Shown here: positions 1 through 64,000 of the stretch, one piece after another
How positions within the stretch are numbered: position 1 is the stretch's first letter
Layout of the letters: the number at the start of each line of letters is the position of its first letter
Origin: Candidatus Eiseniibacteriota bacterium
GTDB taxonomy: Bacteria; Eisenbacteria; RBG-16-71-46
Length of the DNA: 64,000 bases
NCBI GenBank assembly: GCA_005893225.1
Contig: VBOT01000053.1
Coordinates: 3,462 to 67,461, forward strand
Direction of reading: 5' to 3'
Notes under the pieces: generated by a model
Databases searched by the model: none
Told to the model about the DNA's origin: nothing
What the model saw: only the letters and a program-made list of their open reading frames with translations
Program-made: the position numbers and the translations under genes

Positions 1-652
1 CGCCAGTTTCAGGACACGCTTCACCACCGTTGATCGATTCATGGAAATGTCCCCGACGCAGGTGCCGCCCCGACCTGCCGGCTGGAAGTCGTACGTAACC
101 CAGGCCGACCGACACGGAACGGGAGCACGCGATGTCCGATGCCGGTCACGCTCGGCGGCCCACCGGATCCCGGCGGCGTGCCGGGGGCCGAGGCGGCCTC
201 GGCCGACGCGAGGCAGACGCCTCGCGTCGCGGGAGGAACTTAGGGGAGAAGGCGCAGACCTGCGCCCGAAGCCCTAGTTCACCTGCGCGTGAACACGGCG
301 GACACAGATCTCCCTTCGCATGGCGTGGCCTGACAGGAACGTGGCTCGCAGACGCAAGCCGTTGGGCAGTATCGGCTTCCTCCGGCGGGGCTGTCAACTT
401 CGAACCGGGTCCTCGACGTATCCCTCCGCGAGCGGGGCCCGCTCGCTCCGAGGAAGGTCCCGAGAAGATCGCCACGCGAGGGCCTGGGCGACTTCTCTTC
501 CGCCTAATACCAGCCAAACCGCAGTCAGTAGCATTCGATACTAAATTCGCAATGTTATATACTATTGATAATTGCGTCGATCGTAGGCTGGGCGGGGAGC
601 GCATCCCATCGATGTTCCCATCCGGCAAGACGTTCGAACGAGGAGGTCGACC

Positions 653-856
653 ATGCCGCGCGTGCCACGCACCACCTTCGGGCGGAACCCAACCCCCTTC
701 GTCCTTCCTAGGTCACGGAGCCTGTCGGTCGCCTGGGGAGCCGCCCTTGCCGCCCTGCTCATCGGTGTCGCCTGGAATCTCGCCGCCGCCCCTCCCCCCC
801 TCGACCCCATCACATCGTCGTCGTCATGGAGAACCGGCCCTACGACAAGGTCGTGA
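653..856 (+). CDS. signal-peptide-encoding 5' segment, in another frame, probably belonging to the phosphoesterase gene (joined through a frameshift in a C7 run at ~794-800)
   Basis: AGGAGG RBS lies 7 nt before ATG 653. The product MPRVPRTTFGRNPTPFVLPRSRSLSVAWGAALAALLIGVAWNLAAAPPP is a typical signal peptide, and its frame runs into the C-run immediately before HHIVVVMENR (frame 1). Confidence 0.5.
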   Translation: MPRVPRTTFGRNPTPFVLPRSRSLSVAWGAALAALLIGVAWNLAAAPPPLDPITSSSSWRTGPTTRS

Positions 857-3800
857 ACCAGCCCTATATCTCGAGCCTGATCGCGAACGGCGCCGTGTTC
901 ACGAACTCGTTCGCGCTCCTCCATCCGTCCCAGCCCAACTACATCGCGCTCTGGTCCGGCAGCACCCAGGGATGCGTGAACGACGTGTGCCCGGTGCCGG
1001 GCTCCCCCTTCACCACCGAGAACCTCGGCCACGCCTGCGAGGCCGCGGGTCTCAGGTGGCGCGCCTATTCCGAGGACTTGCCCTGGGCGGGCTCGGACAC
1101 CTGCCGGGCCAACAACCTCTACGCCCGGAAGCACGACCCCTGGGCGGATTTCGCGAACCTCAACCACGCCAACGAGCGTCCCTACACCGATCTCGCCGTC
1201 GACATCGCCAACGGCGCGTTGCCGGACCTGGCGTTCGTGATTCCCAACCTCTGTAACGACATGCACGACTGCTCGACGGCTCAGGGCGACACGTGGCTCG
1301 CGGGCAACGTTCCGGCCATGCTCGCCGCGCTGGGCCCGAACGGCCTGCTCGTGCTCACCTGGGACGAGGCCGACCATTCGCCCGGCAACCACATCCTCAC
1401 CGTCTTCTGCGGCCAGCCGGTGAAGCGCGGGTTCGCCAGCGCGGACACGGTCAACCACTACACGCTGCTGCGGGCGATCTGCGAGGGCCTCGGTCTAACG
1501 CCATTCATGGCCGCGGCGAGCGAACGGCCGATCGCCGGCGTATGGGCCGATCGCAACCTCGTCACCAACCCGTCCTTCGAGTCCTCCACCGCCGGATGGA
1601 ACGCCTACCACGGCGCCACCATCGCGCGCGTCCCGGGCGGGACCGACGGAGCCTACGCGCTCGAGATCCAGGGCCCCGCCAACACCGGTCCGTTCGGAGT
1701 CAACGACGCCCCCAACTGGGTGAGCCCGGTGGCCGCGGCCGGCGCCCGCTACCGCTGCACCGCCTGGGTCCGGTCCGCCACCGGCACGGGCAATGCCCAA
1801 ATCCAGGTCCGGGAGTTCGTGAGCGGAGTGCAGAAGGGAACCATGTTCCGCTCGCCGGCGGTGCCGCTGTCATCCGCCTGGCAGATGATCGCCACCGATT
1901 ATGTCGTCGCGAATCCCGGCACCACGCTCGACCTCCAGGTGATCGACGTTCCCGTGACGCCTGGCGAGGTGTTCCAGGCTGACGCCGTCTCGATCTACCT
2001 CGCCGGCACCGACCGGGCACCGGTGGTCACCGCGCCGGCCGTGACCGGCGCCGAGGGCTCGCCCATCACCGTGAACGTGACCGCCGTGGACCCGGACAAG
2101 AATCCGATCGGCACGCTCTCCGCCGACCTCTCGGCGCTGCCTCCGGGCAACAACGCGACCTTCGTTCCCGGCCCGGGCAATACCACGGGAACCCTGACCT
2201 GGACTCCGAGCTTCGCCGACGGGGGCCGTTCCTATCCGGTGTCGTTCACGGCCGGCAACGCTCTCACGGGCTCGACGCTCACCACCCTCACGATCGCCAA
2301 CGTGAATCGGCGGCCCCAAGCGTCTCTGGCCGTCGCCCCGGCGACCGGGGTGGCCCCGCTCGCGGTGAGAGCCGACGCCTCCGCCTCGACCGACCCCGAC
2401 GGGCCGCTCGCGAGCTACACGTTCGACTTCGGCGACGGCACGGTGGTCGGCCCGCAGAGCTCCCCGGTCGCGACGCACACCCTTGCTCCCGGAGGGTGGA
2501 CCGTCACGCTCGGGGTGAACGATGGCGAGGGCGGCACGGGCAGCGCCTCCATGCCCGTCACCGCCTACCCCAACCTGGTCGAGAATCCTTCGTTCGAATC
2601 TTCGACCGCGGGATGGAAGGCCTCGAGCGGCGTCACCCTCACGCGCGTTCCCGGCGGCTACGACGGCGCCTGGGCGCTCGAGGTTCAAGGCCCTCAGACC
2701 CTCACCATCTTCGAGGTCAACGACGCCCCCAACTGGGTGAACCCCGTGGCGGCGCCGGGGAGCCGCTACCGGTACACCGCCTGGGTACGCTCCGCCGCCG
2801 GCATCGGCAGCGCCAGGCTCAGAGTCCGCGAATTCCTGGGTGGGGTGCAGATCGGAGCCGTCGTCCGCTCGCAGGCCGTGGCGCTCTCGCCCGCCTGGCA
2901 GATGCTCACCTCGGAATTCGTGGCCACCACCGCTGGCTCGACCCTCGACTTCCAGGTGACCGACACCCCGGCCGCGCCCGGAGAAGTCTTCGATGTCGAC
3001 GCCGTCTCGATCTACCTGGCCGGAACCGACGCGGCCCCCACCGTCACCGCTCCCGGCGCGACCAGCGGCTCCGCGGGCACGCCGATCACCGTGAGGGTCA
3101 CCGCCTCGGACCCCGATGGCGATGCGATTCGCTCGCTGGTCGCCGACCTCTCCAGTCTGCCGCCGGGCAACGACGCGACGTTCACGCCCGATCCGAGCAA
3201 CACCTCGGGGAGCCTGACCTGGACGCCGGACCTCGCCGACGCCGGCAGGTCCTACTCCGTGACCTTCACCGCTTCCAATCCGCTCTCGGGCTCGGCCGTC
3301 ACGATCATCTCCGTCACGCGACCGAATCACCTTCCGATCGCGGCGCTCTCCGTGACGCCCCCCGCCGGCGTGGCGCCGCTCGCGGTCACCGCGGACGCGT
3401 CGGCCTCGACCGATCTCGACGGGCCGCTCGCAAGCTACGCGTTCGACTTCGGCGACGGCACGGTGGTCGGGCCGCAGGGCTCGCCGGTCGCCACCCACAC
3501 CTTCGCGCCGGGCGTCTGGAGGGTCACCCTCCGCGTCGACGACGGCGATGGCGGCAGCGATTTCGCCACGGCGTCCGTCACCGCGTACCGCAATCTGGTG
3601 ACGAACCCCTCGTTCGAGACATCGACCACCGGCTGGAACGGCTACGCCGGCGCCACCGTGGCGCGCACCCTGGGCGGTCATTCGGGAGCCTTCGCGCTGG
3701 CGGTCAAGGGCCCCGACACGACCACCGTGTTCGGGGTCAACGACGCTCCCGACTGGGTCAGCCCGGTTGCCGGCGCGGGCACTCGCTACCGTTTCGCTGC

Positions 3801-4440
3801 CTGGGTGCGTTCCGGCGGGGAGACCGACGGCAGCGCCGGGCTCCAGATCCGCGAGCTCCTGAACGGAGTCCAGCAGGCCCCCACGCTGCGCTCACCGGCG
3901 GTCCCGCTGTCGGCCGCCTGGCAGATGCTCACCGTCGATTACGTGGCGACGACAGCCGGGTCGAACCTCAACTTCCAGGTGATCGATTACCCGGTCGCGC
4001 GGGGCGAGACCTTCCTCACCGACGACATCTCGATCGTGATCGCTCCGGACGCCGCGACGGCCGCCGCGGCAGGGCGCGACTCGCGGGAGGAGAGCGGCGA
4101 GAGACCGGCGGCACCGACGTCGGCCGGCCCGCTCGGCTCACAAGAGGGCTGGGCAGGCCCGGAAGAGGCGTTCCGGGCCTCGGTCTCTCCCAATCCGTTC
4201 CTCTCCGGCGGCGCGCTGAGCTTCGGGATGCGCCGGGCCGGGCCGGTGCGTGCCCAGGTCTTCGATGTGCGCGGCCGATGCGTGCGGACCCTGATCGACG
4301 GGGACTGGCCCGCGGGACGTCAGATCATCGCGCTCGATGGTCGGGACGATCGGGGCGCGATGCTCCCGGCCGGGGTGTATTACTACCGCGTGCGCACTGC
4401 CGAAGGATCGCAGACGGGGCGGTTCCTGCTGCTGAGGTAG
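826..4440 (+). CDS. secreted multidomain phosphoesterase (phospholipase C / acid phosphatase family) with three tandem CBM-like modules, two PKD domains and a Por/T9SS-type C-terminal sorting domain; 5' end apparently frameshifted away from its signal peptide
   Basis: N-terminus HIVVVMENRPYD...NYIALWSG...DMHDC matches the PF04185 phosphoesterase signature (vvvlMENRSFD). Three ~340-aa repeats start NLVTNPSFESSTAGW. PKD-like ASASTDPDGPLASYTFDFGDGT occurs twice. The C-terminus GVYYYRVRTAEGSQTGRFLLLR is a sorting-domain-like tail. The in-frame region upstream of ATG 826 has no start codon and no signal peptide. Confidence 0.8.
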   Translation: MENRPYDKVVNQPYISSLIANGAVFTNSFALLHPSQPNYIALWSGSTQGCVNDVCPVPGSPFTTENLGHACEAAGLRWRAYSEDLPWAGSDTCRANNLYARKHDPWADFANLNHANERPYTDLAVDIANGALPDLAFVIPNLCNDMHDCSTAQGDTWLAGNVPAMLAALGPNGLLVLTWDEADHSPGNHILTVFCGQPVKRGFASADTVNHYTLLRAICEGLGLTPFMAAASERPIAGVWADRNLVTNPSFESSTAGWNAYHGATIARVPGGTDGAYALEIQGPANTGPFGVNDAPNWVSPVAAAGARYRCTAWVRSATGTGNAQIQVREFVSGVQKGTMFRSPAVPLSSAWQMIATDYVVANPGTTLDLQVIDVPVTPGEVFQADAVSIYLAGTDRAPVVTAPAVTGAEGSPITVNVTAVDPDKNPIGTLSADLSALPPGNNATFVPGPGNTTGTLTWTPSFADGGRSYPVSFTAGNALTGSTLTTLTIANVNRRPQASLAVAPATGVAPLAVRADASASTDPDGPLASYTFDFGDGTVVGPQSSPVATHTLAPGGWTVTLGVNDGEGGTGSASMPVTAYPNLVENPSFESSTAGWKASSGVTLTRVPGGYDGAWALEVQGPQTLTIFEVNDAPNWVNPVAAPGSRYRYTAWVRSAAGIGSARLRVREFLGGVQIGAVVRSQAVALSPAWQMLTSEFVATTAGSTLDFQVTDTPAAPGEVFDVDAVSIYLAGTDAAPTVTAPGATSGSAGTPITVRVTASDPDGDAIRSLVADLSSLPPGNDATFTPDPSNTSGSLTWTPDLADAGRSYSVTFTASNPLSGSAVTIISVTRPNHLPIAALSVTPPAGVAPLAVTADASASTDLDGPLASYAFDFGDGTVVGPQGSPVATHTFAPGVWRVTLRVDDGDGGSDFATASVTAYRNLVTNPSFETSTTGWNGYAGATVARTLGGHSGAFALAVKGPDTTTVFGVNDAPDWVSPVAGAGTRYRFAAWVRSGGETDGSAGLQIRELLNGVQQAPTLRSPAVPLSAAWQMLTVDYVATTAGSNLNFQVIDYPVARGETFLTDDISIVIAPDAATAAAAGRDSREESGERPAAPTSAGPLGSQEGWAGPEEAFRASVSPNPFLSGGALSFGMRRAGPVRAQVFDVRGRCVRTLIDGDWPAGRQIIALDGRDDRGAMLPAGVYYYRVRTAEGSQTGRFLLLR
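1555..4060. repeat. three tandem ~1020-nt intragenic modules (CBM-like + PKD) in the phosphoesterase gene; the third copy lacks the PKD part
   Basis: Repeat units begin at ~1555, ~2575 and ~3595 (NLVTNPSFESS / NLVENPSFESS / NLVTNPSFETS). Each unit ends in VSIYLAGTD followed by a PKD-like segment. Confidence 0.7.
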
Positions 4441-4541
4441 AGCGTCACCATCGCCTGACGATCGCCTCGCGCTTCTTTCACTCGCGCTTCTTTCTCTTGC
4501 GTCGCGCTCAGCCCGTGCACTAGCGTGGCGATCCGGCTCCC

Positions 4542-6995
4542 GTGCCTCCTTCACCCGCCCCGCACGGGACGCCCATGCATCATCCTCGCCTCTCGCTCGC
4601 CGCCCTCGCGCTCGGGATCTTCTTCGCTCGCTCGGCCCCTGCCCAACCCCGACCACAGCTCGTCGTCCAGCTCGTCCCCGCGGCCCGCCCGGCCCAGGTC
4701 GCGGCGAGAGCCCGCGGAGCGACGTCGCTCGAATCGACCGGGCTCCTGCCGCTCCGATCGCTGGCGGAGGGCCTCCCGGTTCCCGTGTCCGCGCGCGACG
4801 GCGAAACCCGCAATCCCTTCGATCTCGATCCCGAGCGCGTCTGGCTCTTCGAGGCCCGTGACTCGGCCGCCGCCGAGGCCGCCGCACGCGCTCTGGCCGA
4901 CGATCCCGACGTCGAATGGGTCGAGCGCAACCAGCCGCGAGAACCCGCTGTCACCGCCCCCGCCTCACCCGCCGCGCCCACCGGCCTCGACCCTACATTC
5001 CCCAACGATCCCCTGTTCCGCGACTCGCGCCAGTGGGCGCTCGCGAACCGCGGGCCCTCAGGTGTCTACGGAGGGGCGGCGGGCGCCGACATCCACGCGC
5101 TGGAAGCGTGGGCTCTCTCGACCGGATCGAACGACCTGAGGCTCGCGGTCGCCGACACTGGGGTCGACCCCGATCATCCCGACCTCCAGGCTGCCGTCCC
5201 GGACGGCGGCCTCCGCATCGTGCTCGGCCTCAACGTCACGGCCGACCCGAGCTCCGGCGCGTGGGCGGATACCTACGGTCACGGCACCCCGGTCGCGGGC
5301 GTGATGGCGGCGCGCACGGGAGAAGGCGCCCACTTCGATTCGCTCGGGATCGCGGGAGTGTGCGGCGGCGACGGGCTCCTCAACGCCGGCTGCCGGATCG
5401 TGCCGATCAGGATCACCGCCGGCACGGCGAGCGGCGCGTCATCGTTCGACATCGCGCGCGCCGCGCTCTACGCCGCGGCGGTGGGCGCTCGCGCCATGAA
5501 CCTCTCGTACGCGGGCTCGGGACCGAGCCGCCTCGAGCGCGAGGCGCTCTACCACGCGCTCACGCACGGCTGCGTGGTCGTGGCGGCGGCCGGGAACCGT
5601 GGCGCGATCGGGCGCGGGGACGCGCCTCAGTACCCGGCCGCCTACGCCGCCGACGGCCTCTGCATCCAGGTCGGGGCGAGCGACTCCTTCGACCGGCGCG
5701 CGGCGTTCTCCTCGTTCGGCCCCGGGCTCGATCTCGTGGCGCCGGGGGTCGACATCTGGACCACGTCCATGCTGCATCCGAGCCCCTACGGCGCCCTCTA
5801 CGACGGCTACCTCGCGGCCTCCGGCACCTCGTTCGCGGCGCCGCTCGTCACCGGATCGGTGGGCCTCCTCGCCGCCGCGCGGCCCGAGTTGCTCGATACC
5901 GACTTCCAGCATCTCGTCCGCGAAAGCGCCGGCGACATCGGCCAGCCGGGCGTCGATCGCGAGACCGGATGGGGGAGGCTCGACGCCGCGGCGGCGCTCC
6001 GATCGGTCACGCCCGAGATGGGAATCTGGCACGACGAGGCCGCGGCCGAATCCCTCGCCCCGACGACACTCGATTCGCTCTCGGTGGGAGAGGCCGGCCC
6101 GGGCACGATGGACCGGGTGCGGAGCTGGCCCAGAGCGCGCCGCATCGAAGCCAGCGCCATCGTGGCGCTTCCCGATTCGTTCCTGGGGCCGGTCCGCGTC
6201 TGGCCGCGCGTGGGCGGCACCATGACCGTGCGGGGCGAGTTCCGTCTCCCCTACTTCGCCCCCTGGGCCGAGGTCGCCCGCGCCGATTCCGGCTCGTTCA
6301 CGCTGCGCGGCTACCTCTACCGCTCCGAGGACTGCGTGGAGTGCCCGGAAGACGACTTCCTCCCGCTCCCGCCCGACCAGGCGCGATTCGGGTTCACCGT
6401 GATCGGTCGCGTGGACCGGCCGCCGAGCCTCGTCCTCGCAGCTCCCGACACCGCCTACCGCGCCGCGCCCGGCGACACGCTGCGGCTCGCGTGGCGGGCC
6501 GAGGATCCGGACCAGGTCTCGGCGATGGAGGTGTGGATTGAGGGGCGAGTCGCCTCGGTGAGGCTCGCGCGCCTTCCCGGCAACGAGACGAGCGTGGCCC
6601 TGGTCGTGCCCTGCCCGGCTCCTTTCGAGGGTCCTGGGCTGCTGCGCGTCATCGCGCTCGACGAGCACGGGCATCGCGATGCCTCGTCACGCACCCGGCC
6701 GATTGAGTTGGGTGCACGTCCGTGCCCCGGGGCGCGCATGACGGCCACACGCCTTGTCACAACCCCCAACCCGTTTCGAGATGCAATATGGATCTCGGCG
6801 CCCCATACTCGATTCATAACCATCCTCGATGTTTGCGGACGGATCGTGCGCCGCACTCTCTCCGATGATTCCGTCCGCGGTTTCCAGTGGGACGGGCGTG
6901 ATGACGCCGGCCGTGGCCTCGGACCGGGGCTCTACCTGGTGCGAGCCGAGGGCGTGGGGGGATCCGTGAACCGCAAGGTGCTCAAGATTGAGTAG
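4542..6995 (+). CDS. secreted subtilisin-like serine peptidase (S8 family) with Por/T9SS-type C-terminal domain
   Basis: Signal peptide MHHPRLSLAALALGIFFARSAPA. Catalytic triad motifs are present: D in AVADTGVD, H in HGTPVAGV, S in GTSFAAPLVTG. The C-terminal tail is LYLVRAEGVGGSVNRKVLKIE. Confidence 0.85.
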   Translation: MPPSPAPHGTPMHHPRLSLAALALGIFFARSAPAQPRPQLVVQLVPAARPAQVAARARGATSLESTGLLPLRSLAEGLPVPVSARDGETRNPFDLDPERVWLFEARDSAAAEAAARALADDPDVEWVERNQPREPAVTAPASPAAPTGLDPTFPNDPLFRDSRQWALANRGPSGVYGGAAGADIHALEAWALSTGSNDLRLAVADTGVDPDHPDLQAAVPDGGLRIVLGLNVTADPSSGAWADTYGHGTPVAGVMAARTGEGAHFDSLGIAGVCGGDGLLNAGCRIVPIRITAGTASGASSFDIARAALYAAAVGARAMNLSYAGSGPSRLEREALYHALTHGCVVVAAAGNRGAIGRGDAPQYPAAYAADGLCIQVGASDSFDRRAAFSSFGPGLDLVAPGVDIWTTSMLHPSPYGALYDGYLAASGTSFAAPLVTGSVGLLAAARPELLDTDFQHLVRESAGDIGQPGVDRETGWGRLDAAAALRSVTPEMGIWHDEAAAESLAPTTLDSLSVGEAGPGTMDRVRSWPRARRIEASAIVALPDSFLGPVRVWPRVGGTMTVRGEFRLPYFAPWAEVARADSGSFTLRGYLYRSEDCVECPEDDFLPLPPDQARFGFTVIGRVDRPPSLVLAAPDTAYRAAPGDTLRLAWRAEDPDQVSAMEVWIEGRVASVRLARLPGNETSVALVVPCPAPFEGPGLLRVIALDEHGHRDASSRTRPIELGARPCPGARMTATRLVTTPNPFRDAIWISAPHTRFITILDVCGRIVRRTLSDDSVRGFQWDGRDDAGRGLGPGLYLVRAEGVGGSVNRKVLKIE

Positions 6996-8244
6996 AGCGG
7001 GCCGCCGGCCGCGACACCGCGCGCGGTCGTCCCTCCTCGCCATCGTGGCGCTGGGCGGGGCGACCGGCTGCGGCGAGCCGCACCATCTCGAGGACTGGGT
7101 CTCGGTGCGCGAGGTCACGCCCTCGTTCCTGCTCCCGATCGAGGCCTCGGACCCGGCCCTGGCCGCCGACGCTCACGGGCGCGTGGCGCTCACCTACGTG
7201 ACGGGCTCCGGAACCTCGAAGGACCTCTGGCTGTCCATCTCGCAGGACAGCGGCGTCACGTTCGCATCCGCCATGCGAATGAACGAGCGCACGGGGAGCG
7301 TCGCTTCGTTCCCCGAGGGCCGCCCGTGCGCGGCCCTCGGCCCCAGCGGCCAGATCGCCGTGGCGTGGGCCGAGCGACGCGCCGCCGACTCCTCGGCCGC
7401 CATCGTGCTGCGCGCGAGCGGGGACGGTGGCGCCACGTTCGGCCCTCCGGTCCCGCTCGGCCACGGGGAACGCCCGCCCGATTCAGCTCTCTACGGGCTT
7501 CCTTGCCTCACCTACCTTCCCGATGGATCGCTGTTCGCCGCCTGGTTCGAGGGTAGTCGTCCGGCGCGCGGACCCCGGGTCGCGTCGCTCTACGGATCGG
7601 TGAGCCCCGACGGCGGCATGACCTGGCCCGGGAGCCGCAGGCTCTCCGACGACGCATGCCCCTGCTGCCGGCCGGTGGCGCTCGGCGACGTCGAGGGACG
7701 CCTGGTGCTCGGCTACCGCCGCCGTGACGGAGACCTGCTCGATCCGGCGCTCGCGATCCTCGACGATGTGGGCCGCGTGACGCTCGACACGGTGATTTCG
7801 AACGAGCGGTGGCTGGCCGTCGCCTGTCCTGCCGAGGGGCCCGCGCTCTCGGCGAGCGGCCCGGGCTCGGGACGCTATGCCTGGTACACGGGTTCCGGGG
7901 ACGCGGGAGTCTACGTGGTCGCCTGGCGCGCCGATCGAGGAGCCGCCGGCGTGCCGCGCCGGCTGGACGACAGCCTCGCCGAGGCTCGCAGCCCGCGGCT
8001 CGCGGCGATGAGCCGGGCCACGCTGGTGGCCGTGGACGCTCGCCCCCTGCGCGACAGCAGCGAGTCGGTGATCGCGGTGCGCGTGCTCGACGAGACCGGA
8101 ACCCTCACCCCCTGGACCTTCCTCGGCGCCGAGGCCAGCGGCGGCTGGATCGCGGGCACCGATTCGCGCACCGCGCTGGCGTGCTGGATCGAGCGAGGCG
8201 GCGAAAAGGATCGCGTGAGGGTGGCGAGGCTCAGGCGGAGGTAA
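6988..8244 (+). CDS. BNR/Asp-box repeat lipoprotein (sialidase/glycosyl-hydrolase-like beta-propeller)
   Basis: TTG start. Lipoprotein-like signal LLAIVALGGATGC. Repeated S-x-D-x-G-x-T-W/F motifs: SQDSGVTF, SGDGGATF, SPDGGMTW. Confidence 0.7.
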   Translation: MSRAGRRPRHRARSSLLAIVALGGATGCGEPHHLEDWVSVREVTPSFLLPIEASDPALAADAHGRVALTYVTGSGTSKDLWLSISQDSGVTFASAMRMNERTGSVASFPEGRPCAALGPSGQIAVAWAERRAADSSAAIVLRASGDGGATFGPPVPLGHGERPPDSALYGLPCLTYLPDGSLFAAWFEGSRPARGPRVASLYGSVSPDGGMTWPGSRRLSDDACPCCRPVALGDVEGRLVLGYRRRDGDLLDPALAILDDVGRVTLDTVISNERWLAVACPAEGPALSASGPGSGRYAWYTGSGDAGVYVVAWRADRGAAGVPRRLDDSLAEARSPRLAAMSRATLVAVDARPLRDSSESVIAVRVLDETGTLTPWTFLGAEASGGWIAGTDSRTALACWIERGGEKDRVRVARLRRR

Positions 8245-8296
8245 CGCCTGGATGCACGGTCGTCCGACCGAAACGCGAGACTGATATAGTGAAGAT

Positions 8297-8491
8297 ATGA
8301 GAAGGAAACGGGTCTCTCGCCGGACGGCCCCGGGCGGCGTGGCCGCAAGACGTCTCGCCGAGGCGGAGCGGCTGTTCCAGGACTTCAGGGAGCTCACGCC
8401 CTATCGCTTCAGACCGTTCGTCCGGAGCTTCGCGAGCTTCGCCCAATACGAGCGCTGGAGACGTGCCCAGAAGAACCCCTGGTACCGATAA
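8297..8491 (+). CDS. small basic hypothetical protein (64 aa), overlapping the downstream nucleotidyltransferase gene
   Basis: ATG follows an AT-rich spacer. Coding-like GC3. Its 3' end overlaps the next ORF by 29 nt. Confidence 0.45.
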   Translation: MRRKRVSRRTAPGGVAARRLAEAERLFQDFRELTPYRFRPFVRSFASFAQYERWRRAQKNPWYR

Positions 8492-8945
8492 CCGCGTCCT
8501 GCGCCTGTGCCGACTGCTCAACCGGCATCGCGTCCGGTACCTGCTGGCCGGAGGTGTCGCGGCGAACCTCCACGGCTCCGTCCGGGCAACCAAGGACGTC
8601 GATATCCTGGTCCCCAGGGACCGGGCCAACATGGAGCGCCTTCTCGAGGCTCTCGGCGAGCTTCCCTGGGGCGTGGCCCGGGATCTGGACCCGGCCGAGG
8701 TGTCCGAGAAGGCGGTCACCATCGTGGGTGATGATCCGAGAGTGGACATTCTCACCATCGCCTGGAGCGTGACCTTCGAGCGCGCCGACCGCTCCAAGAT
8801 CGTGCGGCGCATCCAGGGCGTCCGCGTGCCGTACCTCGGACTGCGGGACCTCATCCTCTCCAAGAAGACCGGGCGCGCGAGGGACGACGCCGACATCGAA
8901 GCGCTCGAGCCGGCGCGACCGAGACGCCGGCGCCGGCGACCCTAG
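8463..8945 (+). CDS. minimal nucleotidyltransferase (MNT/Pol-beta fold) family protein
   Basis: hGS...D-x-D motif LLAGGVAANLHGSVRATKDVDILV. C-terminal LILSKKTGRARDDADIEAL is typical of small NTase families. Confidence 0.6.
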   Translation: MPRRTPGTDNRVLRLCRLLNRHRVRYLLAGGVAANLHGSVRATKDVDILVPRDRANMERLLEALGELPWGVARDLDPAEVSEKAVTIVGDDPRVDILTIAWSVTFERADRSKIVRRIQGVRVPYLGLRDLILSKKTGRARDDADIEALEPARPRRRRRRP

Positions 8946-9120
8946 ATCGGCGCGAACGAGATCCGCCTCGCGAGATCTCGCTCGCAATTGCCCGTCCATT
9001 CGGCCGCATGCTAGGCTGCGCGAACTTTTTCACCGTCGGCCGGATGTCGGGCGCGGCTGGCGCGAAGGTAGGCTGCCCGACCCGCGCCAGGACGCCCGCA
9101 ACCTCACCGAGGACTCCACC

Positions 9121-10122
9121 GTGACGCTGGAAACCGGCACTTCCGACCTCAAGGCCGTCGAGGCGCTCAAGCAGGCCCGCGAGCGCATCCTCGCCGAGCT
9201 GCGCAAGGTGATCGTGGGGCAGGATCAGGTGGTGGAGCAGCTCCTCACCGCCCTCTTCGCGAACGGTCACGTGCTGCTGGTGGGCGTGCCGGGACTCGCG
9301 AAGACGCTGCTCATCTCGAGCCTCGCGCGCGTGCTCGACCTCAAGTTCAGCCGCATCCAGTTCACGCCCGACCTGATGCCGAGCGACATCACCGGCACCG
9401 ACGTGATCGAGGAGGACCAGGCCACCGGCAAGCGCACGTTCCGCTTCATCCAGGGGCCGGTGTTCGCCAACATCCTCCTGGCGGACGAGATCAACCGCAC
9501 TCCCCCCAAGACGCAGGCGGCGCTGCTCCAGGCGATGCAGGAGAAGGAAGTGACGGCGGGCGGCCAGACCATGAAGCTCACGCTCCCGTTCTTCGTGCTC
9601 GCCACCCAGAACCCGATCGAGCTCGAGGGAACGTACCCGCTGCCGGAGGCGCAGCTCGACCGCTTCATGTTCAACGTCCTGGTCGACTATCCCTCGGAAG
9701 CGGAGGAGGAGAAGATCGTCGCCGCGACCACGTCGGACTACGAGGCGCGGCTCGAGCGGGTGCTCGGCGGGGCCGATATCCTCGAGCTCCAGAAGCTGAT
9801 CCGGCGCGTCCCGGTGGCCGACCACGTGGTGCGCTACGCGGTGCGCCTGGCGCGCGCCACGCGCGGGCGCGAGGGCGCTCCCCCGTTCGTCAAGCAATGG
9901 GTGTCGTGGGGGGCGGGGCCGCGCGCCTCGCAGTACCTGGTGCTGGGCGCCAAGACGCGCGCGGTGCTGCTGGGGCGCTACGCTCCGGGCATCGAGGACG
10001 TGAAGGCGGTGGCCCCCGCGGTCCTCCGTCACCGCATCATCAGCAACTTCACGGCCGAGGCCGAGGGCATCCGCCCCGAACGCATCATCGAGGACCTGCT
10101 CCACACGGTCCCGAGCGAGTGA
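9121..10122 (+). CDS. MoxR-family AAA+ ATPase
   Basis: Walker A GVPGLAKT, Walker B ILLADEINR, and VLATQNPIELEGTYPLPEAQLDRF as in MoxR/RavA. Confidence 0.9.
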   Translation: MTLETGTSDLKAVEALKQARERILAELRKVIVGQDQVVEQLLTALFANGHVLLVGVPGLAKTLLISSLARVLDLKFSRIQFTPDLMPSDITGTDVIEEDQATGKRTFRFIQGPVFANILLADEINRTPPKTQAALLQAMQEKEVTAGGQTMKLTLPFFVLATQNPIELEGTYPLPEAQLDRFMFNVLVDYPSEAEEEKIVAATTSDYEARLERVLGGADILELQKLIRRVPVADHVVRYAVRLARATRGREGAPPFVKQWVSWGAGPRASQYLVLGAKTRAVLLGRYAPGIEDVKAVAPAVLRHRIISNFTAEAEGIRPERIIEDLLHTVPSE

Positions 10123-10156
10123 GGGGCGAGGTGCGCCCCGGCCGGCCCGGAGCCGC

Positions 10157-11572
10157 GTGATGCCCGACCGGAGACGGGAATCGAGGGGGGCGAGCGGCGG
10201 AACCGCCGTGGCGCCGAGGGCCCTGGCACTCGAGGGAGCCGAGACCCACCTCAAGCGCCAGATCGGCCTCTACGCCGCGACCGCGATCACGGTCGGCAAC
10301 ATCATCGGCTCGGGGATCTTCCGCTCGCCGCACTCCGTGGCGCAGCACATCAGCGCCTTTCCGCTCGTCATCCTGGCGTGGGTGATCGGCGGCGTGCTGT
10401 CGCTGTGCGGCTCGCTCGCCCTGGCCGAGCTGGCGGTCACCCACCCGCGCACCGGCGGGCTCTACGTGTTCATCCGCGAGGGCTTCGGCGACGCCCGGGC
10501 GTTCGTGTTCGGCTGGTCCAACCTGTGGGTCATCAAGCCGACCGTCATCGCCTCGATCACCACCGTGTTCGCGCTCTACTTCTGCCAGGTCCTCCACTGG
10601 CCCAAGGCCGCCGAGTTCCCGGTGGGCGCGGCGGCGATCCTGCTCCTCACCTTCGTCAACTGGCTCGGCGTGCGGCAGGGCGCCGGGACGCAGTCGCTGT
10701 TCACCACCGCCAAGGTGATCGGCATCCTCGCGCTGTGCATCGCGGCGTTCACGGTGCCGGCCACCTATCGAGCGAGCGCGATGGGCGCGGCTCCGGCGCT
10801 GGAGACGCGCTCGTTCCTCTCGGCCCTGGCGCTGGCCATGATCTCGATCCTCTTCGCCTACGATGGCTGGACCGATTCCACCTACGTCGCGGGCGAGATC
10901 GTCGAACCGAAGCGCACCTTGCCGATCGCGATCGTGTGGGGCACCTGGCTCGTGATCGCGGTCTACGTGCTCACCAACGTCGCCTACTTCCACGTGCTCG
11001 GCGCCGAGGGCGTGGCGCGCTACGAGGCGGTGGGCTCGGAGACCATCCACCGCCTGCTCGGCGACTGGGGGGCGCGGGCGCTCGCCGTCCTGGTGGCGGT
11101 CTCGACCTTCGGCACCATCAACGGCGCCGTCTTGACCGGACCGCGCGTGACCCAGGCCATGGCGGCGGACGGCTTGCTGTGGAAGCCGCTCGCGCGACTC
11201 GACCCGGCCCGCGGGACGCCGGCGATGGCGCTGTGGGTGCAAGGCGTGCTCTCGTGCGTGTGGCTGTGGTGCGCGAGCGGGTTCGAGGACGTCTCGGGCT
11301 GGTTCGTGACCACGTCCTGGCTGTTCTACGCGCTCACCACCGCGTCGCTCTTCGTCCAGCGCCGGCGCGAGGCGCGCGGCGAGATCGCGCAGCCGTCCTA
11401 CCGGACGCCGCTCTATCCGTGGACGCCGATCCTGTTCGTGCTCGCCACCGCCCTGATCATCGCCAGCGACCTGCACGACAGCGGCTGGAAGGCCTGGGCG
11501 GGGGTGGGGATCGCTGCACTCGGCTTCCCTGTCTACTACCTGTGGAAGGGGCGGGGCCCGCGAACGGCCTGA
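10157..11572 (+). CDS. APC-superfamily amino acid permease
   Basis: 12-TM profile with IGSGIF motif (AITVGNIIGSGIFRSP). True start is probably a few codons downstream. Confidence 0.8.
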   Translation: MMPDRRRESRGASGGTAVAPRALALEGAETHLKRQIGLYAATAITVGNIIGSGIFRSPHSVAQHISAFPLVILAWVIGGVLSLCGSLALAELAVTHPRTGGLYVFIREGFGDARAFVFGWSNLWVIKPTVIASITTVFALYFCQVLHWPKAAEFPVGAAAILLLTFVNWLGVRQGAGTQSLFTTAKVIGILALCIAAFTVPATYRASAMGAAPALETRSFLSALALAMISILFAYDGWTDSTYVAGEIVEPKRTLPIAIVWGTWLVIAVYVLTNVAYFHVLGAEGVARYEAVGSETIHRLLGDWGARALAVLVAVSTFGTINGAVLTGPRVTQAMAADGLLWKPLARLDPARGTPAMALWVQGVLSCVWLWCASGFEDVSGWFVTTSWLFYALTTASLFVQRRREARGEIAQPSYRTPLYPWTPILFVLATALIIASDLHDSGWKAWAGVGIAALGFPVYYLWKGRGPRTA

Positions 11573-11583
11573 GCGAGCGTGTC

Positions 11584-12357
11584 ATGGGATCCGAAACCAT
11601 CAGCGATTACATCGAGCCCGAGCTCTACGACGCCATCTACTCGTGGTACCGGGAGGATCCCGCCTTCTACCTGGAGACCGCGCGCGCGGCCGGCGGCCCG
11701 GTGCTGGAGGTGGGCTGCGGCACCGGAAGGCTCCTGATCCCCACGCTCGAGGCGGGCGCGGAAATCGACGGGATCGACCTGAGCCCCGGCATGCTCGAGG
11801 TGCTGCGACGGAAGGCGGCCGCGCGGGGGCTCCAGGCCAGGGTGGCGGTCGGGGACATGCGCGACTTCACCATGCCGCGGCGCTACGCGCTGATCACGAT
11901 CCCGTTCCGGACCTTCCTGCACAACCTCACCGCCGAGGACCAGATCGCGACCCTGCGGTGCTGCCGGGAGCACCTCGAGCCGGGCGGGGCGCTGGTGCTC
12001 AACCTGTTCCACCTGGATTTCGCGCGGGTGATCGCCCGCGAGAAGGAGGAGCGAACCCTGGAGCGCGAGCTGGTCCATCCCGAGAGCGGGCTCCCGATGA
12101 AGATCTTCTCGCGCCACCGCTACGACCGCGTGAACCAGATCCTGGATGCCGACAAGGAGATCCAGGTCCTCGACGAGCACGGCGCGGTCGCCTCGACCCA
12201 TGCTCACCGCTTCCGCCTGCGCTGGATCTACAAGGCGGAGATGGAGCTGCTGCTGCGGCTCGCGGGCTTCAACCGCTGGCAGGTGTGGGGCGGATTCGAC
12301 CGGCGCCCGCTCGCCAGGGACACCGACGAGATGGTGTGGACGGCATGGAAGGATTGA
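11584..12357 (+). CDS. class I SAM-dependent methyltransferase
   Basis: Motif I VLEVGCGTG and motif II IDGIDLS are present. The reported ORF 10378.. is a 5' artefact; ATG 11584 sits directly after the permease stop. Confidence 0.8.
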   Translation: MGSETISDYIEPELYDAIYSWYREDPAFYLETARAAGGPVLEVGCGTGRLLIPTLEAGAEIDGIDLSPGMLEVLRRKAAARGLQARVAVGDMRDFTMPRRYALITIPFRTFLHNLTAEDQIATLRCCREHLEPGGALVLNLFHLDFARVIAREKEERTLERELVHPESGLPMKIFSRHRYDRVNQILDADKEIQVLDEHGAVASTHAHRFRLRWIYKAEMELLLRLAGFNRWQVWGGFDRRPLARDTDEMVWTAWKD

Positions 12358-12914
12358 GCGCAGGAGAGCTTCGCAGCCCCGCGGCGCCCCTCCCCTCGCC
12401 CTACGACGACGGCGCGCTGCGCGACTTCTCGCTGCCGCGCCGCTACACGCTGGTCACGATCCCATTCAACGCCTTCCTCCACAACCTCACGACCGAGGAC
12501 CAGCTCGCCACGCTCTGCCGCTGTCGCGACCACCTGGCCCCGGGAGGGGCCCTGGTGGTGCATGCTTCGCTCTTCACCAGCCCGGAGATCCTTTCCTCGA
12601 CGAACACTCCGATTCTCGAGCTCGAGACCGTCGATCCCGGGACCGGGCACACGCTCCAGCACTACGACACCCGCTCGATCGACCCGGTGAACCAGATCCA
12701 GCACTCGACCAACGAGGTCCGCGAGCTCGACCGTGATGGGCCCCTGGTGTCGTCGCGCCGGACCGAGACCGCGGTGCGCTGGGTCAACCGGGCCGAGTTC
12801 GAGCTGCTGCTGCGGGTTGCGGGGTTCACCCGCTGGGAGCTCTACGGCGGCTTCCGGCGCGAGCCGCTCGACGTCGAGCACCAGCAGATGGTGGCCTTCG
12901 CGTGGAAGGATTAA
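12345..12914 (+). pseudogene. 5'-truncated paralog of the upstream methyltransferase (lacks the SAM-binding motifs I and II)
   Basis: About 55% identical to the C-terminal 180 aa of the 11584..12357 product (DFSLPRRYTLVTIPFNAFLHNLTTEDQLATL vs DFTMPRRYALITIPFRTFLHNLTAEDQIATL). Starts 13 nt inside the upstream gene. No GxGxG motif. Confidence 0.6.
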
Positions 12915-12966
12915 GGGTGGCGATCCGCCTGCGCCGCTTGCGCGCACCGGACGAGGAGGTCCGCTC

Positions 12967-13935
12967 GTGACCGGCTCGTTCCCGCGCGCCTCGTCCGGAG
13001 CCCAGCCGGACCGCGGGCTCGCCGGCGCGCGCGGCGCGGGAGGGGCGCGGCAGTTCCTCGACCCGGCCGTGGTGGCGCGCCTCGCGCACCTCGACGTGCG
13101 GGCCCGCCTGGTGGTGGAGGGCTTCATCGCGGGGATGCATCGCAGCCCGTTCCACGGCTTCAGCATCGAGTTCGCGGAGCACCGCCCCTACATGCCCGGC
13201 GACCCGCTCAAGAACCTGGACTGGAAGGTGTGGGCGCGGAGCGATCGCTACCTGGTGAAGCAGTACACCGAGGAGACCAACCTGCGCTGCCACCTGCTGC
13301 TCGACCTCTCGGGCTCGATGGGCTTCCGGTCCGAGCGGGCCTCGATGAGCAAGCTCGAGTACGCGCAGTCGCTGGCGGCGGCGCTCGCCTACCTGATGCT
13401 CCACCAGCAGGACGCGGTGGGCACGCTCCTGTTCGCCGACCGGCCGCTGGCCTACGTCCCGGCGCGCGCGGTCCGCTCGCACCTGGACGTCCTGCTCAAG
13501 ACGCTCGGCACGCTCGTGCCGCAGGGACGCACGCGCCTCGGCCCCGCGCTCCACGAGCTGGCCGAGCGCATCAAGCGGCGCGGGCTCATCATCCTGTGCT
13601 CCGACCTCATGGACCTGCCCGCCGAGGTGCTCTCGGGGCTCCAGCACTTCCGCCACCGGCACCACGAGGTGATCGTGTTCCACATCCTCGACCCGGACGA
13701 GACCGACTTCCCCTACACCGACACCGCGACTTTCGTGGACATGGAGAGCGGCGAGCGGCTCACCACCGAGCCCTGGGAGATCGCGCGGCGCTACCGCGAG
13801 CGGCTCGCGGCCTGGAGCGAGCAGTACCAGCGCAACTGCCGCGAGCGGCGCATCGACTACGTGCGGCTCGACACGCGCACGCCGTTCGACCGGGCCCTGC
13901 TCGCCTATCTCGAGAAGCGCGCGAGGCTCCTGTGA
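12967..13935 (+). CDS. DUF58 domain protein (MoxR-associated, vWA-like)
   Basis: RSPFHGFSIEFAEHRPYMPGDPLKNLDWKVWARSDRYLVKQYTEE is the DUF58 hallmark. GTG 12967 is preceded by AGGAGG. Confidence 0.85.
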   Translation: MTGSFPRASSGAQPDRGLAGARGAGGARQFLDPAVVARLAHLDVRARLVVEGFIAGMHRSPFHGFSIEFAEHRPYMPGDPLKNLDWKVWARSDRYLVKQYTEETNLRCHLLLDLSGSMGFRSERASMSKLEYAQSLAAALAYLMLHQQDAVGTLLFADRPLAYVPARAVRSHLDVLLKTLGTLVPQGRTRLGPALHELAERIKRRGLIILCSDLMDLPAEVLSGLQHFRHRHHEVIVFHILDPDETDFPYTDTATFVDMESGERLTTEPWEIARRYRERLAAWSEQYQRNCRERRIDYVRLDTRTPFDRALLAYLEKRARLL

Positions 13936-14555
13936 CGCTGCGGATCGCCGCGGCGGCAGCCTTGATCCTGGGCCTGACGACGCTGCTGCTCTATCTCCAC
14001 GGGATCGGCAAGGGGCCGTGGGCCGACCCGGCCGCGCGCAACCTGCGCCGGATGAAGGAACGCGCCTGGCCCCCGGCCGCCACCGAGCCCTTCACCATCG
14101 CCGCCATGACGGCGCTGCCGCGGTGGGCGGGGCTGTCCGTGTACGCCCCCATCGAGCGGCGCGGCGTGGCGGTCGAGGGCTACGTCCAGCGCATGGTGCG
14201 CGCCGGGGACGACGACATCCACCTGGACTTCGCCCCCGAGACCCGGGGGTCCGAAGGCCCGCTCGTCCCTTTCCTCTCCGCCGAGATCACACCGGCATGG
14301 CACCGTGGCTCGACGGCCTGGCGCTACCCGCGCCTCGTCGAGGCGCTGCGGCCGATCTTCGGCGGCGTCACGCAGTGGGACCAGCCGCCGCGCCGCGTGC
14401 GCCTGAGCGGCTGGCTGATGTACGACTATCCGTTCGAGGGAAGCCCCCCGAAGGGCGGGTTCCCCAGGCACGTCTCGTTCTGGGAGATCCACCCGGTCAC
14501 GGGAGTGGAGCTCTGGGATGACTCGCTCGCCAGGTTCGTGGAGTACCCGCGTTGA
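13932..14555 (+). CDS. hypothetical membrane-anchored protein inside the MoxR/BatA operon
   Basis: GTG start overlaps the DUF58 stop. N-terminal TM helix AAAALILGLTTLLLYL. No recognisable family. Confidence 0.5.
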   Translation: MTLRIAAAAALILGLTTLLLYLHGIGKGPWADPAARNLRRMKERAWPPAATEPFTIAAMTALPRWAGLSVYAPIERRGVAVEGYVQRMVRAGDDDIHLDFAPETRGSEGPLVPFLSAEITPAWHRGSTAWRYPRLVEALRPIFGGVTQWDQPPRRVRLSGWLMYDYPFEGSPPKGGFPRHVSFWEIHPVTGVELWDDSLARFVEYPR

Positions 14556-16666
14556 GCTTTCTCAACCCGCTGTTCCTCTTCGGGCTCCTCGCGGCCGCGA
14601 TCCCGGTCATCATCCATCTCTTCACCCGCCGCCGGCCGCGCGAGGTGCCCTTCCCCTCGCTCGAGTTCCTCTCGGAGGTGAACCAGAGCGAGATCCGCCG
14701 GCTCAGGCTCAAGCAATGGCTGTTGCTGCTGCTGCGCACGCTGGCGATCGTGGCGATCGCGCTGGCGATCGCGCGCCCGGCGGTGAGAGGCAGCGTGGGG
14801 CCGAGGAGCGGAGCGGCGACCACCGTGGTGGTGCTGGTCGACCAGAGCGGAAGCATGGGGGCGGCGGCGGTGGGAAGCACCGGGGGCCCAGCGAGCGCCG
14901 GCCCGGCGAGCGCGAGTGGGACCCTGCTCGGCGAGGCGAAGCGCGCGATCGAGGACGTGCTCTCCACCCTCGGCCCCGCGGACGAGCTCCTGCTCGTCCC
15001 CTACGATCGGGCGCCGCACCCGGCCACGCCGCGGCCGAGCTCGGACCTGGGCCGCCTGCGGGCTGCGGTCCAGGGCCTCGCCCCCACGGCCTACACCACC
15101 GATCATCGCCAGGCGCTCGAGTTCGCCGCCAGCGCGCTGGCCCATTCGAACGCGCTGAACCGCGAGCTGTTCTGGGTCTCCGATTTCCAGGCCGCGGGGT
15201 TCGCGGGCCCCGGAGACGCCGGGCCTTCCGCCGCGATCGTCGCGCCGGCCGGGCCGTGGCAGCAGTCGCGGGCCTACCTGATCCCGATCGCCCCGCGCAG
15301 TCCCGCCAACGTGGGGCTCTCCGACGCCGCGCTCTCGCCGGCCGAGACCGAGATCGGGCTCTCGGTGACGGCCTCGAGCTACGGCGCGCGTCCCGGGGAC
15401 CTGGCGGTCGAGGTGCGCGACCTCGAGGGCCAGGCCGAGCTGGGGCGCGGATTCCTGAACCTGCCCGAGCGCGGCGAAGCCACGACGCTGCTGCCGCTCG
15501 CGCGCCTCCCCAGGGAGGGCGGCGCGGTGGTGGTTCCCGACGATGCGCTCGGGCTCGACAACCGCCGCGTGTTCGCGGCCGGGCGCGCCGGGACACTCAA
15601 GGTGCTGGTGCGCGAGGACGGGCCGCCCTCCGCGCTGCGGTTGGCGCTCGAGGCCGGCTCCCCGGCCTCCGGGATCGCGGTCGAGACGGTCGGCGGGGCC
15701 GAGCTGGCCCAGGCCGCGCGCGACGCCGATGCCGTCGTGCTCAACGATCTCGAGCGCCTCGGAGCGGCCGAGCTCCAGGCCGTGCTCGACTTCTATCGCG
15801 GCGGTGGCGGCGTGCTCGTGGTGCTCGGGGACCGCGCCGATCCCGGGTTCTGGAACTCCGCCGTGCTCGGCGAGCTCGGCGCCGGACGGCTTGGAGGGCT
15901 GGACCAGGCGCCCACCGGGAGCGCGTGGCGCCTGATGCGCGCCACCGCCGGACACCCGGTGCTGACGGGATTCCCGGCCCGGCCCGGCGAGCCGCTCTCG
16001 ACCGCGCGCTTCACGGCGATCCGCGCCTTCGCGCCGGCTCCCGGCACCCGCACCTTGCTCGAGTTCGACCGCGCCCACCCGGCGCTCCTTGAAGCGCCGC
16101 GCGCATTGATCTTCGCGGCCTCCCTCGAGCCGAGCCGCTCGGACTTCCCGGTGAGCGGCGCCTACCTGCCGCTGCTCCATCAGGCGGTCAAGGTGCTCGG
16201 CCGCGGCACCGCCGCCTCGTCGCTCGTTCCCGGCGACCGCTACAGCTTCCCGGCCGGGACCGGAGCCTGGCGCATCGAGGACGAGCAGGGCCGCGAGATC
16301 CCCTCCGAGCTCGCGGCCGAGCGCGGCGCCACGCGGCTGCGCTCGGATCCGCTCGAGCACCCCGGCCTCTACCGCGTGATGCAGGGCGGCACGATGCGCA
16401 GCACCTTCGCCGTCAACCCGGATCCGCGAGAGTCCGACCTCACCCCGGTTCCCGAGCGCGCGATGGTCAGGGCGTTCCCTCCGGGCCGGGCCCAGGTGGT
16501 GCGCCCGGGCGAGAACCTGGCGCGGCGGGTGCGCGAGGCGCGCTACGGCCGCGAGCTATGGAGTTGGTTCATCGTGATGGCCCTGGTGCTGCTCGCGGCC
16601 GAGACCGTGATCGGGCGGTGGGGGCTCGGCAGTCGCGTGCCCGAAGCGGTGGGGGCGGGTGCGTAG
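14552..16666 (+). CDS. BatA-like protein (N-terminal double-TM aerotolerance domain plus vWA-like region)
   Basis: MSFLNPLFLFGLLAAAIPVIIHLF...LRTLAIVAIALAIARP is the BatA N-terminal motif. Start overlaps the upstream stop. Confidence 0.8.
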   Translation: MSFLNPLFLFGLLAAAIPVIIHLFTRRRPREVPFPSLEFLSEVNQSEIRRLRLKQWLLLLLRTLAIVAIALAIARPAVRGSVGPRSGAATTVVVLVDQSGSMGAAAVGSTGGPASAGPASASGTLLGEAKRAIEDVLSTLGPADELLLVPYDRAPHPATPRPSSDLGRLRAAVQGLAPTAYTTDHRQALEFAASALAHSNALNRELFWVSDFQAAGFAGPGDAGPSAAIVAPAGPWQQSRAYLIPIAPRSPANVGLSDAALSPAETEIGLSVTASSYGARPGDLAVEVRDLEGQAELGRGFLNLPERGEATTLLPLARLPREGGAVVVPDDALGLDNRRVFAAGRAGTLKVLVREDGPPSALRLALEAGSPASGIAVETVGGAELAQAARDADAVVLNDLERLGAAELQAVLDFYRGGGGVLVVLGDRADPGFWNSAVLGELGAGRLGGLDQAPTGSAWRLMRATAGHPVLTGFPARPGEPLSTARFTAIRAFAPAPGTRTLLEFDRAHPALLEAPRALIFAASLEPSRSDFPVSGAYLPLLHQAVKVLGRGTAASSLVPGDRYSFPAGTGAWRIEDEQGREIPSELAAERGATRLRSDPLEHPGLYRVMQGGTMRSTFAVNPDPRESDLTPVPERAMVRAFPPGRAQVVRPGENLARRVREARYGRELWSWFIVMALVLLAAETVIGRWGLGSRVPEAVGAGA

Positions 16667-16711
16667 GCGTCCCATGACGCCTCTCCCTTCTTCGCGTGGC
16701 TGACCGAGATC

Positions 16712-17533
16712 ATGAACCACCACTTTGCGGAGCTGGGCGACGTGTGGAAGCACTTGCCGCTTGCCGAGGTCCTGCGCGTGAATCCGCCGCGTCTGTACTG
16801 GGAGACGCACGCTGGCTCGGCGTCATACCTCCTGACGGAGAGCCCGTCGCGACTGCACGGGGCTCTTCGATTCTTGGCGCTCGCTCCGGACGATCCAGCT
16901 CTCGAGGGCTGCGCGTACCTCAAGGCGCTCATGGACGTGCCGGGGTTGTATCCAGGTTCTGCGACGCTTGCGATGCGAGCTCTCGGAACGAGCGCGACGT
17001 ACGTCCTTTGCGACGTCGATCCTGAGAGCGCGGCTACCCTGCGAGCTGCTGGCGCAGGTCTCGACGTGCGCGTTGTCGACACCGACGGCGTCTCGGCGAT
17101 CGAACGTGAGGCGCACCTTGCTCGCGTGAATGCTCGAGACGTCCTGGTTCATGTCGATCCGTTTGATCCGTTCGAGCGCGTCACGCCTGACAGTAAGACG
17201 CCAGTGGAGCTGGCGGGGTGGCTTGCTGACGCAGGCTACCGGCTCATGTATTGGTATGGCTACGACTCTGTGGAGCGGCGCGGGTGGGCGCGCGACGTGA
17301 TCGCCAGGCTTGCCCCGCATGCCGAACTTTGGTGCGGGGATGCACTGATCCCGGCTTCGTTGGTCTACCCGGAGAGGTCGGGCGCTTGGGGTTGTGGGGT
17401 GGTGCTGGCGAATGCCACGGCGGAGGAGGTGCGCGCCTGCGAGCGGCTGGGGCGCGGGCTCGAGCGGGTGAGCGAGACGGACGTTGTCGAGGGCAACGAT
17501 CCTTCGCGGCTTTCGTTCGCCGTGATGGCGTGA
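16712..17533 (+). CDS. RlmJ-like (DUF519) putative adenine-N6 methyltransferase with divergent motif IV
   Basis: Aligns to E. coli RlmJ: FAELGDVWKH / FHAGNHADVLKH; ETHAGSASY / DTHAGAGRY; YPGSATLAMRAL / YPGSPLIARLLL. The catalytic DPPY is replaced by DPFDPF. Confidence 0.6.
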   Translation: MNHHFAELGDVWKHLPLAEVLRVNPPRLYWETHAGSASYLLTESPSRLHGALRFLALAPDDPALEGCAYLKALMDVPGLYPGSATLAMRALGTSATYVLCDVDPESAATLRAAGAGLDVRVVDTDGVSAIEREAHLARVNARDVLVHVDPFDPFERVTPDSKTPVELAGWLADAGYRLMYWYGYDSVERRGWARDVIARLAPHAELWCGDALIPASLVYPERSGAWGCGVVLANATAEEVRACERLGRGLERVSETDVVEGNDPSRLSFAVMA

Positions 17534-17803
17534 AGTTGCAGCCGACGCCTCACTCAGTCGATCACGACCGCCGCAGCCACCACTAACCTCAGTTGAGCAG
17601 AAAATCGAAGCGCATCGAACTTCGTGATTGAAAAAAGGCCTCTCGTTGTGGTTTGAAAGGGCTGTTGCGAGCAGTTCCTCTCACCCCAACGAAAGGCCAT
17701 GAACGATGAGGCGAACAGCGATGTATCAAGCAGAATGAGCCGCTCAGGAACCGAGGGGGCGCGCCTCTCCGAGTCGGTCGACGGATCGAGGCGATCGAGG
17801 ACG

Positions 17804-18553
17804 TTAGAAGGCGGCGAGCAACGCCTGCACGCGGCAGAAGGCCGCGACGGCATCGGGCCCGCGTGCCAGCGCCAGGATCCAGCGCGGTCCGATGTTGAAC
17901 CAATGGAGCCGGAGCTTCTTGAGCTGATCGGCGTGCCATTCCACCCCCAACAACAGGAGCTTGAAGGCTTGCGCCAGGTTGTAGGCGATGCCCGCGATCA
18001 GGAGCCACGCCCAGTTGGCGAGGAAGCGCTGCGAGGGCAGATGGGCGGCGCCCAGTCCGTTTTTGAACTCCTCGAGGTAGTTCTCCATCCCGCCGCGGGT
18101 CAGGTGGTAGCGGATCAGGCTACTGCCCGCTCCGACGAGGTTGGTGATGACGGCGGTATAGAAGTACTCGCCGATGACGCGCTGCTCCTTCTCGTACCAC
18201 GGCGTGCGCTTGACCAGCAGCCGGTGCTCGCGCGACCAGCCGTTGGGCTGATAGCGGAACTCGGTCCACTCGGCTTCGTTCTCCCACGGATAGGCGGACC
18301 AGACGCTCTCGGGAAGCGCGTCAATCGCGGGCCGCAGACGTTCGGTCAGCTTGGCGCTGATGCTAAAGCCGAGCCCGCGGGTGACGCACAGCTGCTCCAC
18401 CTGGCGGTGCATAGAAGCCGGCGTCCATCCGGAGGCGCACCCGTCGCTCGGCCGGAGCCGCCTTGAGTACTTGCCGTAGGAACGGCACCGCGCCGTCGCT
18501 CGAGGTGCGCTGGCCGGCGCGCAGTCGCGCTCCCAGCAGCACCCGCTCCTCAT
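17804..18553 (-). pseudogene. transposase C-terminal part (frameshifted)
   Basis: Continues the same protein in another frame, overlapping the N-terminal ORF by ~190 nt (...YFYTAVITNLVG...). Confidence 0.55.
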
Positions 18554-19070
18554 AGGCGAAGGCCAGGAACGGATGGTAACCCCGCACCTTGCGATAGCTG
18601 TAGCGCGCTCCCTCTTTGAGGTAGCCGTGGACCTCGAAGATCGAGCTGTCGGCGTCCACGGTGAGGGGGCTCGAGCCGCCGACGCGCGCGAGGATCGTGC
18701 CGGCCGCGCGCCGCTGAATGCGCTCGAGCTGGTAGATGTGACCGAGCGAGAAGGTACGCAGGCGCTCGCCCGCGGTGGTGGGAGCCGGGACCTCGAGGCC
18801 GTAGCACAGCTCGCGCGTCACGGTTTCATCGCGCAGCACCTGCAGGTCGCTCAAGCTGTCGCCCCCGACCAGGAAGTTCGACGCCAATCCCAGCACGAAG
18901 TCCTCGATCGGAATGCCGCGCCGGCGCTTCTTGACGGTGAGGGTGCGGAGGTCCTGGGTCAAGCCGAGCTTGTGAGCGAGATCGAATACGAATCGCAAGC
19001 CGGCGAACGAGGTGGTGTGGTGTGCAGCAGATTGGAAGTTGACGCGGCGGAGACGGCGTGGAATCTTCAC
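18363..19070 (-). pseudogene. transposase N-terminal part (frameshifted)
   Basis: MKIPRRLRRVNFQSAAHHTTSFAGLRFVFDLAHKLGL...VRGYHPFLAFAYEERVLLGARLRAGQ...RLRMDAGFYA. Confidence 0.6.
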
Positions 19071-19202
19071 CTGACGAGTGCTCCTTCCTTGGAACGGGAA
19101 ACGTCCTTGAACAACGCTTCCTTACCATGGCTGGAGCACTTTTTCTATGCTTCGTTCACGCTGCGGACCGATCCGATCCCGGTCTTACCCGTGGATCTGG
19201 GC

Positions 19203-19236
19203 TAAATCTGAGCGACTGCCGCTCAGATTTCAAGGT
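19203..19236 (-). terminator. perfect 11-bp hairpin (AAATCTGAGCG actgc CGCTCAGATTT) ~90 nt downstream of the OmpA-family gene
   Basis: Inverted repeat seen directly. Weak U-tract (GATTTAG) on the minus strand. Confidence 0.35.
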
Positions 19237-19327
19237 CGCGGCTCGCCGGGGAATTCCCCTCTTTGGAGAGGCTGCCCCGAGGCAGGCGAGAGCGGCGCCG
19301 GCGGCCGGGGCCAGCGCCGCCATGCCG

Positions 19328-20122
19328 CTACTTCTTGTTCTCCTTCTCCACTTTGACGCCCTTCGGCAGCGCCTCCGGATTCAGCACCTTGAGCACCACG
19401 CGCCGGTTCCGCAGCATCTCTTCCTCGTTCCGCTCCTCGGTCTCGGGGCGCATCTCGCCGTAGCCGCGCGCGATGTAGTTCTCGGGCTTGAGCTTGAAGT
19501 ACTGGAGCAGGAACGATCGCACCGCCTCGGCGCGCGTCTCGCTCAGCCGCTTGTTGTAGCGCGCCCAGCCGCGAGTGTCGGTGTGTCCCTGGACCTCGAT
19601 CCTGAGCTCGGGGTAGCGCTCCAGCGTCTCTCCGGCCTCGCGCAGCGCGGCCTCGGACTCGGGGAGCAGCCGCGAGCTCGCGGTCTCGAAGTAGATATTC
19701 TCGAGCCGGATGCTGCCGGTCTCGACGAGCTGCCGCTCCATCTCACTCCGCGGCCTGGCCGGCTCGGGGGCCGGTGGCGGCGCGGGCGTCGGCGGTGTCT
19801 GTGGTGTCGGGACGCGGTGGGCGCCGCCCGGGCAGCCGTGGCTGTCGACCACGGTGTGGGGCGGGGTGTCGGGGCACTGGTCGAGCCCGTCGCACACGCC
19901 GTCATGGTCGGAGTCGGTCTCGCAGCCGTACTGGTCCACCACGCAGCCCTTGGGCGTGTTCACGCAATGGTCGATGCGATCGAAGACACCGTCACCGTCC
20001 ATGTCGACCGCCGGGTAGCGGAAGCATGGGGCCTTCGGATCCACGTGCGGGCCGGTCAGCGCTCGAGCCTGGGCCGTCATCAGCGCCAGCGCCGCGAGGC
20101 CCGCCATCACGAGCCGTTTCAT
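19328..20122 (-). CDS. OmpA-family protein with thrombospondin type-3 repeats
   Basis: Signal peptide. TSP3 calcium-binding repeats DMDGDGVFDRIDHC and DSDHDGVCDGLDQCPDTP. C-terminal OmpA domain (RIEVQGHTDTRG...NRRVVLKV). Confidence 0.85.
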   Translation of the reverse strand: MKRLVMAGLAALALMTAQARALTGPHVDPKAPCFRYPAVDMDGDGVFDRIDHCVNTPKGCVVDQYGCETDSDHDGVCDGLDQCPDTPPHTVVDSHGCPGGAHRVPTPQTPPTPAPPPAPEPARPRSEMERQLVETGSIRLENIYFETASSRLLPESEAALREAGETLERYPELRIEVQGHTDTRGWARYNKRLSETRAEAVRSFLLQYFKLKPENYIARGYGEMRPETEERNEEEMLRNRRVVLKVLNPEALPKGVKVEKENKK

Positions 20123-20251
20123 CGGTCCTCCATGGGTCTGGGACCTGTCGAGGCCGCGAGCCGCGCGGCCCGCTTGCCTGGGGGTCGTAACCCTTCACCT
20201 TTACATATACATGAATGGGCAGGCCGGCGCACATGGTAGGCTCGTGGCACC

Positions 20252-20884
20252 ATGCGAATGCTCCTCTCCCTGGGCGCGGCCATCCTGATCGTCGCTGCCG
20301 CGCCCCCGGGCCGGCGCCCCCAGGCCGCCACGACTGGCCCCGACTCCGGGGCCGAGCTGATCGGGCGACCCGCGCCCCGGTGGACCTTCGACCGCTGGAT
20401 CGGGACCGAGCCCATGACCCTGGAGAAGCTCCGCGGCAAGGTGGTGCTCCTCCGCTGGTGGACCGAGGGCTGCCACTTCTGCAGCACCACGCTTCCGGTT
20501 GTCGATCGGCTGCGGAAAGCAGACCAAGCCTCGGGGTTGGTCGTGATCGGCGTCTTCCATCCCAAGCCGCCTCATCCGGTGAGCGACAAGCATATCCTCG
20601 CGGTGGCGAGGAGGATCGGCTTCTCGGGCCCGATCGCGGTGGATGGCACCTGGTCGACGCTCGATCGCTACTGGCTCGACGGCCACCCCGAGCGCGACTG
20701 GACCTCGGTCTCGTTCCTGATCGACCGGGAGGGAGTGATCCGCTGGGTGCACGGCGGAGGCGAGTATCATCCCAGCCGGGATCCGGCTCACGCGCGCTGC
20801 GATCTCGAGTATCGCGATCTCGAGAAGGCGCTGTCCGCCGCCCTGGCGGAGCAGGGCCAGGGAACCCGCCGAGGAGCGGGATGA
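20252..20884 (+). CDS. TlpA/ResA-like thiol-disulfide oxidoreductase (thioredoxin fold)
   Basis: Signal peptide. WTEGCHFC is a CxxC active site in redoxin context. Confidence 0.8.
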   Translation: MRMLLSLGAAILIVAAAPPGRRPQAATTGPDSGAELIGRPAPRWTFDRWIGTEPMTLEKLRGKVVLLRWWTEGCHFCSTTLPVVDRLRKADQASGLVVIGVFHPKPPHPVSDKHILAVARRIGFSGPIAVDGTWSTLDRYWLDGHPERDWTSVSFLIDREGVIRWVHGGGEYHPSRDPAHARCDLEYRDLEKALSAALAEQGQGTRRGAG

Positions 20885-20926
20885 CCTCGGCGAATTGAGA
20901 ATCCCCCGAGCGCTCTGATAGGCTCG

Positions 20927-23900
20927 GTGTCGCCTCGCGAAAGCGAGGCGTGTTCGTATAGAGCCGCGACCGTCGCGGGAGAATCCGCGACGGCTTTTGG
21001 CGTTTGGTGCGCGATCGAGGTCGATGCGATGGGCTCTCCTCCGCAGCGCGTGCTGGGCGCGGCCCCGCCCCGGGCCGCGCCGGACGTGTACCTCAGGGAC
21101 GAGATCGCCGAGTCGCTGGCGAAGCACGCCGAGCGCCTTCCCGAGGCGCGCGAGTTGCTCGCCGCGCTGGACGGCCGGGGCCCGGAAGCCGCGCGCCCTC
21201 CATCGCCCGGGGCCGCCACGTCCCGCCTCGCGGTGCGCGGGCTCACGGGCTCGGCGCGCGGCTTCCTCGCCTCGTGGCTCCAGCGCGCGACCGGGCGCAC
21301 CGTCCTCTATCTCGTGGCGCACGGCGAGGGCTTCGAGGAGGCGCGCGACGACGTCGAGTACTTCCGCGGCGCCGCCCAGACGCTGGCCTTCCCCGAGCCG
21401 GACAACCTCCCCTACGACCCCTCCTCGCCTCACACGGGCATCACCGCCCAGCGGCTCGAGACCCTGGCCCGGCTGGCCCGCGGCGAGCAGGGGGTGGTGC
21501 TCGGCACGGTGCGCGGTCTGATCCAGCGCGTCCCGCTGCCGGCCCGCCTGGGGAAGGTACTGCTGACGCTCTCGGTCGGGAGCGACTACGCTCCCCAGGA
21601 GCTGGTCCAGCGCCTCGCCTACATGGGCTACGAACGGTTGCCCGAGGTCGAGGCGGTGGGGCAGTTCGCGCGTCGCGGCGGGATCCTCGACGTCTATCCG
21701 GTCGGGCTCGCCGACCCGATCCGGCTCGAGTTCGATGGGGACACGCTGATCTCGCTCCGGCGCTTCGACGCCGGATCGCAGCGCTCGCTGGAGCAGCTCC
21801 CCCACGCCCAGATCACGCCGCGCTACGAGGTGGTGGTCGGGCCGGAGGAGGTGGAGGCGGTGACGGAACGGCTCGAGCGGGCCGCCGCGATCGGGGCCGT
21901 CGAGGGCGCAGCGCCCGACGACGATGACGGGCCCACTGGGACCCGCCGGTCGCCGGCGGGGGACGGCAGTGTGGGAACCCTCTTCCACGACGGGATGGAG
22001 CGGTTCGCGGCCCACTACGATCCCGATCTCGGCTCCCTGGCCGACTACCTTCCCGAGGACATGATCGTGGTGCGCGACGATCCCGGCAAGCTCCGCCAGC
22101 GCGCCGAGGACCTGGAGCGCACGATCGAGCGCGGCTTCCACGAGTGGCGGGCGCACTACCCTTCGATCTCGCGGCCCGAGGAGCTCTTCCTGCCTGCCGG
22201 AACACTCGACGAGATCGCCGCCCGCTACCCGGGAGTCGACTGGATGGGCCCGGTCGGGGAGACCTGGGAGCGCGGCGCCTACGCCGGCGATCTGCTGGTC
22301 GACTGCGTGCCGCCCGAGCCGGTGCAGCGCTCGATCGAGCGCCTGAAGGCCCACCTCGCCGAGCTCGGCGCCAACCGCATCCGCCCGGTGATCCTGTGCG
22401 ACAACCCGGGGCAGCGCGACCGGCTCTTGGAGATGCTGGGGGACACCGGCGCCACGCTCGGAGTGGGCCTGGTCTCGGAGGGTTTCACGCTCAAGGGGGC
22501 AGGGCTCGCGGTCCTCACCGACCACGAGATCTTCGCCCGCTACCGGCGCCGCCGCCGCCGGCTCAAGCGCACCGGTGGCCTCTCGCTCATGGAGCTCTCG
22601 GCGCTCAAGCTCGGCGACTACGTGGTGCACGAGGACCACGGCATCGGGGTCTATCGCGGGATGAAGCGCCTCACCTTGAACGGGCAGGAGACCGATTGCG
22701 TCGAGATCTCCTACGCCGAGAGCGACCGGCTCTTCGTTCCGGTGCAGCAACTCGCCCTGGTGTCGCGCTACTCCGCCGGCGAGGGCGCCCGTCCGAGCGT
22801 CCATCGGCTCGGCTCGGGGAGCTGGCAGAAGACCAAGGCGCGCGCCAAGAAGGCGATCCAGGACATGGCCGAGAGCCTGGTGAAGGCTTATGCCGCGCGC
22901 AAGGCCCTGCCGGGTCACGCCTTCAAGCCCGACACGGTGTGGCAGCGCGAGCTCGAGGCGTCGTTCCCCTACGAGGAGACTCCCGACCAGATGCGCGCCA
23001 TCGAGGAAGTGAAGGAGGACCTCGAGTCGACGCTGCCGATGGACCGTCTGATCTGCGGAGACGTGGGATACGGCAAGACCGAGGTGGCGATCCGCGCCGC
23101 CTTCAAGGTGGTGCAGGAGGGCATGCAGGTGGCCGTCCTGGTCCCCACCACCATCCTCGCGCAGCAGCACCTGCTGACCTTCCGCGAGCGCCTCGCCGAC
23201 TACCCGGTGCGGGTCGAGGTGCTCTCGCGGTTCCGCACCGCGCGCGACCAGAAGGCAGTGCTGAAGAGTCTCGAGAAGGGCGAGGTCGACATTGTCGTCG
23301 GCACCCACCGGCTGCTCTCCAAGGACGTGCGCTTCCGGAAGCTCGGGCTGGTGGTGATCGACGAGGAGCACCGCTTCGGCGTGGCGCAGAAGGAGAAGAT
23401 CCGCCAGATGACGCGGCTGGTGGACGTGCTGGCCATGACCGCCACGCCGATCCCGCGCACCCTGAACCTGAGCCTCGCCGGGGCGCGCGACATGTCGGTG
23501 ATCGAGACGCCCCCGCGCGACCGGCTGCCGGTCCACACCGAGACGCTCGAGTACGACGAGGAGGTGATCGCTGACGCGATCCTGCGCGAGGTGGACCGCG
23601 GCGGGCAGGTGTTCTTCGTCCACAACCGGGTGGAGACCATCCACAACGTGGCGCTCCGCGTCCAGAAGCTGGTGCCGCAGGTGCGGGTGGCGGTCGGCCA
23701 CGGGCAGATGGCGGAGCGCCAGCTCGAGCATGTGATGCTCGACTTCCTGGAGAAGAAGACCGACGTGCTGGTCTCGACCATGATCATCGAGTCCGGGCTC
23801 GACATCCCGAGCGTCAACACCCTGGTGGTGGACCGCGCCGACACGCTGGGGCTGGCCCAGCTCTACCAGCTCCGCGGCCGCGTGGGCCGCTCGTCCCATC

Positions 23901-24640
23901 GCGCCTACGCCTACCTGCTCGTGCCCTCGCGCCGCGTGCTCACCGAGGACGCCGAGAAGCGGCTGCGGGTGATCGAGGAGTTCGACGATCTCGGCGTGGG
24001 CTTCAAGATCGCGCTCAAAGACCTGGAGATCCGGGGTGCGGGGAACCTGCTCGGGCCCGAGCAGAGCGGCTTCATCACGGGGCTCGGCTTCGACCTCTAC
24101 GTCAAGCTGCTCGAGGAGGCGGTCACGGAGCTCAAGGGCGAGGCCGCGGAGGTCGGGCCCGAGCCGCGCCTCCTGACCGACTGGAGCGCCTACCTACCCG
24201 ACGATTACGTCCCCGACGAGCACGAGAAGCTCAACCTCTACCGGCGGCTGGCCGAGACGCGCTCGCTGGACGAGCTGGACGACCTGACCCTGGAGATGCT
24301 CGACCGGTTCGGCCAGCTGCCCCCGCCCGCGGTGGCGCTGTTCGAGCTGCGGAGGCTCAGGCTCCTCGGGCGCGGCGGGCCGCTGCGCGGCGGAGAAACA
24401 CCGCGAGGCCGCGGCCTGGTCGAGAGCCTGCGCGTGTTCCAGGAGGTGGCCGAGCTCACCCTGCGCCGCCCGCTCAAGCCCGACGAGATCCGGGTGGTCG
24501 TGGGCTCCCTCAACTTCCAGGTCGAGTTCGCCTCCGGTCGGGAGTTCGGGATGAGGGTGCGGGGGCAGTGGATCGCGCTGCTCAACCGGACGCGGGAGAT
24601 GCTGGAGGTGATGGGGGCCACGGTGGGCGGCGGGGATTGA
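20927..24640 (+). CDS. mfd: transcription-repair coupling factor
   Basis: Helicase motifs GDVGYGKTEVA, DEEHRFGV, TATPIPRTL, and the C-terminal TRCF domain. GTG 20927; alternative ATG at 21029. Confidence 0.9.
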   Translation: MSPRESEACSYRAATVAGESATAFGVWCAIEVDAMGSPPQRVLGAAPPRAAPDVYLRDEIAESLAKHAERLPEARELLAALDGRGPEAARPPSPGAATSRLAVRGLTGSARGFLASWLQRATGRTVLYLVAHGEGFEEARDDVEYFRGAAQTLAFPEPDNLPYDPSSPHTGITAQRLETLARLARGEQGVVLGTVRGLIQRVPLPARLGKVLLTLSVGSDYAPQELVQRLAYMGYERLPEVEAVGQFARRGGILDVYPVGLADPIRLEFDGDTLISLRRFDAGSQRSLEQLPHAQITPRYEVVVGPEEVEAVTERLERAAAIGAVEGAAPDDDDGPTGTRRSPAGDGSVGTLFHDGMERFAAHYDPDLGSLADYLPEDMIVVRDDPGKLRQRAEDLERTIERGFHEWRAHYPSISRPEELFLPAGTLDEIAARYPGVDWMGPVGETWERGAYAGDLLVDCVPPEPVQRSIERLKAHLAELGANRIRPVILCDNPGQRDRLLEMLGDTGATLGVGLVSEGFTLKGAGLAVLTDHEIFARYRRRRRRLKRTGGLSLMELSALKLGDYVVHEDHGIGVYRGMKRLTLNGQETDCVEISYAESDRLFVPVQQLALVSRYSAGEGARPSVHRLGSGSWQKTKARAKKAIQDMAESLVKAYAARKALPGHAFKPDTVWQRELEASFPYEETPDQMRAIEEVKEDLESTLPMDRLICGDVGYGKTEVAIRAAFKVVQEGMQVAVLVPTTILAQQHLLTFRERLADYPVRVEVLSRFRTARDQKAVLKSLEKGEVDIVVGTHRLLSKDVRFRKLGLVVIDEEHRFGVAQKEKIRQMTRLVDVLAMTATPIPRTLNLSLAGARDMSVIETPPRDRLPVHTETLEYDEEVIADAILREVDRGGQVFFVHNRVETIHNVALRVQKLVPQVRVAVGHGQMAERQLEHVMLDFLEKKTDVLVSTMIIESGLDIPSVNTLVVDRADTLGLAQLYQLRGRVGRSSHRAYAYLLVPSRRVLTEDAEKRLRVIEEFDDLGVGFKIALKDLEIRGAGNLLGPEQSGFITGLGFDLYVKLLEEAVTELKGEAAEVGPEPRLLTDWSAYLPDDYVPDEHEKLNLYRRLAETRSLDELDDLTLEMLDRFGQLPPPAVALFELRRLRLLGRGGPLRGGETPRGRGLVESLRVFQEVAELTLRRPLKPDEIRVVVGSLNFQVEFASGREFGMRVRGQWIALLNRTREMLEVMGATVGGGD

Positions 24641-24752
24641 GGGGCACGCTCCCCTCTCGCCACGCGCTCGTTGCCGGGCCCCAGTCTCCCGGGCTCTTGC
24701 GCCCCCACCGGACCTCCTCTACGGTGGTCGGCCGACCTCGACCTGGAGGACC

Positions 24753-26456
24753 ATGACCGCTCTCGATCGGCGCCTCGCCCTTCTCTCGGCGCTCGCCCTC
24801 GCGCTCGCCGGCTGCTCGCAAGGCTCGCCGGTGCTGGCGAGGATCGGCAGCCGCACCATCACCGTGGCCGAGTTCACCGACGTCGCGCGCGGCGCCGGGG
24901 GGCGCTATCCGGGTTCGCCCGACAGCGCCAAGGCCATGCTGCTCGAGGACCTCATCCGCCGCTCCCAGATGCTCGAGCGCGCCTGGCGGAGCGGACTCCT
25001 CGTGGACAGCCTGGTGCGCCGCTATCGACGGAACGTCGAGGGCGAGGTCCTCGCGGCCGCGCTGGTCGAGCGCGAGGTGCCGCGCGACGTCCCCGTGACC
25101 GACGCCGAGGTGGCACAGTTCTACGAATGGCGCAAGACGTCGGCCCACGTCCAGGCGATCTACGCCTCGGATCGAGGGATGGCCGAACAGGCGATGCGCG
25201 ACCTCGAGCGCGGCGAGGACTTCGCCGCCGTGGCCGACCACTACAACCAGCAGGGAATGATCCCGCGCGGAGGGGACCTGGGCTTCCTCACGCCGGGAAC
25301 GCTCGTCAATCCCCTCGACGGCTACGTGCGCGACGCCCCGCTCGGTCGGCCCGTGGGCCCGATCGAGGTGCACGGCCAGGGCTGGTTCATCCTCAGGGTG
25401 ATGGAGCGCAGGCGCGAGGCCCAGGAGCCGCTGGCGCTCCAGCAGGCCAACCTCCGGGCCATGTTGCAGCAGCGCAAGCAGCGGGCGCTGGCGATGCGCG
25501 TCTTCGAGAACCTGCGCGAAGCCTACCGCCTCGAGGTCGACCCCGAAGGTCCGAGGACGCTGTTCGCGCGCTTCAACACCCCGCCGCTGATCGAGGGCAT
25601 GGGAGGGGAGTCCGCGCCCCCGCCGCCGAGCCCGGGAGAGCGCGCGCGGGTGCTGGCGCGTTACGACGGCGGCGAGGGGTACCGCGGCGTCTACACCCTA
25701 GGGGACGCCGTCGACGAGCTCGACCAGGGCGCCGACCCCCCGCCGGCAAAGATGCTGCCCGCGTTCCAGATCTGGATCGAGTCGCGGGTGCTGCAGCGCC
25801 TGCTCGTGCTCGAGGCGCGGCGCCGGCACCTCCACCAGGAGCCCGCGATCGCCCGGCGCATCGAGAATCGCGTCGACGACTACGTGCTCGATTCCATCTA
25901 TCAGGCCGAGGTGCTCACCCGCGCCGAGACCACCGACGACGAGGTTCGAGCCGCCTACGAGCGGCAGTCACCCTCGCTGGCCGAGCTCGGCGGGGCCCAC
26001 GTGATGCACCTCACCGTTCCCGACTCGGCGCTGGCCGAGATGGTGATCCAGCATGCGCGGGCCGCGCCCACGCTGCGGGACGCCATCCTTCATTCCTCCC
26101 CGGGCATCCAGGTGCACGAGGAGGACGTGCGCTATCCGACCACGGATTCGCTGTGGAGCGGGCTCAGGCCGGCGCTGGCCGCGACCGAGCCCGGCGCCTA
26201 CGTCGGGCCGCTGCCGGCCGGCAAGGGCTGGATCGTCATCCAGGTGATCTCCAAGCAACAGGAGATCCCGCCGTTCGAGAAGCTCACTCCCGTGCTCCAG
26301 CACAACCTGCGGGCCGAGGCGGCGCAGCTCGCCCAGGAGCGGCTGCTCGGCCGGCTCCTCGACTCGCTCAGGCGCGCGCTTCCGCCGTGGGTGGATCGCG
26401 CGCAGCTCAAGCGGATCCCCTGGCCGGTCGGGGCCGAGGGCGCCCCAGGGGCCTAG
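24753..26456 (+). CDS. parvulin-type peptidyl-prolyl isomerase lipoprotein (SurA/PpiC-like)
   Basis: Lipobox LALAGC. Parvulin domain HVQAIYAS...GGDLGFLTPGTLV...GWFILRV. Confidence 0.75.
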   Translation: MTALDRRLALLSALALALAGCSQGSPVLARIGSRTITVAEFTDVARGAGGRYPGSPDSAKAMLLEDLIRRSQMLERAWRSGLLVDSLVRRYRRNVEGEVLAAALVEREVPRDVPVTDAEVAQFYEWRKTSAHVQAIYASDRGMAEQAMRDLERGEDFAAVADHYNQQGMIPRGGDLGFLTPGTLVNPLDGYVRDAPLGRPVGPIEVHGQGWFILRVMERRREAQEPLALQQANLRAMLQQRKQRALAMRVFENLREAYRLEVDPEGPRTLFARFNTPPLIEGMGGESAPPPPSPGERARVLARYDGGEGYRGVYTLGDAVDELDQGADPPPAKMLPAFQIWIESRVLQRLLVLEARRRHLHQEPAIARRIENRVDDYVLDSIYQAEVLTRAETTDDEVRAAYERQSPSLAELGGAHVMHLTVPDSALAEMVIQHARAAPTLRDAILHSSPGIQVHEEDVRYPTTDSLWSGLRPALAATEPGAYVGPLPAGKGWIVIQVISKQQEIPPFEKLTPVLQHNLRAEAAQLAQERLLGRLLDSLRRALPPWVDRAQLKRIPWPVGAEGAPGA

Positions 26457-26465
26457 GGACGGTCC

Positions 26466-26587
26466 GGCCCGAGGGCCGTAGAGAGACTCTCGCAGCGCGC
26501 GGAGGCAGGAGCCGGAGCGCGCGTCGCGAGTCAGCGAGCCGGAGACAGGATGGCGGAGGCCGCGGGTCTCTCGGAGGCCCTCGGGCC
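26466..26587. repeat. copy A of a conserved ~121-nt structured intergenic element (candidate ncRNA / 3'UTR element)
   Basis: About 75% identical to 56707..56827. Terminal 12-bp stem GGCCCGAGGGCC/GGCCCTCGGGCC. Internal hairpin CTCGCAGCGCGCG...CGCGCGTCGCGAG around the conserved loop AGGCAGGAGCCGGAG. Lies between convergent genes. Confidence 0.7.
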
Positions 26588-26602
26588 AGACCGTCCCTCG
26601 AT

Positions 26603-27421
26603 TCACCTCAGGCGCCGGCGCACCTCGGCGGCGCGCCGCTCGCTCGCCTCGACCCGGGTGCCGTCCTTGAGCTTCAGGACCAGCACTCCGTCCTCGCCGC
26701 CGTACGACTCGACGGCATCGAGATTGACGAGCGCCGCGCGGTGGACGCGCACGAACCGGCCCGGCGGCAGGCGGCGCTCCAGCTCCTGGAGCGTGTAGTC
26801 GACCAGGTACTCGCGCCCCTCCGAGCGGGCCAGCACCAGCCGGTCGCGCGAGAACACCAGCGGCACCTGGTCGAGCTCGAGCAGCCTCACCTCGCGGCGG
26901 TGGCGCACCGGCAAGCGCCTGAGCTCGGGCATGCGCTCGCGGAGGCCCGGCGAGGCCAGCGCCTTCTCGAGCGCCCTCGCGTGCGCCGTGCGGTCGGGGT
27001 CGCTGGCCTCGGCGGCCACCCGCCGCACCGTCTCGGCCAGGCGCTCGCGGCGGATCGGCTTGAGCACGTAGTCGAGCGCCGCCACCTCGAAGGCCTCCAC
27101 GGCGTAACGGTCGTAGGCCGTCACGAACACCACCAGAGGGGCCCCGGGCCCCTCGAGGTGCCGGGCCACCTCGAGGCCGGAGAGGTCGGGCATGTGGATG
27201 TCGAGGAACGCCACGTCGGGGGCGTGCTCCGCGATCATGGCCAGGGCCTCGGCGCCGCTCTTCGCCGCCGCCACCACCTCGACCGAATCGTGCTCGGAGA
27301 GCAGCTTCTCGAGGAACTGGCGCGCGCGCGGCTCGTCGTCGGCGATCAGCACGCGCACCGGGCGGCCTCCCGGCGGCCCGGGCCCCGCCGCGCTCATGCC
27401 GCGGCCTTCGAGCGCGAGCAC
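26603..27421 (-). CDS. LytTR-family two-component response regulator
   Basis: Receiver domain VRVLIADDEP...DVAFLDIHMPDLSG. C-terminal LytTR DNA-binding domain. Confidence 0.85.
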   Translation of the reverse strand: MLALEGRGMSAAGPGPPGGRPVRVLIADDEPRARQFLEKLLSEHDSVEVVAAAKSGAEALAMIAEHAPDVAFLDIHMPDLSGLEVARHLEGPGAPLVVFVTAYDRYAVEAFEVAALDYVLKPIRRERLAETVRRVAAEASDPDRTAHARALEKALASPGLRERMPELRRLPVRHRREVRLLELDQVPLVFSRDRLVLARSEGREYLVDYTLQELERRLPPGRFVRVHRAALVNLDAVESYGGEDGVLVLKLKDGTRVEASERRAAEVRRRLR

Positions 27422-29565
27422 CAGCGCATCGTCACCGCGAATCCCCCTTCCGGCCGCGGCACGGCATCCATCACCGCGGCGCTCCCCGCGAACCGCTTGA
27501 GGCGCTGCTCGAGATTGCCGAGACCCAGACCGAGCCCGGGCGCCCCGTTGCCGGACGCGCCGTCGTCGCTGAACACCAGCGTCAGCCAGTCCGCCTCGCG
27601 CCGGGCCTCGAGCCGCAGGTGGAGGGCCCCGTTCCCGGGCGCGCAGCCGTGCTTCAGGCTGTTCTCCACCAGCGGCTGGAGCAGGAGCGGCGGCACCGCC
27701 GCCGAGAGCAGCTCCGGGGTCCCGCGGTACTCGAAGCTCAGCGGGTTCTCGTAGCGCTCGCGCGCCACGCCCAGGTAGTCCTCCACGAAGGCGATCTCCT
27801 CCGACAGCAGCGCCGCCCGCCGCTGGCCCGCCTCGATGGTGTAGCGCAGCATGTCGGCGAGCCGCTCGGTGAAGCGCTGGGCGGCCTTGGGATCGGTCTC
27901 GGTGAGGTAGGAGAGCGCGTTCAGGGCGTTGAACAGGAAGTGGGGCTGGACCTGGGCGTGCAGCGCGACCAGCTCGGCCCGGGTGGCCGCCTCGCGCAGC
28001 TCGACCGCCTGGCGCTCGGCCGCGGCGCGCTGCTCATGGAGCGACAGGTTCTCGAGCCGGATGCCGGCCTGGAGCACCAGGTTCTCGATCGTGTCGCGCT
28101 CCTCGTCCCGCAGCTCCTCGTGCTCGGCGAGCCGCGGCATGCCGTGCTCGGGCCACTCGATCGCGAGCTTGCGCTTGAGGCCGCGCGCGATCGCCGAATC
28201 GACGGCGGCCCGCACCTCGTCGCGGTCGAGCGCGCCAAGCAGCTCCCGCCCCGCCTGGACCAGCGCGGCCCGCAGCGCCTGGGGATCGCGGCCGTAGAGG
28301 CGGTCGAGCCCGCGCTGCAGCCGCTCGCGGAGCGGCGCGAAGGCGAACGCCACGATCAGCGCCGCGACCACGTTGAACACCACGGCATCCTCGCCGGTCG
28401 CGGCGGCGAACAGCCGCTGCGAGACCACCACGATCCCCAGGTAGAGCGCGGCGAGCACCCCCGAGAGGAGCGCGTAGGGCGTGCTGCGCACGATCAGCCG
28501 GCGCGGGTCGAACACCGGATCGTTGGCGATCAGGTAGGCGATGAGGAGCGGCGAGGCGAGCCAGGCGAACAGGATCACGGTCGAGAGCAGTCGCATCGAC
28601 GGCAGCGTGAGCAGCGTGATCATCTGCATCTCGGGGACGAGGTCGAGCGCCGCGGCCGACAGCAGGGTGCCGGCGAGCACGATCGCGAGCACCCGCTCGC
28701 TCGCCAGGAAGCGGCGGTCCGGCGGGGCGGGGCGCGCGTAGCGCAGCAGCAGCGAGAGCGCCCCGAGCGGCAGCGCCACGGTCTGGAAGAACAGGTAGAG
28801 CCGGTCGAGCGGGGTGTGGAACGCGCGGCTCGCCACGATCAAGGCGGGCGGGGTGACGTAGGCCAGGGCCACGAGCCAGAACCACACGCTCCGGGTCGGG
28901 CCGTGGCGGCTCCAGCGCGGCCGCGGGAACACGGTCATGAAGTGGAGGAAGCTCGCCGGATACCACATGACGAGGCCGTGGTAGATCCCGAGGTAGGTCT
29001 TGAACCCACGCCCTAGCTCCACCTGGGGGAAGCGGAACAGGCTCCACATGGTCCCGAGGGCCTGGAGGATGGCGAACCACAGGAACACCCACGCCGCGTT
29101 CAGGTCGGGGCGGCGCCACACCAGCAGGATCGCGACCAGGGGCGCGGCGATCACGGTGATGAGCTGCAGGGAGAGCACCCGGGCGCGCTGCCAGGCGCTG
29201 AGGCTGAGCGGCGGCACGGTGAGGTTCAGGAGCCGACCCGAGCGCTCGATCTCCATCGCCAGCGGGCCGGCCGGCCAGCTCTTGCCCTCCCGGAAGCGCT
29301 TGAGGATGTACTGCTGGGTGATCGGGTTCCCGTCGACGGCGACGAGGATGTCTCCCCTCCGCAGCAGCCCCTTGCCCGGGGGCCCCACGACCTCCGAGAC
29401 CCGCCCGCGGTGGTCCGGGGTCCAGTCGAGCTTGACGCCGAGCCGCTGGTAGGGGGTATGGGTGAGGAACCGCGGAACGGTGAAGAGGATGGCGGCGAGC
29501 ACGGCGCCGAGCGCGAGCCACCGGCGTGCGCGAAACGAGAGATTCACATGAAAACTCTGCCACAT
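27394..29565 (-). CDS. LytS/YehU-type sensor histidine kinase with N-terminal PDZ-like domain and multi-TM sensor region
   Basis: His_kinase (PF06580-like) FLFNALNALSYL. HATPase LVENSLKHG...GLGLGLGNLEQRL. PDZ-like RGDILVAVDGNPI. Probable start MWQSFHVN at 29565. Confidence 0.8.
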   Translation of the reverse strand: MWQSFHVNLSFRARRWLALGAVLAAILFTVPRFLTHTPYQRLGVKLDWTPDHRGRVSEVVGPPGKGLLRRGDILVAVDGNPITQQYILKRFREGKSWPAGPLAMEIERSGRLLNLTVPPLSLSAWQRARVLSLQLITVIAAPLVAILLVWRRPDLNAAWVFLWFAILQALGTMWSLFRFPQVELGRGFKTYLGIYHGLVMWYPASFLHFMTVFPRPRWSRHGPTRSVWFWLVALAYVTPPALIVASRAFHTPLDRLYLFFQTVALPLGALSLLLRYARPAPPDRRFLASERVLAIVLAGTLLSAAALDLVPEMQMITLLTLPSMRLLSTVILFAWLASPLLIAYLIANDPVFDPRRLIVRSTPYALLSGVLAALYLGIVVVSQRLFAAATGEDAVVFNVVAALIVAFAFAPLRERLQRGLDRLYGRDPQALRAALVQAGRELLGALDRDEVRAAVDSAIARGLKRKLAIEWPEHGMPRLAEHEELRDEERDTIENLVLQAGIRLENLSLHEQRAAAERQAVELREAATRAELVALHAQVQPHFLFNALNALSYLTETDPKAAQRFTERLADMLRYTIEAGQRRAALLSEEIAFVEDYLGVARERYENPLSFEYRGTPELLSAAVPPLLLQPLVENSLKHGCAPGNGALHLRLEARREADWLTLVFSDDGASGNGAPGLGLGLGNLEQRLKRFAGSAAVMDAVPRPEGGFAVTMRWCSRSKAAA

Positions 29566-29833
29566 GGCGGGAACGAGCCTCAAACATCCATTATCGCTTG
29601 CCGGGTGGCCCGCGGCCGCGGCTTGTCGACGAGCGCGGCGGCCCCGATGCACCAGCGCGGGGCGGTCTAGCGAATGAAGGCCCGTGGCTTGCTGTAGCTT
29701 ATGGCTGTATCCAGCAATGTCGGGGGGCTATAATCGCTGGCCGCTCTGAGCGGTAGGGGCCGAGGCAGGTCACCGACCTGTCAGGAAGCTCACCCGACCG
29801 GTCGTCTGTCTTCCACACTTGGAGGTTGAGACT

Positions 29834-31273
29834 TTGAAGAGCTCGAGATGGGCGGGCCTGGTGCTCGCGCTGGCCATCGGCCCGCTCCCGGCCCAGGCTG
29901 CGCCCGCCACGACCCAGCGTCCCCCTGCCGGCACGGCGCCGGCGCGGCGTCCCGCGGGGGCCACCGTCGCGCCCGCGCGGCGCGCCACGCCCGCCCAGCG
30001 TCTCCAGCGGCTCGACGGAATCGCCGCTGTCGTCAACGATGACGTGGTGCTCCAGAGCGATGTCGAGGAGCAGTTGGCGCTGTTCGTCATGCGCAGCCAG
30101 ATCCAGCCGGACTCGGCCGCCGTCGACACGCTGCGCCGCCAGATCCTCGATCAGCTCATCGACGAGAAGCTGATCGTGGCGGAGGCCAAGCGTCAGGGCA
30201 TCACCGTGCCCGACGCCGAGATCGAGAAGCAGGTGGCGGACGCGCTGGCGGACGTCCGGCAGCGGCTCGGGAGCGAGCAGGCGTACCGCGAGCAGCTCGC
30301 GAGAGAGAACATGACCGAGGAGAAGCTGCGCGACAAGTACCGCGACGAGATCCGGCGCCAGCTCCTGGCCCAGCGGCTGGTCCAGAAGCAGTTGCCGCAC
30401 AAGAGCGTGCTCCCGGCGGAGGCGGAGGCCTACTTCAAGGCCAACCACGACAAGTTCCCGAAGATGCCTCCCGAGGTCAGGCTCCAGGTGATCCAGATCC
30501 CCGCCGCCGCCGACTCGGCCACCGAGGCCAAGGCCAAGGCCGAAGCCGTGGCGGTTCGCAAGCGGATCCTGGCGGGCGAGAAGTTCGCCAAGGTGGCGGC
30601 GGATGTCTCCGACGACCCCAACTCCGCGCGTTCGGGCGGCGACCTCGGCTTCTTCACGCGCGGCACGGTGGACTCCTCGCTCGAGGTCGTGGCGTTCGGC
30701 CTCAAGATCGGCGCGCTGAGCCCGCCGGTGCGGAGCCCCTTCGGCTGGCACATCATCGAGGTGCTGGAGCGCGACACGGTCAGGACCGTGGCCGGGCGCG
30801 ACAGCCTCGATCAGCAGGGGCGCCCGGTGCCCGAGGTCCACGCGCGCCACATCCTGATTCGCGTGCCGGTGAACGAGGCCGACAAGGAGCGGTCCCGCAA
30901 GCTCGCCGAGCGGGTTCGCGGCGAGGCGCTCAAGGGCACGGACTTCGGGACCCTGGTGCGGCGCTACAGCAAGTACGACGGGCCCCAGAGCCCGGATGGC
31001 GACGTCGGCTTCGTGTCGATGTCTTCGCTCCAGCCGCAGATCCGCGCCGGGCTCGACACGCTCGAGATGGGGCAGGTCAGCGACGTGCTCGTCAACCAGG
31101 CGGGGTTCAACATCTTCAAGGTCAACGACCGCAAGCCCGAACGCGAATACACGCTCGACGAGATCCGGGGAGAGCTCCCCGAGGTGGTCGCCCAGATGAA
31201 GCAGCGGGACCGCTACGACCAGTGGGTGAAGGAGCTGCGCACCAAGGCCCACATCGAGATCCGGAACTCGTGA
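29834..31273 (+). CDS. surA: SurA-like periplasmic chaperone / peptidyl-prolyl isomerase (two parvulin domains)
   Basis: SurA N-domain IAAVVNDDVVLQSDVEEQ. Two PpiC domains (GGDLGFFTRGTV; DGDVGFVSMSSL). GGAGG RBS before TTG 29834 (track start TTG 29819). Confidence 0.8.
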   Translation: MKSSRWAGLVLALAIGPLPAQAAPATTQRPPAGTAPARRPAGATVAPARRATPAQRLQRLDGIAAVVNDDVVLQSDVEEQLALFVMRSQIQPDSAAVDTLRRQILDQLIDEKLIVAEAKRQGITVPDAEIEKQVADALADVRQRLGSEQAYREQLARENMTEEKLRDKYRDEIRRQLLAQRLVQKQLPHKSVLPAEAEAYFKANHDKFPKMPPEVRLQVIQIPAAADSATEAKAKAEAVAVRKRILAGEKFAKVAADVSDDPNSARSGGDLGFFTRGTVDSSLEVVAFGLKIGALSPPVRSPFGWHIIEVLERDTVRTVAGRDSLDQQGRPVPEVHARHILIRVPVNEADKERSRKLAERVRGEALKGTDFGTLVRRYSKYDGPQSPDGDVGFVSMSSLQPQIRAGLDTLEMGQVSDVLVNQAGFNIFKVNDRKPEREYTLDEIRGELPEVVAQMKQRDRYDQWVKELRTKAHIEIRNS

Positions 31274-31339
31274 AGGGCCGGCGCTGCCCTCCGCTGAGGC
31301 ATTGAGGCGGCGGTCGGCGCCTGCTAACGTGCGTTCTCG

Positions 31340-32062
31340 ATGATCACGTTCGATGAGGTGACGAGGCGTTTCGGAGAGCGTCTGGCGCTCGATTCCGTCT
31401 CCTGGCACATGGACGAGGGCGAGTGCCTGGTGCTCCTCGGCCCGAGCGGCGCCGGCAAGACCACGGTGCTGAGGCTCATCACCCACGAGATCAAGCCGAC
31501 CTCGGGAACGGTCCTGGTGGGCACGTTCCGCAGCGGCCGCCTGTCGCGCTCCCAGCGCGCCCTGCTGCGCCGCACGCTCGGCGTCATCTACGAGGATTTC
31601 CGCCTCCTGAACGACCGCACCGTGTTCGAGAACGTGGCGCTGGCGGTGCGCATCATGGGTCGGTTCGCCACCTCCGAGGTGGTCCCGCGGGTGATGTACG
31701 CGCTCGAGGAGGTCGGCCTCCAGCACAAGCAGACCGCGTACCCGAACGAGCTCTCCGGCGGCGAGAAGCAGCGGGCCGCGATCGCGCGCGCGATCGTGAA
31801 CCGCCCGGCGGTGATCCTGGCCGACGAGCCCACCGGGGCGCTCGAGCCAGGGAGCGCCGGCGAGGTGCTGGCGCTCCTCAAGCGCATCCACCTCTAGGGC
31901 GCTGCCCTGCTCCTCGTCACCACCCGCCGGGAGGTCGCTCATGCGCTCGGCGGGCGGGTGATCACCATCGTCGACGGGCGCGTCCGCGAGACCGAGGCGG
32001 GTGCCGGGCCGGCGCTCGCTGCGCCGATCGCGACCGGCCTCAGGCCGGTGGCCGAGCGCTGA
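31340..32062 (+). pseudogene. ftsE: cell-division ABC ATPase FtsE interrupted by in-frame TAG (31895-31897); H-loop His absent
   Basis: Walker A GPSGAGKTT, signature LSGGEKQR, Walker B ILADEPTG. After LKRIHL the TAG is followed in frame by GAALLLVTTRREVAHALGGRVITIVDGRV, the normal FtsE C-terminus, but with TTRR where THD is expected. Confidence 0.7.
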
Positions 32063-32063
32063 C

Positions 32064-32924
32064 GTGCACCTGTTCTACTTTCGCGAGGCCTGGCGGTCGC
32101 TGAAGCACCACCGCGGGCTCGCCTACACGGCGATCGTCTCGCTCACCGCCGCGCTCACGCTCTCCGGCGTGTTCCTGCTGCTGGCCCACAACGTCGAGCT
32201 GGCTCTGCGGCTGGTGGGAGACCGCCGCGAGATGGTCGTGTACCTGCGGGACTCGGTCACCAAGGAGCAGCGCGACGGGCTGGTGGCGCGCCTGCTGCAG
32301 CTCTACGGCACCGAGGTCACCTACGTGAACAAGGACCAGGCGTGGAAGGAGCTCTCCGACCAGATCGGGGACCGCGAGCTGCTCGAGGCGGTGGACACCA
32401 ACCCGCTGCCGGCCTCGCTGCGCGTCAAGCTCAAGCCCGAGTTGCTCAATTACCGGGCGATGGACGACGCGGCCCGGCAGGTGCGGGTGTTCCCCGAGGT
32501 CGAGGACGTGCGCTACGGCGGCGAGTGGGTGCGGCGCCTCGACGAGCTCGGCCTCGGCCTGCGCCGCGGCGCGATGATCGCGGGGCTCACCGTGGCGATC
32601 GCCATCGTGTTCGTGATCTACAACACCATCCGCCTCACCGTGATGGCCCGGCGCCCGCAGGTCGAGATCATGAGCCGGCTCGGTGCCACCGACCGCTTCA
32701 TCGCCGCGCCGTTCGTGATCGAGGCGATGCTCCAGGCGGCGCTCGCCGCCTTGCTGGCGCTCGGCCTGGTGTTCGCCCTCGAGCGCGCGTTCGAGGCCCG
32801 CGTGGTGGCGGTTTCGTTCCTGCCGGTGACGTGGGCCGCGACATTTCTCGGCGCCGTCGTGCTGCTCTCGTGGATGGCGGCCATGCTGGCGCTCTCGAGG
32901 GTGCTGCGCGCGGTCGGGCCGTGA
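32064..32924 (+). CDS. ftsX: cell-division permease-like protein FtsX
   Basis: FYFREAWRSLKHHRGLAYTAIVSLTAALTL plus 4 TM helices. GTG 32064 overlaps the ftsE stop (track start 32001). Confidence 0.85.
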   Translation: MHLFYFREAWRSLKHHRGLAYTAIVSLTAALTLSGVFLLLAHNVELALRLVGDRREMVVYLRDSVTKEQRDGLVARLLQLYGTEVTYVNKDQAWKELSDQIGDRELLEAVDTNPLPASLRVKLKPELLNYRAMDDAARQVRVFPEVEDVRYGGEWVRRLDELGLGLRRGAMIAGLTVAIAIVFVIYNTIRLTVMARRPQVEIMSRLGATDRFIAAPFVIEAMLQAALAALLALGLVFALERAFEARVVAVSFLPVTWAATFLGAVVLLSWMAAMLALSRVLRAVGP

Positions 32925-34096
32925 GGCGGCTGGCACTCGTCCTGATCGGGCTCCTGGCGGCCGGCACCGCGCTCGCCCAGGACAGCCTGGAGGCCGCGAA
33001 GCGCCAGGAGCTGGAGGCGATCCGGCGCGAGGCGCGCGAGAAGCGTGAGGCCGCCGCGCAGCTCAAGGGTCAGGAGAACAAGGCGCTCGCCCAGCTCCGG
33101 CGCACCGAGCGCGAGCTCAATCTCACCCACAAGCGCCTCCGCTCGCTCGACCAGCGGCAGCGCTCGCTCGACAGCCGGCTCGACGCCACGCGCGTGGACC
33201 TCGACCGCAGCGTGCTGTCGCTCCAGCAGCAGAAGGAGCGGCTCGCCCGGCGGCTGCGCAACCTCTACAAGTTCGGCGCCGCGCGCGAGCTGGAGTTCCT
33301 GCTCTCGCCGCGCTCGTTCGCGCAGCTCCTCGCCCGCTGGGACTTCCTGGTGATGATCGCCGAGCAGGACCGCATCCTGCTCCAGGACGTGCAGGCGCGG
33401 AAGGAGGCGGTCGAGACCAACAAGCAGCGGCTCGAGATCAACCTGTCCGAGACCGAGCGCAACGCCCGGCGCACCACCCGCGAGAACGACCGGCTCGCCA
33501 CCCTCCGCCAGCTCCGCGCCTCGACCGTGACCACGATCAAGTCCCAGCGCGAGACCTACGAGGCGGCCGCCGCCGAGCTCGAGAACACGGCCCGCGCGAT
33601 CCAGCGGCTGCTCACCCAGCTCGAGCGCCGGCGCCAGCAGGAGTCGGCGCACGAGCGCGCCCAGGGGCGCGAGCCGCAGCCCTACACCGGGGACTTCGCG
33701 CGGGGGCAGGGCCAGCTCGACTGGCCGCTGCGCGGCAGCCTGGTCGGACGCTTCGGGCCCGAGCGTCACCCCAAGTGGGGAACGGTGACCATCAACAACG
33801 GGATCGACATCGAGACCGAGATCGGCACGCCGGTACGCTCGGTCGCGAAGGGCCGGGTCGACTACACGAGCGAGGACTTCGGCACCTACGGCCAGATGAT
33901 CATCGTGAACCACGGCGACGGCTACTACACGCTTTACGGCCACCTCTCGGAGATCGGCGTCTCGGTGGGGCAGGAGGTCGCTGCCGGGCAGGTGATCGGC
34001 AACTCCGGCGACTCGGGATCGCTCAAGGGCCCGGTGCTGCACTTCGAGGTCCGCAAGGGCGGGACGTCGCTCGACCCCGAGCAGTGGCTGCGGTGA
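32921..34096 (+). CDS. M23/LytM-domain murein hydrolase activator (EnvC-like) with coiled coil
   Basis: Long coiled-coil region. C-terminal LytM domain GIDIETEIGTPVRSVAKGRV...GNSGDSGSLKGPVLHFEVR. GTG overlaps the ftsX stop. Confidence 0.8.
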   Translation: MRRLALVLIGLLAAGTALAQDSLEAAKRQELEAIRREAREKREAAAQLKGQENKALAQLRRTERELNLTHKRLRSLDQRQRSLDSRLDATRVDLDRSVLSLQQQKERLARRLRNLYKFGAARELEFLLSPRSFAQLLARWDFLVMIAEQDRILLQDVQARKEAVETNKQRLEINLSETERNARRTTRENDRLATLRQLRASTVTTIKSQRETYEAAAAELENTARAIQRLLTQLERRRQQESAHERAQGREPQPYTGDFARGQGQLDWPLRGSLVGRFGPERHPKWGTVTINNGIDIETEIGTPVRSVAKGRVDYTSEDFGTYGQMIIVNHGDGYYTLYGHLSEIGVSVGQEVAAGQVIGNSGDSGSLKGPVLHFEVRKGGTSLDPEQWLR

Positions 34097-34171
34097 GCGG
34101 AACGATTCCACGGTGGCCGCTCCGGGCGCGGCGCCCGCTGTGAACTTGACCCGGGAATAGCTGGGATCGAC

Positions 34172-35305
34172 GTGCCCATTCCCGCGCTCTCCGACCTCCT
34201 GGGACAGCCCGAGGCCTCCGCGTTCCTGAGCGGCGTCGTCGCGCGCGCCCGGTACGCCAACGCCTACCTCTTTCAGGGTCCCGCGGGGGTCGGCAAGGGG
34301 ACCGCCGCCCTGGCCTTCGCGCGCGCCGTCCTGTGCGACCGGAGCGGGGGAGCGCCTCCGTGCGGGCGCTGTCCCGCCTGCCTCAAGAGCGCCCGCCTCC
34401 AGCACCCGGATCTCAAGTTCCTGTTCCCGGTCTCCGGCGAGGAGAAAGATCTGGACGAGACCATCGCCGCCACGCTCGCGGCGTGGCGCGAGGACCCGCT
34501 CTTCGTGTTCTCCTACGAGAAGGCGGCCTCGATCCGTCTCTCGATCACCCGCGACCTGCTCCGCGAGCTTGCGTTCAAGCCGTTCGAGGCCCAGCGCCGC
34601 GTGGTGGTCGTGCGGGACGCCGACCGCATGCGCGAGGACCAGTACTCGGCGATGCTCAAGGCGATCGAGGAGCCGGGCGCCTCCAGCCTCTGGGTGCTCA
34701 CCACCGCGCGGCCCTCGCGCCTGCCGGCGACCATCCGCTCACGCTGCCAGAAGGTGCGCTTCGCCCCGCTGCCCGAGGACCTGATCGCGGACTTCCTCTC
34801 CGAGCGGGCCGGCATCACCGCGCGCCCCGCGCGCATGCTCGCGGCGCTTTCCGGAGGCTCGCTGGCCCGCGCGCTGACGCTGCGCGAGCAGGATCCGCTG
34901 GCGCTGCGCAACCAGGCGCTCGCCCTGCTCGAGCCCGCGCTGCGAGGGGACCCGGCCACTCTGTGGAAGACGCTCGGCCGCCTCGGTCGCCCCGGACGCG
35001 AGACGATCCGCCGCCTCGTCGAGTTCCACCAGCTCTGGCTGCGCGACATCCTGCGCGCCCGCTACGGCGCGCCGCGCGAGTCGCTGGTCCATCGCGACCG
35101 GGAGGAGGAGATCCGCAAGCAGGCGCAGACACTCGATGCCACCGAGGTCCGGCGCCGGCTGATGGTGCTGGAGGAAGTCCTGCGCGCGATGGAGAGCAAC
35201 GTCGCGGTGGAGGTCGCGCTGTTCTCGGCGCTGACCCGGCTGGCGGACCGGTCGCTCGAGACCGACTCCTGGCCCCCTCATCCGACCGATCGGTGGGCCT
35301 ACTGA
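34172..35305 (+). CDS. holB: DNA polymerase III subunit delta prime
   Basis: AYLFQGPAGVGKGTAALAFARAVLC, zinc module CGRCPAC, and SRCQKVRF sensor motif. Confidence 0.85.
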   Translation: MPIPALSDLLGQPEASAFLSGVVARARYANAYLFQGPAGVGKGTAALAFARAVLCDRSGGAPPCGRCPACLKSARLQHPDLKFLFPVSGEEKDLDETIAATLAAWREDPLFVFSYEKAASIRLSITRDLLRELAFKPFEAQRRVVVVRDADRMREDQYSAMLKAIEEPGASSLWVLTTARPSRLPATIRSRCQKVRFAPLPEDLIADFLSERAGITARPARMLAALSGGSLARALTLREQDPLALRNQALALLEPALRGDPATLWKTLGRLGRPGRETIRRLVEFHQLWLRDILRARYGAPRESLVHRDREEEIRKQAQTLDATEVRRRLMVLEEVLRAMESNVAVEVALFSALTRLADRSLETDSWPPHPTDRWAY

Positions 35306-35361
35306 AGACGCCGTCGCGCCGCGGCGTCCCGTGGCGCGGCCGGCCGACCCCGCCGCCGCCG

Positions 35362-35583
35362 TCATTCCTCCCGGGCGTAGAGCTCGACGTAGCCGCAGCG
35401 CTCGCAGCGGTACGCCGTGATCGGGTGCCGCGCCTTGCCGCGCGTCTTGGTTCGGCCCCAGAACGAGCGCTCCGGGGCCCCCTCGATCCAGGACGCCACC
35501 TTTCCGCTGTCGTGGTGAGATCGATCGAAGAGGAATCCCCGCTGCATGCTGGCCGAGCATCGCGCGCACTTCGGCTGATTCAT
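35362..35583 (-). CDS. small Zn-ribbon protein (two CxxC pairs; DUF2082-like predicted nucleic-acid-binding)
   Basis: 73 aa: MNQPKCARCS...YRCERCGYVELYAREE. Only the 3' end of the reported 445-aa ORF appears real. Confidence 0.6.
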   Translation of the reverse strand: MNQPKCARCSASMQRGFLFDRSHHDSGKVASWIEGAPERSFWGRTKTRGKARHPITAYRCERCGYVELYAREE

Positions 35584-35648
35584 GGTCCGCCCCTTTCCTC
35601 CTGCCTCACCCACCCGAGCGCCTGGCACGCTCGCGGCGGGCGAGCGTA

Positions 35649-38600
35649 CTACTTCACGAGGAGGAAGCGTCCCGACGTTGCCCGGCCCCCGGCCAGGACG
35701 CGATAGAAGTAGACCCCGCTCCCGAGGGGCGCTCCGGACTCGCCCGAGCCGTCCAGGGCCACCTGGTGCTCGCCCGGAAGGATGCTCGGGAGGTCCAGGA
35801 GCGTGCGGACTCTTCGTCCGCGAAGGTCGAAGACCTCGATCCGCACCGGCCCGGCCCGCGACACCGAGAAATGGAGCTCGCCGTCCCGCCGGAGCGGATT
35901 CGGCGCCACCCAGGATGCCGGATGTGGAACCGGCGAGGCTTCTGGGCCACTCGCGGCCGCGGAGCGGCTCTCGGCCGCCGAGGCCGCCAGCTCCAGGTGG
36001 AGGATCGCCGCCCCACTCGCGGCGCCGTCGTACGAGACGGCGGTCCGCTTCCCGGACCCGGTGATCAGCAGCGCCAGGGCATTGCCGCTCCGCCACCCCG
36101 GGCGCCCGACGATCTCCTGGATCACGGGCGAGAGATCGGGCGTACGCTGCTCGGTGCCCGCCTGCCCGGCCGTCCAGGGCAGGATCGCCGGCCACGACAC
36201 CGCGGCCTGGGTGCCCGTCCCGAGCCTCGCCGTCAGGCTCCCGCTCCCGGTCGTGAATGCCGCGGCGTTGTCCGCCGCCTCCCCGCGAATCGAAAGGGTC
36301 GTCGCCTCGGACTGCGACTCGTCCGCCTGGAACTGCACGTAGGCCCCCGTCACGCTCGACCCTGCCGGGATCGAGAGTCCCGCGAACCGCAGTCCCACGA
36401 CCTTCTGCGGCGTGCCGTCGATCATCATCTCGAGATCGCTGCTGGTGAGGCTGACGCTCCCGTCGGAATGCTCCTCGGCGTCGTCGGGCCCGGCGGCGAT
36501 CCGAGTCTCGAGCGAGGCCCCGCCTCCTGACGATGGGATGTCGTGGCCGACGATCGCCACCGTGTCGCGCGACACGAGCTGCCCGTCGCTGGCCCGGAGC
36601 TCCAGCAGGTAGGTTCCCGCCACGCTGAACGACGCGCGCGTATCCACCGCGGCGGCGTTCGCGAACGTGACCGTCCCGGGGCCGCTGGCCTTGCTCCATG
36701 TTGTTACGAGGGAAGGCGGCTGCGGCAGCCCGTCGTCGGACACGGTTCCGTCCAGCGGCGCGTCGTTCGGCAGCGTGATGACCTGGTCCGGTCCCGCGTT
36801 CACGACCGGGGCCTGGTTAGTCACGGACCCCGACGTGTACTCCACGTGGAGCAGCGCAGCCGCGCCGGGGATCCCATCGAACGACACCGCGGTCCGGTGA
36901 CCCGACCCGGTGACGAGCAGGGCCAGGGCGTTGCCGCTCCGCCACCCGGCGCGCCCGACGATCTCGCGGATCACGGGCGAGAGGTCCGGCGTGCGCTGAT
37001 CGCTCCCCACCTGCCCGGCCGTCCAGGGCAGGAGCCCCGGCCAGCTCACCGCCGCCTGGGTGCCCGCCCCGAGCCTCGCCGTCAGGCTTCCGCTCGAGGT
37101 CGTGAACGCCGCGGCGTTGTCCGCCGCCTCGCCTCGGATCGAAAGCGTCGTCGCCTCGGACTGCGACTCGTCCGCCTGGAACTGCACGTAGGCTCGCGTC
37201 ACGCTCGAGCCCGCCGGGATCGAAACGCCCGTGAAGCGCAGGCCGACCACCTTCTGAGGAGTTCCGTCGATCATCATCTCGAGGTCGCCGCTCGTGAGGT
37301 TGACGCTCCCGTCGGAGCGCTCCTCGGCGTCGTCAGGCCCGGCGGCGATCCGGGTATCGATCGTCCCGGAGCCCGGAGGCCTCGTGTCCACGCAAGCGGT
37401 GTTCGACGGGGCGCCCTCGAGCCCGTTCGTCCCCACCGCCGTGGCCTCGTAGCACAGCTGGGCCTGCGGCGGGCTCGAGTCGGTGAAGCCGAGACTGGTG
37501 ACCAGGCTCGAGTTGAGCTTCTGGAACGAGCCGCCGTCCGCCTGCCGGTAGACGTCGTACCCGCTCACCGTGCCGGAGGGCGGGCCCCACGACAGGTCGA
37601 CCCGCGTCGGAGAAGAGCGCAGGGTCGCGATCAGGCTCTGGGGCGGTCCCGGCGCCGATCCGCCGGAGCCCGGCGAGCCGAACCCGTTCCACAGCGCCTT
37701 GCTGCCGTTCTCCGCCACGGCGATGAGGCTCCCCCTGGGAAGGATCTGTTTCATCCCGCTCACGTTGTTCATGTCCTTGGTGGACGAGATGAAGATCGTC
37801 TGGCCGCCGAAGCTGAGCGCCTCGATGTCGGCGACTCGATACTCGATGCGTTCGGGCGAGACTCCCCAGCGCGTGTAGAGGATGTAGACCTTGGAGTCCT
37901 GCTCAGCGACCATGATGATGCCCCGCGTCCCGGTCCCCGGGCCAATGACGTCGGTCTTAGTTGTCCAGGTGCCGTTCGTGGCGCGCCGGTGGACGCGCAT
38001 ATGATCGACGGCATCCTTGGTGATGGCGTAGACGCGACCCTGGGAATCGAAGGCCAGGTTCACGTGATCGTCGGCGTGGCCCGAGCCGTGGTCCACGACC
38101 TCCTCCGCGGCCCAGGTGCCGGGAGGATCGCTGTCGCGGTGCACCCGGAACCCGAACTCGTCGCGCTTCTGGTCGGACCAGAACACCCCGACCTTGTCGC
38201 CTCCGAAAGCCACGATCGAGGAGATGTCGTCGGCGTCGATTCCGGAGCGCAGGACGATGGAGCTCGACCACGAGCGGTGGTCGGCGGTGGTGGTGTAGTA
38301 GACGTTGACGTTGCCCCCGCCTTCGGCCGTCGCCCAGAGCCGGCCCGAGGAATCCTCCTCGAGCACCATGGTCTCCGAGCCGCTCGGGTTGGGGACCGTC
38401 ACGGGGAACCCCGAGGCCAGGACCCAGGAACGGGTGCCCGCCGCGTAGGTGTACTGGTAGAGCCGCACCGTGCCCCCGTAGACGAGCACGAAGAGATGCG
38501 TACCGTCCCACTTGACGTCCGCGTTCCCCGAGCTCTGGAGCACCGCATTCGCGAACTGCCCGCGTTGCCAGGCGCCTCCGACCAGCTGGTAGAAGGCCAC

Positions 38601-38849
38601 GCCGTCGGGACCCTGGAGCACGGCCCAGTAGAAACCGTCGTTGTAGAAGAGCTTGGACTGCGGCTTCTCCCCGGTGCTGGCCGCCACGGTGGAGAACATC
38701 TCGAATCCGACGTTCGCCGCCCCGGCGGGCGCGGGGCAGGCGAGGAGCGCCGCCGCCAGTCCGGCCATCACCCCGGCGGCCGCCACCGGCGATCCGGTGT
38801 CACGCATGGATGTATATCCCAGGTGTGGAGCAGGTGGCTGACGGAGCAC
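35649..38849 (-). CDS. large secreted beta-propeller/FN3 protein with two near-identical ~190-aa internal repeats and Por/T9SS-type C-terminal domain
   Basis: Signal peptide. FN3-like PPQSLIATLRSSPTRVDLSWGPPSGTVSGYDVYRQ. Duplicated TRIAAGPDDAEE...RTAVS.DG modules. C-terminal GVYFYRVLAGGRATSGRFLLVK. Confidence 0.8.
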   Translation of the reverse strand: MLRQPPAPHLGYTSMRDTGSPVAAAGVMAGLAAALLACPAPAGAANVGFEMFSTVAASTGEKPQSKLFYNDGFYWAVLQGPDGVAFYQLVGGAWQRGQFANAVLQSSGNADVKWDGTHLFVLVYGGTVRLYQYTYAAGTRSWVLASGFPVTVPNPSGSETMVLEEDSSGRLWATAEGGGNVNVYYTTTADHRSWSSSIVLRSGIDADDISSIVAFGGDKVGVFWSDQKRDEFGFRVHRDSDPPGTWAAEEVVDHGSGHADDHVNLAFDSQGRVYAITKDAVDHMRVHRRATNGTWTTKTDVIGPGTGTRGIIMVAEQDSKVYILYTRWGVSPERIEYRVADIEALSFGGQTIFISSTKDMNNVSGMKQILPRGSLIAVAENGSKALWNGFGSPGSGGSAPGPPQSLIATLRSSPTRVDLSWGPPSGTVSGYDVYRQADGGSFQKLNSSLVTSLGFTDSSPPQAQLCYEATAVGTNGLEGAPSNTACVDTRPPGSGTIDTRIAAGPDDAEERSDGSVNLTSGDLEMMIDGTPQKVVGLRFTGVSIPAGSSVTRAYVQFQADESQSEATTLSIRGEAADNAAAFTTSSGSLTARLGAGTQAAVSWPGLLPWTAGQVGSDQRTPDLSPVIREIVGRAGWRSGNALALLVTGSGHRTAVSFDGIPGAAALLHVEYTSGSVTNQAPVVNAGPDQVITLPNDAPLDGTVSDDGLPQPPSLVTTWSKASGPGTVTFANAAAVDTRASFSVAGTYLLELRASDGQLVSRDTVAIVGHDIPSSGGGASLETRIAAGPDDAEEHSDGSVSLTSSDLEMMIDGTPQKVVGLRFAGLSIPAGSSVTGAYVQFQADESQSEATTLSIRGEAADNAAAFTTGSGSLTARLGTGTQAAVSWPAILPWTAGQAGTEQRTPDLSPVIQEIVGRPGWRSGNALALLITGSGKRTAVSYDGAASGAAILHLELAASAAESRSAAASGPEASPVPHPASWVAPNPLRRDGELHFSVSRAGPVRIEVFDLRGRRVRTLLDLPSILPGEHQVALDGSGESGAPLGSGVYFYRVLAGGRATSGRFLLVK
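35940..37352. repeat. two ~840-nt tandem DNA repeats (~90% identical) inside the giant secreted-protein gene
   Basis: For example 36192-36375 vs 37035-37215 are nearly identical on the plus strand. Confidence 0.75.
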
Positions 38850-38999
38850 CGCGCTCCCGTTGGTCGATTTGCGCGCCGCTCCGCCCTGCGACCTCGCTGC
38901 TTCCAGACACTCCGACGGATCCGTACACGCGAACCCGAGCAGCCGATTCGCGCTCCGGATGGCTCGCGGCCGCCGGACCGTCGCTCTCCAGTCAGCGCG

Positions 39000-39110
39000 C
39001 GTCTCCGCTATTCTAGCATCTTTTCGATTCGCTTCGAAGGTTCATATCTACTGTTACATGCTGGTATCAATCATTATATCAATGATATTACGGAGCCGGG
39101 GTCGCGCTCC
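39000..39110 (-). promoter_or_regulatory. AT-rich island with direct TATCAAT repeats and an ATCATT/AATGAT inverted repeat; a perfect TATAAT on the minus strand; candidate promoter/operator upstream of the giant gene
   Basis: GC drops sharply. tatcaatcattatatcaatgatatta sits at 39065-39090. Confidence 0.35.
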
Positions 39111-39195
39111 CGGGCGCGCCGGGGACGGTCCCGCACGGCAGCCGGGCCTCGGTCCTCGCCGGGGCAGGCTGCCCGGCGTGTCCCGGAGGGGTTTC

Positions 39196-39924
39196 TCAAT
39201 GATCGTAGTTCAGAGGCGACGTGTCGATCGTGACCTTGTTGCGTGGATCCGGAACGTGGATCCGCACCTCCAGCACGTTGGGGTATCGGTTCGCCCCCTC
39301 GGCGAAGGTTCCCGCCGCATTGATCTCGTTGTGCACGATGTAGTCGCCCTCGGGCACCCCGGTGATGTCGATCCACTGCCCGCTCAGCTGCTTGAAGTAC
39401 CAGTCCCCCCATCCCGAGCTGATGCCCTGGCTGCGGCAGGTGTAGCCGTGGCTGTCGTTGTTGGAGTACTTGAGCAGGTCCTCGAGGCAGAAGGCCTGCT
39501 TGTGTCCTTGCGCGGCGATGCTCCGGTCGAGCTTGAGGAGTTGGTAGTTCGAGAAGCCGCGGATGTGGTAGTGCCGGTGGCACGGCGAGAACTCGAACCA
39601 CCGGGCGTAGGGGTTGCTGGGGTCGGTCGGATCGCCGACCACCAGGTCGCCGTCGCCCATGTTCATGACCACGGTGTCGAAGCGCAGCAGGCGCCGGTAG
39701 CCGGCGCCGCCCACCGAGCCCTCGACGAGCTCGCAGTCCCCCTGCTGGAACAGCCGGTCCACGATCTCCATCTGCGACTCGAATCGCTTGGGGTCGATCG
39801 TGAGGTCGGGTCGCCCGTGGTTGTTGTAGGCGGGGAAGTCACCGGAAACCGCGGTTCGCTGCGCCAGAGCCAGAGCCGGGAGCAGCGCGGCGATCGTGAC
39901 GGCAAGCACCAGTGTGCGTTTCAT
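39196..39924 (-). CDS. lysyl oxidase (LOX) family copper amine oxidase homologue, secreted
   Basis: Signal peptide. Aligns to the human LOX catalytic domain: WFEFSPCHRHYHIRGF (Cu site WEWHSCHQHYH); GHKQAFCLED (LTQ Lys, GHKASFCLED); GDWY...GQWIDITGVPEGDYIV (LTQ Tyr and CQWIDITDVKPGNYIL). Confidence 0.8.
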   Translation of the reverse strand: MKRTLVLAVTIAALLPALALAQRTAVSGDFPAYNNHGRPDLTIDPKRFESQMEIVDRLFQQGDCELVEGSVGGAGYRRLLRFDTVVMNMGDGDLVVGDPTDPSNPYARWFEFSPCHRHYHIRGFSNYQLLKLDRSIAAQGHKQAFCLEDLLKYSNNDSHGYTCRSQGISSGWGDWYFKQLSGQWIDITGVPEGDYIVHNEINAAGTFAEGANRYPNVLEVRIHVPDPRNKVTIDTSPLNYDH

Positions 39925-40274
39925 GGCTAACCCCCTGGGGTGGTGAGACGGGAAGCTGGACCGCGCCGTGGGCAGACTGTGCCCTCGACCCGCTCGCCGA
40001 CGGGGCTCCGGCCGGGCAGCGCGCTTCGAGCACCCGCCAAGCTTACACGAGACGCCGGGTTCACGAACGGCCCCGGCTGGGCTATGCTTGGGGGAGTCAA
40101 GATTCCCGTCGGCCAGCCGATGGGTTGTTCATAGCCGGCCTGTCCCGCGTGCCCCTCGGCTCCGGGCGCCTCGCTCTCCGCAGGTGGGCGCGGTCCAGCC
40201 GGATCGACACATCCGATTCGCTCGGCTCCCCAGCCGGCTGAAGGGGCGGGCTTCCGCCCCATAGAGGTCGTGAC

Positions 40275-41186
40275 ATGTCCGACGTGGTGCAGGTCTCTCT
40301 GCGCGGTTCCCGCAAGGAATTCTTCCTCAATTCACGCAACCTGTGGCTCACCCTCCACGATCCCGTCATCGTCCAGTCCGAGCACGGCGAGGCGATCGGC
40401 AAGGTGGCGCTCAAGGGTTACCTGGTGGAGCTCAAGCGTCCGGGGAACGTGACGCGCGAGATCATCCGCAAGGCGACCGAGGAGGACCTGGACCAGGAGG
40501 ACCACAACAGCGCCAGGGAAAAGGAAGCGTTCGAGCATTGCCTCGAGCGGATCGAGCTGCGTGAGCTCAAGATGGACCTGCGGGAGGTGGAGGTGGCCTT
40601 CAGCGGTCACCGGATCACCTTCTACTTCACCGCCGAGCACCGGGTCGACTTCCGCGAGCTGGTCAAGGACCTGGCGGCCCAGTTCCAGACCCGGATCGAG
40701 CTGCGCCAGATCGGCCAGCGCGACCAGGCCAAGCGGCTGGACGGCTGCGGCCCGTGCGGCCGGGCCTTCTGCTGCTCCACCTGGCTCAAGAGCTTCCATC
40801 CCGTCACCCTCAAGATGGCCCGCGAGCAGCAGCTCTCCCTGAACCCGACCAAGATCTCAGGGGCGTGCGGTCGTCTGATGTGCTGCCTGGCCTACGAGCT
40901 GGCCCAGTACCGGGACAGCGCCGAGAAGCTCCCGCCGATGGGCACCGAGCTGCGCACCGGCAAGGGCGTCTGCACGGTGACGCGCACCGAGCTCCACCAG
41001 GAGGCGGTGTGGGTGCGCGACGACGAGGGCGCCGAGCATCGCATCGCCTACGCCGACCTGCCGCCCGGTCCTTACCACAAGTGCGGCGACTGCACCTGCG
41101 GCAAGCGGCCCCGGGCAGCCGATGACGAGCCCCCGACCGACGGCGAGACGCCTCCGGAAGACTGGGCGGATCCGCCCGGACACTAG
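40275..41186 (+). CDS. ricT: PSP1 C-terminal domain protein RicT/YaaT
   Basis: GCGPCGRAFCCSTWL and GACGRLMCCLAYE cysteine motifs of the PSP1/YaaT family. Confidence 0.85.
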   Translation: MSDVVQVSLRGSRKEFFLNSRNLWLTLHDPVIVQSEHGEAIGKVALKGYLVELKRPGNVTREIIRKATEEDLDQEDHNSAREKEAFEHCLERIELRELKMDLREVEVAFSGHRITFYFTAEHRVDFRELVKDLAAQFQTRIELRQIGQRDQAKRLDGCGPCGRAFCCSTWLKSFHPVTLKMAREQQLSLNPTKISGACGRLMCCLAYELAQYRDSAEKLPPMGTELRTGKGVCTVTRTELHQEAVWVRDDEGAEHRIAYADLPPGPYHKCGDCTCGKRPRAADDEPPTDGETPPEDWADPPGH

Positions 41187-41339
41187 GGCTTCAGAAGAAG
41201 CGGGTTACGCGCCAGAAACAACCCGGCCTGAAGTCGATCTTGAAGTCCGAGCTTCTCGAGAATGTGCCTGACGTGCTTCTTGACCGTCGGTTCTCGGACC
41301 CCCAGCAAGGATGCGATCTCCTTGTTCGAACGGTCACGG
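41183..41339 (-). pseudogene. orphan LuxR/GerE-type HTH fragment (~50 codons); remnant of a response-regulator/LuxR gene
   Basis: Minus-strand frame encodes ...SLVPGRDRSNKEIASLLGVREPTVKKHVRHILEKLGLQDRLQAGLFLARNPLLLKP*. No receiver domain or long ORF upstream. Its stop shares CTAG with the ricT stop. Confidence 0.45.
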
Positions 41340-41556
41340 CCGGGGACCAAAGAATTAGCGCTCGGGCGCTGCGCGTGAGATAGGCGGCCGTGGCGGCGGT
41401 CGCCAGCCGTGCTGTGTGCCGTCCGCCACCCGTTTCGACCTCCAGGCGCTGGTGCAGCCGCGCTTCGAGGCGACCGGTTCCTCTCGCCCCGCGAGCGAGG
41501 CGATTCCGAGCCGACAGTTCCTGGCCCGCCTCGACCATCGCGGCTAGAGTGTTCTC

Positions 41557-43893
41557 ATGGATCTCGCGGGGCGCTTGCTCGCCCAGTACCGTCTGGTCGA
41601 GAAGCTCGGCGAGGGAGGGATGGGCGCCGTCTTCCGCGCCGAGGACACCCGTCTGGGCCGGCAGGTGGCGCTGAAGCTCCTCTCCGCGCCCTCGCTGGCC
41701 GACCCGCGGGCGCGCGAGCGGCTGCTCGCCGAGGCCCGAGCGGTGGCGGCGCTCGAGCACCCGCACATCTGCCTGCTCTACGAATTCGGCGAGGCCGCCG
41801 GCCAGCCGTTCCTGGCCATGCAGCTCGTCGAGGGCGAGACGCTCCGGCAAGCGCTCCGCCAGGGACCCCTGAGCGAGGCGCGGACCCGCGCGATCGTCGC
41901 CGCCGTGGCCTCGGCGCTCGGGGCGGCTCACGGCCGCGGCCTCCTCCACCGCGACGTGAAGAGCGAGAACGTGCTGCTCGGCCGCGACGGCGGCATCAAG
42001 CTCTCGGACTTCGGGATCGCGCGGCACGCCGGCGGACAGAATCTGACCGCGGCCCACACCCTGGTGGGAAGCCCCGCCTACGCCGCGCCCGAGATCGTCG
42101 CCGGCGCCGAGCCGAGCGCCGCCTCCGACCAGTTCTCGCTCGCCGTCGTGGCCTACGAGTGCCTCACCGGGGCCCTGCCGTTCGCGGGCGAATCGCTGGC
42201 GGCGGTGCTCTACGCGATCACGAACCTGGAGCCCGAGTCCCCTTCGCGCCGGCGTCCGGGGCTGGATCGGGCGTGGGACGAGGCGCTGCGGCAGGCACTC
42301 GCCAAGGATCCGCAGCGCCGCTTCCCTTCCGTGAGCGAGTTCGCGAAGGCCCTGCCCGCCGAGCCGGCACCTCCCGCGAGCGCGAAGAAGCCGAAGACCG
42401 AACCGCCCTCCCTCGCGGTGCTCTACTTCGAGAACCTCTCGAACGACCCCGACAGCGAGTACTTCTGCGCCGGGATCACCGAGGACATCCTCACCGACCT
42501 CTCCAAGATCTCGGGGCTCCGCGTCGCCTCCCGCAACGCCGTCGCGCGCTTCAAGGGACAGGCGGTGGACATCCCGCGCGCCGCGGTCGAACTCGGAGTC
42601 GGGACGGTGCTCGAAGGGAGCGTGCGGCGCGCCGGCAACCGGGTGCGGATCTCGGCGCAGCTCATCAACGCGAGGGACGGGTTCCACGTCTGGGCCGAGC
42701 GCTACGATCGCACGCTCGACGACGTGTTCGCCGTGCAGGAGGACATCGCGCGCGCGATCGCCGCCGCCCTGCGCGGAGCGCTGACGCCGCAGGAGGCGGC
42801 CGAGCTCCACCGCGACCGGCCCGCGGCGGCGACCGCCTACGACCTCTACCTCAAGGGCCGGGGTCACTACCGGCAGTACACGCACGAGGAGAACCTGCGG
42901 GCGCTGGAGTGCTTCGACCAGGCGGTGGCGCTGGACCCGACCTACGCGCTCGCCTGGGCGGGGATCGCGGATGCCTGCGGTCAGATGCACGACAAGGCCT
43001 ACGACATGGACCCCCAGTGGATCGAGCGGGGGGCCGCGGCTGCCCGGCGCGCCATCGAGCTCGGGCCACGAATCCCGGAAGGCCACAAGGCGCACGCGCT
43101 CATCGAGGTGGTGCGGGGGAATCGCGAGGAAGCCATGCGCGCACTGCGCCAGGCGCTCGCCGTGGACCCGCGCTTCACGCCCGCGCTCAGCAATCTGGGG
43201 CTCTCTCTCGAGCTCGAGGGAGACCTCGCCGGAGCCGAGCGTTGCATCCGCCGGGCCATCGAGCTGGACCCGGCAGACGCGTACCTGGGATTCATGCTGG
43301 CAGTGACCCTGAGCGAGTCCCGTCGATTCGAGGAATGCATCCAAGAGACCCACCGGTTCCAGAGTCTCGGGACCGGGTCTTTCCATCAAACCGCGGCTCA
43401 CTGGGAGCGCGTGCACGCCCTGGCCTGCCTGGGCGACCTCGATGCTGCCCGACGCGAGCTCGAGGAGGCGAGGAAGGCGGGGCTCGGCGCCTTGGATTGC
43501 GAAGCGATCGAGACGTTCCTGGTCGCTGTCGCGGGCGAGGCAGGGCGTACCCGAGACGGGGTCAGACGCCTGAGCGGGAGGATCGGCGGCTTCATCGGGC
43601 CGTGGTTCCTGGTCGCCGCCGCCGCTGCGGTCGGCGATGCCGCCGGCGCCGTTCGCCTGCTCGCCGGAGCGGAGGAGGCCGGCATCGAGTGGGCGAGGAT
43701 ACACGCCGTCCTGCGCGTTCGCCCGTGGGTCGAGAGGATCCACGACAGCGCCGAGTTCCGCGCCTGGATCGGCGAGCGGGGGCAAAGGATCGTCTGGCCG
43801 CTCGAGGCCCCGCCCCTCACCGCAGAGCAGCGCGCGCGATTCACCGACTACAGCGAGGCCAGCGGGCTGCCTCAAGGGGACGGGATTCCGTGA
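41557..43893 (+). CDS. Ser/Thr protein kinase fused to a conserved PSLAVLYFENLS...EYFCAGITEDI module and TPR repeats
   Basis: Kinase motifs GEGGMGAVF, VALK, HRDVKSENVLL, DFG, SPAYAAPE. TPR-like C-terminal half. Confidence 0.85.
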   Translation: MDLAGRLLAQYRLVEKLGEGGMGAVFRAEDTRLGRQVALKLLSAPSLADPRARERLLAEARAVAALEHPHICLLYEFGEAAGQPFLAMQLVEGETLRQALRQGPLSEARTRAIVAAVASALGAAHGRGLLHRDVKSENVLLGRDGGIKLSDFGIARHAGGQNLTAAHTLVGSPAYAAPEIVAGAEPSAASDQFSLAVVAYECLTGALPFAGESLAAVLYAITNLEPESPSRRRPGLDRAWDEALRQALAKDPQRRFPSVSEFAKALPAEPAPPASAKKPKTEPPSLAVLYFENLSNDPDSEYFCAGITEDILTDLSKISGLRVASRNAVARFKGQAVDIPRAAVELGVGTVLEGSVRRAGNRVRISAQLINARDGFHVWAERYDRTLDDVFAVQEDIARAIAAALRGALTPQEAAELHRDRPAAATAYDLYLKGRGHYRQYTHEENLRALECFDQAVALDPTYALAWAGIADACGQMHDKAYDMDPQWIERGAAAARRAIELGPRIPEGHKAHALIEVVRGNREEAMRALRQALAVDPRFTPALSNLGLSLELEGDLAGAERCIRRAIELDPADAYLGFMLAVTLSESRRFEECIQETHRFQSLGTGSFHQTAAHWERVHALACLGDLDAARRELEEARKAGLGALDCEAIETFLVAVAGEAGRTRDGVRRLSGRIGGFIGPWFLVAAAAAVGDAAGAVRLLAGAEEAGIEWARIHAVLRVRPWVERIHDSAEFRAWIGERGQRIVWPLEAPPLTAEQRARFTDYSEASGLPQGDGIP

Positions 43894-43950
43894 TGCCGGG
43901 GCCGGCCTCGAGAAACCGGTGAGGCGCCGTCCCTGACCGCGCCGAGGCGC

Positions 43951-44163
43951 GTCTCGTCCGGCTCGCCCTACGAGCCTCGCATCGGCTTCAGCCGCGCGGT
44001 TCGCGTCGGAAGCCGTGTGCTGGTGAGCGGCACCGCCCCGGTGTGGCCCAACGGCTCGTGCGACCCCGACCCCGAAGTCCAGGCGCAACGCTGCCTGGAG
44101 ATCATCCTCGGGGCCCTGCGCGAGGCCGGCGCCGGCCCCGAGCACGTGGCGGTGGTGGAGTAG
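43951..44163 (+). pseudogene. RidA/YjgF-family gene fragment (no start codon, truncated 3' end), in frame directly after the kinase stop
   Basis: SPYEPRIGFSRAVRVGSRVLVSGTAPVWPNGSCDPDPEVQAQRCLEIILGALREAGAGPEHVAVVE* matches the RidA core (AV.VG..lfvSG). It ends prematurely and has no ATG/GTG/TTG upstream in frame. Confidence 0.4.
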
Positions 44164-44251
44164 GCCCGCCAGCGAATCAGGACGGAGTTACCCGTGTCCG
44201 AGGACGCCGGTCGGTCACTGCCGGTTCGAATCGGGTGCCGCCCCAACTCCC

Positions 44252-45469
44252 TCAGAAGCCGTAAACCGCGCTGACCAGCACGGTCGTCTGGCTATCGCTC
44301 CGCCCGCCCTCTTTCTCGAACACGCTGTGGGTCGAGTGATCCACGCGGAGATCGCCGCGAACCAGCAGGCTCGAACTCAAGCGGACCTCCGGAGTCAGCG
44401 TGATCTCGTTCACGCTTTGACTGACGCCGGTGCGCGCTCCGTCGCTGTCATCGAACGTCTCGCCACGCACCGACAACGCGAACGCCCCAAACGGGCCGAA
44501 GCGCGCGTATCCGGCGATCCCGCTCCAGGTCGCGTCCTCACCGAGCTGGGCGGCGTTCTGCTCCGTTCCCCAGTCGCCGTTCGCGCCGAGCGCTAGCTGC
44601 GGTGAAGCCCTCCAAATCGCCACGAAATCCAGCAGCGAACGCCCGTCAGAGCCGTTGTCGACGCGCTCGGGGCCCGTCATGGCGTTGAGGTAGACCGTCA
44701 CCGGCGGGACGGGGGTGAACACGAGCTGGGCACCCACCGACTTGGCCCGGTTGTTGTCCCGTGCGTTGTCCCAGCCGTTGACGAGTAGGAGCGTGGCGGC
44801 GACGTGGGGCGACACCGCGTAGGATGCTCGCACCCCGGTGTGGGTGAACGGGATCGCGAAGCCGAACAGGATCGAGCGCGTGGCGTTGTCGTTCCAGCCG
44901 TCATAGCCGTCGATCACTTCGTAGCCAAAGTGCGTGACAAACTTGCCGGCGTCAATCCTGAGCCCTGAGCCGAGCGGCGCGACGTAGCTCATGTAGGCCT
45001 GCTGGAGATCGAGGTCCTCCGCCGTTCCGGCCGCGTCGCGAAACAGCCCGGCGGCCGCACTGACTCGTGGAATCGAGCTGCCGAGCGCCACGTCGGCCCG
45101 GAAGCCCGTTTCCCGCGGATTCGACGCCGACTTCTGAGCCACCAGCTCGAAGACGTCGATCTTGAAGGAGTTGTCGTCGAAGTCGAACACGCGAAGGGTA
45201 TTCGTCCGTGAATCGGGTCGGTTGAAATTGTACGAGTAGCTCGTCGACATGAAACCGTTGACCTGGATCGCCTGGTACCAGGGCGTGGGAGGCACGATCT
45301 CGGCCGCCATCGCGCTGCTGGGCAGGGAGAGCCCCACTCCGCCAACCAGCCACACGACGATGTGAGCGACGCGGGGAGAGGCGGCCCGTCTTGGGCCAGA
45401 GGTTCGCTCGGCCCCGGCGGCCGATCGCGGGTCGGCGTCGTGTCGCACGCCGAGTGAGGGCGGGGCCAT
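44252..45469 (-). CDS. putative outer-membrane beta-barrel porin encoded immediately downstream of amt
   Basis: Signal peptide. Alternating amphipathic strands. C-terminal ...VLVSAVYGF (terminal Phe). Start lies 2 nt after the amt stop. Confidence 0.6.
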   Translation of the reverse strand: MAPPSLGVRHDADPRSAAGAERTSGPRRAASPRVAHIVVWLVGGVGLSLPSSAMAAEIVPPTPWYQAIQVNGFMSTSYSYNFNRPDSRTNTLRVFDFDDNSFKIDVFELVAQKSASNPRETGFRADVALGSSIPRVSAAAGLFRDAAGTAEDLDLQQAYMSYVAPLGSGLRIDAGKFVTHFGYEVIDGYDGWNDNATRSILFGFAIPFTHTGVRASYAVSPHVAATLLLVNGWDNARDNNRAKSVGAQLVFTPVPPVTVYLNAMTGPERVDNGSDGRSLLDFVAIWRASPQLALGANGDWGTEQNAAQLGEDATWSGIAGYARFGPFGAFALSVRGETFDDSDGARTGVSQSVNEITLTPEVRLSSSLLVRGDLRVDHSTHSVFEKEGGRSDSQTTVLVSAVYGF

Positions 45470-45471
45470 GT

Positions 45472-46698
45472 TCACGCCACTTCGATGTCGATGTACGCCG
45501 CCTCGCCGTGCAGCGCCTCGTCGAGACCGACCTGCTCGTGCGATTCCGTGACACGCACCGGCGTGAATCGGTCGATCAGCCACAACATGACGAGAGTGAA
45601 GATGAACGCCCAGGCCGACGAGAGCAGCACCGCCGCGCACTGTTTGTAGAAGAACGACGCGTTCCCGGCGAGCAAGCCATCGGCGCCAGCGGGGTTGAAC
45701 GCCTTCGTCGCGAGGACACCGAGCATCACGATGCCGAGGAATCCACCCACGCCGTGCACGCCCCACACGTCGAGCGCGTCGTCCCAGTTGAGCCGGTTCT
45801 TGAGCGCCACGGCCAGGTAGCACACCAGGCCCGAAACGATGCCGATCACGACCGCGCTGGTCGGCGACACGAAGCCGGCCGCCGGCGTCACGGTGGCGAG
45901 CCCGGCCACGGCGCCGGTCAGAAGGCCGAGGAACTTGGGCTTCCGCGTGGTTATCCAGTCGACGGCCATCCACGTCACGGCGGCGAACGAGGCGGCGAGA
46001 TCGGTGTTGATGAAGGCGGTGGCGGTCGTGGAGTCGACGCGGAACTCGCTGCCCGCATTGAAGCCGTACCAGCCGAACCACAACAGCCCGGTGCCGAGCG
46101 CCACCAGCGGAATGCTGTGCGGCCCCTTGTCCTTGAAACGGCGTGGTCCGACGTAGAGCACGGCCGCGAGCGCCGCGATCCCGGCGATGTTGTGCACCAC
46201 GATGCCGCCCGCGAAATCGAGCACGCCCCACTTCTGGAGCACTCCGCCTCCCCAGATCATGTGCACGAAGGGGAAGTAGACCAGCACCAGCCACAGAGTC
46301 AGGAAGATCAGGTAGGCCTTGAACGTAACCCGGTTGGCGAACGCCCCGGTGATGAGCGCCGGGGTGATGATGGCGAACATCATCTGGTAGGCCATGAAGA
46401 CGATGAGCGGGATGGTGTCGTTCGGTGACGGTGTGGTCAGCGTGATATTGCGCATGAACGCCATATCGAGGTTGCCGATCACGCCACCTTCGCCCCCGGA
46501 GAAGCAGAGCGAGTAGCCGAACGCGTACCAGATCACGGTGGTCCAGCCCATCGAGACGAAGCTCTGCATCATGATGGCCAGCACGTTCCGGCGTCCGACC
46601 AGACCGCCGTAGAAGAACGCCAGCCCGGGGGTCATGAGCATGACCAGGCTGCAGCAGAGCAGCATGAATCCGGTGTTGCCCGTATCGAGGTGGAGCAT
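45472..46698 (-). CDS. amt: ammonium transporter (Amt/MEP family)
   Basis: DFAGGIVVHNIAGIAALAAVLYVGPRR, GAVAGLATVTPAAGFV and 11 TM helices. GGAGG RBS before ATG 46698. Confidence 0.9.
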   Translation of the reverse strand: MLHLDTGNTGFMLLCCSLVMLMTPGLAFFYGGLVGRRNVLAIMMQSFVSMGWTTVIWYAFGYSLCFSGGEGGVIGNLDMAFMRNITLTTPSPNDTIPLIVFMAYQMMFAIITPALITGAFANRVTFKAYLIFLTLWLVLVYFPFVHMIWGGGVLQKWGVLDFAGGIVVHNIAGIAALAAVLYVGPRRFKDKGPHSIPLVALGTGLLWFGWYGFNAGSEFRVDSTTATAFINTDLAASFAAVTWMAVDWITTRKPKFLGLLTGAVAGLATVTPAAGFVSPTSAVVIGIVSGLVCYLAVALKNRLNWDDALDVWGVHGVGGFLGIVMLGVLATKAFNPAGADGLLAGNASFFYKQCAAVLLSSAWAFIFTLVMLWLIDRFTPVRVTESHEQVGLDEALHGEAAYIDIEVA

Positions 46699-46983
46699 CG
46701 CGACTCCTCCGTGCGTGCGCTTCACGGCTGTGCGCCGGGGATGCGGCCAGGCGCCCAACGGCCGGCAGCCCCGCCCGGTTGGGATTACCCCGATGAACGC
46801 GGGCGGATTCGTGATCCGGTGGGCGAATCGGCTGGCAGGATAGGCCGTCGGCCTCGGGAGTTCTAGTCGCGTGGCGAGGAGGCATTCCGCGCCACAAAGG
46901 CTCGCCCCCGTCGCCATCCGCCCCCTCATTCGCGCCCCACTTGCGCGACTCGCTATAATCCCCGCCTCAACCCCGGAGACTGC

Positions 46984-48705
46984 GTGCCCAGGTTCTACAT
47001 CACCACCGCCATCGATTACGTCAACGGCCGCCCCCATATCGGCCATGCTTACGAGAAGATCCTGGCCGACGCCTTGGCACGCTTCCACCGCCAGCGCGGC
47101 GACGCCACGTACTTCCTGACCGGTACCGACGAGCACGGGCAGAAGATCGCGAAGACGGCGGCGGCGGCCGGTAAGCCTCCCAAGGCCTTCGTCGACGAGT
47201 ACGCGGCCCACTTCAAGACGGCCTGGAAGGCGCTCGACGTCTCGTACGACAAGTTCATCCGCACTACCGACCAGCGCCACGAGCTGGCGGTCCAGGAGCT
47301 GTTCCGGCGGCTCAACGACGCGCGCAGCCCCAAGACCGGCGAGCCGGTGCTCTTCGAGGAGGGTTACGAGGGCCTCTACTGCGAGGGCTGCGAGGCGTTC
47401 AAGCAGGAGAAGGATCTGGACGCGAAGGGCCTGTGCCCGGAGCACCGCACGCCGCCCAAGCGGATCAAGGAGACCAACTTCTTCTTCCGCCTCTCCGAGT
47501 ACGACGAGGCGCTGCTCAAGCACATCGAGAACCACCCCGAATTCATCGAGCCCGACTACCGGCGCAACGAGGTGCTGAACGTCATCCGCGAAGGCCTGCA
47601 GGACGTGAGCGTCACGCGCCCCAGCGTCCCGTGGGGGGTGCCCCTACCGGAAGAAATCCCGGGCGCCGAGGGCCACACCGTGTACGTCTGGGCCGACGCC
47701 CTGCTCAACTACCTATCCGCCATCGGCTGGCCGGAGCGGCGCTATTCGCTGTGGTGGCTCGCCAAGGAAAGCGACGTCGGAGGCCCGGGGGCGGCTCGCC
47801 AGGACGAGTTCCAGCACCTGGACGGTCAGGGCCGGCCGGGGGCGGCATGGGCCGGCACCACCCAGCCGCAGTACACCAACGCCTTCCACCTGATCGGCAA
47901 GGACATCAGCCGCTTCCACTGCGTGCTCTGGCCGGCGCTGCTGCTCGCCGCCGGCGTGCCGCTGCCGCGGCAGGTCTACGTGCACGGCTTCATCAACGTG
48001 CGCGGCGAGAAGCTGTCCAAGTCGGTCGGCAACCAGGTCGATCCGGTCGAGATGGCGCGCCAGTTCGGGGCCGACGCTCTGCGCTTCTACCTGCTCGACG
48101 CCGTCCCGACCGGGCGCGACGGGGAGTTCACGTTCGAGCACTTCGTCGAGCACTGCAACACCCATCTCGCGAACGACCTCGGGAACCTGGCGAGCCGCTC
48201 GGTGGCGATGGTGCACAAGTACTTCGACGGCGTGGCCCCGGCCGAGTGGGCTCCCGAGTCGCTGCAGGATCCGGAGGCTCGCGATGCCCTCCAGACGCTG
48301 ATCGCGGCGGCGAGCGAGGCGAGCTTCCAGGTGTCGAAGGCGTTCCAGGAGGTGCGGGTCGACGAGGCGCTGCACGAGGCGTGGCAGCCGGTGGTGCGCG
48401 CGAACGAGTTGATCGAGCGCGTGAAGCCCTGGGCTCTGGCCAAGGATCCGGACCGCCGGACTGAGCTCGGGACCGCGCTCCACGCGCTGCTCGAGACGCT
48501 GAGGCTGGTAGCAGTGTGGGCGTGGCCGGCGCTCCCGGGCAAGAGCGAGGAGCTGTGGGCGCTCCTCGCCCTCCCGGGCAAGCCGGGGGAGACCCATCAG
48601 GAGGCGGCGACGCCGCGCTTCGGCGACGCCTCGCTCGCGGGCCGGAAGCTCGGCGAAGTGAAGAGCCTGTTCCCGCGCATCGAGCTCGAGCCCAAGACCT
48701 CATGA
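46984..48705 (+). CDS. metG: methionyl-tRNA synthetase (short form) with ~40-aa low-complexity insertion before the HLIGKD region
   Basis: HIGH motif RPHIGHAY. Zn knuckle CEGCEAF. KMSKS as KLSKS. Insertion LAKESDVGGPGAARQDEFQHLDGQGRPGAAWAGTTQPQ. Confidence 0.85.
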   Translation: MPRFYITTAIDYVNGRPHIGHAYEKILADALARFHRQRGDATYFLTGTDEHGQKIAKTAAAAGKPPKAFVDEYAAHFKTAWKALDVSYDKFIRTTDQRHELAVQELFRRLNDARSPKTGEPVLFEEGYEGLYCEGCEAFKQEKDLDAKGLCPEHRTPPKRIKETNFFFRLSEYDEALLKHIENHPEFIEPDYRRNEVLNVIREGLQDVSVTRPSVPWGVPLPEEIPGAEGHTVYVWADALLNYLSAIGWPERRYSLWWLAKESDVGGPGAARQDEFQHLDGQGRPGAAWAGTTQPQYTNAFHLIGKDISRFHCVLWPALLLAAGVPLPRQVYVHGFINVRGEKLSKSVGNQVDPVEMARQFGADALRFYLLDAVPTGRDGEFTFEHFVEHCNTHLANDLGNLASRSVAMVHKYFDGVAPAEWAPESLQDPEARDALQTLIAAASEASFQVSKAFQEVRVDEALHEAWQPVVRANELIERVKPWALAKDPDRRTELGTALHALLETLRLVAVWAWPALPGKSEELWALLALPGKPGETHQEAATPRFGDASLAGRKLGEVKSLFPRIELEPKTS

Positions 48706-48751
48706 CCCGCCGCCGCGGGCGGAGGCGGGACAGGGGTGCGAGCGAGCGGCC

Positions 48752-49546
48752 GTGATCGACACCCACTGCCACCTCTGCGACAAGCGCTTCGACAAGGACC
48801 GCGAGCAGGTGCTCGATCGCGCTTTCGAGGCCGGCGTGACCCACCTGATCGAAATCGCGTACTCGCCGGCGATCGTCCCGCGGGCTCACGCGCTGGCCTC
48901 CCGGCACCCCAACCTCTTCCTCTGCCTGGGAGTCCACCCGAGCGAGGCGGCCAAGGTGCCGGACGACTACCTCGCCACCCTGCGCGACCACGCGGGCCAC
49001 GCGCGCGTCGTGGCGATCGGCGAGACCGGCCTCGACTTCTACAGGGACCACGCGCCCCGACCCGACCAGGAGCGGTGGTTCCGCGCCCAACTCGGGCTGG
49101 CTGACGCGATGGGCCTGCCGGTGGTGATCCACCAGCGGAGCGCGCTCGAGGAGACGCTCGCCATCCTCGAGGAGCTGCGGCCGGCGGCCGGTGGGGTCTT
49201 GCACTGCTTCGACGACGGCCCCGAGGCCGTCGCGCGCGCCCGGGGCATCGGGTTCAAGCTCGGCCTGGGCGGCTGCCTCACCTACGGGCACGCGGCGCTG
49301 GACCAGGCCGTGCGAGAGGCACCCGGCGACATGCTGGTGCTCGAGACCGACTCGCCCTACCTCGAGCCCGAGCCGCGCTCGCTCCGCCGCAACGAGCCGG
49401 CGCTGCTCGGGCGCGTCGTCGCGCGCCTGTGCGAGCTCAAGGGCTGGACCAAAGCCGAGGCCGACCGGGTCACCACGGCGAACGCCCGCGAGCTCTTTCG
49501 CCTGCCGATCGGCCAGGGCAGCCTCCCCGCGAGCGGAAACGCCTAG
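48752..49546 (+). CDS. tatD: TatD-family metal-dependent hydrolase
   Basis: IDTHCHL start, VAIGETGLDFYRD, ETDSPYL motifs. Sits in the conserved metG-tatD arrangement. Confidence 0.85.
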   Translation: MIDTHCHLCDKRFDKDREQVLDRAFEAGVTHLIEIAYSPAIVPRAHALASRHPNLFLCLGVHPSEAAKVPDDYLATLRDHAGHARVVAIGETGLDFYRDHAPRPDQERWFRAQLGLADAMGLPVVIHQRSALEETLAILEELRPAAGGVLHCFDDGPEAVARARGIGFKLGLGGCLTYGHAALDQAVREAPGDMLVLETDSPYLEPEPRSLRRNEPALLGRVVARLCELKGWTKAEADRVTTANARELFRLPIGQGSLPASGNA

Positions 49547-49610
49547 ATCCTGAGCAGGCCGGGCGCGGGCGCGGCCAATCTGTCGGGCCCGGTCAAGCGC
49601 CGCGCCCGGA

Positions 49611-50687
49611 ATGCCGAAGAAGGAGGCGGACATGCCCGCCCCCTCGCCCACCCTCTTCCTCGCCGCCGCCGTCCTGCTGGCCGCGATCGCCACGGGCTTC
49701 GGGGTCGCGCGTCTCGGGGCCCGGCGCTCGCGCCGGCTTTCCCGGCGGCGGGTCGCGACCCTCGAGCGCGAGCTCGCCCGGTTCCTGGACTCGAAGAGCA
49801 CCGCCCGCGCGCTCAGACGGGCCGTCCGGTCCGCGGACCCGTCGGCCTTCTGGGCCGCGCTCGAGACCCTCTCCCTCGGGCTCGGCCGCGCCGAAAGGGC
49901 GAGGCTCTCCGGGGCGCTCGAGAGGAACCCCTTCGCGGCCGCCGAGCGACGCGCCCTGGAGGACGATTCGCCGTGGCGGGCCGAGCTCGCGGCCCGGCGG
50001 CTCTCGCTGCTGCGCTCGCCGGCCTCGCGACGGGCACTGCGGCGGACGCTGGCGCGGGGCCCGGAAGTGGTGTCCCTGGCGGCGGCGATGGCGCTGGCGC
50101 GGGACCGCGACGCCCGCGCGCTGCGCTGGATCGTCGACCATCCCGAAACCCTGCGCCGGCGCGGTCGAGCCGCCCGAACGGCCTTGCTCCGGGCGTTCGG
50201 GAGGGGAGCGCTGCCGGTGCTGGCCGAGTCCCTGCAACGCGAGGCTGGCGACGGATGGTTCGAGCGCTCGGCCATCGAAGCCCTCGCCCACGGTCGCTAT
50301 CTTCCGGCGGCCGCGGCGATCGAGCGGCGGCTCCGGCACCCCGACATGGAGGTGCGCGCCGCATCAGCTCGGGCCCTGGGATGGCTCGGCGCCGGAGACA
50401 GCACGGCGTCCATTCTGGGCGCCCTGGAGGACGAGGCGTGGCAGGTGCGGGCCCAGGCCGCTCGGGCGCTCGGCCTGATAGGCGCCTCGACGGCCCTCGT
50501 TCCGCTTGCCTCGGCGCTCACCGACCGTGCGTGGTGGGTGCGCCGCCACGCCGCCTACGCCCTGCGGTCGCTGGGACCCGGGGGGATCGAAGCCCTGAGC
50601 CGCGCCGCCGCCCGCTCGCCCGATCCCTACGCGCGCGAGATGGCTCGCGAGGCGCTCGAGGCCGAGCCCGGGCTGCCGGCCGGGTGA
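49611..50687 (+). CDS. membrane-anchored HEAT-repeat (PBS-lyase type) protein
   Basis: N-terminal TM. Repeated xRxxAAxALGxxG motifs (RAASARALGWLG, RAQAARALGLIG, RRHAAYALRSLG). Confidence 0.65.
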   Translation: MPKKEADMPAPSPTLFLAAAVLLAAIATGFGVARLGARRSRRLSRRRVATLERELARFLDSKSTARALRRAVRSADPSAFWAALETLSLGLGRAERARLSGALERNPFAAAERRALEDDSPWRAELAARRLSLLRSPASRRALRRTLARGPEVVSLAAAMALARDRDARALRWIVDHPETLRRRGRAARTALLRAFGRGALPVLAESLQREAGDGWFERSAIEALAHGRYLPAAAAIERRLRHPDMEVRAASARALGWLGAGDSTASILGALEDEAWQVRAQAARALGLIGASTALVPLASALTDRAWWVRRHAAYALRSLGPGGIEALSRAAARSPDPYAREMAREALEAEPGLPAG

Positions 50688-50889
50688 GCACTCCGGGCCG
50701 CACACCGTTGGGCCCCGGCTTGCGGGACCGGGCTCGGGAGGCTTTACTCGCGATGCTGCCGGCATTTCCTCCCCGGCGTGCGCTCTCCACTCATGATCGA
50801 ACCCGCCCTGTCTCGATATCGCATCTTCCTGGCCCCCGGCGCCGGCGCCGCGGGGCCCGGCGCCTCGGCGCGGCCCCGGTAAGGCAAGC

Positions 50890-51816
50890 GTGTCCCCCTC
50901 GCGACGCGTTCCCAACCCGGCGAGGGGCGGGCGAGCCTCGAGCTACGTCCGCGAGCGGGCGGCGCTCGAGGGCGGCGGGCTCTCGCGCCTGAAGCGGGTG
51001 CTCGCCGAGCGCGGGCTGGCCCCGCGCCGGCGATTCGGACAGAACTTCCTGATTCGCGAGGACCTGGCCGATCGCATCGTCGACCATTGCCACCTGAGCC
51101 AGGACGACGTGGCGGTCGAGATCGGTCCCGGGGCGGGTGCCCTGACCTCGCGGCTCGCCAGCCGGGTGCGGCGGCTGATCGCGGTGGAGAAGGACACCGG
51201 GCTGGCCGCACTGCTGCGCGAGGAGCTCGCCGAGCTCCCCGGAGTCGAGATCGTCGAGGGTGACTTTCTCGCCTTCGATCTCCCGGCGGCCGCGGCGGCC
51301 CACGGTGTCCCGCGGCTGGCCGTGGCGGGCAACATTCCCTACAACATCACCACGCCGGTGCTCGAGCGCATCTTCGACCAACGGGCGGCGGTGCGGGTCG
51401 CAGTGCTCCTGGTGCAGAAGGAATATGCGGAGCGGCTGGCCGCCGCCGCCGGCACGCCCGAGTACGGGTCGCTCACGCTGTTCGCCCGGTACCACGCGCT
51501 GTTGGAGCCGCTCATGACGGTCCGCGCCGCGGCGTTCTGGCCGCGCCCCGAGGTCGACAGCATGCTGGTGCGCTTCCTCCTGCGCGAGCGCCCCCCGGTC
51601 GAGGTGCCGAGCGAGGCGCTGCTGTTCCGCATCATCCGCGGCTCGTTCCAGATGCGCCGCAAGCAGCTCATGAACACGCTCGAGGAGACCCTCGGCGTCG
51701 GCAAGCAGGATGTGGCGCGCCTCTGCCGCGCGGCGGGCATCGACCCGCGGCGCCGCGGCGAGACGCTCACGCTGGACGAGTTCGCGAAGCTGGCGCGGGC
51801 CGCGGCGCCCGGCTAG
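50890..51816 (+). CDS. rsmA: 16S rRNA (adenine1518/1519-N6)-dimethyltransferase
   Basis: FGQNFL, VEIGPGAGALT and NIPYNITTP motifs. True start probably ~20 codons before FGQNFL. Confidence 0.85.
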   Translation: MSPSRRVPNPARGGRASSYVRERAALEGGGLSRLKRVLAERGLAPRRRFGQNFLIREDLADRIVDHCHLSQDDVAVEIGPGAGALTSRLASRVRRLIAVEKDTGLAALLREELAELPGVEIVEGDFLAFDLPAAAAAHGVPRLAVAGNIPYNITTPVLERIFDQRAAVRVAVLLVQKEYAERLAAAAGTPEYGSLTLFARYHALLEPLMTVRAAAFWPRPEVDSMLVRFLLRERPPVEVPSEALLFRIIRGSFQMRRKQLMNTLEETLGVGKQDVARLCRAAGIDPRRRGETLTLDEFAKLARAAAPG

Positions 51817-51822
51817 CGGCTC

Positions 51823-52536
51823 CTAGCCGGCGGTCCGGCTCTCCTGCGGCTCGACGAACTTGTAGCCCACCTTGTGCACCGCGACGATGAAGGGCTGGGC
51901 GAACCCGGCCCCGAGCTTGGAGCGCAGGTTCGAGACATGGGTGTCCACGGTCCGCGTCGTGACCCCCAGGTCCTCGTCGACCCCCCAGATCTCCTCGAGC
52001 AGCTCCTCGCGCGAAACGGTGCGGCCGCGGTGCTCGATCAGGTACTTCAGCAGCTCGAACTCCTTGAACGACAGCGCCACCTGGGAGCCCGCCTTGTACA
52101 CCTCGCGCGGCTCGAATCGCACCTCGACGTCGCCGAACCCGTAGACGGTCGGTCCCGGCCCCGGCGCCCCCGATGGCCCGCGCGCCACCAGTCGCTTGAC
52201 CCGCGCCATCAGCTCCTTGATGCCGAACGGCTTGGTCACGTAGTCGTCGGCTCCGAGGTCGAACCCCTTCAGCACGTCGGCCTCGAAATTGCGCGCCGTC
52301 ATGACCAGCACCGGGATGTCCCGGTGGCGCTGGCGCAGCTCCTTCAGCACCGTGAAACCGTCCTTCTCGGGCAGCATGATGTCGAGGATCACCACATCCG
52401 GCCTCTGCTTCAGGGCCATCTTGAGGCCCTCCTGGCCGGTCTTGGCGGTGAGCACCTCGTAGCCCTCGAATCGGAAGTTGTGGGCCAGTCCATCCAGCAG
52501 CCCTTCCTCGTCCTCGACGATGAGCACCCGCTTCAT
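51823..52536 (-). CDS. OmpR/PhoB-family response regulator
   Basis: Receiver MKRVLIVEDE...VVILDIMLPEKDG. Winged-helix C-terminus ...YGFGDVEVRFEPREV...TVDTHVSNLRSKL. Confidence 0.85.
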   Translation of the reverse strand: MKRVLIVEDEEGLLDGLAHNFRFEGYEVLTAKTGQEGLKMALKQRPDVVILDIMLPEKDGFTVLKELRQRHRDIPVLVMTARNFEADVLKGFDLGADDYVTKPFGIKELMARVKRLVARGPSGAPGPGPTVYGFGDVEVRFEPREVYKAGSQVALSFKEFELLKYLIEHRGRTVSREELLEEIWGVDEDLGVTTRTVDTHVSNLRSKLGAGFAQPFIVAVHKVGYKFVEPQESRTAG

Positions 52537-52568
52537 CTGCGTCGTCCCTTTGGTCGCATTCATGGCGT

Positions 52569-54134
52569 TCATGATCCTGTCATCAGCCTCGGCTCGGCCT
52601 TGTCCCAGGTTGCCCCGTGCGCCTGCGGCAGCACGAGCGTGAACGTGCTTCCCTCTCCGGTATTGCTGACTACCTCGACGTGGCCTCCATGGGCCCGCAT
52701 GATTTGATCGACCAGCGACAGCCCGAGCCCGGCGCCCTTGACGTCGTGGACCAGGCCCGTTTCGACGCGCACGAACTTCTCGAAGATTCGCTTCTGATCC
52801 GCGGGGGCGATCCCGATGCCGCGGTCCGCGACCGACGCGGTGACGGAACCGTCGCGCGCCGCGGCCGACACCCGCACCTCGCGTCGCGTCCGCGAATACT
52901 TGATGGCGTTGTCCAGCAGATTGAGCACGCAATGGGTCAGGGCGGTGGTGTCGCCGCGCACCGGGGGCAGGCCCTCCGGGACGTCGACCTCGACCTTGAA
53001 TCCCTGGTGCTCGAGCCGCGGCCCCAAGCTCTCGACCGCGTCGCGAACCACGTGCCCCAGGTCCACCCGCTCGGCGCCGAAGATCCGCTGGCCCGCCTCG
53101 AGTCGCGCGAAGTCGAGGATGTTGTCGACCAGCTGGCTCAGGCGGGCGGTCTCGCGCCCGATGGTGCGAAGGAACTTCTCGTTCTCCTCGGGCGTGGAGA
53201 CGCGCCGCATCTGGAGCGTCTCGACCGCGAGCCGGATCAGGGCGATCGGGGTCTTGAGCTCGTGCGTCACGTTCGAGACGAAGCTCGACTTGAGATGCAC
53301 CAGCTCGAGCTGACGCATCGTGTAGCGGAGGCCGAAGATGCTGGCCGCGACGATCGCGAGCCCCATGAGCCCGATGAACGTGATCTCGAGCGCCAGGAAG
53401 CGGCGCGTCCACACCACCGTGGAGCCGGGGGTGGGCGCCACCCGCACCGTGTAGCCCTCGAACGGGCCGGCGAAGGGCTCGGTCCTCGCGGTGACCTCGT
53501 TGCGCGGGTTGCGGACCCGCCCGATCACGGTGCCGTCGGGAGCCCGCAGCTCGAAGCTCAGCTTGCGGGTGGACTCGAGGCCGCCGTACAGGCGCGGGCT
53601 GCTCGGGAGCCTGTCCTGCATCACGTCGTCTAGGTGCTCGACCAGGAACTTGCGCGGATTCATCCACCAGCCTCCCGCACCCACCACCTGCCCCTCGCCG
53701 TCATACAAAAGCCGCCCGACAAAGAACTGCGCGCGGCGCCTGCCCTCTCCGGGCGCGTAGAGCAACGGCTCGGACTCGACCATCAGCAGCGAGTAGTCGT
53801 TCAGGAGATCGAGCGTCACGAAGTGCGCGCCCTCGAACTCCGAGGTCCCCGCCTGGAGCGCATCGATGATCTCCTGGGGAGGCGCGCCGGCGCGGGAGGC
53901 GTTCTCGGCCGGCCCCATCGAGCCGCGCAGGTGCGCCATGAGCTCCTGCTCGTAGGCCTCCACGAGCTGCTGGCCGAAATACGAGTTGTACCGGGCGCTC
54001 TCGGCCTCGACCGCCCCCGCGATGCGCAGCGTCAGGATGATGGCCAGCCCCGCCAGCAGCATGGCTGGGACCGCCACACCGACGACGATGATGCCGGGGA
54101 TGCCCCGGCTCGACCGGAGGACGGACATGGCCAC
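52569..54134 (-). CDS. sensor histidine kinase (2 TM, periplasmic sensor; HisKA + HATPase_c)
   Basis: H-box VSNVTHELKTPIALI. N/G boxes LLDNAIKYS...GAGLGLSLV. Sits upstream of the OmpR-type RR on the same strand. Confidence 0.85.
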   Translation of the reverse strand: MAMSVLRSSRGIPGIIVVGVAVPAMLLAGLAIILTLRIAGAVEAESARYNSYFGQQLVEAYEQELMAHLRGSMGPAENASRAGAPPQEIIDALQAGTSEFEGAHFVTLDLLNDYSLLMVESEPLLYAPGEGRRRAQFFVGRLLYDGEGQVVGAGGWWMNPRKFLVEHLDDVMQDRLPSSPRLYGGLESTRKLSFELRAPDGTVIGRVRNPRNEVTARTEPFAGPFEGYTVRVAPTPGSTVVWTRRFLALEITFIGLMGLAIVAASIFGLRYTMRQLELVHLKSSFVSNVTHELKTPIALIRLAVETLQMRRVSTPEENEKFLRTIGRETARLSQLVDNILDFARLEAGQRIFGAERVDLGHVVRDAVESLGPRLEHQGFKVEVDVPEGLPPVRGDTTALTHCVLNLLDNAIKYSRTRREVRVSAAARDGSVTASVADRGIGIAPADQKRIFEKFVRVETGLVHDVKGAGLGLSLVDQIMRAHGGHVEVVSNTGEGSTFTLVLPQAHGATWDKAEPRLMTGS

Positions 54135-54257
54135 AGAAGCCTAGACCCGCCCCCTCGGGGAGGGCAATCGGCAAGCGCAATGAGCTCTCTCGGATCCCGG
54201 CCCGGCGGGGCACTCCCCTGGGCCCTCGGCATCCCGCTTCATGCTGCCTACGGCGAG

Positions 54258-54282
54258 GGCCGGTCCGACCCTCGGACCGGCC
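54258..54282 (-). terminator. 11-bp perfect hairpin GGCCGGTCCGA ccc TCGGACCGGCC downstream of the Cys-rich gene
   Basis: Inverted repeat seen directly. No U-tract. Confidence 0.25.
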
Positions 54283-54303
54283 CAGCGGTTCGATTCGATG
54301 AGA

Positions 54304-55128
54304 TCAGCTCTTGATGCGTGCTGCCGTCGCCTGGGGCCCGGCCATCGCGTGGAGCTTGCTCACCACCACCGGATCGCTCGAGGTCAAGAGGGTGACGCAC
54401 CCGCCCTCGATGTTCACGATCTCGCGCCTGAGCTTGCCGCTCGCAATCGCGCCGCGCAGCGCCTTGCACGCCGGGCAAAGGGTCACCTTGTCCCCGGCCG
54501 ACGTGAACGTGTTGAGACGTTGGGTGCGCCGCGCCATCACGGTCTGAACGGTTCGCACCTTATTGGCGGCCGAGGCGGTGTAGACGAACATCATTCCGTT
54601 CTTGAGCGGCACGGCCTGCATCAGCGTTCCCGCCGACCGCAGCTCCTGCTCGCACTGCGCCATGTCCGAGCAAGCGTCGCAGCCGATGCTCATCGTGCCG
54701 TCCATGACATTCGACATGCCGTGCCCGCTGCAGGGCTCGCTGGAGAAGGCCGCCGCTCCCTTGGCGTGCGGGCAACTCCCCACGCCTGCCGCCATTCCGG
54801 CGCAATGCTCGCTCGCGGACGCCGCGGCGGCCGTCTTGCCGGTGCAGCGGGTGTAGGCGGTCGCCGTCGCGGTGGCTGCGTTCTTGCCGGAGCAGTGGTC
54901 GTAGGCATCCGTCGAGGCGATCACTGCGGAGGCGCCGCTCATGGCACCCTTGCAGGCCGCCGCCTGAGCCGCGGTGCACTTGGCCGCCATCGCCGCGGTG
55001 CAGGTGTTGGACTTTGCCGTGCTCGCCGTGGTCTTCGACTTGGCGTCGTCGCAGGCCATCGCCGAGACGGCCCAGACCGCAGCCGCGAGCACAGCGGTTG
55101 CCGCAGTCAGGGGTAGACGATTCTTCAT
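54304..55128 (-). CDS. secreted Ala/Cys-rich hypothetical protein (≥16 Cys; candidate metal-binding)
   Basis: GGAGG RBS. Signal peptide MKNRLPLTAATAVLAAAVWAVSAMA. Low-complexity Ala/Thr-rich region with regularly spaced Cys/His (DHCSGK, TRCTGK, EHCAG, GSCPH, EPCSGHG). C-terminal CPAC...GGC. Confidence 0.6.
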   Translation of the reverse strand: MKNRLPLTAATAVLAAAVWAVSAMACDDAKSKTTASTAKSNTCTAAMAAKCTAAQAAACKGAMSGASAVIASTDAYDHCSGKNAATATATAYTRCTGKTAAAASASEHCAGMAAGVGSCPHAKGAAAFSSEPCSGHGMSNVMDGTMSIGCDACSDMAQCEQELRSAGTLMQAVPLKNGMMFVYTASAANKVRTVQTVMARRTQRLNTFTSAGDKVTLCPACKALRGAIASGKLRREIVNIEGGCVTLLTSSDPVVVSKLHAMAGPQATAARIKS

Positions 55129-55276
55129 GAGGCACCTCCGGGGCTGAGATGTGGCGCCCGCCGCGGGCGCCTCTATGCAGGTAGTGATCGGCCCTCTGAA
55201 AACGAAGGCTGTCACCGCCCCTATCTATTAATGTCACTGAAGTGCAAATATTGATCCTCGCAGCGTGGCATGGGGC

Positions 55277-55290
55277 GAGAAGCGCTTCTC
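55277..55290. promoter_or_regulatory. perfect 14-bp palindrome GAGAAGCGCTTCTC in the divergent intergenic region; candidate operator
   Basis: Seen directly. About 150 nt upstream of the Cys-rich gene start and ~205 nt upstream of the deacetylase gene. A TTGACG-17-TAGCGT promoter-like pair lies nearer 55450. Confidence 0.3.
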
Positions 55291-55495
55291 GAGGCGCTCG
55301 CGATGGACTCGGCGATCGCTGACGTTCAGGGTGGGTCAACCCCTGCTTTTCGCGGGCCCGGGAAGGCGTCGCGAGCGCCTCGTGCACGGGCGAGCCGCGG
55401 AGCGTGGCACCCGGCGCGCCCTGGGCGAGTGCACGGTGCACGCACCCGCTGTTGACGAAACCCTGCTCCCCTCGTAGCGTCCCGCCGCATCCCCG

Positions 55496-56665
55496 ATGCC
55501 TAAACGCCCGCCCCAGCCCTCGGCGCCGCGCGCAACCCTTGCGCTCGCGGCGATCGCCCTCGCCCTGTTCCTCGGCGGCGAGGCGTTTCTCCTCTCGCGC
55601 ACCGACGCCGGACGCATCGCCGCGGCCAGGTACCTGCACCTCGGCGATCCCGCGAAGGTGACCCGGATGATCGGAAGCCAGCTCCACCGGGCGCTCGAGG
55701 CGGCGGAGGTGTCTCGCGACAGCGTGAGCGAGAGCGTGGTGGAAGGCGGTCCCGCGCCGCTCAGGTGGCGCGTCGGGCTCGGACCCGGGATCTCGGCCCT
55801 CCAGGCCAACTACTCGGTCAGCCGATTCCTGGCCGAGGAAGGCGCCGTGGTCCTGAGCGGCAGGGAGCGACCCGGCGATCAAGGTGAGACCGTGGTCACG
55901 CTGCTTCTCGGATTGCCCGGCCGGCCGACTCACGAGCTGCGGCTGGTCCAGCATCCCAGGGGCCGGGTCCAGGCGGCCGGCGGGCGGCTCGCCATCGTGG
56001 TCTTCGGCTTCGGCGAAGACGTCGAGCAGTCGGGGCGGTTCTTCGACCTCCCGGCCCCCTTCGCGGTCGCGCTGGTTCCGGGCGGCAAGACCGCCGCCGC
56101 GCAGTTCCGGGCGGCCCGGCGTCGCGACCGCGAGGTCGTTCTGCACCTTCCCCTCGAGCCGATCAATTACCCGCGAGTCGATCCCGGTCCGGGAACCATC
56201 CTCGTCACCATGGGGCCGTCGAAGATCGCCGACCTGGTGCACCGCTACCTCGAGCAGGCCGGCTCCGTCGCGGCGGTCGCCAACTATTCCGGATCGCTCG
56301 CCACGCAGGACATGACGGTGATGACGTCGGTGTTCCAGGAGCTCCGGCGCCGCGACATCCCGTTCCTTCACGTCTCGGCAGCCGCCGGCTCGGTCTGCAA
56401 GCCGCTCGCCTCCGAGCTCGGCGTCCGGTACGTCGAGCCGGACGCGATCCTCGACGCCGAAGCACGCCCATCCCGACCGCAGGCACTCGAGGCGCGCTGG
56501 AAGCGGGTCCTGGCGGAGGCGCGGCATCGCGGCCACATGCTGGTGATGGTCCGCGCGACCCCGCTCACGCTCGCCTGGCTGCCGAAAGCCCTGACCCCGG
56601 CCCGGCTCGAGGGAACGCAGATCGTGCCGCTCTCGGCGCTGCTTCAGAAGTCGCCGGAGATGTAG
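55496..56665 (+). CDS. divergent polysaccharide deacetylase family protein (YibQ-like)
   Basis: N-terminal TM. Aligns to E. coli YibQ (LAIVVFGFGE / LAIVIDDLGY; EVVLHLPLEP / EVLIHLPMAP; AAVANYSGS / AVGINNHMGS). Confidence 0.65.
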   Translation: MPKRPPQPSAPRATLALAAIALALFLGGEAFLLSRTDAGRIAAARYLHLGDPAKVTRMIGSQLHRALEAAEVSRDSVSESVVEGGPAPLRWRVGLGPGISALQANYSVSRFLAEEGAVVLSGRERPGDQGETVVTLLLGLPGRPTHELRLVQHPRGRVQAAGGRLAIVVFGFGEDVEQSGRFFDLPAPFAVALVPGGKTAAAQFRAARRRDREVVLHLPLEPINYPRVDPGPGTILVTMGPSKIADLVHRYLEQAGSVAAVANYSGSLATQDMTVMTSVFQELRRRDIPFLHVSAAAGSVCKPLASELGVRYVEPDAILDAEARPSRPQALEARWKRVLAEARHRGHMLVMVRATPLTLAWLPKALTPARLEGTQIVPLSALLQKSPEM

Positions 56666-56706
56666 CCGGCCTCGGAACGTCCGGAGGGCGGGCGGCTGAC
56701 AGACTC

Positions 56707-56827
56707 GACCCGGGGGCCGTAGCGAGACTCTCGAGGCGCTCGCAGGCAGGAGCCGGAGAGCACCTCGAGTGAGCGACCCGGAGACACGACGTCGGAGGCC
56801 GCGGGTCTCTTTGGAGGCCCTCGGGTC
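56707..56827. repeat. copy B of the conserved ~121-nt structured intergenic element
   Basis: Terminal stem GACCCGGGGGCC/GGCCCTCGGGTC. Internal hairpin CTCGAGG...CCTCGAG around the same AGGCAGGAGCCGGAG loop. Conserved 3' block CGGAGGCCGCGGGTCTCT. Confidence 0.7.
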
Positions 56828-56834
56828 GGGTCCC

Positions 56835-59327
56835 TCAACAGCCTGGATCGCCGTCCCGGCGTGATGCCGAGAGCTCCAGCACCTTCGCCACGTCCTCGAT
56901 CGAGAACGGCTTGGGCACGACGGCGTCCACGCCCGACCCGTCAAGCTGATCGGGTCCGATCTGGTGCCCCCAGCCCGTGACCAGGGCGATCGTGACGTCC
57001 GGGTCCGCGGCCCGGAGCTCCCGCGCGAGCTGCCAGCCGCTCGAGCCCGGCATCCCGATGTCGGTGAGAACCAGTTCGAAGCGCCCCGGCCGGAAGCGGG
57101 CGAGCGCGCTCTCGGCCCCATCGCACCCCACCGCGCCGTACCCGAGCGTGCGGACGATCTCCACCAGCAGATCTCGAACCGCCGGCTCGTCGTCGACCAC
57201 CAGAACGTCCCCGGTCGGAACCGGCGGGGCCGCCCCCGGCGGCGAATCTGCCGGAGGCACCGTTTTCTCGACGCGCGGGAGCGTGACCTCGAAGCGCGTG
57301 CCGTGGCCGAGCCGGCTCGTGACCGCCACCGCGCCCCCGTGGCGCTCCACCGTCCCGTACACCACCGAAAGACCGAGGCCGGCACCCTTGGGGCCCTTGG
57401 TGGTGAAGAACGGATCGAAGAGCCTCCGCTGGGTCTCGGGCGCCATGCCGATGCCGTCGTCCTCGACCACCACCGCCACCAGGGCCTCTCGAGGAGCGGC
57501 CGCGATGCGGATCGTCCCTCCGCGGGGCAGCGCGTCCGCGGCATTGAGGATCAGGTTGGTGAAGACCTCGCGGAGCTGGCTCGCCTGGCCGCGCACCCAC
57601 AGGCCGGGCGTGGCGTCGAGCCCGACGGTGATGTTCCGCCCCGCGGCTTCGGCCTCGTTCTTCCACCTCGGCCGGGTGAAGGAGATCGAATCGCGCAGCA
57701 CGGCTTCCAGGTCCACCGGCTCCAGGGTCTCGCCCGGGTCGCCGGTGCTGAACCGGTGGAGGCGGCGCACGATCTCGGCGCCATCGCGGGCGGCGAGCTC
57801 CATGACGGAGAACGACTCCAGTAGCTCGGCGGTGGCAAGCGTGCCGTGCGTGGCGCGATGACGCAGGAGCTGGGTGCGGCCGAGGATCGCTCCCAGGACG
57901 TTGTTGAACTCGTGCGCGATGCCGGAGGCCAGCTCGCCCGCGGCCCGGAGCTTCTCCGTCCGCACGAGCTGCTCCCGCGTGCGCTCCAGCTCCTCGATGG
58001 CTCCCTCGAGCCGCTGCTTCATCTGCGCCACGTGGAGGGCCGAGGCGAGGTGGCTCGAGAGCCCGGCAACCACCCGCACCTGCGAGGGCGTGAAGGCACC
58101 GGCCTCCGTGGAGACCAGGAGCAGGGCCGCGGGCGGGCCGATCTCGAGGGCGAGCGGCACCAGCAACGCCGCCTGGAACCCCTCGGCCGAGAGCTCGGCC
58201 GCGAAGCGGTGGGGCACGCCGCGGAGGACGAGGCGCACCGGGAGCGGGCTCCAGAGCTGGCCGGCGAGTCCTTCGTCGAGCTGCGCGCCGAGTGCCAGGC
58301 CACCCCAGGGCGGCGGGGGCTCGAACTGCTCGAAACACGGCGCGGGGCTCTCGTCCGACGGCACGGCGAGGGCCACCGCCGTGCAACGGGTCACGCGGCG
58401 GAGCTGGCTCGCCACCGCACGGAACACGGTGCCGGGATCCTGCGCCCCGCGGGCGCTCTCGGCGATGACGACCACCGCCTCGGCGGCGTCCCGGAGCGCT
58501 TCGGACTCGGCGCGCTCCCGGGCTCGCGACTCGGTGAGCGCGGCGGCCATGGTGTTCATCGACTCCGCCAGGGTTCCGAGCTCGTCAGGACCACCCACGG
58601 GGAGCCGGCGCTCGAGACTGCCCGCGGCGACCGCGCGCGCGAGCTGGCTCGCCTCCCCGAGCGGGCGCACCACCACGCTGAGGAGCAGTCCCGAGGCGAG
58701 CAGCGCCAGGCCGATCACCGCCGCGAGAAGGAGAAGGCCGGCGCGCCCGGCGGTGGCGATGGCGCTCTCGAGCCGCGCGGTGGTGATCTCCACGCGCACC
58801 CATCCCAGGCGACCGCTTCCCCCGCCCGCTCCGCCCTCCGGCAACCCGAAGGCCTCGTCCCTGGAGGGAATCGAGGCTCCCGAGTACCTCGACACCGGGG
58901 TCTCGAGGATCCGGAGCTCTGTGCCCCGGAGGCGCCGCGGGGTCACGCTCAGCCCCCGCGCCGTGGCCGCAACCGCTCCCTCTCCCTCGGCGGCGGACCA
59001 CGACTGCATGTCGTTCACGTGCGCTGCCGCGAGCGTGCCGTCGCCGCGGTAGACCGCCACGCCCACGACGTCGTCTTCCTGGGCCGCCCGGCGCACGAGG
59101 TCTGCCAGCTCGGCGCGATCTCCAATGGTGAGCGGGACCTCGACCGCCTCGGCGGTGCGCTGGACGAGGGCGCGGCTGCGCAGGTCCAGCTCGTGGCCGA
59201 GCCAGTTCCGGGTGAAGAGCATGAGCAGGGTGTAGAAGGCCGCCGCGGCCACCGTGAAGCCCAGGACGAGGAGCACGGCGATCCGGCCCCGGAGGCTGCG
59301 GAGGGATGGCGGCCGCCAGGCTCTCAT
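56835..59327 (-). CDS. hybrid sensor histidine kinase/response regulator (TM-HAMP-GAF-like-HisKA-HATPase-REC)
   Basis: H-box GIAHEFNNVLGAILG. G-box GAGLGLSVV. C-terminal receiver VLVVDDEPAVRDL...DIGMPGSSG. Start MRAW at 59327; the reported upstream extension is an artefact. Confidence 0.85.
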   Translation of the reverse strand: MRAWRPPSLRSLRGRIAVLLVLGFTVAAAAFYTLLMLFTRNWLGHELDLRSRALVQRTAEAVEVPLTIGDRAELADLVRRAAQEDDVVGVAVYRGDGTLAAAHVNDMQSWSAAEGEGAVAATARGLSVTPRRLRGTELRILETPVSRYSGASIPSRDEAFGLPEGGAGGGSGRLGWVRVEITTARLESAIATAGRAGLLLLAAVIGLALLASGLLLSVVVRPLGEASQLARAVAAGSLERRLPVGGPDELGTLAESMNTMAAALTESRARERAESEALRDAAEAVVVIAESARGAQDPGTVFRAVASQLRRVTRCTAVALAVPSDESPAPCFEQFEPPPPWGGLALGAQLDEGLAGQLWSPLPVRLVLRGVPHRFAAELSAEGFQAALLVPLALEIGPPAALLLVSTEAGAFTPSQVRVVAGLSSHLASALHVAQMKQRLEGAIEELERTREQLVRTEKLRAAGELASGIAHEFNNVLGAILGRTQLLRHRATHGTLATAELLESFSVMELAARDGAEIVRRLHRFSTGDPGETLEPVDLEAVLRDSISFTRPRWKNEAEAAGRNITVGLDATPGLWVRGQASQLREVFTNLILNAADALPRGGTIRIAAAPREALVAVVVEDDGIGMAPETQRRLFDPFFTTKGPKGAGLGLSVVYGTVERHGGAVAVTSRLGHGTRFEVTLPRVEKTVPPADSPPGAAPPVPTGDVLVVDDEPAVRDLLVEIVRTLGYGAVGCDGAESALARFRPGRFELVLTDIGMPGSSGWQLARELRAADPDVTIALVTGWGHQIGPDQLDGSGVDAVVPKPFSIEDVAKVLELSASRRDGDPGC

Positions 59328-60268
59328 GGCACGACCTCCCCGCCCTTCACGGCGACTAGCGGGAGCTCGCGACCCAGCGCTCGCGCCGTGCTGCGGTTGA
59401 ACCACCAGCGCACCCGCCGCGCCCTGGACACCGGGATGTCGCCCGGGCGCTCGCCGGCCTGGATGCGGCGGACGATCTCGGCGAGCTGCTCCCCGACCAC
59501 GTTGAAATCGGGGCACGCGGCGGCCAGCGCCCCGGCCCGCACCAGCGCGTCGGAGAACGTGAGCAGGGGGATGCGTCGATCCAGGGAGAGCTTGAGCAGG
59601 AAGTGGAACGCCTCGGGTGCGGCGACCACCGGGTCGGGAGGCAGCCAGAGGGCATCGGCCCCCTCCGTAGCGCCCCGCACCGCGCCCGCGAGCTCGGAGA
59701 GGTCGGCGAGCGGCACCTCGATCAGCTCGAGCTCGAGTGAGGCGGCCGCCGCCCGGGCGGCGCGGGCGAAGGGCGCCCCGGATCCGCGGCCGTAGAACAG
59801 CACGACCCGGCGCACGTCGGGTGCCGCGGTCTTGAGCGCTGCGAGCTCCGTCTCCGGGGGAACATCGCCCGATACGCCGGTCACCCACACGCCCTGGAGC
59901 CCGCGGCGCTCGGGCTGCTGGACCGCGCAAAAGACCAGCGGCGTGCGGGCGAGTTGGTCGCGGGTGAAGAGCGCCGCCCTGAGCCCGACCGCGACCACCA
60001 CATCGGGATGGAGCGCGGCGATCCGGCTCCCCAGAGCCGGGTCGTCCGCCTCACCGAGCACCAGGTCCGCCACGCTTCCCCGGTAGGAGGCGCGAAAGCC
60101 GGCCGCCAGCGAGTCGTAGACCCCGAGCGCACGCGAGCGCAGCACCACGACCGTGCCCGCCCCGGCGGGCGAGGGGGCGGCCGCGAGGCCGAGCGCCACC
60201 GCGAGGAGGAAGCCCGCGGCGGCCATCCCCTCGCGCTCGTGCGCGGGCCCGGCCGGGAGGAGCTTCAC
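59324..60268 (-). CDS. periplasmic substrate-binding protein of the PF04392 (ABC_sub_bind) type, translationally coupled to the hybrid HK
   Basis: Signal peptide. Its stop overlaps the HK start (ATGA). This family is typically encoded beside sensor kinases or cyclases. Confidence 0.6.
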   Translation of the reverse strand: MKLLPAGPAHEREGMAAAGFLLAVALGLAAAPSPAGAGTVVVLRSRALGVYDSLAAGFRASYRGSVADLVLGEADDPALGSRIAALHPDVVVAVGLRAALFTRDQLARTPLVFCAVQQPERRGLQGVWVTGVSGDVPPETELAALKTAAPDVRRVVLFYGRGSGAPFARAARAAAASLELELIEVPLADLSELAGAVRGATEGADALWLPPDPVVAAPEAFHFLLKLSLDRRIPLLTFSDALVRAGALAAACPDFNVVGEQLAEIVRRIQAGERPGDIPVSRARRVRWWFNRSTARALGRELPLVAVKGGEVVP

Positions 60269-62346
60269 GGCCCGCGCCTCGAGCGGAGCTCCACCGTCAG
60301 GAACAGGGCGCGATGATCCTGGATGATCTCGTCCTCCCGGTGCTCGGCCGAGCCCGGGTCCCCGTGGCGCGAGTCGAAGAGGTTCCTGGCATCGAGACCG
60401 ACCTGGAAGGCGCGGGGGAGCAAGGCCGACACGCGCGCGTCCACGACCACCGCCGGCGCCGTTCGGCTGTGGGCGAGCGTCCAGCGCGGGGACAGGTACC
60501 GGACGCCGATCCCGAGCCCGTAGGGCCGCGAGAGCGGGGCGTGGGTCAGGACCGCTTGGGCGTTCCAGCGCGGCGAGTTGGTGAGCTCGAGCCCGGTGTC
60601 CCGGTCGCGGCTCGTCTGCCAGGCGGCGGAAAGCCGCGCGCGAGTGCCCCGCGACCCCACGGCCGCGAGCTCCGCCTCCACCCCCCGGCCCACCACGCGC
60701 GCGCGGTTCCTGAACTCGAGCGTTCCAAGGGTGTCGGTCCGGACCAGGTCGATCAAGTCCCGCACCCAGTTGCCGTAGATCGAGAAGTCGGCGGTGAGCG
60801 GGCCGGCGGTGCGGACCACCGCGCCCTCGAGCGTGTTCACGCGCTCGGGCAGGAGGCCCACCTTGCTCCGGTAGAGGTCGTAACGGGCCTCGTAGACGCT
60901 CGGGGCGCGGAAGGCCGACCCGGCGAGCAGCTTGACCCGGGTCCCGGGGTCCGCTTCCCAGACCACGTCGAGGCGCGGGCTCACCACCGGGTCGAAATCG
61001 GCATAGCGGTCGGCGCGCCCTCCCGCGGTCACCAGGACGGAGCTGCCCACGCGCCGCTCGTCCTGCAGGTACGCCGCGACACGACCGGACCGCGGGTTCT
61101 GCCGGACGTACACGACGAAGGGAACCTCGTCGAAGTTGTCCATCCGGGCGCGGAGGTCGTACTGGCCCTCGGTCCCCAGGGTGACGACGTCGCGGGTCCC
61201 CGGAGACCAGTGGACTCGCAGCTCCGTCCCGACGAGGTCGCCGTCGCCGCGGTCGAAGTTCACCTTCGTGGCGGTATCGGGCCCCTCGATGTAGAAGCCC
61301 CGATAGCGCGCGCCGTCCCAGTAGGCGCGGCTCTGGAGCTCCACGGGACCGGCGAGCCGGCGGGTGTCGGAGAGCTCCACGAAGTCATGGCCGTCGTAGG
61401 TGCGATTGCGGCGGTCGCCGAACGTGGTCTCGAATGCTCCGGTGGGGAAGCGCTTCATCCTCGAGTTGAGCTTGGCGGCGAGCCTCGAGCTCCCCCACTC
61501 GATCGTGCCGAAGAGCCCGCCGGCCTCCTCGCCGTCCGCGTCGATCGCCCGCCCCGAATGGGAGAGGGGATGGTCGTACTCGGCGAAATAGAGATCGGGG
61601 CCGCGGGCGCCCTGCCACGATCCGCTCAGCCGCCACTGGGGCCCTCCAGGGGTCGACGAGGACCAGGCGGCGAAGAGGCGACGGTCTCCCCAGGCGCCGG
61701 CGCGTCCCGCCAGCGCGATTCCCGGCTCGCGGCTCGGATGCCGGGTCACGACGTTGACCACCGCCAGCACCGCGTAGCTTCCGTAGAGGGCCGACCCCGG
61801 CCCGCGCACCACCTCGATGCGCTCCACGTTCTCGAGGTCGAGACCGAGCTCGCTCCCGAACAGCCCGTCGCCGTAGACGTAGCCGTTCAGCGTGTGCCCG
61901 TCGATGGCGAGCAGCACCTTGTTGTTGTAGTCGCCGGGGCGCAGGAGTCCGCGCACGCCCACGTAGGAGTAGCTGCGGTCGTAGGTGACGAACAGCCCGC
62001 GCACCCAGCGAAGCGCCTCGGCCACGGTGGCATATCCGTGGGTGCGAATCTCCTCGGCCGTGATCACCGTGACCGAGGAAGGGGCCTCGCCGAGGGGCTG
62101 GGGGTGCTTGGCGGCGCCGGTGACGAAGGATTCCTCTCGCACGATGGCGAAGGGGTCGTCTGCGGGGGCTCTGGCGAACGGGTCGCCGGAAGAAGCAACG
62201 CCGAGCCCATCGCCGGCGGGAGGCGCGGCGCGGTCGTTGACCGGCGGATCGGCGCCCCACGCGAGCGGCGCGGCGACGGTGACCCAGGCGCTCAGTGCCA
62301 CGGCACAAAGCTCCGGCCAATACTTGTGCCACTTTCGGATCGACAT
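60265..62346 (-). CDS. TonB-dependent outer-membrane receptor
   Basis: Signal peptide. Plug domain (TVITAEEIRTHGYATVAEALRWVRGLFV...RIEVVRGPGSALYGS). Long beta-barrel. GGAGG RBS before ATG 62346. Confidence 0.8.
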   Translation of the reverse strand: MSIRKWHKYWPELCAVALSAWVTVAAPLAWGADPPVNDRAAPPAGDGLGVASSGDPFARAPADDPFAIVREESFVTGAAKHPQPLGEAPSSVTVITAEEIRTHGYATVAEALRWVRGLFVTYDRSYSYVGVRGLLRPGDYNNKVLLAIDGHTLNGYVYGDGLFGSELGLDLENVERIEVVRGPGSALYGSYAVLAVVNVVTRHPSREPGIALAGRAGAWGDRRLFAAWSSSTPGGPQWRLSGSWQGARGPDLYFAEYDHPLSHSGRAIDADGEEAGGLFGTIEWGSSRLAAKLNSRMKRFPTGAFETTFGDRRNRTYDGHDFVELSDTRRLAGPVELQSRAYWDGARYRGFYIEGPDTATKVNFDRGDGDLVGTELRVHWSPGTRDVVTLGTEGQYDLRARMDNFDEVPFVVYVRQNPRSGRVAAYLQDERRVGSSVLVTAGGRADRYADFDPVVSPRLDVVWEADPGTRVKLLAGSAFRAPSVYEARYDLYRSKVGLLPERVNTLEGAVVRTAGPLTADFSIYGNWVRDLIDLVRTDTLGTLEFRNRARVVGRGVEAELAAVGSRGTRARLSAAWQTSRDRDTGLELTNSPRWNAQAVLTHAPLSRPYGLGIGVRYLSPRWTLAHSRTAPAVVVDARVSALLPRAFQVGLDARNLFDSRHGDPGSAEHREDEIIQDHRALFLTVELRSRRGP

Positions 62347-62588
62347 GGAGAACCTCCCGCTCGAGCCCCGGGCGGCTCGCTCGAGCGTTGCAATCAACTC
62401 CTTGGGTATGCCGGGTATGCCGGCCGGGCGCCACGGCTCGGCACCCATTCGTTTTCGGCTGAAGGGGCGAAAAACCTGACCGGCAGGCTTCCGGGGCCCG
62501 GCCCTCGATCGGCGCCCGACGTGGCTCCGGCGGAGCGTCTCCGTCGCCGCCACCACTGGGAGCGCGCAAGTGATATGTTCACCCGTGT

Positions 62589-64000
62589 ATGCGCTTGGGA
62601 CAGGACGTCCTTTCCGACCTGGACAGGGCGCTCGGCAGCGAGTGGTTGATCGCCAACGGACTCGGCGGCTCCGCCTCGGGGACGGCCACCGGCGCGCATA
62701 CGCGCAGCACCCACGCGCACCTCGTGGTGGCCGCCCCTCACGGCCGCCTCACCACGGCGCTCCTCAAGCTCGACGAGCGCGTGGTCGCCGATGGCGCCTC
62801 CTTCGAGCTCGGCACCGACCTCCGGGTTGGCGGGGCGGTCCGGCCGGCCGGACACCGCCTGCTCGAGGACTTCCGGCTCGATCCCTGGCCGGTGTGGCGC
62901 TACCGGACGGGCGAGGCCCGGCTCGAGAAATCGCTGTTCCTGATCCACGGACATCACGCCGCCGCCATCGGATATCGGCTTCTGGCCGGCCCCGAGACCC
63001 GAGTCACAGTTTGCCCGCTGCTGGTGAGCCGCGAGCCGTGGGCGATCCAGCGTGAGACCGAGGGAGCGCTTCCCGCGGTGCAGGGCATGCCGGGACGGGT
63101 GCGGGTCGAGACCCGGCCGGGGAGCTCGCTGAGCCTGTGGCACAACGGGGTCTTCATTCCGGCCCGGGCCTGGCAGCGGCAGCTCTTCTACAAGGAGGAC
63201 GGCGCGGCGGGCCGTGAGACCGGCGAGGACGCTCTGGTGGTGGGCTACATCGAGGCGACGCTCGTTCCCGGCTCGGCGCTTCACCTGATCGCCTCGACCG
63301 AGGAGGACCTGTTCCGCGCGCTCGCGAACGAGGACCGCCTGGGCGCGACACCGCCCCGCACCCTTGCGGAATGCACGGCCTGCCTGGAGGCCGGCGAGCG
63401 GAAGCGGGACGCCGCATGGCGGCGGGCGGTGCACGCGGGCGCCACGACGACCGCCAGGGACGCGGCCGCCGCCCATGCTCGGACGGGCGCAGCGACGACC
63501 GGGGAGGGAGTGACGCCGGCGCGCACGGGAGAGACCGCTCCCGGTCCGGCCGGGGTTGCCCCGGAGGCCTTCGACCCCACGGACGAGCTCGAGCCCTGGA
63601 TCGGGCCGCTGGCCATGGCGCTCCAGATGGGCCTCATGAGACGCGGAAGCCGGCTGGCCCTCGTTTCCACGCTGCCGCGAGCGCTCGAGCACGGCGCCGA
63701 GGCGCTCCGGGCGGTGGGCGCGCTCGTCGCCGTGCGCGGATTCGAGGCCGCACGGGAAGTGCTTCGCGGTCACGCCGAATACCTCAACGAGGGCCTCGCC
63801 CCCGAGACCTTCGATCCCGAGGACGGCACTCCGCGCTTCGGGGACCCCGCGCCCGCGCTCTGGCTGGTGATCATGTCGGAGCTCTACGCGCGCCGCAGCC
63901 ACGACCTCGAGTTCGCAAGGGAGTCGCTCTACCCGGCGCTCGAGCAGGTGATGCACTTCTACCGATCCGGGACCCGCCGCGGCATCCGTGTCGACCAGGA
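62589..64000 (+). CDS. glycogen debranching enzyme / amylo-alpha-1,6-glucosidase family protein (GDE_N/GDE_C), 3' partial at window end
   Basis: N-terminus WLIANGLGGSASGTATGAHTRSTHAHLVVAAP resembles GDE_N. The ORF runs open to the window edge. Confidence 0.6.
   Translation, partial: MRLGQDVLSDLDRALGSEWLIANGLGGSASGTATGAHTRSTHAHLVVAAPHGRLTTALLKLDERVVADGASFELGTDLRVGGAVRPAGHRLLEDFRLDPWPVWRYRTGEARLEKSLFLIHGHHAAAIGYRLLAGPETRVTVCPLLVSREPWAIQRETEGALPAVQGMPGRVRVETRPGSSLSLWHNGVFIPARAWQRQLFYKEDGAAGRETGEDALVVGYIEATLVPGSALHLIASTEEDLFRALANEDRLGATPPRTLAECTACLEAGERKRDAAWRRAVHAGATTTARDAAAAHARTGAATTGEGVTPARTGETAPGPAGVAPEAFDPTDELEPWIGPLAMALQMGLMRRGSRLALVSTLPRALEHGAEALRAVGALVAVRGFEAAREVLRGHAEYLNEGLAPETFDPEDGTPRFGDPAPALWLVIMSELYARRSHDLEFARESLYPALEQVMHFYRSGTRRGIRVDQ

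Follow-up and report, generated by a model that had tools for sequence, protein, structure and literature searches.

The closest described systems to the locus that we analyze here are the FtsE proteins of Escherichia coli, Pseudomonas aeruginosa, and Vibrio cholerae (PDB 8hd0, 8i6o-8i6s, and 8tzj), along with those of Gram-positive bacteria and mycobacteria (6z4w/6z63 and 8idb/8jia). These are 38-42% identical to ours, and the gene order is shared (ftsE, ftsX, and a coiled-coil/M23 partner). For the FtsEX-EnvC-AmiB system of P. aeruginosa, structural and biochemical data indicate that ATP binding extends EnvC and recruits or activates the amidase, and that hydrolysis restores the auto-inhibited state (PMC10214136). 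In ABC proteins, the Q-loop and the H-loop sense the gamma-phosphate, and the D-loop stabilizes the dimer of nucleotide-binding domains, or NBDs (PMC7756269). The FtsE of E. coli has all of the canonical motifs (PMC7791547). Heterodimeric ABC exporters (i.e., TAP1/2, ABCC1, CFTR, and Pdr5) have degenerate sites in which the H-loop histidine is naturally replaced; such sites bind ATP with little or no hydrolysis and have a regulatory role (PMC7756269). Also, when the H-loop histidine in NBD2 of MRP1 was changed to Gln or Asn, transport was kept (PMC7756269).

The FtsE that we studied shares Walker A, Walker B, and the signature with the known proteins, and its best structural matches have TM scores of 0.83-0.91. 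Unlike them, it has Glu in the Q-loop, Glu in the D-loop, and Thr-Arg at the H-loop, and its score against the family model for FtsE (TIGR02673) is below the cut-off. In addition, the copy of the gene in our sequence is interrupted by an amber codon. We think it quite likely that these are separate matters: the TAG is a private nonsense allele, and the non-canonical site is a phylum-wide feature.

The ftsE gene and its neighbors

By the window, we mean the whole 64-kb stretch of DNA that we analyzed, which is about 70% G+C. The features that we discuss are listed here by their positions in the window.

29834..31273, + strand: SurA-like peptidyl-prolyl isomerase, upstream; a neighbor in 70 of 75 species loci
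31340..31897, + strand: 5' part of ftsE, 185 codons, closed by the premature TAG; this is TMQ51813.1
31439..31465, + strand: Walker A, GPSGAGKTT, codons 34-42; canonical
31592..31594, + strand: Q-loop, codon 85, GAG (Glu) and not Gln; Glu in 118 of 119 relatives
31751..31765, + strand: ABC signature LSGGE, codons 138-142; kept, with LSAGE in most relatives
31823..31828, + strand: Walker B, Asp162-Glu163; kept
31844..31846, + strand: D-loop, codon 169, Glu and not Asp (A-L-E versus N-L-D); Glu in 117 of 119 relatives
31859..31861, + strand: codon 174, GGC (Gly), private to the TAG haplotype; other contigs from the population have GAC (Asp)
31895..31897, + strand: premature amber, codon 186; GAG (Glu) in 13 population contigs and Glu in 119 of 119 homologues
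31898..32062, + strand: 3' remainder of ftsE, in frame, 54 codons plus TGA
31922..31927, + strand: H-loop, Thr195-Arg196 versus the canonical His-Asp/Asn; Thr in 118 and Arg in 101 of 119 relatives
32064..32924, + strand: ftsX (FtsX_ECD, PF18075, and permease, PF02687), with a GTG start 1 nt past the TGA of ftsE
32921..34096, + strand: EnvC-like protein, coiled coil and M23 (PF24568, PF01551), with a 4-nt overlap with the ftsX stop
34172..35305, + strand: holB (DNA polymerase III delta'), downstream; a neighbor in 43 of 75 species loci

The full ftsE frame is 31340..32062 on the + strand, and the intact allele encodes 240 amino acids. In the window, a 185-codon open reading frame (31340..31897) ends at TAG 31895-31897, and the frame then stays open for 54 more codons, up to a TGA at 32060-32062. 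The GC3 of the frame is 0.95 upstream of the TAG and 0.91 downstream, so the coding signal carries on beyond the stop. Also, when we compared the read-through translation to the NCBIfam model of FtsE (TIGR02673), the match spanned the TAG and covered profile positions 1-213 of 214 (E = 1.5e-63). The original prediction, which was made from the sequence alone, was right on these points: the ftsE frame does cross the TAG, and the ftsX and envC-like genes that follow it are intact.

TIGR02673 is the top-scoring family for this protein (the next is MetN, at 153 bits), and PF00005 (ABC_tran) matches with 114 bits, where 25 would suffice. The read-through translation scores 214.3 bits against TIGR02673, which is below the equivalog cut-off of 264.85 bits; this clade is divergent. 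Walker A, Walker B (VILADE), and an LSGGQ-type signature of an ABC ATPase are all present. When the intact allele (protein P0002) was modeled with AlphaFold2, the pLDDT was 91.9, and the model's top matches in Foldseek are the FtsE structures from Streptococcus pneumoniae (6z63) and E. coli (8hd0), with TM scores of 0.83-0.91. Because the model superposes on solved NBDs (for 6z63, TM is 0.86-0.91 and the rmsd is 1.5-1.8), we consider that it has the fold of an ABC ATPase, with a RecA-like and a helical subdomain.

The gene order surA-ftsE-ftsX-envC-like-holB is conserved. We compared 75 species-level loci from Eisenbacteria, one of which ends before the H-loop, and ftsE, ftsX, and the M23 gene are colinear in all 66 complete loci. 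Each locus has a single ftsE that adjoins ftsX. As expected of an ftsE, the gene in the window is immediately 5' of ftsX and has a hydrolase/activator partner, and a search at E <= 1e-3 found no second ABC ATPase in the window. We identify the gene as the ftsE orthologue of an uncultured population of Candidatus Eisenbacteria from soil, where it opens the ftsE-ftsX-envC-like part of the conserved cluster.

The 185-amino-acid product is identical to NCBI TMQ51813.1 (UniRef100_A0A538SKB2), which is annotated as "ATP-binding cassette domain-containing protein". This deposited ABC protein is the truncated FtsE of one haplotype and is not representative of the species.

Distribution and origin of the amber codon

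The population that the window belongs to is well sampled in soil metagenomes (JGI Ga0066xxx and Ga0209xxx; ENA CRIT18-1 and ERZ2728x/2731x). The TAG is confined to the window and a single JGI contig (L001, from sample 3300009137), and these two are 99.8% identical over 3488 nt, with 7 differences. In contrast to these two, all of the other contigs have an uninterrupted ftsE frame. GAG is found in 13 contigs from this population or a close relative of it (L002/L084, L083, L085-L091, and L094-L097); L094-L097 were found by scanning metagenomes with an ambiguity code placed at the TAG base. L094 is 93% identical to the window, and the rest are 99.2-99.8% identical where we measured the identity of the whole contig. 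In L085 and L091, ftsE is the same as in the window apart from two bases, 31860 and 31895. At the protein level, the full-length relatives P0001-P0003 (240 amino acids, 96-99% identical) have HLEGAALL where the window has HL*GAALL. More broadly, Glu186 is present in 119 of 119 full-length homologues, and none of the 75 species-representative loci from Eisenbacteria has an in-frame stop in ftsE.

So a comparison to relatives, which was one of the checks that had been proposed, turned out to be informative. The TAG is a single G>T change in the codon for Glu186, and because it is limited to one haplotype and near-identical contigs have GAG, it is a single-step nonsense change. It also looks very recent, as the 3' remainder is undamaged (all five differences from L002 that lie 3' of the TAG are synonymous) and the FtsX protein is 100% identical to the FtsX of contigs with the GAG allele. 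We think it likely that the TAG is a recent strain-level loss-of-function allele that is segregating in this population. The other private change, D174G, is probably neutral, given that column 174 is variable across the phylum.

The main competing explanation is that the organism has an intact ftsE with GAG, and that the T at 31895 and the G at 31860 are either errors or minority bases that were made the consensus. A sequencing error had been among the original suggestions. Two separately deposited assemblies (the NCBI metagenome-assembled genome, or MAG, and JGI contig L001) agree at 31860 and 31895 and differ elsewhere, so a glitch in one assembler is unlikely. Also, random read errors seldom become the consensus, and over 15 kb of comparison between the window and L002, there is no frameshifting indel in coding sequence and no other disruptive lesion. 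With zero frameshifts in coding sequence across that alignment, we ruled out a generally poor assembly as the cause. On the other hand, the TAG is in just 2 of the 15 population contigs, and both of the TAG assemblies apparently come from one soil project. Their read sets are possibly identical, in which case the allele may be limited to one sample, and two assemblers might have promoted the same base from shared reads. We judge that kind of shared-read artefact to be unlikely, yet it is the strongest form of the sequencing-error suggestion.

The setting of the two private changes bears on the same question. They are only 35 nt apart, and they lie within a stretch (31756-31957) that holds 16 of the 92 differences between the window and L002 and whose haplotype matches that of the 93%-identical lineage L094. 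This pattern of differences points to recombination or strain mosaicism. The stretch resembles a recombination tract, and mixtures of strains assemble poorly there, as might be expected if the TAG were an artefact. Similarly, the sites that differ between L001 and the window include 30571 and 30656, which are polymorphic in the population, and this is what we would expect if two assemblers had resolved one strain mixture differently. L001 also carries P164R at an invariant proline, which is either further decay or an error. All three of the private changes in the TAG lineage (D174G, E186*, and P164R in L001) are non-synonymous, but 39 synonymous and 25 non-synonymous changed codons form the local background, and the excess over it lacks significance, so we set aside the idea that selection is relaxed on the TAG haplotype; the three changes are as compatible with errors as they are with decay. 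Overall, we would put the chance that the organism has an intact gene at about one in a handful.

Translational read-through had also been offered as an explanation, and it fared poorly. Of the 33 high-GC3 open reading frames in the window, 12 terminate in TAG, ftsE among them. The other 11, which include the genes ending at 4440 and 6995 that were originally cited against global recoding, are probable genes, so recoding of TAG is not supported. ARAGORN found no tRNA with a CUA anticodon in the 64-kb window (its sole call was a doubtful tRNA-Ala(tgc)), and a scan of the window with Rfam gave no matches. Given the usage of stop codons and these tRNA and Rfam scans of the 64-kb window, we set aside recoding or a suppressor tRNA. 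We also set aside a read-through-promoting RNA structure 3' of the TAG, as the folding of 31880-31990 does not stand out from that of shuffled sequence (z = -1.34).

In principle, a suppressor or near-cognate tRNA could decode the TAG usefully, so that full-length FtsE is still produced. This would fit with the frame 3' of the TAG being intact, with a full coding signal, and with the lack of non-synonymous differences from L002 there, but a very young mutation equally predicts an intact downstream frame. Besides the 11 other genes that use TAG as their terminator, the missing tRNA, and the unremarkable RNA fold, close relatives all have Glu at the invariant position 186, and typical read-through of amber codons would not give Glu back. 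The TAG is followed by a G, which is not known to be a leaky context. We consider useful decoding of this codon to be very improbable.

If the TAG is real, then translation would end after residue 185. In the model of P0002, a helix (170-185) ends exactly at this point, and the segment beyond it comprises a strand (189-194), the H-loop position, a helix (197-203), and two more strands (206-211 and 214-217). The product would therefore be missing the entire H-loop segment, and its RecA-like core would be short of three beta-strands. A fragment that has lost these parts of the nucleotide-binding core is unlikely to fold or work, and judging from the model, the 185-residue product is almost certainly non-functional. 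Nor do we expect a useful C-terminal piece. Reading on in frame from the TAG, one does not meet a possible start codon until a GTG at codon 207, which would yield only 34 amino acids without strand 189-194, so we rejected the idea of a split gene. (There is a GGGAGG...ATG at 31929-31943, but it is in a different frame and opens a reading frame of just 6 codons.)

The stop may affect the downstream genes as well. The TAG is 167 nt upstream of the start of ftsX, while the normal TGA of ftsE is 1 nt from the GTG of ftsX. Because ribosomes would stop well before the start of ftsX, the coupling of translation to ftsX and onward to the envC-like gene is probably weakened. We found no internal promoter or terminator within 31100-32300 that might reorganize expression.

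How could such an allele be tolerated? In several bacteria, FtsEX is essential under some conditions only. For example, E. coli can live without a functional ftsEX when osmotic strength is high, according to Reddy 2007 as it is cited in PMC7343993. So a null allele of ftsE could persist in the population.

In most respects, this is like any other nonsense pseudogene or loss-of-function polymorphism in a MAG: it arises from a one-base change, near-identical strains have a sense codon, TAG is a normal stop, and the window has no compensating feature. It differs from the ordinary case in that it strikes a core division gene whose stop normally adjoins the start of ftsX. The TAG is an ordinary nonsense allele at the level of strains, or possibly an artefact, and is of low interest beyond correcting the annotation.

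A conserved, non-canonical site across Eisenbacteria

The original prediction stated that this FtsE lacks the H-loop histidine. The histidine is indeed absent, but the motif had been read as T-R-R, which is off by one: in ungapped alignments to FtsE from E. coli and to FtsE from S. pneumoniae (6z4w; this one from HMMER), A-T-H-D lies opposite V-T-T-R. The codon of Thr195, at 31922-31924, is ACC. Besides the H-loop, we found that the Q-loop Gln is replaced by Glu85 and that the D-loop Asp is replaced by Glu169. The canonical Asn of the D-loop is also replaced, by Ala167, in 119 of 119 homologues. So the canonical catalytic site (Gln in the Q-loop, Asp in the D-loop, and His in the H-loop) is missing from the window and from 117-118 of 119 relatives.

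It had been suggested that the TRR might prove to be specific to one strain, and the comparison of orthologs shows that it is not. Every complete FtsE gene among the 75 species loci has YED at the Q-loop and TT[R/N] at the H-loop, with one exception (VTSH). Outgroup FtsE proteins have FQD and TH[DNE]. Among other FtsE-like proteins, the best 150 representatives of clusters at 50% identity are also nearly all FQD and TH[DNE]. Two proteins (P0151 and P0223) with Glu in the Q-loop and a normal His looked like intermediates, but they are from short chimeric contigs and their C-terminal halves belong to other ABC families.

The original prediction also combined the stop and the missing histidine in one account of a decaying ftsE. 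That account does not hold up, as the changes in the motifs are fixed in about 75 genomes and about 120 homologues. Because T-T-R and the glutamates in the Q-loop and the D-loop are fixed in the phylum, while the TAG is private to one haplotype, these are two unrelated features, and the sequence comparisons indicate that the loss of the H-loop histidine is independent of the TAG.

A broader version of the decay argument would be that FtsE is a degenerating pseudo-ATPase throughout Eisenbacteria and is heading for loss, with the TAG as the last step. It is true that three residues linked to hydrolysis (the Q-loop Gln, the D-loop Asp, and the H-loop His) have been replaced. But the replacements are near-invariant (Glu85 in 118, Thr195 in 118, and Glu169 in 117 of 119 relatives), there is no stop at any other locus, the AlphaFold2 model is confident, and synteny is maintained in 66 of 66 loci. 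Also, FtsE is better conserved than its partners: the mean identity to the window's proteins is 72% for FtsE but 62% for FtsX and 62% for the EnvC-like protein. Because the substitutions are near-invariant and no protein of the operon is better conserved than FtsE, we infer purifying selection rather than strain-specific decay, and the site appears to be a constrained derived state. Eisenbacteria FtsE also retains the Walker A Lys, the Walker B Asp-Glu, the signature motif, and an aromatic residue in the A-loop.

More variation is seen in a sister clade, whose FtsE proteins are 44-49% identical to the window's and have the gene order mfd-PPIase-surA-ftsE-ftsX-M23, as at the window's locus (L093, L098, and a gene table). 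All members of the sister clade have Glu in the Q-loop (VFED or VFEE). At the H-loop, some have His and many have Asn, so that the His has been lost repeatedly, and the D-loops include NLD, RLD, HLG, and HLE. In one sub-clade, Walker B is D-D-P, with the catalytic Glu changed to Asp. This variability at positions linked to hydrolysis, including the change at the Walker B Glu in some members, could be taken as support for progressive decay. Nevertheless, the conservation within Eisenbacteria largely refutes lineage-wide decay, and we see hardly any chance that FtsE is on its way out of the phylum. The sister clade also says something about the history of the derived state: because the Q-loop Glu is found throughout the sister clade while the H-loop and the D-loop vary, the change from Gln to Glu came first. 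So it seems from these alignments that the residues for hydrolysis became labile after that change, even as the gene and the operon were retained. A weaker form of the original idea, in which canonical hydrolysis of ATP matters less to this lineage, may hold, and the sister clade lends some support to it.

Our searches of the literature found nothing specific on an FtsE or other ABC protein with Glu in the Q-loop or a lost H-loop His, or on cell division in Eisenbacteria. The conserved FtsE variant of Eisenbacteria and the sister lineage is apparently undescribed.

Possible effects on the ATPase cycle

What would such a protein do? The motifs for binding ATP and for forming the ATP-sandwich dimer are all kept, so the "on" step should be preserved: we expect that the intact FtsE of Eisenbacteria would bind ATP, dimerize, and drive the conformational switch of FtsX and the EnvC-like protein. 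Hydrolysis would be altered and would probably be slower or differently catalyzed, which would give a longer-lived active state. By analogy to other ABC proteins, a complete absence of ATPase activity seems less likely than slower or differently catalyzed hydrolysis, and a Thr or Asn at the H-loop position could still donate a hydrogen bond.

One reading, which we offer tentatively and would not bet on, is that FtsE in Eisenbacteria and the sister lineage is a rewired or hydrolysis-impaired ABC ATPase, with a switch that is driven mainly by ATP binding and a slow or differently catalyzed reset. Both sites of the presumed homodimer would be non-canonical, and we did not find a description in the literature of an ABC homodimer with both sites non-canonical in this way. 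The degenerate sites of heterodimeric exporters are not a close precedent. Those proteins pair a degenerate site with a consensus site and usually also have an altered Walker B Glu or signature. FtsE of Eisenbacteria is presumably a homodimer, as there is a single ftsE per locus, and its core clade retains the Walker B Glu, with Asp there only in a sister sub-clade; we did not see two different NBDs with one consensus site at these loci or in the 64-kb window. If hydrolysis is indeed impaired, then the nonsense allele would be a further hint, namely that FtsE is wholly dispensable to some strains.

Either way, the phylum retains a conserved FtsE in which the three residues normally associated with sensing the gamma-phosphate and with hydrolysis are replaced and all of the ATP-binding motifs are kept. 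Because ATP binding is the on step and hydrolysis is the reset in the P. aeruginosa system (PMC10214136), this clade is a natural experiment on the need for hydrolysis, and it could show how much of the canonical hydrolysis chemistry is required by an ABC complex of the mechanotransmission type.

We also note that the EnvC-like protein scores 94 bits against the NCBIfam model for EnvC, whose cut-off is 270. An EnvC-type activator (dLytM) combines a coiled coil with an M23 domain in which catalytic or zinc-binding residues are missing. By direct reading, the M23 domain here has NNGID in place of HxxxD and VLHFE in place of HxH, which we take to be the motifs of lysostaphin and LytM, so its catalytic motifs look degenerate.

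Possible mosaic variation within ftsE

The differences between the window and the near-identical population contigs, which read GAG in place of the premature TAG (31895-31897), are strongly clustered at 31756-31957. This tract of about 200 nt holds 16 of the 92 differences from one of the GAG contigs, L002 (its positions 6855-7056), and the alternative haplotype of the tract is matched by L094, a GAG contig from a 93%-identical lineage. Given both the clustering and this match, the alignments suggest either homologous recombination among related Eisenbacteria populations or consensus sequences that are mosaics of strains.

The only contig besides the window that has the TAG in ftsE is a JGI contig, L001. 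At the counterpart of window position 31830, L001 has a C>G change, and its DEPTG motif thereby has Arg in place of the invariant Pro164. Either the disrupted allele is decaying further or this is a low-coverage error.

Shortly after the TAG (31929-31961), there is a strong Shine-Dalgarno-like GGGAGG with an ATG 6 nt further on. This ATG shares the frame of ftsX, and its open reading frame has just 6 codons and ends at a TGA (31959-31961). The arrangement is probably a by-product of conserved Arg-Glu-Val codons.

Sister-clade FtsE and problematic database records

A sister clade of FtsE (loci L093 and L098; proteins P0147 and P0274-P0305) has 44-49% identity and keeps the surA-ftsE-ftsX-M23 gene order that is found around the window's ftsE. 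The Q-loop Glu is always present in this clade, the H-loop position is His or Asn, and the D-loops are variable. In one sub-clade, Walker B has Asp-Asp, that is, the catalytic Glu has been lost.

Typical Eisenbacteria-type ftsE genes (67-78% identical) are also found in eight MAG loci (L008, L012, L016, L026, L031, L045, L058, and L076), and wherever the gene is complete, it encodes the YED and TTR motifs (the Q-loop Glu and the H-loop Thr-Arg). These MAGs, mostly third-party assemblies from the SMAG series, are titled Limnocylindria, Udaeobacter, Saccharimonadaceae, Binatia, Acidiferrales, Verrucomicrobiia, Methylomirabilota, and Terriglobales. Their labels or their binning look unreliable.

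Five database proteins are likely to be chimeric assemblies. P0004, P0005, and P0273 join a window-type half of FtsE to a divergent half, while P0151 and P0223, from contigs of about 1 kb, have an N-terminal part from Eisenbacteria FtsE and C-terminal halves from other ABC families. Such mosaic records could mislead surveys of motifs.

Genes downstream of ftsX

Active M23 enzymes (lysostaphin/LytM) have HxxxD and HxH motifs. In a comparison by eye with these motifs, the EnvC-like M23 protein (32921-34096) has NNGID at the first site and VLHFE at the second. Like EnvC from E. coli, it would seem to be an activator of the non-catalytic (dLytM) kind.

In holB, the GAG contig L095 lacks 21 nt (7 codons, in frame) that are present in the window at 34313-34338; this is a length polymorphism close to the N-terminal Cys-rich stretch.

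Beyond holB lie these features:

35649-38849, minus strand: large ORF of about 1050 amino acids, probably secreted, with faint or weak Pfam matches to PKD-like and FlgD_ig domains
35991-36511 and 36840-37360: two internal repeat copies in this ORF, about 520 nt each and about 86% identical
36861-36952, minus strand: tRNA-Ala(tgc) call from ARAGORN, 92 nt

The repeats are a domain duplication. The tRNA call lies within the large ORF and its repeat, Rfam has no tRNA there at the gathering threshold, and the call is probably a false positive.

Follow-up and report, generated by a model that had tools for sequence, protein, structure and literature searches.

The window analysed here is a 64,000-nucleotide stretch of DNA from an uncultured soil bacterium of the Candidatus Eisenbacteria. 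Within this window, holB and ricT are separated by 4,969 bp carrying three minus-strand genes, which encode a zinc ribbon, a large modular protein and a lysyl oxidase (Table 1), so that the block of about 5 kb reported between the two genes in the first-pass annotation is present as described. In most Eisenbacteria loci holB is syntenic, with FtsX-M23 upstream, while RicT is 70-82% identical to its Eisenbacteria orthologues, no relatives being found with RicT identities between 82% and 100%; homologues of tatD and ksgA lie downstream of ricT within the window. From its sequence, the GC-rich hairpin between the convergent holB and zinc-ribbon genes is probably a bidirectional terminator.

Table 1 Features of the holB-ricT interval and its flanking genes (window coordinates)
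Feature	Position	Strand	Evidence or remark
holB (DNA polymerase III delta')	34172-35305	+	PF13177, E 1e-38; left flank of variable slot
GC-rich hairpin GACGCCG-tcgcgc-CGGCGTC	35307-35326		read from sequence
Zinc-ribbon gene, DUF6487-like, 73 aa	35362-35583	-	PF20097, 23.9 bits (cut-off 24)
Large gene, whole	35649-38849	-	1,066 aa from GTG 38849; 1,052 aa from ATG 38807
C-terminal sorting domain (FlgD_ig / T9SS type A tail)	35649-35945	-	PF13860, TIGR04183
CBM-like beta-sandwich repeat (~180 aa), copy 2	35946-36518	-	direct repeat, 849-bp spacing
PKD (K319L-like) domain between the two repeats	36552-36797	-	PF22352, E 1.8e-7, residues 685-766
CBM-like beta-sandwich repeat, copy 1	36795-37367	-	AlphaFold2 pLDDT 94.7; Foldseek
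Fibronectin type III domain	37368-37649	-	PF00041, E 2.9e-6
N-terminal beta-propeller domain	37650-38732	-	AlphaFold2 pLDDT 95.0, pTM 0.93
AT-rich island	38992-39091	-	GC 0.40, lowest 100-bp window of the 64 kb (mean 0.707, sd 0.053)
Lysyl oxidase, secreted, single-domain, 242 aa	39196-39924	-	PF01186, E 3.2e-29
Spacer upstream of divergent lysyl oxidase gene	39925-40213		variable between strains
Two-hairpin element + ATAGAGG	40214-40268	+	directly upstream of ricT; right edge of variable slot
ricT (PSP1 domain)	40275-41186	+	PF04468, E 2.8e-31; right flank of variable slot

In short contigs from this region the lysyl oxidase gene can be a chimera-like mosaic, as in L172, where the N-terminal 80 residues are 95% identical to another lysyl oxidase lineage and the remainder matches the window at 100%; the arrangement might then be a product of assembly or binning, a chimeric contig that wrongly links the holB/ricT neighbourhood with a locus for secreted proteins. 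Against this stand three independent same-species contigs from different samples, of which L081 carries FtsX-M23-holB-zinc ribbon-large gene-lysyl oxidase, and L084 and L085 carry large gene-lysyl oxidase-ricT-kinase, covering both junctions at about 99-100% identity to the window. Their agreement confirms that the gene arrangement is not an assembly artefact, an explanation to which we attach almost no credence. The lysyl oxidase and large genes are adjacent in all same-species contigs.

The large protein is ordered as a signal peptide, beta-propeller, FN3 domain, CBM-like sandwich, PKD domain, CBM-like sandwich and T9SS-type sorting domain, and its start is more likely to be ATG 38807, also chosen by the gene call on a same-species contig, than the upstream GTG. 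The propeller and FN3 calls of the first-pass annotation were correct (Table 1). For the propeller, which probably has seven blades in the predicted model, no Pfam model scores above its own cut-off; Foldseek places it near rhamnose-glucuronate lyase 7esk (E 1.5e-9), Photorhabdus propeller lectins and sialidases (TM about 0.6), and a set of Asp, His, Lys and Trp columns is invariant across 63 homologues, pointing either to an enzyme or to a defined binding pocket. The two copies of the CBM-like repeat share 84% DNA and 77% protein identity; a Pfam search with this repeat gave no match at E <= 5, while 133 homologues were found, some labelled Acidobacteria, Deltaproteobacteria, Planctomycetota or Chloroflexota, and the top Foldseek match is the chondroitin-sulfate-binding CBM 8wab (E 4.7e-6, TM 0.59), with the alginate-binding CBM 7vbo also matched. 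The C-terminal domain passes the cut-offs of PF13860 FlgD_ig (E 1.4e-6, 28.6-29.7 bits against 27) and TIGR04183 (27.7 bits against 23), with Pfam Por_Secre_tail remaining under threshold (16.4 bits against 27). No T9SS machinery genes (PorU/V, SprA and others) were present among the ORFs scanned in the 64-kb window, which holds a second T9SS-type modular protein at 826-4440.

From these models, the most likely role of the large protein is to bind or process glycans, either at the cell surface or after secretion by a putative route, and its domains resemble those that act on glycans rather than a collagen- or elastin-like matrix substrate. The label of giant repeat adhesin does not hold for a protein of 1,052-1,066 residues with two copies of one domain of about 180 aa plus a single FN3 and a single PKD domain, and we rejected it since the protein lacks both the many tandem units and the very large size of such adhesins. 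At 71% identity and 97% coverage, the large gene's nearest homologue lies at another locus of an Eisenbacteria MAG, with neither a lysyl oxidase nor a zinc-ribbon gene alongside, and the holB-ricT gap of that same MAG contains a kinase fragment.

The zinc-ribbon gene follows the stop of the large gene at a distance of 65 bp and encodes four cysteines in two CxxC pairs (residues 6-9 and 60-63). The zinc ribbon noticed at first is real, but its assignment to DUF2082 is not, since no such match occurs among its Pfam hits at E <= 0.01 and the nearest family is DUF6487 (PF20097), matched over profile positions 1-60 of 67 with a score just under the gathering cut-off. Its homologues comprise 1,603 representative clusters of proteins of about 75 aa (E <= 1e-3), with a best identity of 48-58%. 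The product would be a small cytoplasmic protein, and its gene may share a transcript with the large gene upstream.

The lysyl oxidase homologue was identified rightly, with an intact copper site and intact cofactor residues. It scores 102.5 bits with PF01186 (gathering cut-off 20.4) and aligns to human LOXL2 (5ZE3) with an E value of 2.5e-22, conserving CHRHYH, GHK and DWY. The copper-binding core, CHRHYH in both proteins, is the His-x-His-x-His motif that defines lysyl oxidases (PMC4448552), and the residues of the lysyl-tyrosyl-quinone cofactor, K320 and Y355 in human LOX (PMC4448552), are present in GHKQAFCLED (GHKASFCLED in LOXL2) and DWY (DMY in LOXL2). The enzyme would be a copper amine oxidase converting primary amines, either peptidyl lysine or small amines, to aldehydes with release of H2O2 and ammonia. 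Among 1,129 homologues, the closest are 70-89% identical; orthologues at 73-77% identity occupy five unrelated genomic contexts, none of which contains a large-gene homologue apart from the generic C-terminal tail. The family is widespread and well conserved in Eisenbacteria, without a fixed genomic address.

The AT-rich island had been described as the upstream boundary of the block. It is real and extreme in composition, but it is no boundary, as it lies inside the block between the lysyl oxidase stop and the large-gene start, which are separated by a spacer of 346-388 bp. It contains two copies of ATTGATA, 12 bp apart, a motif found otherwise only upstream of the other FlgD_ig-tailed gene, and the large-gene orthologue in L082 is preceded by an equivalent AT-rich stretch (9840-9950). 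The island belongs to the large gene's own upstream region, a putative promoter or regulatory stretch that would drive this gene, and the three genes would form at least two transcription units.

These features bear on whether the three genes were selected as a functional unit, in which the lysyl oxidase would cross-link a matrix through lysines of the large protein or of a bound partner. Both proteins carry N-terminal export signals, as judged by eye from the translations, and polypeptides that contain lysine are in vitro substrates of lysyl oxidases from prokaryotes (PMC6452851); the two genes, moreover, share a strand and are kept adjacent in all same-species contigs, so a functional link within the species is conceivable. 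Nevertheless, neither the 71% large-gene orthologue nor the five lysyl oxidase contexts preserve the linkage, the spacer and the separate AT-rich upstream region divide the two genes, and the folds of the large protein resemble carbohydrate-binding or carbohydrate-active ones, not collagen- or elastin-like substrates. We therefore regard such a unit as unlikely.

To judge whether the block is foreign, we consider its composition and the signatures of mobility. GC3 is 0.90 in the lysyl oxidase gene as well as in the large gene, and their synonymous-codon likelihoods are inside the window's range, so the GC and codon-usage check proposed at the outset gives no sign of a foreign block. The overall GC of the lysyl oxidase gene, 0.646, is the lowest of the local genes because of GC2, that is, amino-acid composition. 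A Pfam search with the three genes found no recombinase (integrase or transposase), Rfam gives no tRNA match, and the single ARAGORN tRNA call was rejected, lying in the coding sequence of the large gene. Flanking repeats of the block are at chance level and none is convincing, no phage similarity was matched, and the only plasmid match is 166 bp long at 71% identity. A classical genomic island or integrative element was rejected for want of an integrase, a tRNA/att target, flanking repeats or deviant composition.

An island acquired from another phylum via a mobile element that has since decayed would account for the interruption of a conserved housekeeping pair by a block missing from all relatives and for the low GC of the lysyl oxidase gene, and horizontal transfer between prokaryotes is thought to be part of lysyl oxidase phylogeny (PMC4448552). 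Such an origin is very unlikely, given the native codon use and missing mobility signatures described above, and given that the best homologues of the lysyl oxidase and large gene include proteins annotated as Eisenbacteria or encoded on Eisenbacteria MAG contigs, at 71-89% identity, similar to that of RicT.

FtsX-M23-HolB-RicT is the conserved gene order in Eisenbacteria species representatives, and the statement that holB and ricT are usually neighbours was borne out: with gaps ranging from 26 to 6,233 bp, 26 of the 55 Eisenbacteria species stay at <= 500 bp, and the gap is <= 586 bp in all nine outgroup loci, labelled Bacteroidetes, Rhodothermales, Ignavibacteriales, Latescibacterota, Fibrobacteraceae or just uncultured bacterium. 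Across 87 pooled genome and metagenome loci, 42 gaps are <= 500 bp, 20 are 500-2,000 bp and 25 are > 2,000 bp; gap sizes were taken from the ends of tblastn segments, with ORFs filtered simply by GC3, rather than from curated annotation. The junctions are interrupted at rates of 0/37 for FtsX-M23, 12/40 for M23-HolB and 29/54 for HolB-RicT. Among the gap occupants in relatives, a hybrid histidine kinase occurs in 14 species, an OMP beta-barrel in 6 and FlgD_ig proteins in 3; others include GT20 and TreT (trehalose synthases), a TonB receptor, OmpA, a molybdopterin oxidoreductase, DUF5671 and DUF4394. They are patchy on the HolB+RicT tree, on which L005, among the window's nearest neighbours, has a gap of 26 bp.

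The three window genes occur in the holB-ricT gap at none of about 140 related loci, and not one of them was found in the gap of the 55 species-level loci, of the non-conspecific metagenome loci with upstream sequence present, or of the 9 outgroup loci. Nor are they ever linked elsewhere: their nearest homologues lie at other Eisenbacterial loci, none beside a homologue of another. Adjacency is the conserved state, no relative holds the window genes in the gap, and the insertion proposed in the first-pass annotation survives the comparison that could have overturned it. Alternatively, the three genes may have stood in the gap of the Eisenbacteria ancestor and been lost or replaced in every other sampled lineage; with the gap occupied in 29 of 54 species, an occupied slot could indeed be old, but its occupants in relatives are unrelated to the three genes and dozens of independent losses would be required, making this ancestral arrangement a highly improbable one. 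The hybrid kinase is so widespread that the slot may have been ancestrally occupied in part of the phylum, in which case the window block would be a replacement and not an insertion into an empty junction.

On the ricT side of the slot, the spacer at 39925-40213 is 77-92% identical to that of the same-species contig L081, against about 99-100% elsewhere. The two-hairpin element that precedes ricT is conserved and shows covariation: the window site scores 24.3 bits with covariance model R1 (E 6e-4), which has 47 matches among 66 related loci and the window, with covariation in 12 of 14 pairs and 95.3% of cells paired.

Together, we consider it highly probable that the block is a real species-level filling of a repeatedly re-used holB-ricT slot in Candidatus Eisenbacteria, a patchwork of functionally unrelated genes that is neither a functional module nor a classical mobile island. 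Of the proposal that a matrix-type island was inserted in a housekeeping neighbourhood, the insertion stands, as adjacency is conserved and no relative has the genes; the matrix module is not supported, with the genes unlinked elsewhere, the large protein's domains pointing to glycans and a spacer between the lysyl oxidase and large genes. Judging by the missing mobility signatures, the genes probably came by ordinary chromosomal rearrangement or recombination among Eisenbacteria. They would have entered a permissive gap ahead of the structured leader of ricT and left that leader intact. The insertion would then represent ordinary genome turnover and no special matrix-building island.

Several known systems resemble parts of this locus. 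Like the prokaryotic single-domain lysyl oxidases (Grau-Bove et al. 2015, PMC4448552; HTU-LOX of Haloterrigena turkmenica, PMC6452851), the window enzyme consists of a LOX domain only, after an N-terminal hydrophobic signal, and has in common with them the copper site as well as the Lys and Tyr of the cofactor; another residue stands where the animal motif has its first histidine (H289), as reported for bacterial sequences (PMC4448552). HTU-LOX has been assayed as a recombinant enzyme (PMC6452851). At 242 aa the window enzyme is compact, and it comes from a very abundant soil-metagenome family. Eisenbacteria are absent from the five bacterial clades of the 2015 survey (PMC4448552). The large protein is like T9SS type A cargo of the FCB group in its N-terminal signal, its Ig-like/PKD/FN3 and carbohydrate-binding modules and its C-terminal sorting domain of about 80 aa, but differs in that Por_Secre_tail is sub-threshold and in that the propeller and the repeat have no above-threshold Pfam model. 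The fold of its N-terminal 360 residues matches Fusarium rhamnose-glucuronate lyase 7esk, Photorhabdus PLL/PHL lectins and sialidases (Foldseek E 1e-9 to 1e-7, TM 0.6-0.65), although sequence identity is just 12-16%. The CBMs 8wab and 7vbo share the beta-sandwich fold of the repeat at 15-16% identity and moderate TM, with no family profile match.

In Bacillus, as in the window, tatD and ksgA lie downstream of ricT. The Bacillus subtilis order is holB-yaaT(ricT)-yabA, with ricT directly after holB, and STRING groups yaaT with holB, tmk and yabA (PMC3814617). Here, in contrast, 5 kb separate the two genes, and about half of Eisenbacteria have other genes between them. Chromosomal integration hotspots, also described as genomic islets at conserved core-gene junctions, are a general concept, and the holB-ricT slot, while differing from them in having no integrase, tRNA or repeat signature and in genes that look native to the phylum, follows the same pattern of varied accessory genes at one core junction with the adjoining junctions closed.

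In this Eisenbacteria contig, whose overall GC content in the window is 0.707, a 4,969-bp interval separates holB from ricT and holds three genes, all on the minus strand, which encode a small zinc-ribbon protein, a large secreted modular protein and a lysyl oxidase. From left to right, the spacers across the interval measure 56, 65, 346-388 and 350 bp.

Positions of the holB-ricT interval and of other features in the window
Feature	Position	Strand	Details
Lowest-GC stretch, first of two	490-589		
Second FlgD_ig-tailed protein	826-4440		Phosphoesterase, PKD, CBM_4_9
MoxR AAA+ ATPase, DUF58 and BatA/VWA genes	9121-16666	+	Amino-acid permease between
AT-rich patch	17582-17681		
Truncated DDE transposase	17804-18553	-	PF13701, profile positions 230-401 of 435
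holB	34172-35305	+	PF13177, E 1e-38
Zinc-ribbon gene	35362-35583	-	73 aa, CxxC...CxxC
Large gene	35649-38849	-	1,066 aa from GTG; ATG at 38807 in a same-species contig's gene call
Repeat of ~180 aa	36795-37367	-	No Pfam match at E <= 5
ARAGORN tRNA-Ala call	36861-36952	-	92 nt
Beta-propeller region	37650-38732	-	~360 aa; no Pfam model passes threshold
AT-rich island, second of the two lowest-GC stretches	38992-39091		GC 0.40, lowest 100-bp window in 64 kb
Lysyl oxidase	39196-39924	-	242 aa; PF01186, E 3.2e-29
Spacer upstream of lysyl oxidase	39925-40213		
Two-hairpin element	40214-40268	+	24.3 bits
ricT	40275-41186	+	PSP1, E 2.8e-31
LuxR-fragment ORF	41183-41350	-	55 aa; HTH part only of LuxR/GerE domain (profile 18-53 of 57)
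TatD homologue	48752-49546	+	
KsgA/RsmA homologue	50890-51816	+	

A search with RicT recovered 69 loci at 69-82% identity, the majority labelled Candidatus Eisenbacteria and the remainder with other or no taxon labels, and when the window's proteins were mapped onto them by tblastn, FtsX-M23-HolB-RicT emerged as the common order. The holB-ricT gap spans 26 to 6,233 bp among the 55 species-level loci holding both genes and is at most 500 bp in 26 of them; in all nine outgroup loci, labelled Bacteroidetes, Rhodothermales, Ignavibacteriales, Latescibacterota, Fibrobacteraceae or only uncultured bacterium, it is at most 586 bp. Adding 80 metagenome loci brought the measurable gaps to 87 (42 of at most 500 bp, 20 of 500-2,000 bp and 25 above 2,000 bp), and the zinc ribbon, the large gene and the lysyl oxidase occur in none of them; matches to the large gene within the relatives' loci are confined to its generic C-terminal tail. 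Because no relative's gap holds the three genes and the adjacency is conserved, these data bear out the first-pass annotation in reading the block as an insertion between two normally neighbouring genes. That the window instead retains an ancestral arrangement is highly improbable, given that the three genes are found in none of the relatives' gaps.

An error of assembly is hardly credible as the source of this order, which recurs at 98-100% protein identity in three same-species contigs from separate samples. One from an ENA soil assembly (L081) reads FtsX-M23-holB-zinc ribbon-large gene-lysyl oxidase, and two from JGI soil metagenomes (L084 and L085) read large gene-lysyl oxidase-ricT-LuxR fragment-kinase. 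Conspecific contigs vary at strain level in the spacer upstream of the lysyl oxidase, which is 77-92% identical to positions 1-531 of L081, against ~99-100% for the rest. When metagenomes were scanned for closer relatives with which to date the insertion, every contig returned was either conspecific (RicT 100%) or from a relative at 82% or less.

In relatives, gaps above 500 bp are filled by unrelated genes, namely a hybrid kinase of HAMP-PAS-HisKA-HATPase-REC architecture in 14 species, an OMP beta-barrel in 6, FlgD_ig-tailed proteins in 3, trehalose-6-phosphate synthase with TreT, a TonB-dependent receptor, OmpA, a molybdopterin oxidoreductase, DUF5671 and DUF4394. Gap states are patchy over a HolB+RicT neighbour-joining tree, on which one of the window's nearest neighbours (locus L005) has a 26-bp gap. 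By junction, interruptions number 0/37 for FtsX-M23, 12/40 for M23-HolB and 29/54 for HolB-RicT. Since the contents of the slot vary and HolB-RicT is the junction most often interrupted, the window's insertion is a single case of recurrent turnover: ordinary exchange of accessory genes, all members of known families, at a permissive core junction. Genes that are neighbours from Firmicutes to the sampled FCB-group relatives thus flank what is now the most permissive junction of their neighbourhood here.

The M23-holB interruptions, present in 12 of 40 Eisenbacteria species (loci L007, L008, L009, L019, L025, L037, L038, L051 and others), are 0.5-3.4 kb long. On the far side of ricT, the LuxR-fragment ORF, whose stop and that of ricT overlap by 4 bp, is probably the remnant of a regulator gene and hints at past rearrangement there too.

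The composition of the block, which the first-pass annotation had offered as a check on its origin, gave no sign of foreign DNA. GC3 is 0.90 in the lysyl oxidase and large genes alike, the lower total GC of the former being due to GC2, and their synonymous-codon log-likelihoods (-0.71 and -0.85, respectively) are native, other window genes having values of -0.63 to -1.15. Acquisition as a foreign genomic island is very unlikely in view of this native usage, of best homologues that include Eisenbacteria genes, and of the block itself: searches for an integrase, a genuine tRNA gene and convincing flanking repeats found none, no phage match was obtained and plasmid similarity was limited to a 166-bp, 71% match. 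Outside the species, the large gene's best homologue is P0003, which is 71% identical over 97% of its length and lies on an Eisenbacteria MAG beside glutamate synthase, a rhomboid protease and a transposase-type HTH; the holB-ricT gap of that MAG (L020) is filled by a kinase fragment. The parsimonious reading is that the block arose from native Eisenbacteria genes that were relocated or exchanged. An ARAGORN tRNA-Ala call, considered as an integration target, is almost certainly a false positive, as it falls within the coding sequence of a large-gene repeat and has no Rfam tRNA match. The sole mobile-element trace seen in the window is the truncated DDE transposase, which lies ~17 kb upstream of the block, does not adjoin it and is accompanied by its own AT-rich patch.

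The AT-rich island noticed in the first-pass annotation exists, as the GC minimum of the 64 kb, but it sits inside the block, between the lysyl oxidase and the large gene, and so cannot serve as the edge it was taken for. A comparable AT-rich stretch also lies ahead of the large-gene orthologue in L082 (9840-9950), a locus unrelated to this one; the island therefore belongs to the large gene and implies for it a transcription unit separate from that of the lysyl oxidase. Each of the window's two FlgD_ig-tailed genes for modular secreted proteins has one of the two lowest-GC 100-bp stretches upstream of it. Three copies of the heptamer ATTGATA are present in the window, all within these two islands and sense to the downstream gene, against 0.34 expected, an excess whose significance is overstated by local AT-richness; the heptamer may act as a promoter or regulator site shared by both genes. 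A promoter scan of the large gene gave no convincing sigma-70 site, only the AT-rich upstream region, and another sequence, ATTCGCAAT, common to two AT-rich regions, was set aside, as its frequency in the window is at chance level.

The proposal that the block is an island of extracellular-matrix functions is not supported. Nothing links the three genes beyond their adjacency in this species, and a functional module of this kind is quite unlikely given the separate transcription unit that the AT-rich island implies for the large gene. The orthologues of the lysyl oxidase weigh against it as well: five contexts (L164-169, L170, L173-174, L175-176 and L177-178) differ from one another and from the window, and none has holB, ricT or a true large-gene homologue nearby. 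Among 1,129 lysyl oxidase homologues the closest are 70-89% identical and ~242 aa long, several of them annotated Eisenbacteria. The compact secreted enzyme is thus a common, well-conserved Eisenbacteria gene with no fixed address, a distribution that bears on what bacterial lysyl oxidases do.

The window's enzyme matches the catalytic domain of human LOXL2 (5ZE3) at E 2.5e-22 and keeps the CHRHYH copper site, the cofactor lysine in GHK and the cofactor tyrosine in DWY, residues from which Grau-Bove et al. predict catalytic competence (PMC4448552). A fourth, animal-specific histidine is replaced, as the same authors report for bacterial sequences (PMC4448552). The only characterised prokaryotic member, HTU-LOX, is a copper-dependent amine oxidase that is sensitive to beta-aminopropionitrile and has a relaxed substrate range (PMC6452851), and by analogy the window's enzyme would be predicted to share its chemistry.

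Near two of the orthologues a ~1,017-aa PKD protein (L164 2656-5709, L173 3682-6738) is followed by a ~700-aa TPR protein. These PKD proteins were tested as homologues of the large gene and are not homologous; they may represent an older partner locus for that enzyme. Two short metagenome contigs (L171 1-1575 and L172 1-1153, compared with window 38400-40060) are lysyl oxidase mosaics: they agree with the window at ~100% identity over the large-gene start, the AT island and the lysyl oxidase gene's 3' half, while its 5' half and the sequence upstream belong to another lysyl oxidase lineage; the N-terminal 80 aa in L172 are 95% identical to P0203. They are better explained as chimeric assemblies, or as products of recombination between lysyl oxidase lineages, than as a second genomic site of the lysyl oxidase/large-gene pair.

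The large protein begins with a hydrophobic signal, followed by a beta-propeller (residues ~40-395; predicted structure with pLDDT 95 and pTM 0.93), an FN3 domain, two ~180-aa repeats flanking a PKD domain, and a C-terminal T9SS type A/FlgD_ig sorting domain. The propeller's nearest structures, at TM about 0.6, are rhamnose-glucuronate lyase, Photorhabdus propeller lectins and sialidases; it forms the N-terminal part of many secreted multidomain proteins, whose sources carry several different taxon labels, and its homologues share invariant Asp, His, Lys and Trp columns. The ~180-aa repeat, with 133 homologues, has a predicted beta-sandwich fold (pLDDT 94.7), and modules that bind chondroitin sulfate or alginate are its closest structural matches. 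Rather than the giant adhesin first suggested, this is the layout of a predicted surface-exposed or secreted glycan-binding or glycan-processing protein. The same tail on a second protein of the window indicates that such proteins are routine in this genome. The propeller and the CBM-like sandwich represent two widespread extracellular domains for which no Pfam model passes threshold. The zinc ribbon is a borderline match to DUF6487 (23.9 bits, cut-off 24) and belongs to a family of 1,603 clusters of stand-alone ~75-aa proteins.

Whichever gene precedes ricT, the ~55 nt directly upstream of it are conserved across Eisenbacteria (the window and loci L001-L067). Of 125 unique ricT-upstream segments, 115 were predicted by RNAfold to form two or more hairpins, nearly all with the same two GC-rich stem-loops followed by ATAGAGG. 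RNAalifold returned no structure on a plain MAFFT alignment of 100 such segments, in which variable loops were misaligned. A covariance model seeded with 10 hand-checked sequences gave 47 matches at E <= 1e-3 across 66 related loci and the window (1.03 Mb), all just upstream of ricT, and none in 11 outgroup loci. In the model-fitted alignment, which is fitted to structure with matches chosen by score, pairing holds in 95.3% of cells, and compensatory changes are seen at 12 of the 14 pairs; none of 500 shuffles reached these values, and slid controls paired 24-53% of cells. G.U pairs outnumber A.C pairs 21 to 12, which weakly favours an RNA on the ricT sense strand. Rfam gave no match in the window at the gathering threshold. 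Hairpin 2 ends 1-2 bases before the ribosome-binding region, so ricT is transcribed through the element, and the element is kept where the upstream gene is divergent, as in the window; for these two reasons it is likely to be a ricT 5' leader and not the terminator of the upstream gene. It may be the most testable new item of this analysis.

A bolder reading, which we consider unlikely, would make the holB-ricT junction of Eisenbacteria a dedicated gene-capture site. The two-hairpin leader would then insulate ricT expression, or even join in recombination, while lineages repeatedly exchanged secreted, envelope and sensory genes without mobile-element machinery; the lysyl oxidase and the large gene would be one cargo, and in this species the oxidase would target the surface protein or a glycan-bound partner. 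Taken as ordinary turnover, the case is of modest importance overall: it presents a slot that, in an uncultured soil phylum, takes native genes without a mobile-element signature, and it calibrates synteny-break scans, as a break alone does not imply a foreign island.

Elsewhere in the window, the clustered MoxR, DUF58 and BatA/VWA genes resemble a Bat/aerotolerance-type cluster. Downstream of ricT, the neighbourhood can be compared with that of Bacillus, where the order is holB-yaaT...yabD(tatD)...ksgA. As in Bacillus, tatD and ksgA homologues follow ricT in the window; in the window, a Ser/Thr kinase-TPR gene and an ammonium transporter separate ricT from them.

Follow-up and report, generated by a model that had tools for sequence, protein, structure and literature searches.

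The gene at positions 39196-39924 (minus strand) of the window, i.e. the whole 64,000-nucleotide stretch of DNA analysed here, encodes a genuine and intact bacterial relative of animal lysyl oxidase (LOX), and the match to this family is far beyond chance. With a probability of roughly 70%, its product is a solitary, Sec-exported and propeptide-less copper amine oxidase made of a single domain, which is not tied to the T9SS-sorted protein encoded downstream. In the proposed mechanism, a signal peptide would be cleaved before Q22, and the remaining domain of ~221 amino acids would fold as the LOX beta-sandwich, held by the C64-C115 and C146-C163 disulfides. Cu(II) would be bound by H116, H118 and H120, and once Y176 is oxidised, the side chain of K142 would trap it, giving the lysyl-tyrosylquinone (LTQ) cofactor. 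The enzyme would then turn primary amines and O2 into aldehyde, NH3 and H2O2. This chemistry is attributed to the protein because it belongs to the family and its catalytic residues are invariant. The gene would be a solitary one with its own transcription signals, located between holB and ricT in a slot of variable content, and its clade would have passed between distant bacterial lineages so long ago that codon usage has come to fit each host.

Family membership, catalytic residues and export

The open reading frame is intact, comprises 242 codons including the signal peptide and starts with an ATG preceded by a GGGGG Shine-Dalgarno-like run. Its GC3 of 0.90 is comparable to that of the surrounding host genes. 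The Pfam family PF01186 (Lysyl_oxidase) matched residues 75-211 with an E-value of 3.2e-29 and 102.5 bits, the curated gathering cut-off being 20.4 bits, and the sequence of the human LOXL2 structure 5ZE3 matched with an E-value of 2.5e-22. The LOX domain was the only one found by Pfam, so that the mature protein of ~221 amino acids corresponds to a single catalytic domain, and the NCBIfam search returned no model matching the protein. The AlphaFold2 (AF2) model built from 45 clade members was of moderate quality (mean pLDDT 72, pTM 0.72) and contained the LOX catalytic-domain fold, a beta-sandwich core with the copper hairpin. In a Foldseek search of this model against the PDB, chains A and B of 5ZE3 were the only matches at E<=0.001 (E=1.8e-9, probability 1.00, query-normalised TM-score (TMq) 0.53). 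The initial annotation, which had recognised a bacterial LOX homologue from the sequence, is thus borne out by the family, sequence and fold matches alike.

The roles of the LOXL2 residues (metal ligands, LTQ residues and disulfides) were taken from Zhang et al. 2018 (PMC5899467). The 5ZE3 chain covers LOXL2 residues 318-774, and adding 317 to the chain index gives the LOXL2 number and reproduces the published residues. In this alignment, the segment C115-H116-R117-H118-Y119-H120 (39565-39582, minus strand), which comprises the copper-binding histidine triad and a disulfide cysteine, corresponds to LOXL2 C625/H626/H628/H630, where the three histidines are metal ligands. The LTQ lysine, K142 (39499-39501, minus strand), lies in GHKQAFCLED and is aligned to LOXL2 K653, and Y176 (39397-39399, minus strand), the tyrosine of LTQ, which in the precursor is also the fourth ligand of the metal, lies in GDWYFKQLSGQWIDIT and is aligned to LOXL2 Y689. 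The second alignment was made with a human LOX (hLOX) sequence, its numbering being self-consistent with the literature (H292/H294/H296, K320, Y355 and ten cysteines). It yielded the same mapping, with the triad at hLOX H292/H294/H296, K142 at K320 and Y176 at Y355. Hence both the His-x-His-x-His copper site and the lysine and tyrosine precursors of LTQ are present. Among the 45 clade members aligned, which share 67-89% identity with the query, C64, C115, H116, H120, K142, C146 and Y176 are invariant and H118 and C163 are conserved in at least 90%. Among 86 distant LOX proteins of bacteria, the LTQ lysine and tyrosine (K527 and Y561 in P0121) do not vary either. Moreover, D40, L41 and E209, the equivalents of LOXL2 Ca2+ ligands, are invariant or nearly so within the clade.

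The copper site and both LTQ residues had been pointed out in the initial annotation, which named the loss of the copper histidines or of the LTQ lysine in a careful alignment as the result that would speak against it; all of these residues are retained. The spacings that it quoted, WxxxxC and Y-x-x-x-x-GQW, were each one residue short. The copper motif is W-x5-CHxHYH (WFEFSPCHRHYH), which is one residue longer than the animal version, and Y176 is followed by five residues before GQWIDIT (Y-x5-GQW).

Compared with human LOXL2 (5ZE3) and human LOX, the query has the same Pfam domain and 29-31% identity over ~195-200 aligned model columns. It shares with them the HxHxH copper site, the GHKxxFCLED motif and the LTQ tyrosine before QW[IV]DIT, as well as the Ca2+-site positions (PDL and E209) and two equivalent disulfides. 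It differs from them in having neither SRCR domains nor a propeptide, in keeping two of the five disulfides, and in the extra residue between the tryptophan and the Cys-His motif. The protein also has no counterpart of the fourth animal histidine (hLOX H289), a lack that has been reported for bacterial LOX generally (PMC4448552). In addition, a short conserved tail (VPDPRNKVTID) replaces the C-terminal ES3 segment of LOXL2 with its C732-C746 pair.

The signal peptide ahead of the domain, also proposed in the initial annotation, is predicted here from the sequence to be of the Sec type and to cover residues 1-21 (MKRTLVLAVTIAALLPALALA; 39862-39924, minus strand), with cleavage before Q22, i.e. 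between MKRTLVLAVTIAALLPALALA and QR. It has a basic n-region, a hydrophobic core and an A-L-A cleavage motif, it contains no lipobox cysteine, and AF2 models a helix across it (residues 2-20). The conservation of the clade starts exactly at Q22 (Q22-R23-T24). The catalytic domain begins with the conserved PDL motif, which lies only ~17 residues after Q22; this indicates that there is no propeptide of the animal-LOX kind or of the kind proposed for the LOX of Haloterrigena turkmenica (HTU-LOX). Therefore, neither the propeptide of animal LOX and LOXL1 nor the SRCR domains of LOXL2-4 are found in this protein. The NCBIfam profile search found no T9SS sorting domain in it. A Sec signal alone does not decide the final location, and the exported protein may be either periplasmic or released.

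Among prokaryotes, HTU-LOX is the only lysyl oxidase with reported enzymology, and its native role is cryptic (PMC6452851). It has an N-terminal signal peptide, is copper-dependent and BAPN-sensitive, and accepts lysine polymers, small amines, aminoglycosides and polymyxin (PMC6452851). Compared by description, the two proteins are alike in the N-terminal signal peptide, predicted in the case of the query, but HTU-LOX carries an autoinhibitory stretch (A39-Q92) before the domain, where the query has only the ~17 residues preceding PDL. The prokaryotic LOX proteins surveyed by Grau-Bove et al. in 2015 (PMC4448552) resemble the query in that they consist of a signal peptide and the LOX domain only, keep the copper and LTQ residues, lack the first animal histidine and are suspected of horizontal transfer. 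The closest LOX relatives in cultured organisms were found in Sorangium and other Myxococcota (L028, L032-L049), with 37-46% identity over the domain; their reading frames of 302-1717 amino acids are several times longer than the 242 amino acids of the query. The literature search found no paper with the phrase 'bacterial lysyl oxidase', and the LOX proteins of Myxococcota and Streptomyces were not covered beyond the 2015 survey (PMC4448552). The function of prokaryotic lysyl oxidases is still unsettled (PMC4448552, PMC6452851).

A compact clade without a conserved partner

A large protein database returned 1,129 relatives of the query, the best 120 of which are all ~242 amino acids long and share 68-99% identity with it; one of these 120 has the NCBI name 'lysyl oxidase family protein [Candidatus Eisenbacteria bacterium]'. 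An exhaustive search of representatives placed the LOX domain in 3,862 clusters at 50% identity (E<=1e-3), many of them multi-domain or tandem proteins, in which the commonest added domains were CARDB (10/86) and Y_Y_Y (5/86). This number of clusters means that the LOX domain is not rare in metagenomes, and the rarity of bacterial LOX genes assumed in the initial annotation was overstated, given the more than 1,000 sequences found for this clade alone. The compact LOX clade comes mostly from soil-type metagenomes. In species-representative genomes, copies with 61-78% identity to the query (tblastn) were found in MAGs labelled Eisenbacteria, Acidobacteriota/Pyrinomonadaceae (some of them on Mb-scale contigs), Verrucomicrobia, Thermoanaerobaculia, Haliangiales, Gaiellaceae and Limnocylindria. 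For short high-GC MAG contigs, the assigned phylum may be due to a binning error; for example, the 'Acidobacteria' contig L004 groups with Eisenbacteria and has the same GC content. Hosts with low-GC and with high-GC flanks cannot, at any rate, be one organism.

Pairwise identity within the clade is 55-98%, which makes it far more uniform than the set of Grau-Bove et al., from which it differs also in its occurrence in uncultured lineages labelled Eisenbacteria, Acidobacteriota, Verrucomicrobia, Limnocylindria and Gaiellaceae. Three subgroups can be distinguished by pairwise identity: Eisenbacteria with low-GC 'Verrucomicrobia', Acidobacteriota with Thermoanaerobaculia and Haliangiales, and Gaiellaceae with Limnocylindria. 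Bacterial LOX genes of the signal-peptide-plus-domain type have been known since 2015 (PMC4448552) and relatives are already named in public databases; the features of the present clade (~221 mature amino acids, two disulfides, no propeptide, the identity range given above and an always solitary gene) are a modest addition to this knowledge and not a discovery.

The GC3 of the LOX genes tracks that of the host, being 0.57-0.75 in genomes of ~54% GC and 0.83-0.94 in genomes of ~69% GC. The dN/dS ratio in the clade lies at roughly 0.1-0.35, and dS values are ~0.7 and above, in many cases at saturation. Recent horizontal transfer was rejected, as GC3 follows the host and dS is high to saturated; the picture suggested by the sequences is that of an old horizontal spread followed by strong purifying selection. 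The patchy distribution which had been taken as a sign of horizontal transfer is thus supported, with 55-87% identity across MAGs labelled as several phyla and having ~54% or ~69% GC. Carriage by mobile elements was also considered and rejected: no phage record matched, and plasmids gave only distant matches of 31-37% identity, on Streptomyces and Gemmatirosa megaplasmids. An integrase lies 6 kb from LOX in one relative and is not recurrent.

The surroundings of the gene are highly variable. When the open reading frames within 4-6 kb of LOX were clustered, no neighbour was shared across 50 genome loci. The 119 LOX loci fall into more than 25 neighbourhood types. No single neighbour cluster extends to more than 14 of them, and those recurrent clusters that were inspected trace back to repeated sampling of one lineage. 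Among relatives with 70-80% identity, for instance, the neighbours are a phosphatase and an acetyltransferase in one context and a two-component system with a glyoxalase-fold gene in another (L052, L055). Several candidate partners were rejected. The recurrent neighbours in Pyrinomonadaceae (a 135-aa secreted ORF, an MFS transporter and a DinB-like gene) and the response-regulator/NYN-like set of the low-GC 'Verrucomicrobia' reflect lineage-specific synteny, and an apparent cross-phylum cluster consisted merely of generic ABC ATPases. A module of LOX and the downstream T9SS-sorted protein as its substrate, recognisable by adjacency or co-occurrence across lineages, was not found.

The lack of a conserved partner makes the analysis lean towards general amine oxidation and away from a dedicated matrix cross-linker. 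The substrate would then more probably be an amine in the periplasm or outside the cell (peptidyl-lysine, a small amine or an antibiotic amine), as with the promiscuous archaeal HTU-LOX, than a matrix protein dedicated to the enzyme and encoded beside it. It may further be supposed, as a tentative and rather doubtful extension, that the compact, two-disulfide and propeptide-less LOX is a distinct, horizontally shared enzyme of soil bacteria, the uniformity of which reflects one common extracellular or periplasmic job other than cross-linking. Examples of such a job could be the deamination of environmental amines for nitrogen, the inactivation of aminoglycosides or polymyxins, or the production of H2O2. 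If this were true, the clade would represent an ecologically relevant class of enzymes without a studied representative.

It is unlikely, on the other hand, that the enzyme serves to cross-link an envelope or matrix protein which the cell makes itself from a gene at another place in the genome, acting as an enzyme of a 'bacterial ECM' on a macromolecular substrate common to the hosts of the clade. Cross-linking is the classical function of the family, HTU-LOX accepts lysine-containing polymers (PMC6452851), and the unusually even conservation from Q22 onward across the labelled phyla slightly favours such a role. However, no conserved neighbour points to a substrate of this kind, and those frames of the 64-kb window that were called as genes contain no collagen-like Gly-X-Y run. 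Grau-Bove et al. thought that cross-linking of collagen-like proteins in bacteria was unlikely (PMC4448552). Moreover, a near-universal substrate would be needed across genomes labelled Eisenbacteria, Acidobacteriota, Verrucomicrobia and Chloroflexota.

The holB-ricT slot and the downstream exported protein

In the window, the LOX gene occupies a variable slot (35306-40274) between holB (34172-35305, plus strand) and the gene for RicT/PSP1 (40275-41186, plus strand). Both flanking genes are part of a conserved housekeeping backbone, which includes also SurA (29819-31273), MetG (46984-48705), TatD (48752-49546), FtsE, FtsX and an M23 peptidase. The best matches of the RicT/PSP1 protein have 74-83% identity; the few named ones include one Candidatus Eisenbacteria and one labelled Limnocylindria, and the window itself is Eisenbacteria-like. 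The slot of the window contains three minus-strand genes, coding for LOX, a 1052-aa protein and a 73-aa zinc-ribbon ORF. Four related contigs (L058-L061) have the same backbone and different slot contents: a HAMP/response regulator with a 515- or 542-aa FlgD_ig protein, a PAS histidine kinase, or DUF885 with MatE. In the MAG VBOY01, LOX is located on a separate contig (L001) and the slot (L059) holds other genes. Because the contents of the slot vary and the VBOY01 LOX gene lies elsewhere, the position of LOX in the window is lineage-specific.

Upstream, the LOX gene and the divergently oriented ricT/PSP1 gene are separated by an intergenic region (39925-40274) with the GGGGG ribosome-binding run ~8 nt before the ATG. 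The LOX promoter presumably lies in this region, where a search for a sigma-70-type consensus gave no match. Downstream, the LOX stop codon is followed by a spacer of 388 bp (38808-39195, minus strand) and then by a gene that probably starts with the ATG at 38807. The sequence and a GC scan of this spacer revealed an AT-rich stretch at ~39005-39095 (GC 0.28-0.47 in a genome of ~70% GC) with the palindrome ATCATTgatatAATGAT, which argues for a promoter of the downstream gene's own. An RNA element or a terminator in the spacer was considered and rejected, as there was no Rfam match, the LOX-proximal fold was not significant (z=-1.2) and no terminator-like site was present on the gene's strand.

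The downstream gene (35649-38807, minus strand) belongs to the genomic context and is judged to lie outside the LOX system. It encodes an exported protein of 1052 amino acids with PKD and FlgD_ig domains (Pfam), composed of a signal peptide, an N-terminal region with weak lectin- or propeller-like similarity, and a C-terminal T9SS type A sorting domain (TIGR04183, 27.8 bits at a cut-off of 23). Two modules of ~170 amino acids (aa 485-654 and 768-937), which are 85% identical, flank a K319L-like PKD domain. The initial annotation had described this neighbour as a giant secreted repeat protein. It has two copies of one module, and 1052 amino acids do not make it a giant.

The same annotation had paired the two genes functionally, so that LOX would be dedicated to cross-linking the lysines of the 1052-aa protein into a covalent surface or matrix layer. 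This model now seems very improbable. It draws on the fact that the two genes are adjacent and on the same strand, that both products have N-terminal export signals, and that the 1052-aa protein, with its T9SS sorting domain, is probably displayed on the surface. The adjacency is also kept in contig L051, but that is the only such case, and with 98% LOX identity and one mismatch over 450 bp of spacer sequence, L051 is essentially the same strain and cannot count as independent evidence for the pairing. Homologues of the 1052-aa protein do not stand beside other LOX loci, the single match there being one of 84 amino acids to the sorting-domain end. Its closest full-length homologue found (P0393, 71% identity at 98% coverage) lies between unrelated genes and has no LOX alongside. 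Furthermore, the 388-bp spacer with its promoter-like AT-rich stretch separates the two genes, the 1052-aa protein contains only 17 lysines (1.6% of residues), and LOX carries no T9SS sorting domain, which implies differing export routes. Judged from the sequence comparisons, the adjacency of LOX to this gene can be regarded as incidental, and the diversity of neighbourhoods across the LOX loci likewise gives the proposed pairing no support. The value of this result is that it removes a tempting false lead, namely the neighbouring secreted protein as the substrate of LOX.

Cysteines, disulfides and the modelled active site

The statement that the flanking cysteines of the animal domain are all present does not hold, as only four of the ten animal catalytic-domain cysteines were found, C64, C115, C146 and C163. 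The last three correspond to the LOXL2 disulfide cysteines C625, C657 and C673; C64 corresponds to hLOX C238 in the alignment with the hLOX sequence and, by position, to LOXL2 C573. Two of the animal five disulfides therefore appear to be retained, as the equivalents of C64-C115 and C146-C163, and the full five-disulfide framework is absent. The other six cysteine positions are occupied by S70, Y153, W172 and G182 or fall within the differing C-terminal tail, with Y153, W172 and G182 standing at the positions of LOXL2 C663, C685 and C695. In LOXL2, two of the lost disulfides fix the strand bearing the tyrosine and the ES1 segment (PMC5899467). The hLOX C244 and C361 pair has been replaced by S70 and G182, respectively. 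The wider bacterial LOX consensus retains cysteines in its EGC and LDCQW motifs, which match hLOX C244/C361, and the replacement of both in the present clade looks like a coordinated loss.

According to Pestov et al. in 2019, the number of disulfides varies widely among active members of the LOX family (PMC6452851). Because of this variability, the five-disulfide feature defines animal LOX and not the family. Since three of the five animal disulfides are absent, we infer LOX activity here rather than read it directly from the framework. The least probable of the explanations considered, which can hardly be upheld, is that the protein is a catalytically dead LOX fold, e.g. a copper or ligand binder, in which the loss of three disulfides blocks LTQ formation: the replacement of the cysteines equivalent to LOXL2 C579/C695 and C663/C685 and the low model confidence at residues 144-181 would agree with it, but the copper and LTQ residues are invariant or nearly so throughout the clade at a dN/dS of roughly 0.1-0.35, the loss of C244/C361 is apparently coordinated in a family whose wider bacterial consensus keeps both, and a variable number of disulfides is normal for LOX proteins (PMC6452851).

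The low-confidence segment of the AF2 model (pLDDT <50 at residues 144-181) is the one between the LTQ lysine and tyrosine, and because it is poorly modelled, the geometry of the active site is uncertain. The PDB searches found one solved structure of the LOX family, a zinc-bound precursor. The proposed solitary amine oxidase belongs to a compact, highly conserved and abundant clade, and its members may be easier than animal LOX to use for expression, structure determination and substrate screening.

A variable slot on a conserved backbone

Comparison of the window with the related contigs L058-L061 showed that the slot (35306-40274) is embedded in a conserved backbone, comprising SurA-FtsE-FtsX-M23-HolB on one side and RicT-MetG-TatD on the other. 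The holB-ricT junction is a variable slot, the gene content of which differs in related genomes, and the ricT-metG interval is a second variable stretch on the same backbone. In the window, this second stretch contains a Ser/Thr kinase-TPR protein (41557-43893, plus strand) and a BBP2 porin-domain ORF (44252-46897, minus strand). The 73-aa ORF (35362-35583, minus strand) located between holB and the 1052-aa gene carries two CxxC pairs (MNQPKCARCS...YRCERCGY) and probably encodes a small zinc-ribbon protein. This gene call is also present in L051, a contig of essentially the same strain.

The RicT protein of the window was 80% identical to P0283, a RicT labelled Candidatus Limnocylindria (Chloroflexota), and 78% identical to P0375, labelled Eisenbacteria. 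These two proteins are equally close, which points to unreliable labelling or binning of some soil MAGs in this GC range.

The 1052-aa protein and its upstream region

The T9SS-sorted protein of 1052 aa (35649-38807, minus strand) contains two modules of ~170 aa, which are 85% identical to each other, both start with TRIAAGPDDAEE, and received no Pfam assignment. They are placed on either side of the K319L-like PKD domain, at aa 485-654 (36846-37355, minus strand) and aa 768-937 (35997-36506, minus strand). The N-terminal ~45% of the protein is joined in relatives to LamG/Laminin_G and fn3 domains instead. Upstream of the gene, in the minus-strand reading, lies an AT-rich island of ~90 bp (~39005-39095), with a GC content of 0.28-0.47 in a genome of ~70% GC. 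It includes a palindrome, ATCATTgatatAATGAT, as well as a TAGAAT hexamer, gave no match in Rfam, and may be a promoter or operator.

Neighbours of LOX in other genomes

In Pyrinomonadaceae/Acidobacteriota genomes, a secreted protein of ~135 aa and of unknown function, carrying …FPIGMSYGIPSI…VACPDAAGNEVVIYHF…, is conserved directly upstream of the lysyl oxidase family gene (LOX) on the same strand, about 440-580 bp from the LOX match (loci L009-L011, L014, L016, L018, L021-L023, and L026). It is the only candidate LOX partner seen, and it is limited to this lineage.

In one Eisenbacteria lineage only (L055-L057), a 129-aa gene of the glyoxalase/bleomycin-resistance fold (8743-9132) follows LOX after 13 bp, possibly forming a two-gene operon, and a peroxiredoxin gene is located about 5.7 kb downstream. 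As LOX produces aldehydes and H2O2, the proximity of these genes is suggestive.

The LOX of L052 (77% identity) may be carried on an integrated element in that genome. About 6 kb upstream of it, a phage-type integrase is found together with an HTH_17 gene (1061-2447), and several small unannotated ORFs follow.

Follow-up and report, generated by a model that had tools for sequence, protein, structure and literature searches.

The window, by which we mean the whole 64-kb stretch of Candidatus Eisenbacteria DNA analyzed here, carries two copies of a structured repeat, A and B, that are 83-84% identical over ~135 nt (alignment; blastn E=3e-32). A diagnostic 20-mer, GGGCCGTAGNGAGACTCTCG, occurs in the window only in these two copies, with 0.05 occurrences expected by chance. 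Each copy is located between convergent genes, directly against the stop codon of a minus-strand two-component gene, as the sequence-only reading had claimed and as the ORFs and hairpin ends confirm (Table 1). Copy A occupies the entire intergenic space from the stop codon of a PpiC rotamase gene (26454-26456), with its 5' arm beginning within that TAG, to the stop codon of a LytTR response regulator. Copy B runs to the stop codon (56835-56837, TCA) of a hybrid histidine kinase gene, for which the gene call on the identical contig L100 gives a product of 830 aa. The similarity between the copies had been said to continue through GTCCCTC up to these stops, and it does: the motif lies at 26592-26598 in copy A, 4 nt before the stop, and at 56830-56836 in copy B, overlapping the stop, and in each hairpin it forms the distal part of the 3' arm. 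The span originally assigned to copy B, 56707-56827, marks a real element but is slightly too small, since the hairpin covers 56702-56832 and the core 56710-56824.

Table 1. Features of copies A and B and their flanking genes, in window coordinates.
Feature	Position	Strand	Description
Gene upstream of copy A	24753-26456	+	PpiC rotamase
Copy A whole hairpin	26455..26598	+	Core 26469-26584, arms 26455-26468 and 26585-26598; inverted-repeat search and predicted fold
Gene downstream of copy A	stop 26603-26605	-	Response_reg+LytTR regulator
Gene upstream of copy B	55496..56665	+	YibQ-like divergent polysaccharide deacetylase (PF04748); context, outside the element
Copy B possible outer extension	56694-56698 / 56839-56843		GGCTG / CAGCC, the CAGCC within the kinase ORF; predicted folds
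Copy B whole hairpin	56702-56832	+	Predicted fold
Copy B 5' arm	56702..56709	+	GACTCGAC; pairs with 56825-56832; copy-specific
Copy B core	56710..56824	+	~115 nt; unit common to all family members
Copy B 5' terminal inverted repeat	56710-56718	+	CCGGGGGCC; family consensus CCGAGGGCC, 9 bp
GTAG	56719..56722	+	5' foot of P1b, 1 nt 5' of P1b; unpaired in the consensus structure
Helix P1b, 5' strand	56724..56730	+	GAGACTC; pairs with GGGTCTC 56803-56809; closes the three-way junction
Hairpin P2	56731..56768	+	TCGAGGCGCTCG...GAGCACCTCGA; apical GGC-AGGA-GCC; invariant CCGGAG
Hairpin P3 region	56769..56802	+	GCGACCCGGAGACACGACGTCGGAGGCCGC; invariant CCGGAGAC and CGGAGGC
Copy B 3' terminal inverted repeat	56816-56824	+	GGCCCTCGG; 9 bp
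Copy B 3' arm	56825..56832	+	GTCGGGTC; runs to the kinase stop codon
Gene downstream of copy B	56835..59327	-	HAMP/HATPase_c/REC hybrid histidine kinase; context, outside the element

The family was recovered by one exact 18-mer scan (GGCCGTAGNGAGACTCTC) of JGI metagenomes together with exact-protein look-ups. The scan returned 33 stretches, 15 of which carry the element; the other 18 are unrelated DNA of all GC contents and were discarded as chance matches. Counting A and B, there are 11 distinct loci at 10 distinct sites (A; B; L124; L133/L135; L132; L116; L109; L120/L118; L122; L119; L111), nine of these loci lying beyond the window in soil metagenomes. L124 is the ortholog of copy B in a relative 89% identical in DNA. 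The source names of homologs assign the organism to Candidatus Eisenbacteria. Cores across the family are 84-97% identical and fall into an A-type group (A, L133, L132, L116, L120, and L109; 93-97% identical) and a B-type group (B, L124, L122, L119, and L111; 87-91% identical). A covariance model of the family, R1, scores copy A at 153.2 bits and copy B at 133.8 bits and recovers every known copy at 112-160 bits, with 60.7 bits for the L111 fragment at a contig end. The only core length variant seen is L120 2826-2992 (and L118), which has an extra 18-nt self-complementary segment in the 5' strand of P2.

The limits of homology among paralogous copies coincide exactly with perfect 9-bp terminal inverted repeats, CCGAGGGCC...GGCCCTCGG; the core measures 114-118 nt and the whole hairpin 130-170 nt. 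Whether as RNA or single-stranded DNA, and on both strands, the element is predicted to fold into a long Y-shaped stem that opens to a three-way junction. The predicted order from outside to inside is the arms (P0), P1 (CCGAGGGCC/GGCCCTCGG), an internal loop with GTAG, P1b, and the hairpins P2 and P3. Calculated RNA folding energies are -103 kcal/mol for copy A (z = -7.6) and -82 kcal/mol for copy B (z = -3.9), and the corresponding DNA values are -57 and -41 kcal/mol. The consensus structure of nine complete copies has standard pairs in 93% of pair cells, versus 29-44% with the partners slid, and double-sided changes in 19 of 54 pairs; none of 500 shuffles reached the observed values. P1b (7 bp, pairs 32-38 with 133-139) is paired in 95% of cells and contains a conserved T.G pair, while P2 shows compensatory changes between two subfamilies at one C-G versus A-U pair (5 and 4 copies) and one G-C versus U-A pair (7 and 2 copies). 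Each element has one GTAG, invariant in 9/9 aligned copies, and the loop motifs AGCCGGAG, CCGGAGAC, and CGGAGGC are also invariant among the aligned copies (n=9). With the invariant T.G set aside, G.U and A.C mismatches number ~11 and 13, figures from which no strand call is made. A small ORF was also considered and rejected by eye, the sole ATG, in the P3 loop, being neither conserved nor present in copy B.

Covarying stems and several loop motifs invariant in 9/9 copies would fit a functional structured RNA kept by selection, either a 3'-UTR stabilizer or terminator module or a protein-titrating RNA similar to a CsrA/RsmA sponge. The + strand of the element has GGA/GGAG (CCGGAG twice, CGGAGGC, and AGGA apical loops) in nearly every loop, resembling CsrA/RsmA sites. 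There are 5-9 GGA on this strand versus 0-1 on the - strand, most of them unpaired in the predicted fold, and Eisenbacteria encode CsrA homologs (PMC13443453) and also flagellar genes. However, the GGA count is not above that of dinucleotide-preserving shuffles (P ~0.01-0.6 per copy), and GGA motifs have been lost: copy B has CACGAC instead of the apical P3 GGA present in other copies, and another GGA is lost in L124. No promoter-like sites were found at the element, and although the hairpin itself is present, no T run follows it on either strand to provide the U tract of a Rho-independent terminator. Rfam 15 gave 0 matches at gathering thresholds across the whole window, and the matches at E<=10 around A and B were at chance level (E ~1 or higher). 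The Csr/Rsm sponge RNAs CsrB, RsmY, and RsmZ are comparable in being RNAs of ~110-130 nt with 5-9 GGA in hairpin and internal loops; they differ in being encoded by one to a few genes per genome, each with its own promoter and terminator, whereas the Eisenbacteria element is a multi-copy repeat located in 3' intergenic palindromes, with a GGA content that follows composition.

The placement of the two window copies had also been taken to suggest a conserved 3'UTR or attenuator RNA shared by signalling genes. When the family copies and their neighbors were tabulated, this association was not upheld: two-component genes adjoin the element only at the two sites of the window (A, and B with its ortholog L124), and at 8 of the 10 distinct sites no neighbor is a signalling gene. 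Neighbors outside the window are ValRS, FtsY, pyrF/ECF sigma, a transaldolase-PGI fusion, zincin-TPR, DUF1028, ABC ATPase, and PHP protein genes. Seven of the ten sites are between convergent genes and two between tandem genes, one in sense orientation (L120) and one antisense (L122), and L111 adjoins a gene start; the foot of the hairpin is 0-25 nt from stop codons. LytTR orthologs (75-81% identical) at four related loci are followed by short unrelated spacers with no element, and the hybrid kinase gene is itself missing from the syntenic region of the relative L138. Given these unrelated neighbors, the varying orientation, and an ortholog divergence close to that of third codon positions, an RNA specific to two-component signalling genes is highly improbable. 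The link to signalling is instead explained as a coincidence of this window, and the preference for positions just after stop codons as a property of the whole family.

In L138, only 12 nt separate the YibQ gene from the TonB-dependent receptor gene that comes next, and neither the hybrid kinase block nor the element is present. Copy B borders this two-gene block of hybrid kinase and ABC_sub_bind genes (56835-60300), which is missing from the otherwise syntenic L138 10001-13141. At the copy A locus, the LytTR regulator is followed by different genes in the four related loci L141, L142, L144, and L145. These comparisons indicate that copies A and B both mark synteny breakpoints, and because synteny in the relatives breaks exactly there, an empty-site comparison at either locus is uninformative.

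The FtsY locus provides such a comparison. There, L116 and L147 have flanks with 93.75% identity extending as far as the two stop codons, and the spacers between these flanks are unlike: that of L116 is 173 nt long and holds the element, while that of L147 is an unrelated 52 nt with a short unrelated hairpin. The empty L147 site contains no counterpart of the L116 arms, and no common sequence was detectable between the two spacers. Once inserted, the element decays between orthologs at about the synonymous rate. Copy B and L124 are 84% identical in the core, compared with 85-88% at third codon positions in the genes on either side and 70% in unstructured spacer; this is near neutral, with some loop motifs lost. 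Between strains, copy A and L110 1668-1813 show 0 differences in 146 nt where ~4 would be expected from the surrounding 4.4 kb (97.2% identical, one strain pair), which is a weak hint of constraint. Strain variation in copy B is ordinary, with 2 differences versus L102, L103, and L137. For a functional RNA, the identity of copy A between strains whose flanks are 2.8% different is a point in favor, but the near-synonymous divergence of orthologous copies, the variable orientation to flanking genes, and the absence of the element from ~100 kb of related Eisenbacteria DNA and, in a close relative, from the FtsY site all count against it, and we consider selection for an RNA function to be unlikely.

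The distribution of the family is narrow. No copy was found by R1 in ~100 kb of Eisenbacteria DNA with orthologous proteins 60-80% identical, nor in 185,579 GTDB species genomes scanned with two exact core blocks (GGCAGGAGCCGGAG..CCGGAGA) that are present in at least 4 but not all copies; the 99 stretches returned by the GTDB scan were all chance or unrelated coding matches without extended similarity. Phage, plasmid, and viral collections likewise gave no true match, at most chance ones. The 64 kb contain two copies and the metagenomes 11 or more distinct loci, and four contigs (L104, L109, L111, and L135) end inside the element. Four independent contig ends of this kind suggest a repeat frequent enough to interrupt short-read assemblies. 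For copies at contig ends, the measured identity (e.g., 100% for L109 versus L133) may be an assembly artefact.

At every complete locus the core is embedded in arms of 8-26 bp that are complementary to each other but cannot be aligned between loci, so that the core is the exact center of a near-perfect, locus-specific palindrome. Arm identity between paralogous loci is 15-55%, which is the chance level, and the arms of copy B are 21-36% identical to those of paralogs. In contrast, the arms of the orthologs B and L124 are 79% identical, indicating that arms do not evolve unusually fast and were different from the start. Complementarity of the flanks reaches the core with no loop remnant, and in L132 it forms a perfect 35-bp stem. 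Two arm types are found at several loci, joined to cores of different subtypes: GTGAATCGAGGG in A, L120, L122, and a derivative at L133, and GGCGGAGTCCCGG in L133, L119, and L111. This recurrence allows more than one candidate unit of movement. At L119 (6335-6568) the arms are reiterated in tandem: the left side has two 24-nt units (GGATCCGGCGGAGTCYCGGCCGAGG) and the right side three units in inverted orientation. The resulting palindromes are nested, as though arm units had duplicated or elements had inserted into remnants made up of arms alone.

The alternative that the repeat is a small non-autonomous mobile element targeting gene ends, also raised by the sequence-only reading, agrees with a family that is dispersed, sharply bounded, restricted to one lineage, and absent from the FtsY site of a relative. 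Its classical form would be a cut-and-paste MITE, an internally deleted IS moved by the transposase of its parent and inserted into the tips of pre-existing terminator hairpins. Bacterial MITEs such as Correia/CREE, ERIC, RUP, and BOX have direct target-site duplications, usually a recognizable parent IS, and flanks that are not inverted repeats, and they are often co-transcribed with neighboring genes. The Eisenbacteria element resembles them in its size, its perfect 9-bp terminal inverted repeats with sharp homology boundaries, its stable RNA and DNA hairpins, and its intergenic location; a narrow host range also fits, and the nested arms of L119 look as if a copy had inserted into an earlier arm-only remnant. 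It differs from them at its flanks. Direct repeats, which the proposed MITE test called for, are absent, and the flanks are instead reverse complements of each other in 9/9 complete copies.

Since flank complementarity runs right to the core, cut-and-paste insertion would also need targets that are perfect palindromes without a loop, having arms as long as 26 bp, and cleavage of these targets at their exact center. No long palindrome lacking a core was found in the 64-kb window or the other contigs examined, and the empty FtsY site of L147 has only its short unrelated hairpin. One apparent solo hairpin, a 66-nt structure at L133 1234-1299 (also L135 147-212) with arms GTGAATCGAGGG/CCCCCGATTCAC, lies 35 nt upstream of a full element and was considered as an unoccupied pre-existing target. 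Alignment shows that it is an internally deleted, inverted copy: it holds the last ~30 nt of the core in the opposite orientation (27/33 identical), a score equaled in 1 of 1000 shuffles. No parent IS, and no longer element with CCGAGGGCCGTAG... ends, was present among the metagenome matches; all 15 true matches are short, the largest variant being only +18 nt (L120), although an exact 18-mer scan could miss a diverged parent. We regard a cut-and-paste MITE as quite unlikely.

There are three candidate accounts of how the arms arose. The arms may travel with the core, with cores swapped between elements by gene conversion; the core may insert into palindrome tips; or one flank may be copied by fold-back or template switching. 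Related to the last of these is the proposal that the family is mobile DNA whose establishment creates, or strictly requires, an inverted rather than a direct duplication of the flank. Such a duplication might be produced by fold-back or template-switch synthesis primed by the element's own 9-bp terminal palindrome or, alternatively, by a folded single strand that caps a broken end. This proposal would explain together the central position of cores that are 95-97% identical, the lack of a loop remnant, and the lack of unoccupied palindromes, but we give it only a small chance of being correct. If true, the inverted-duplication signature would be one not described for bacterial transposable elements. 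If insertion does generate the arms, the family would represent an undescribed form of DNA integration via hairpin or fold-back intermediates and would offer a tractable sequence signature for finding more such elements.

Among known repeats, the largest REP super-family carries GTAG as its tag. REPs can also occur as dimers around conserved, structured spacers; some of these dimers fold into one large hairpin and have spacers that contain two stem-loops (PMC3733652). GTAG REPs and their dimers (Di Nocera et al. 2013, PMC3733652; Nunvar et al. 2010, PMC2817692) resemble the Eisenbacteria element as extragenic palindromes found mostly downstream of ORFs, between convergent or unidirectional genes. 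Both have an unpaired GTAG beside a stem of 6-9 bp (here the 7-bp P1b), a likeness that may reflect homology or convergence, as well as G.T pairs in stems, and REP families are often species-specific. GTAG REPs number tens to hundreds per genome and are accompanied by a cognate RAYT (Y1 HUH transposase) gene that REPs flank. REP units are 20-40 bp with a stem of 6-13 bp, however, whereas the Eisenbacteria core of ~115 nt is 3-5 times larger, outside the REP size range, and contains a three-way junction, with P1b as the sole helix comparable to a REP stem; its outer arms also vary by locus and are not one conserved REP sequence. BIMEs and REPINs, REP doublets mobilized by RAYTs (Bertels and Rainey 2011, PMC3116915), share a mosaic architecture, a hairpin of ~100-170 nt, non-autonomy, and persistence in a single lineage. 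Their conservation is the reverse of that seen here, with conserved inverted REP arms around a variable spacer in place of variable arms around a conserved center. Miniature elements of the IS200/IS605 type, which are mobilized as single strands by Y1 HUH enzymes and depend on folded single-stranded DNA, are similar in having no direct target duplication and in their subterminal imperfect hairpins (cf. P2 and P3). They differ in lacking terminal inverted repeats and in their insertion site, which is 3' of a fixed tetra- or pentanucleotide; beside the Eisenbacteria cores, no constant target motif was seen.

Taken together, A and B are probably members of a young REP/BIME- or MITE-like family of non-autonomous repeats, confined to one Candidatus Eisenbacteria lineage and selfish in nature, and not a signalling RNA. 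Under this interpretation, the non-autonomous DNA spreads, or recently spread, into the spacers just after stop codons, where insertions would be tolerated, and each copy would then drift at a roughly neutral rate. The GTAG tag and the hairpin-rich architecture suggest that the element may move in the form of folded single-stranded DNA through the action of an enzyme whose gene lies elsewhere, e.g., a RAYT or an IS200/IS605-type HUH Y1 transposase. No transposase or RAYT gene is present among the 21 window ORFs scanned against Pfam, which have ordinary chromosomal functions, or among the genes annotated on overlapping contigs. E. coli REPs act as a transcription road-block or exonuclease barrier, and a hairpin immediately behind convergent stops, with predicted energies of -80 to -100 kcal/mol on either strand, would probably act likewise, as an incidental bidirectional 3'-end structure.

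Both the sequence and the host of this family are new. Among palindromic repeats of known kinds it is an unusual variant, set apart by a conserved three-way-junction core centered in locus-specific palindromes that reach stop codons. If it is simply REP/MITE-like, it would be the first element of its kind to be described from Eisenbacteria, an uncultured phylum. It would also be one cause of assembly breaks in soil metagenomes and a likely bidirectional 3'-end structure that annotators should not take for a regulatory RNA of signalling genes.

The window also contains other repeats. Three tandem repeats of ~1017-1023 nt (68-78% identical) at 1648-4035 lie in a 1242-aa ORF with phosphoesterase, PKD, Big_9, CBM_4_9, and FlgD_ig domains, and correspond to Ig-like modules of a surface protein. 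At 35991-37139, two 300-nt segments that are 849 nt apart and 84% identical lie in a 1130-aa minus-strand ORF, whose PKD-like and FlgD_ig domains suggest another internally repeated surface protein. Direct repeats of ~140 nt, 70-79% identical and spaced by 557-560 nt, are found at 11858-12915, mostly between an amino-acid permease ORF (stop-to-stop 10004-11572) and a DUF58 ORF (12691-13935), and enter the start of the latter.
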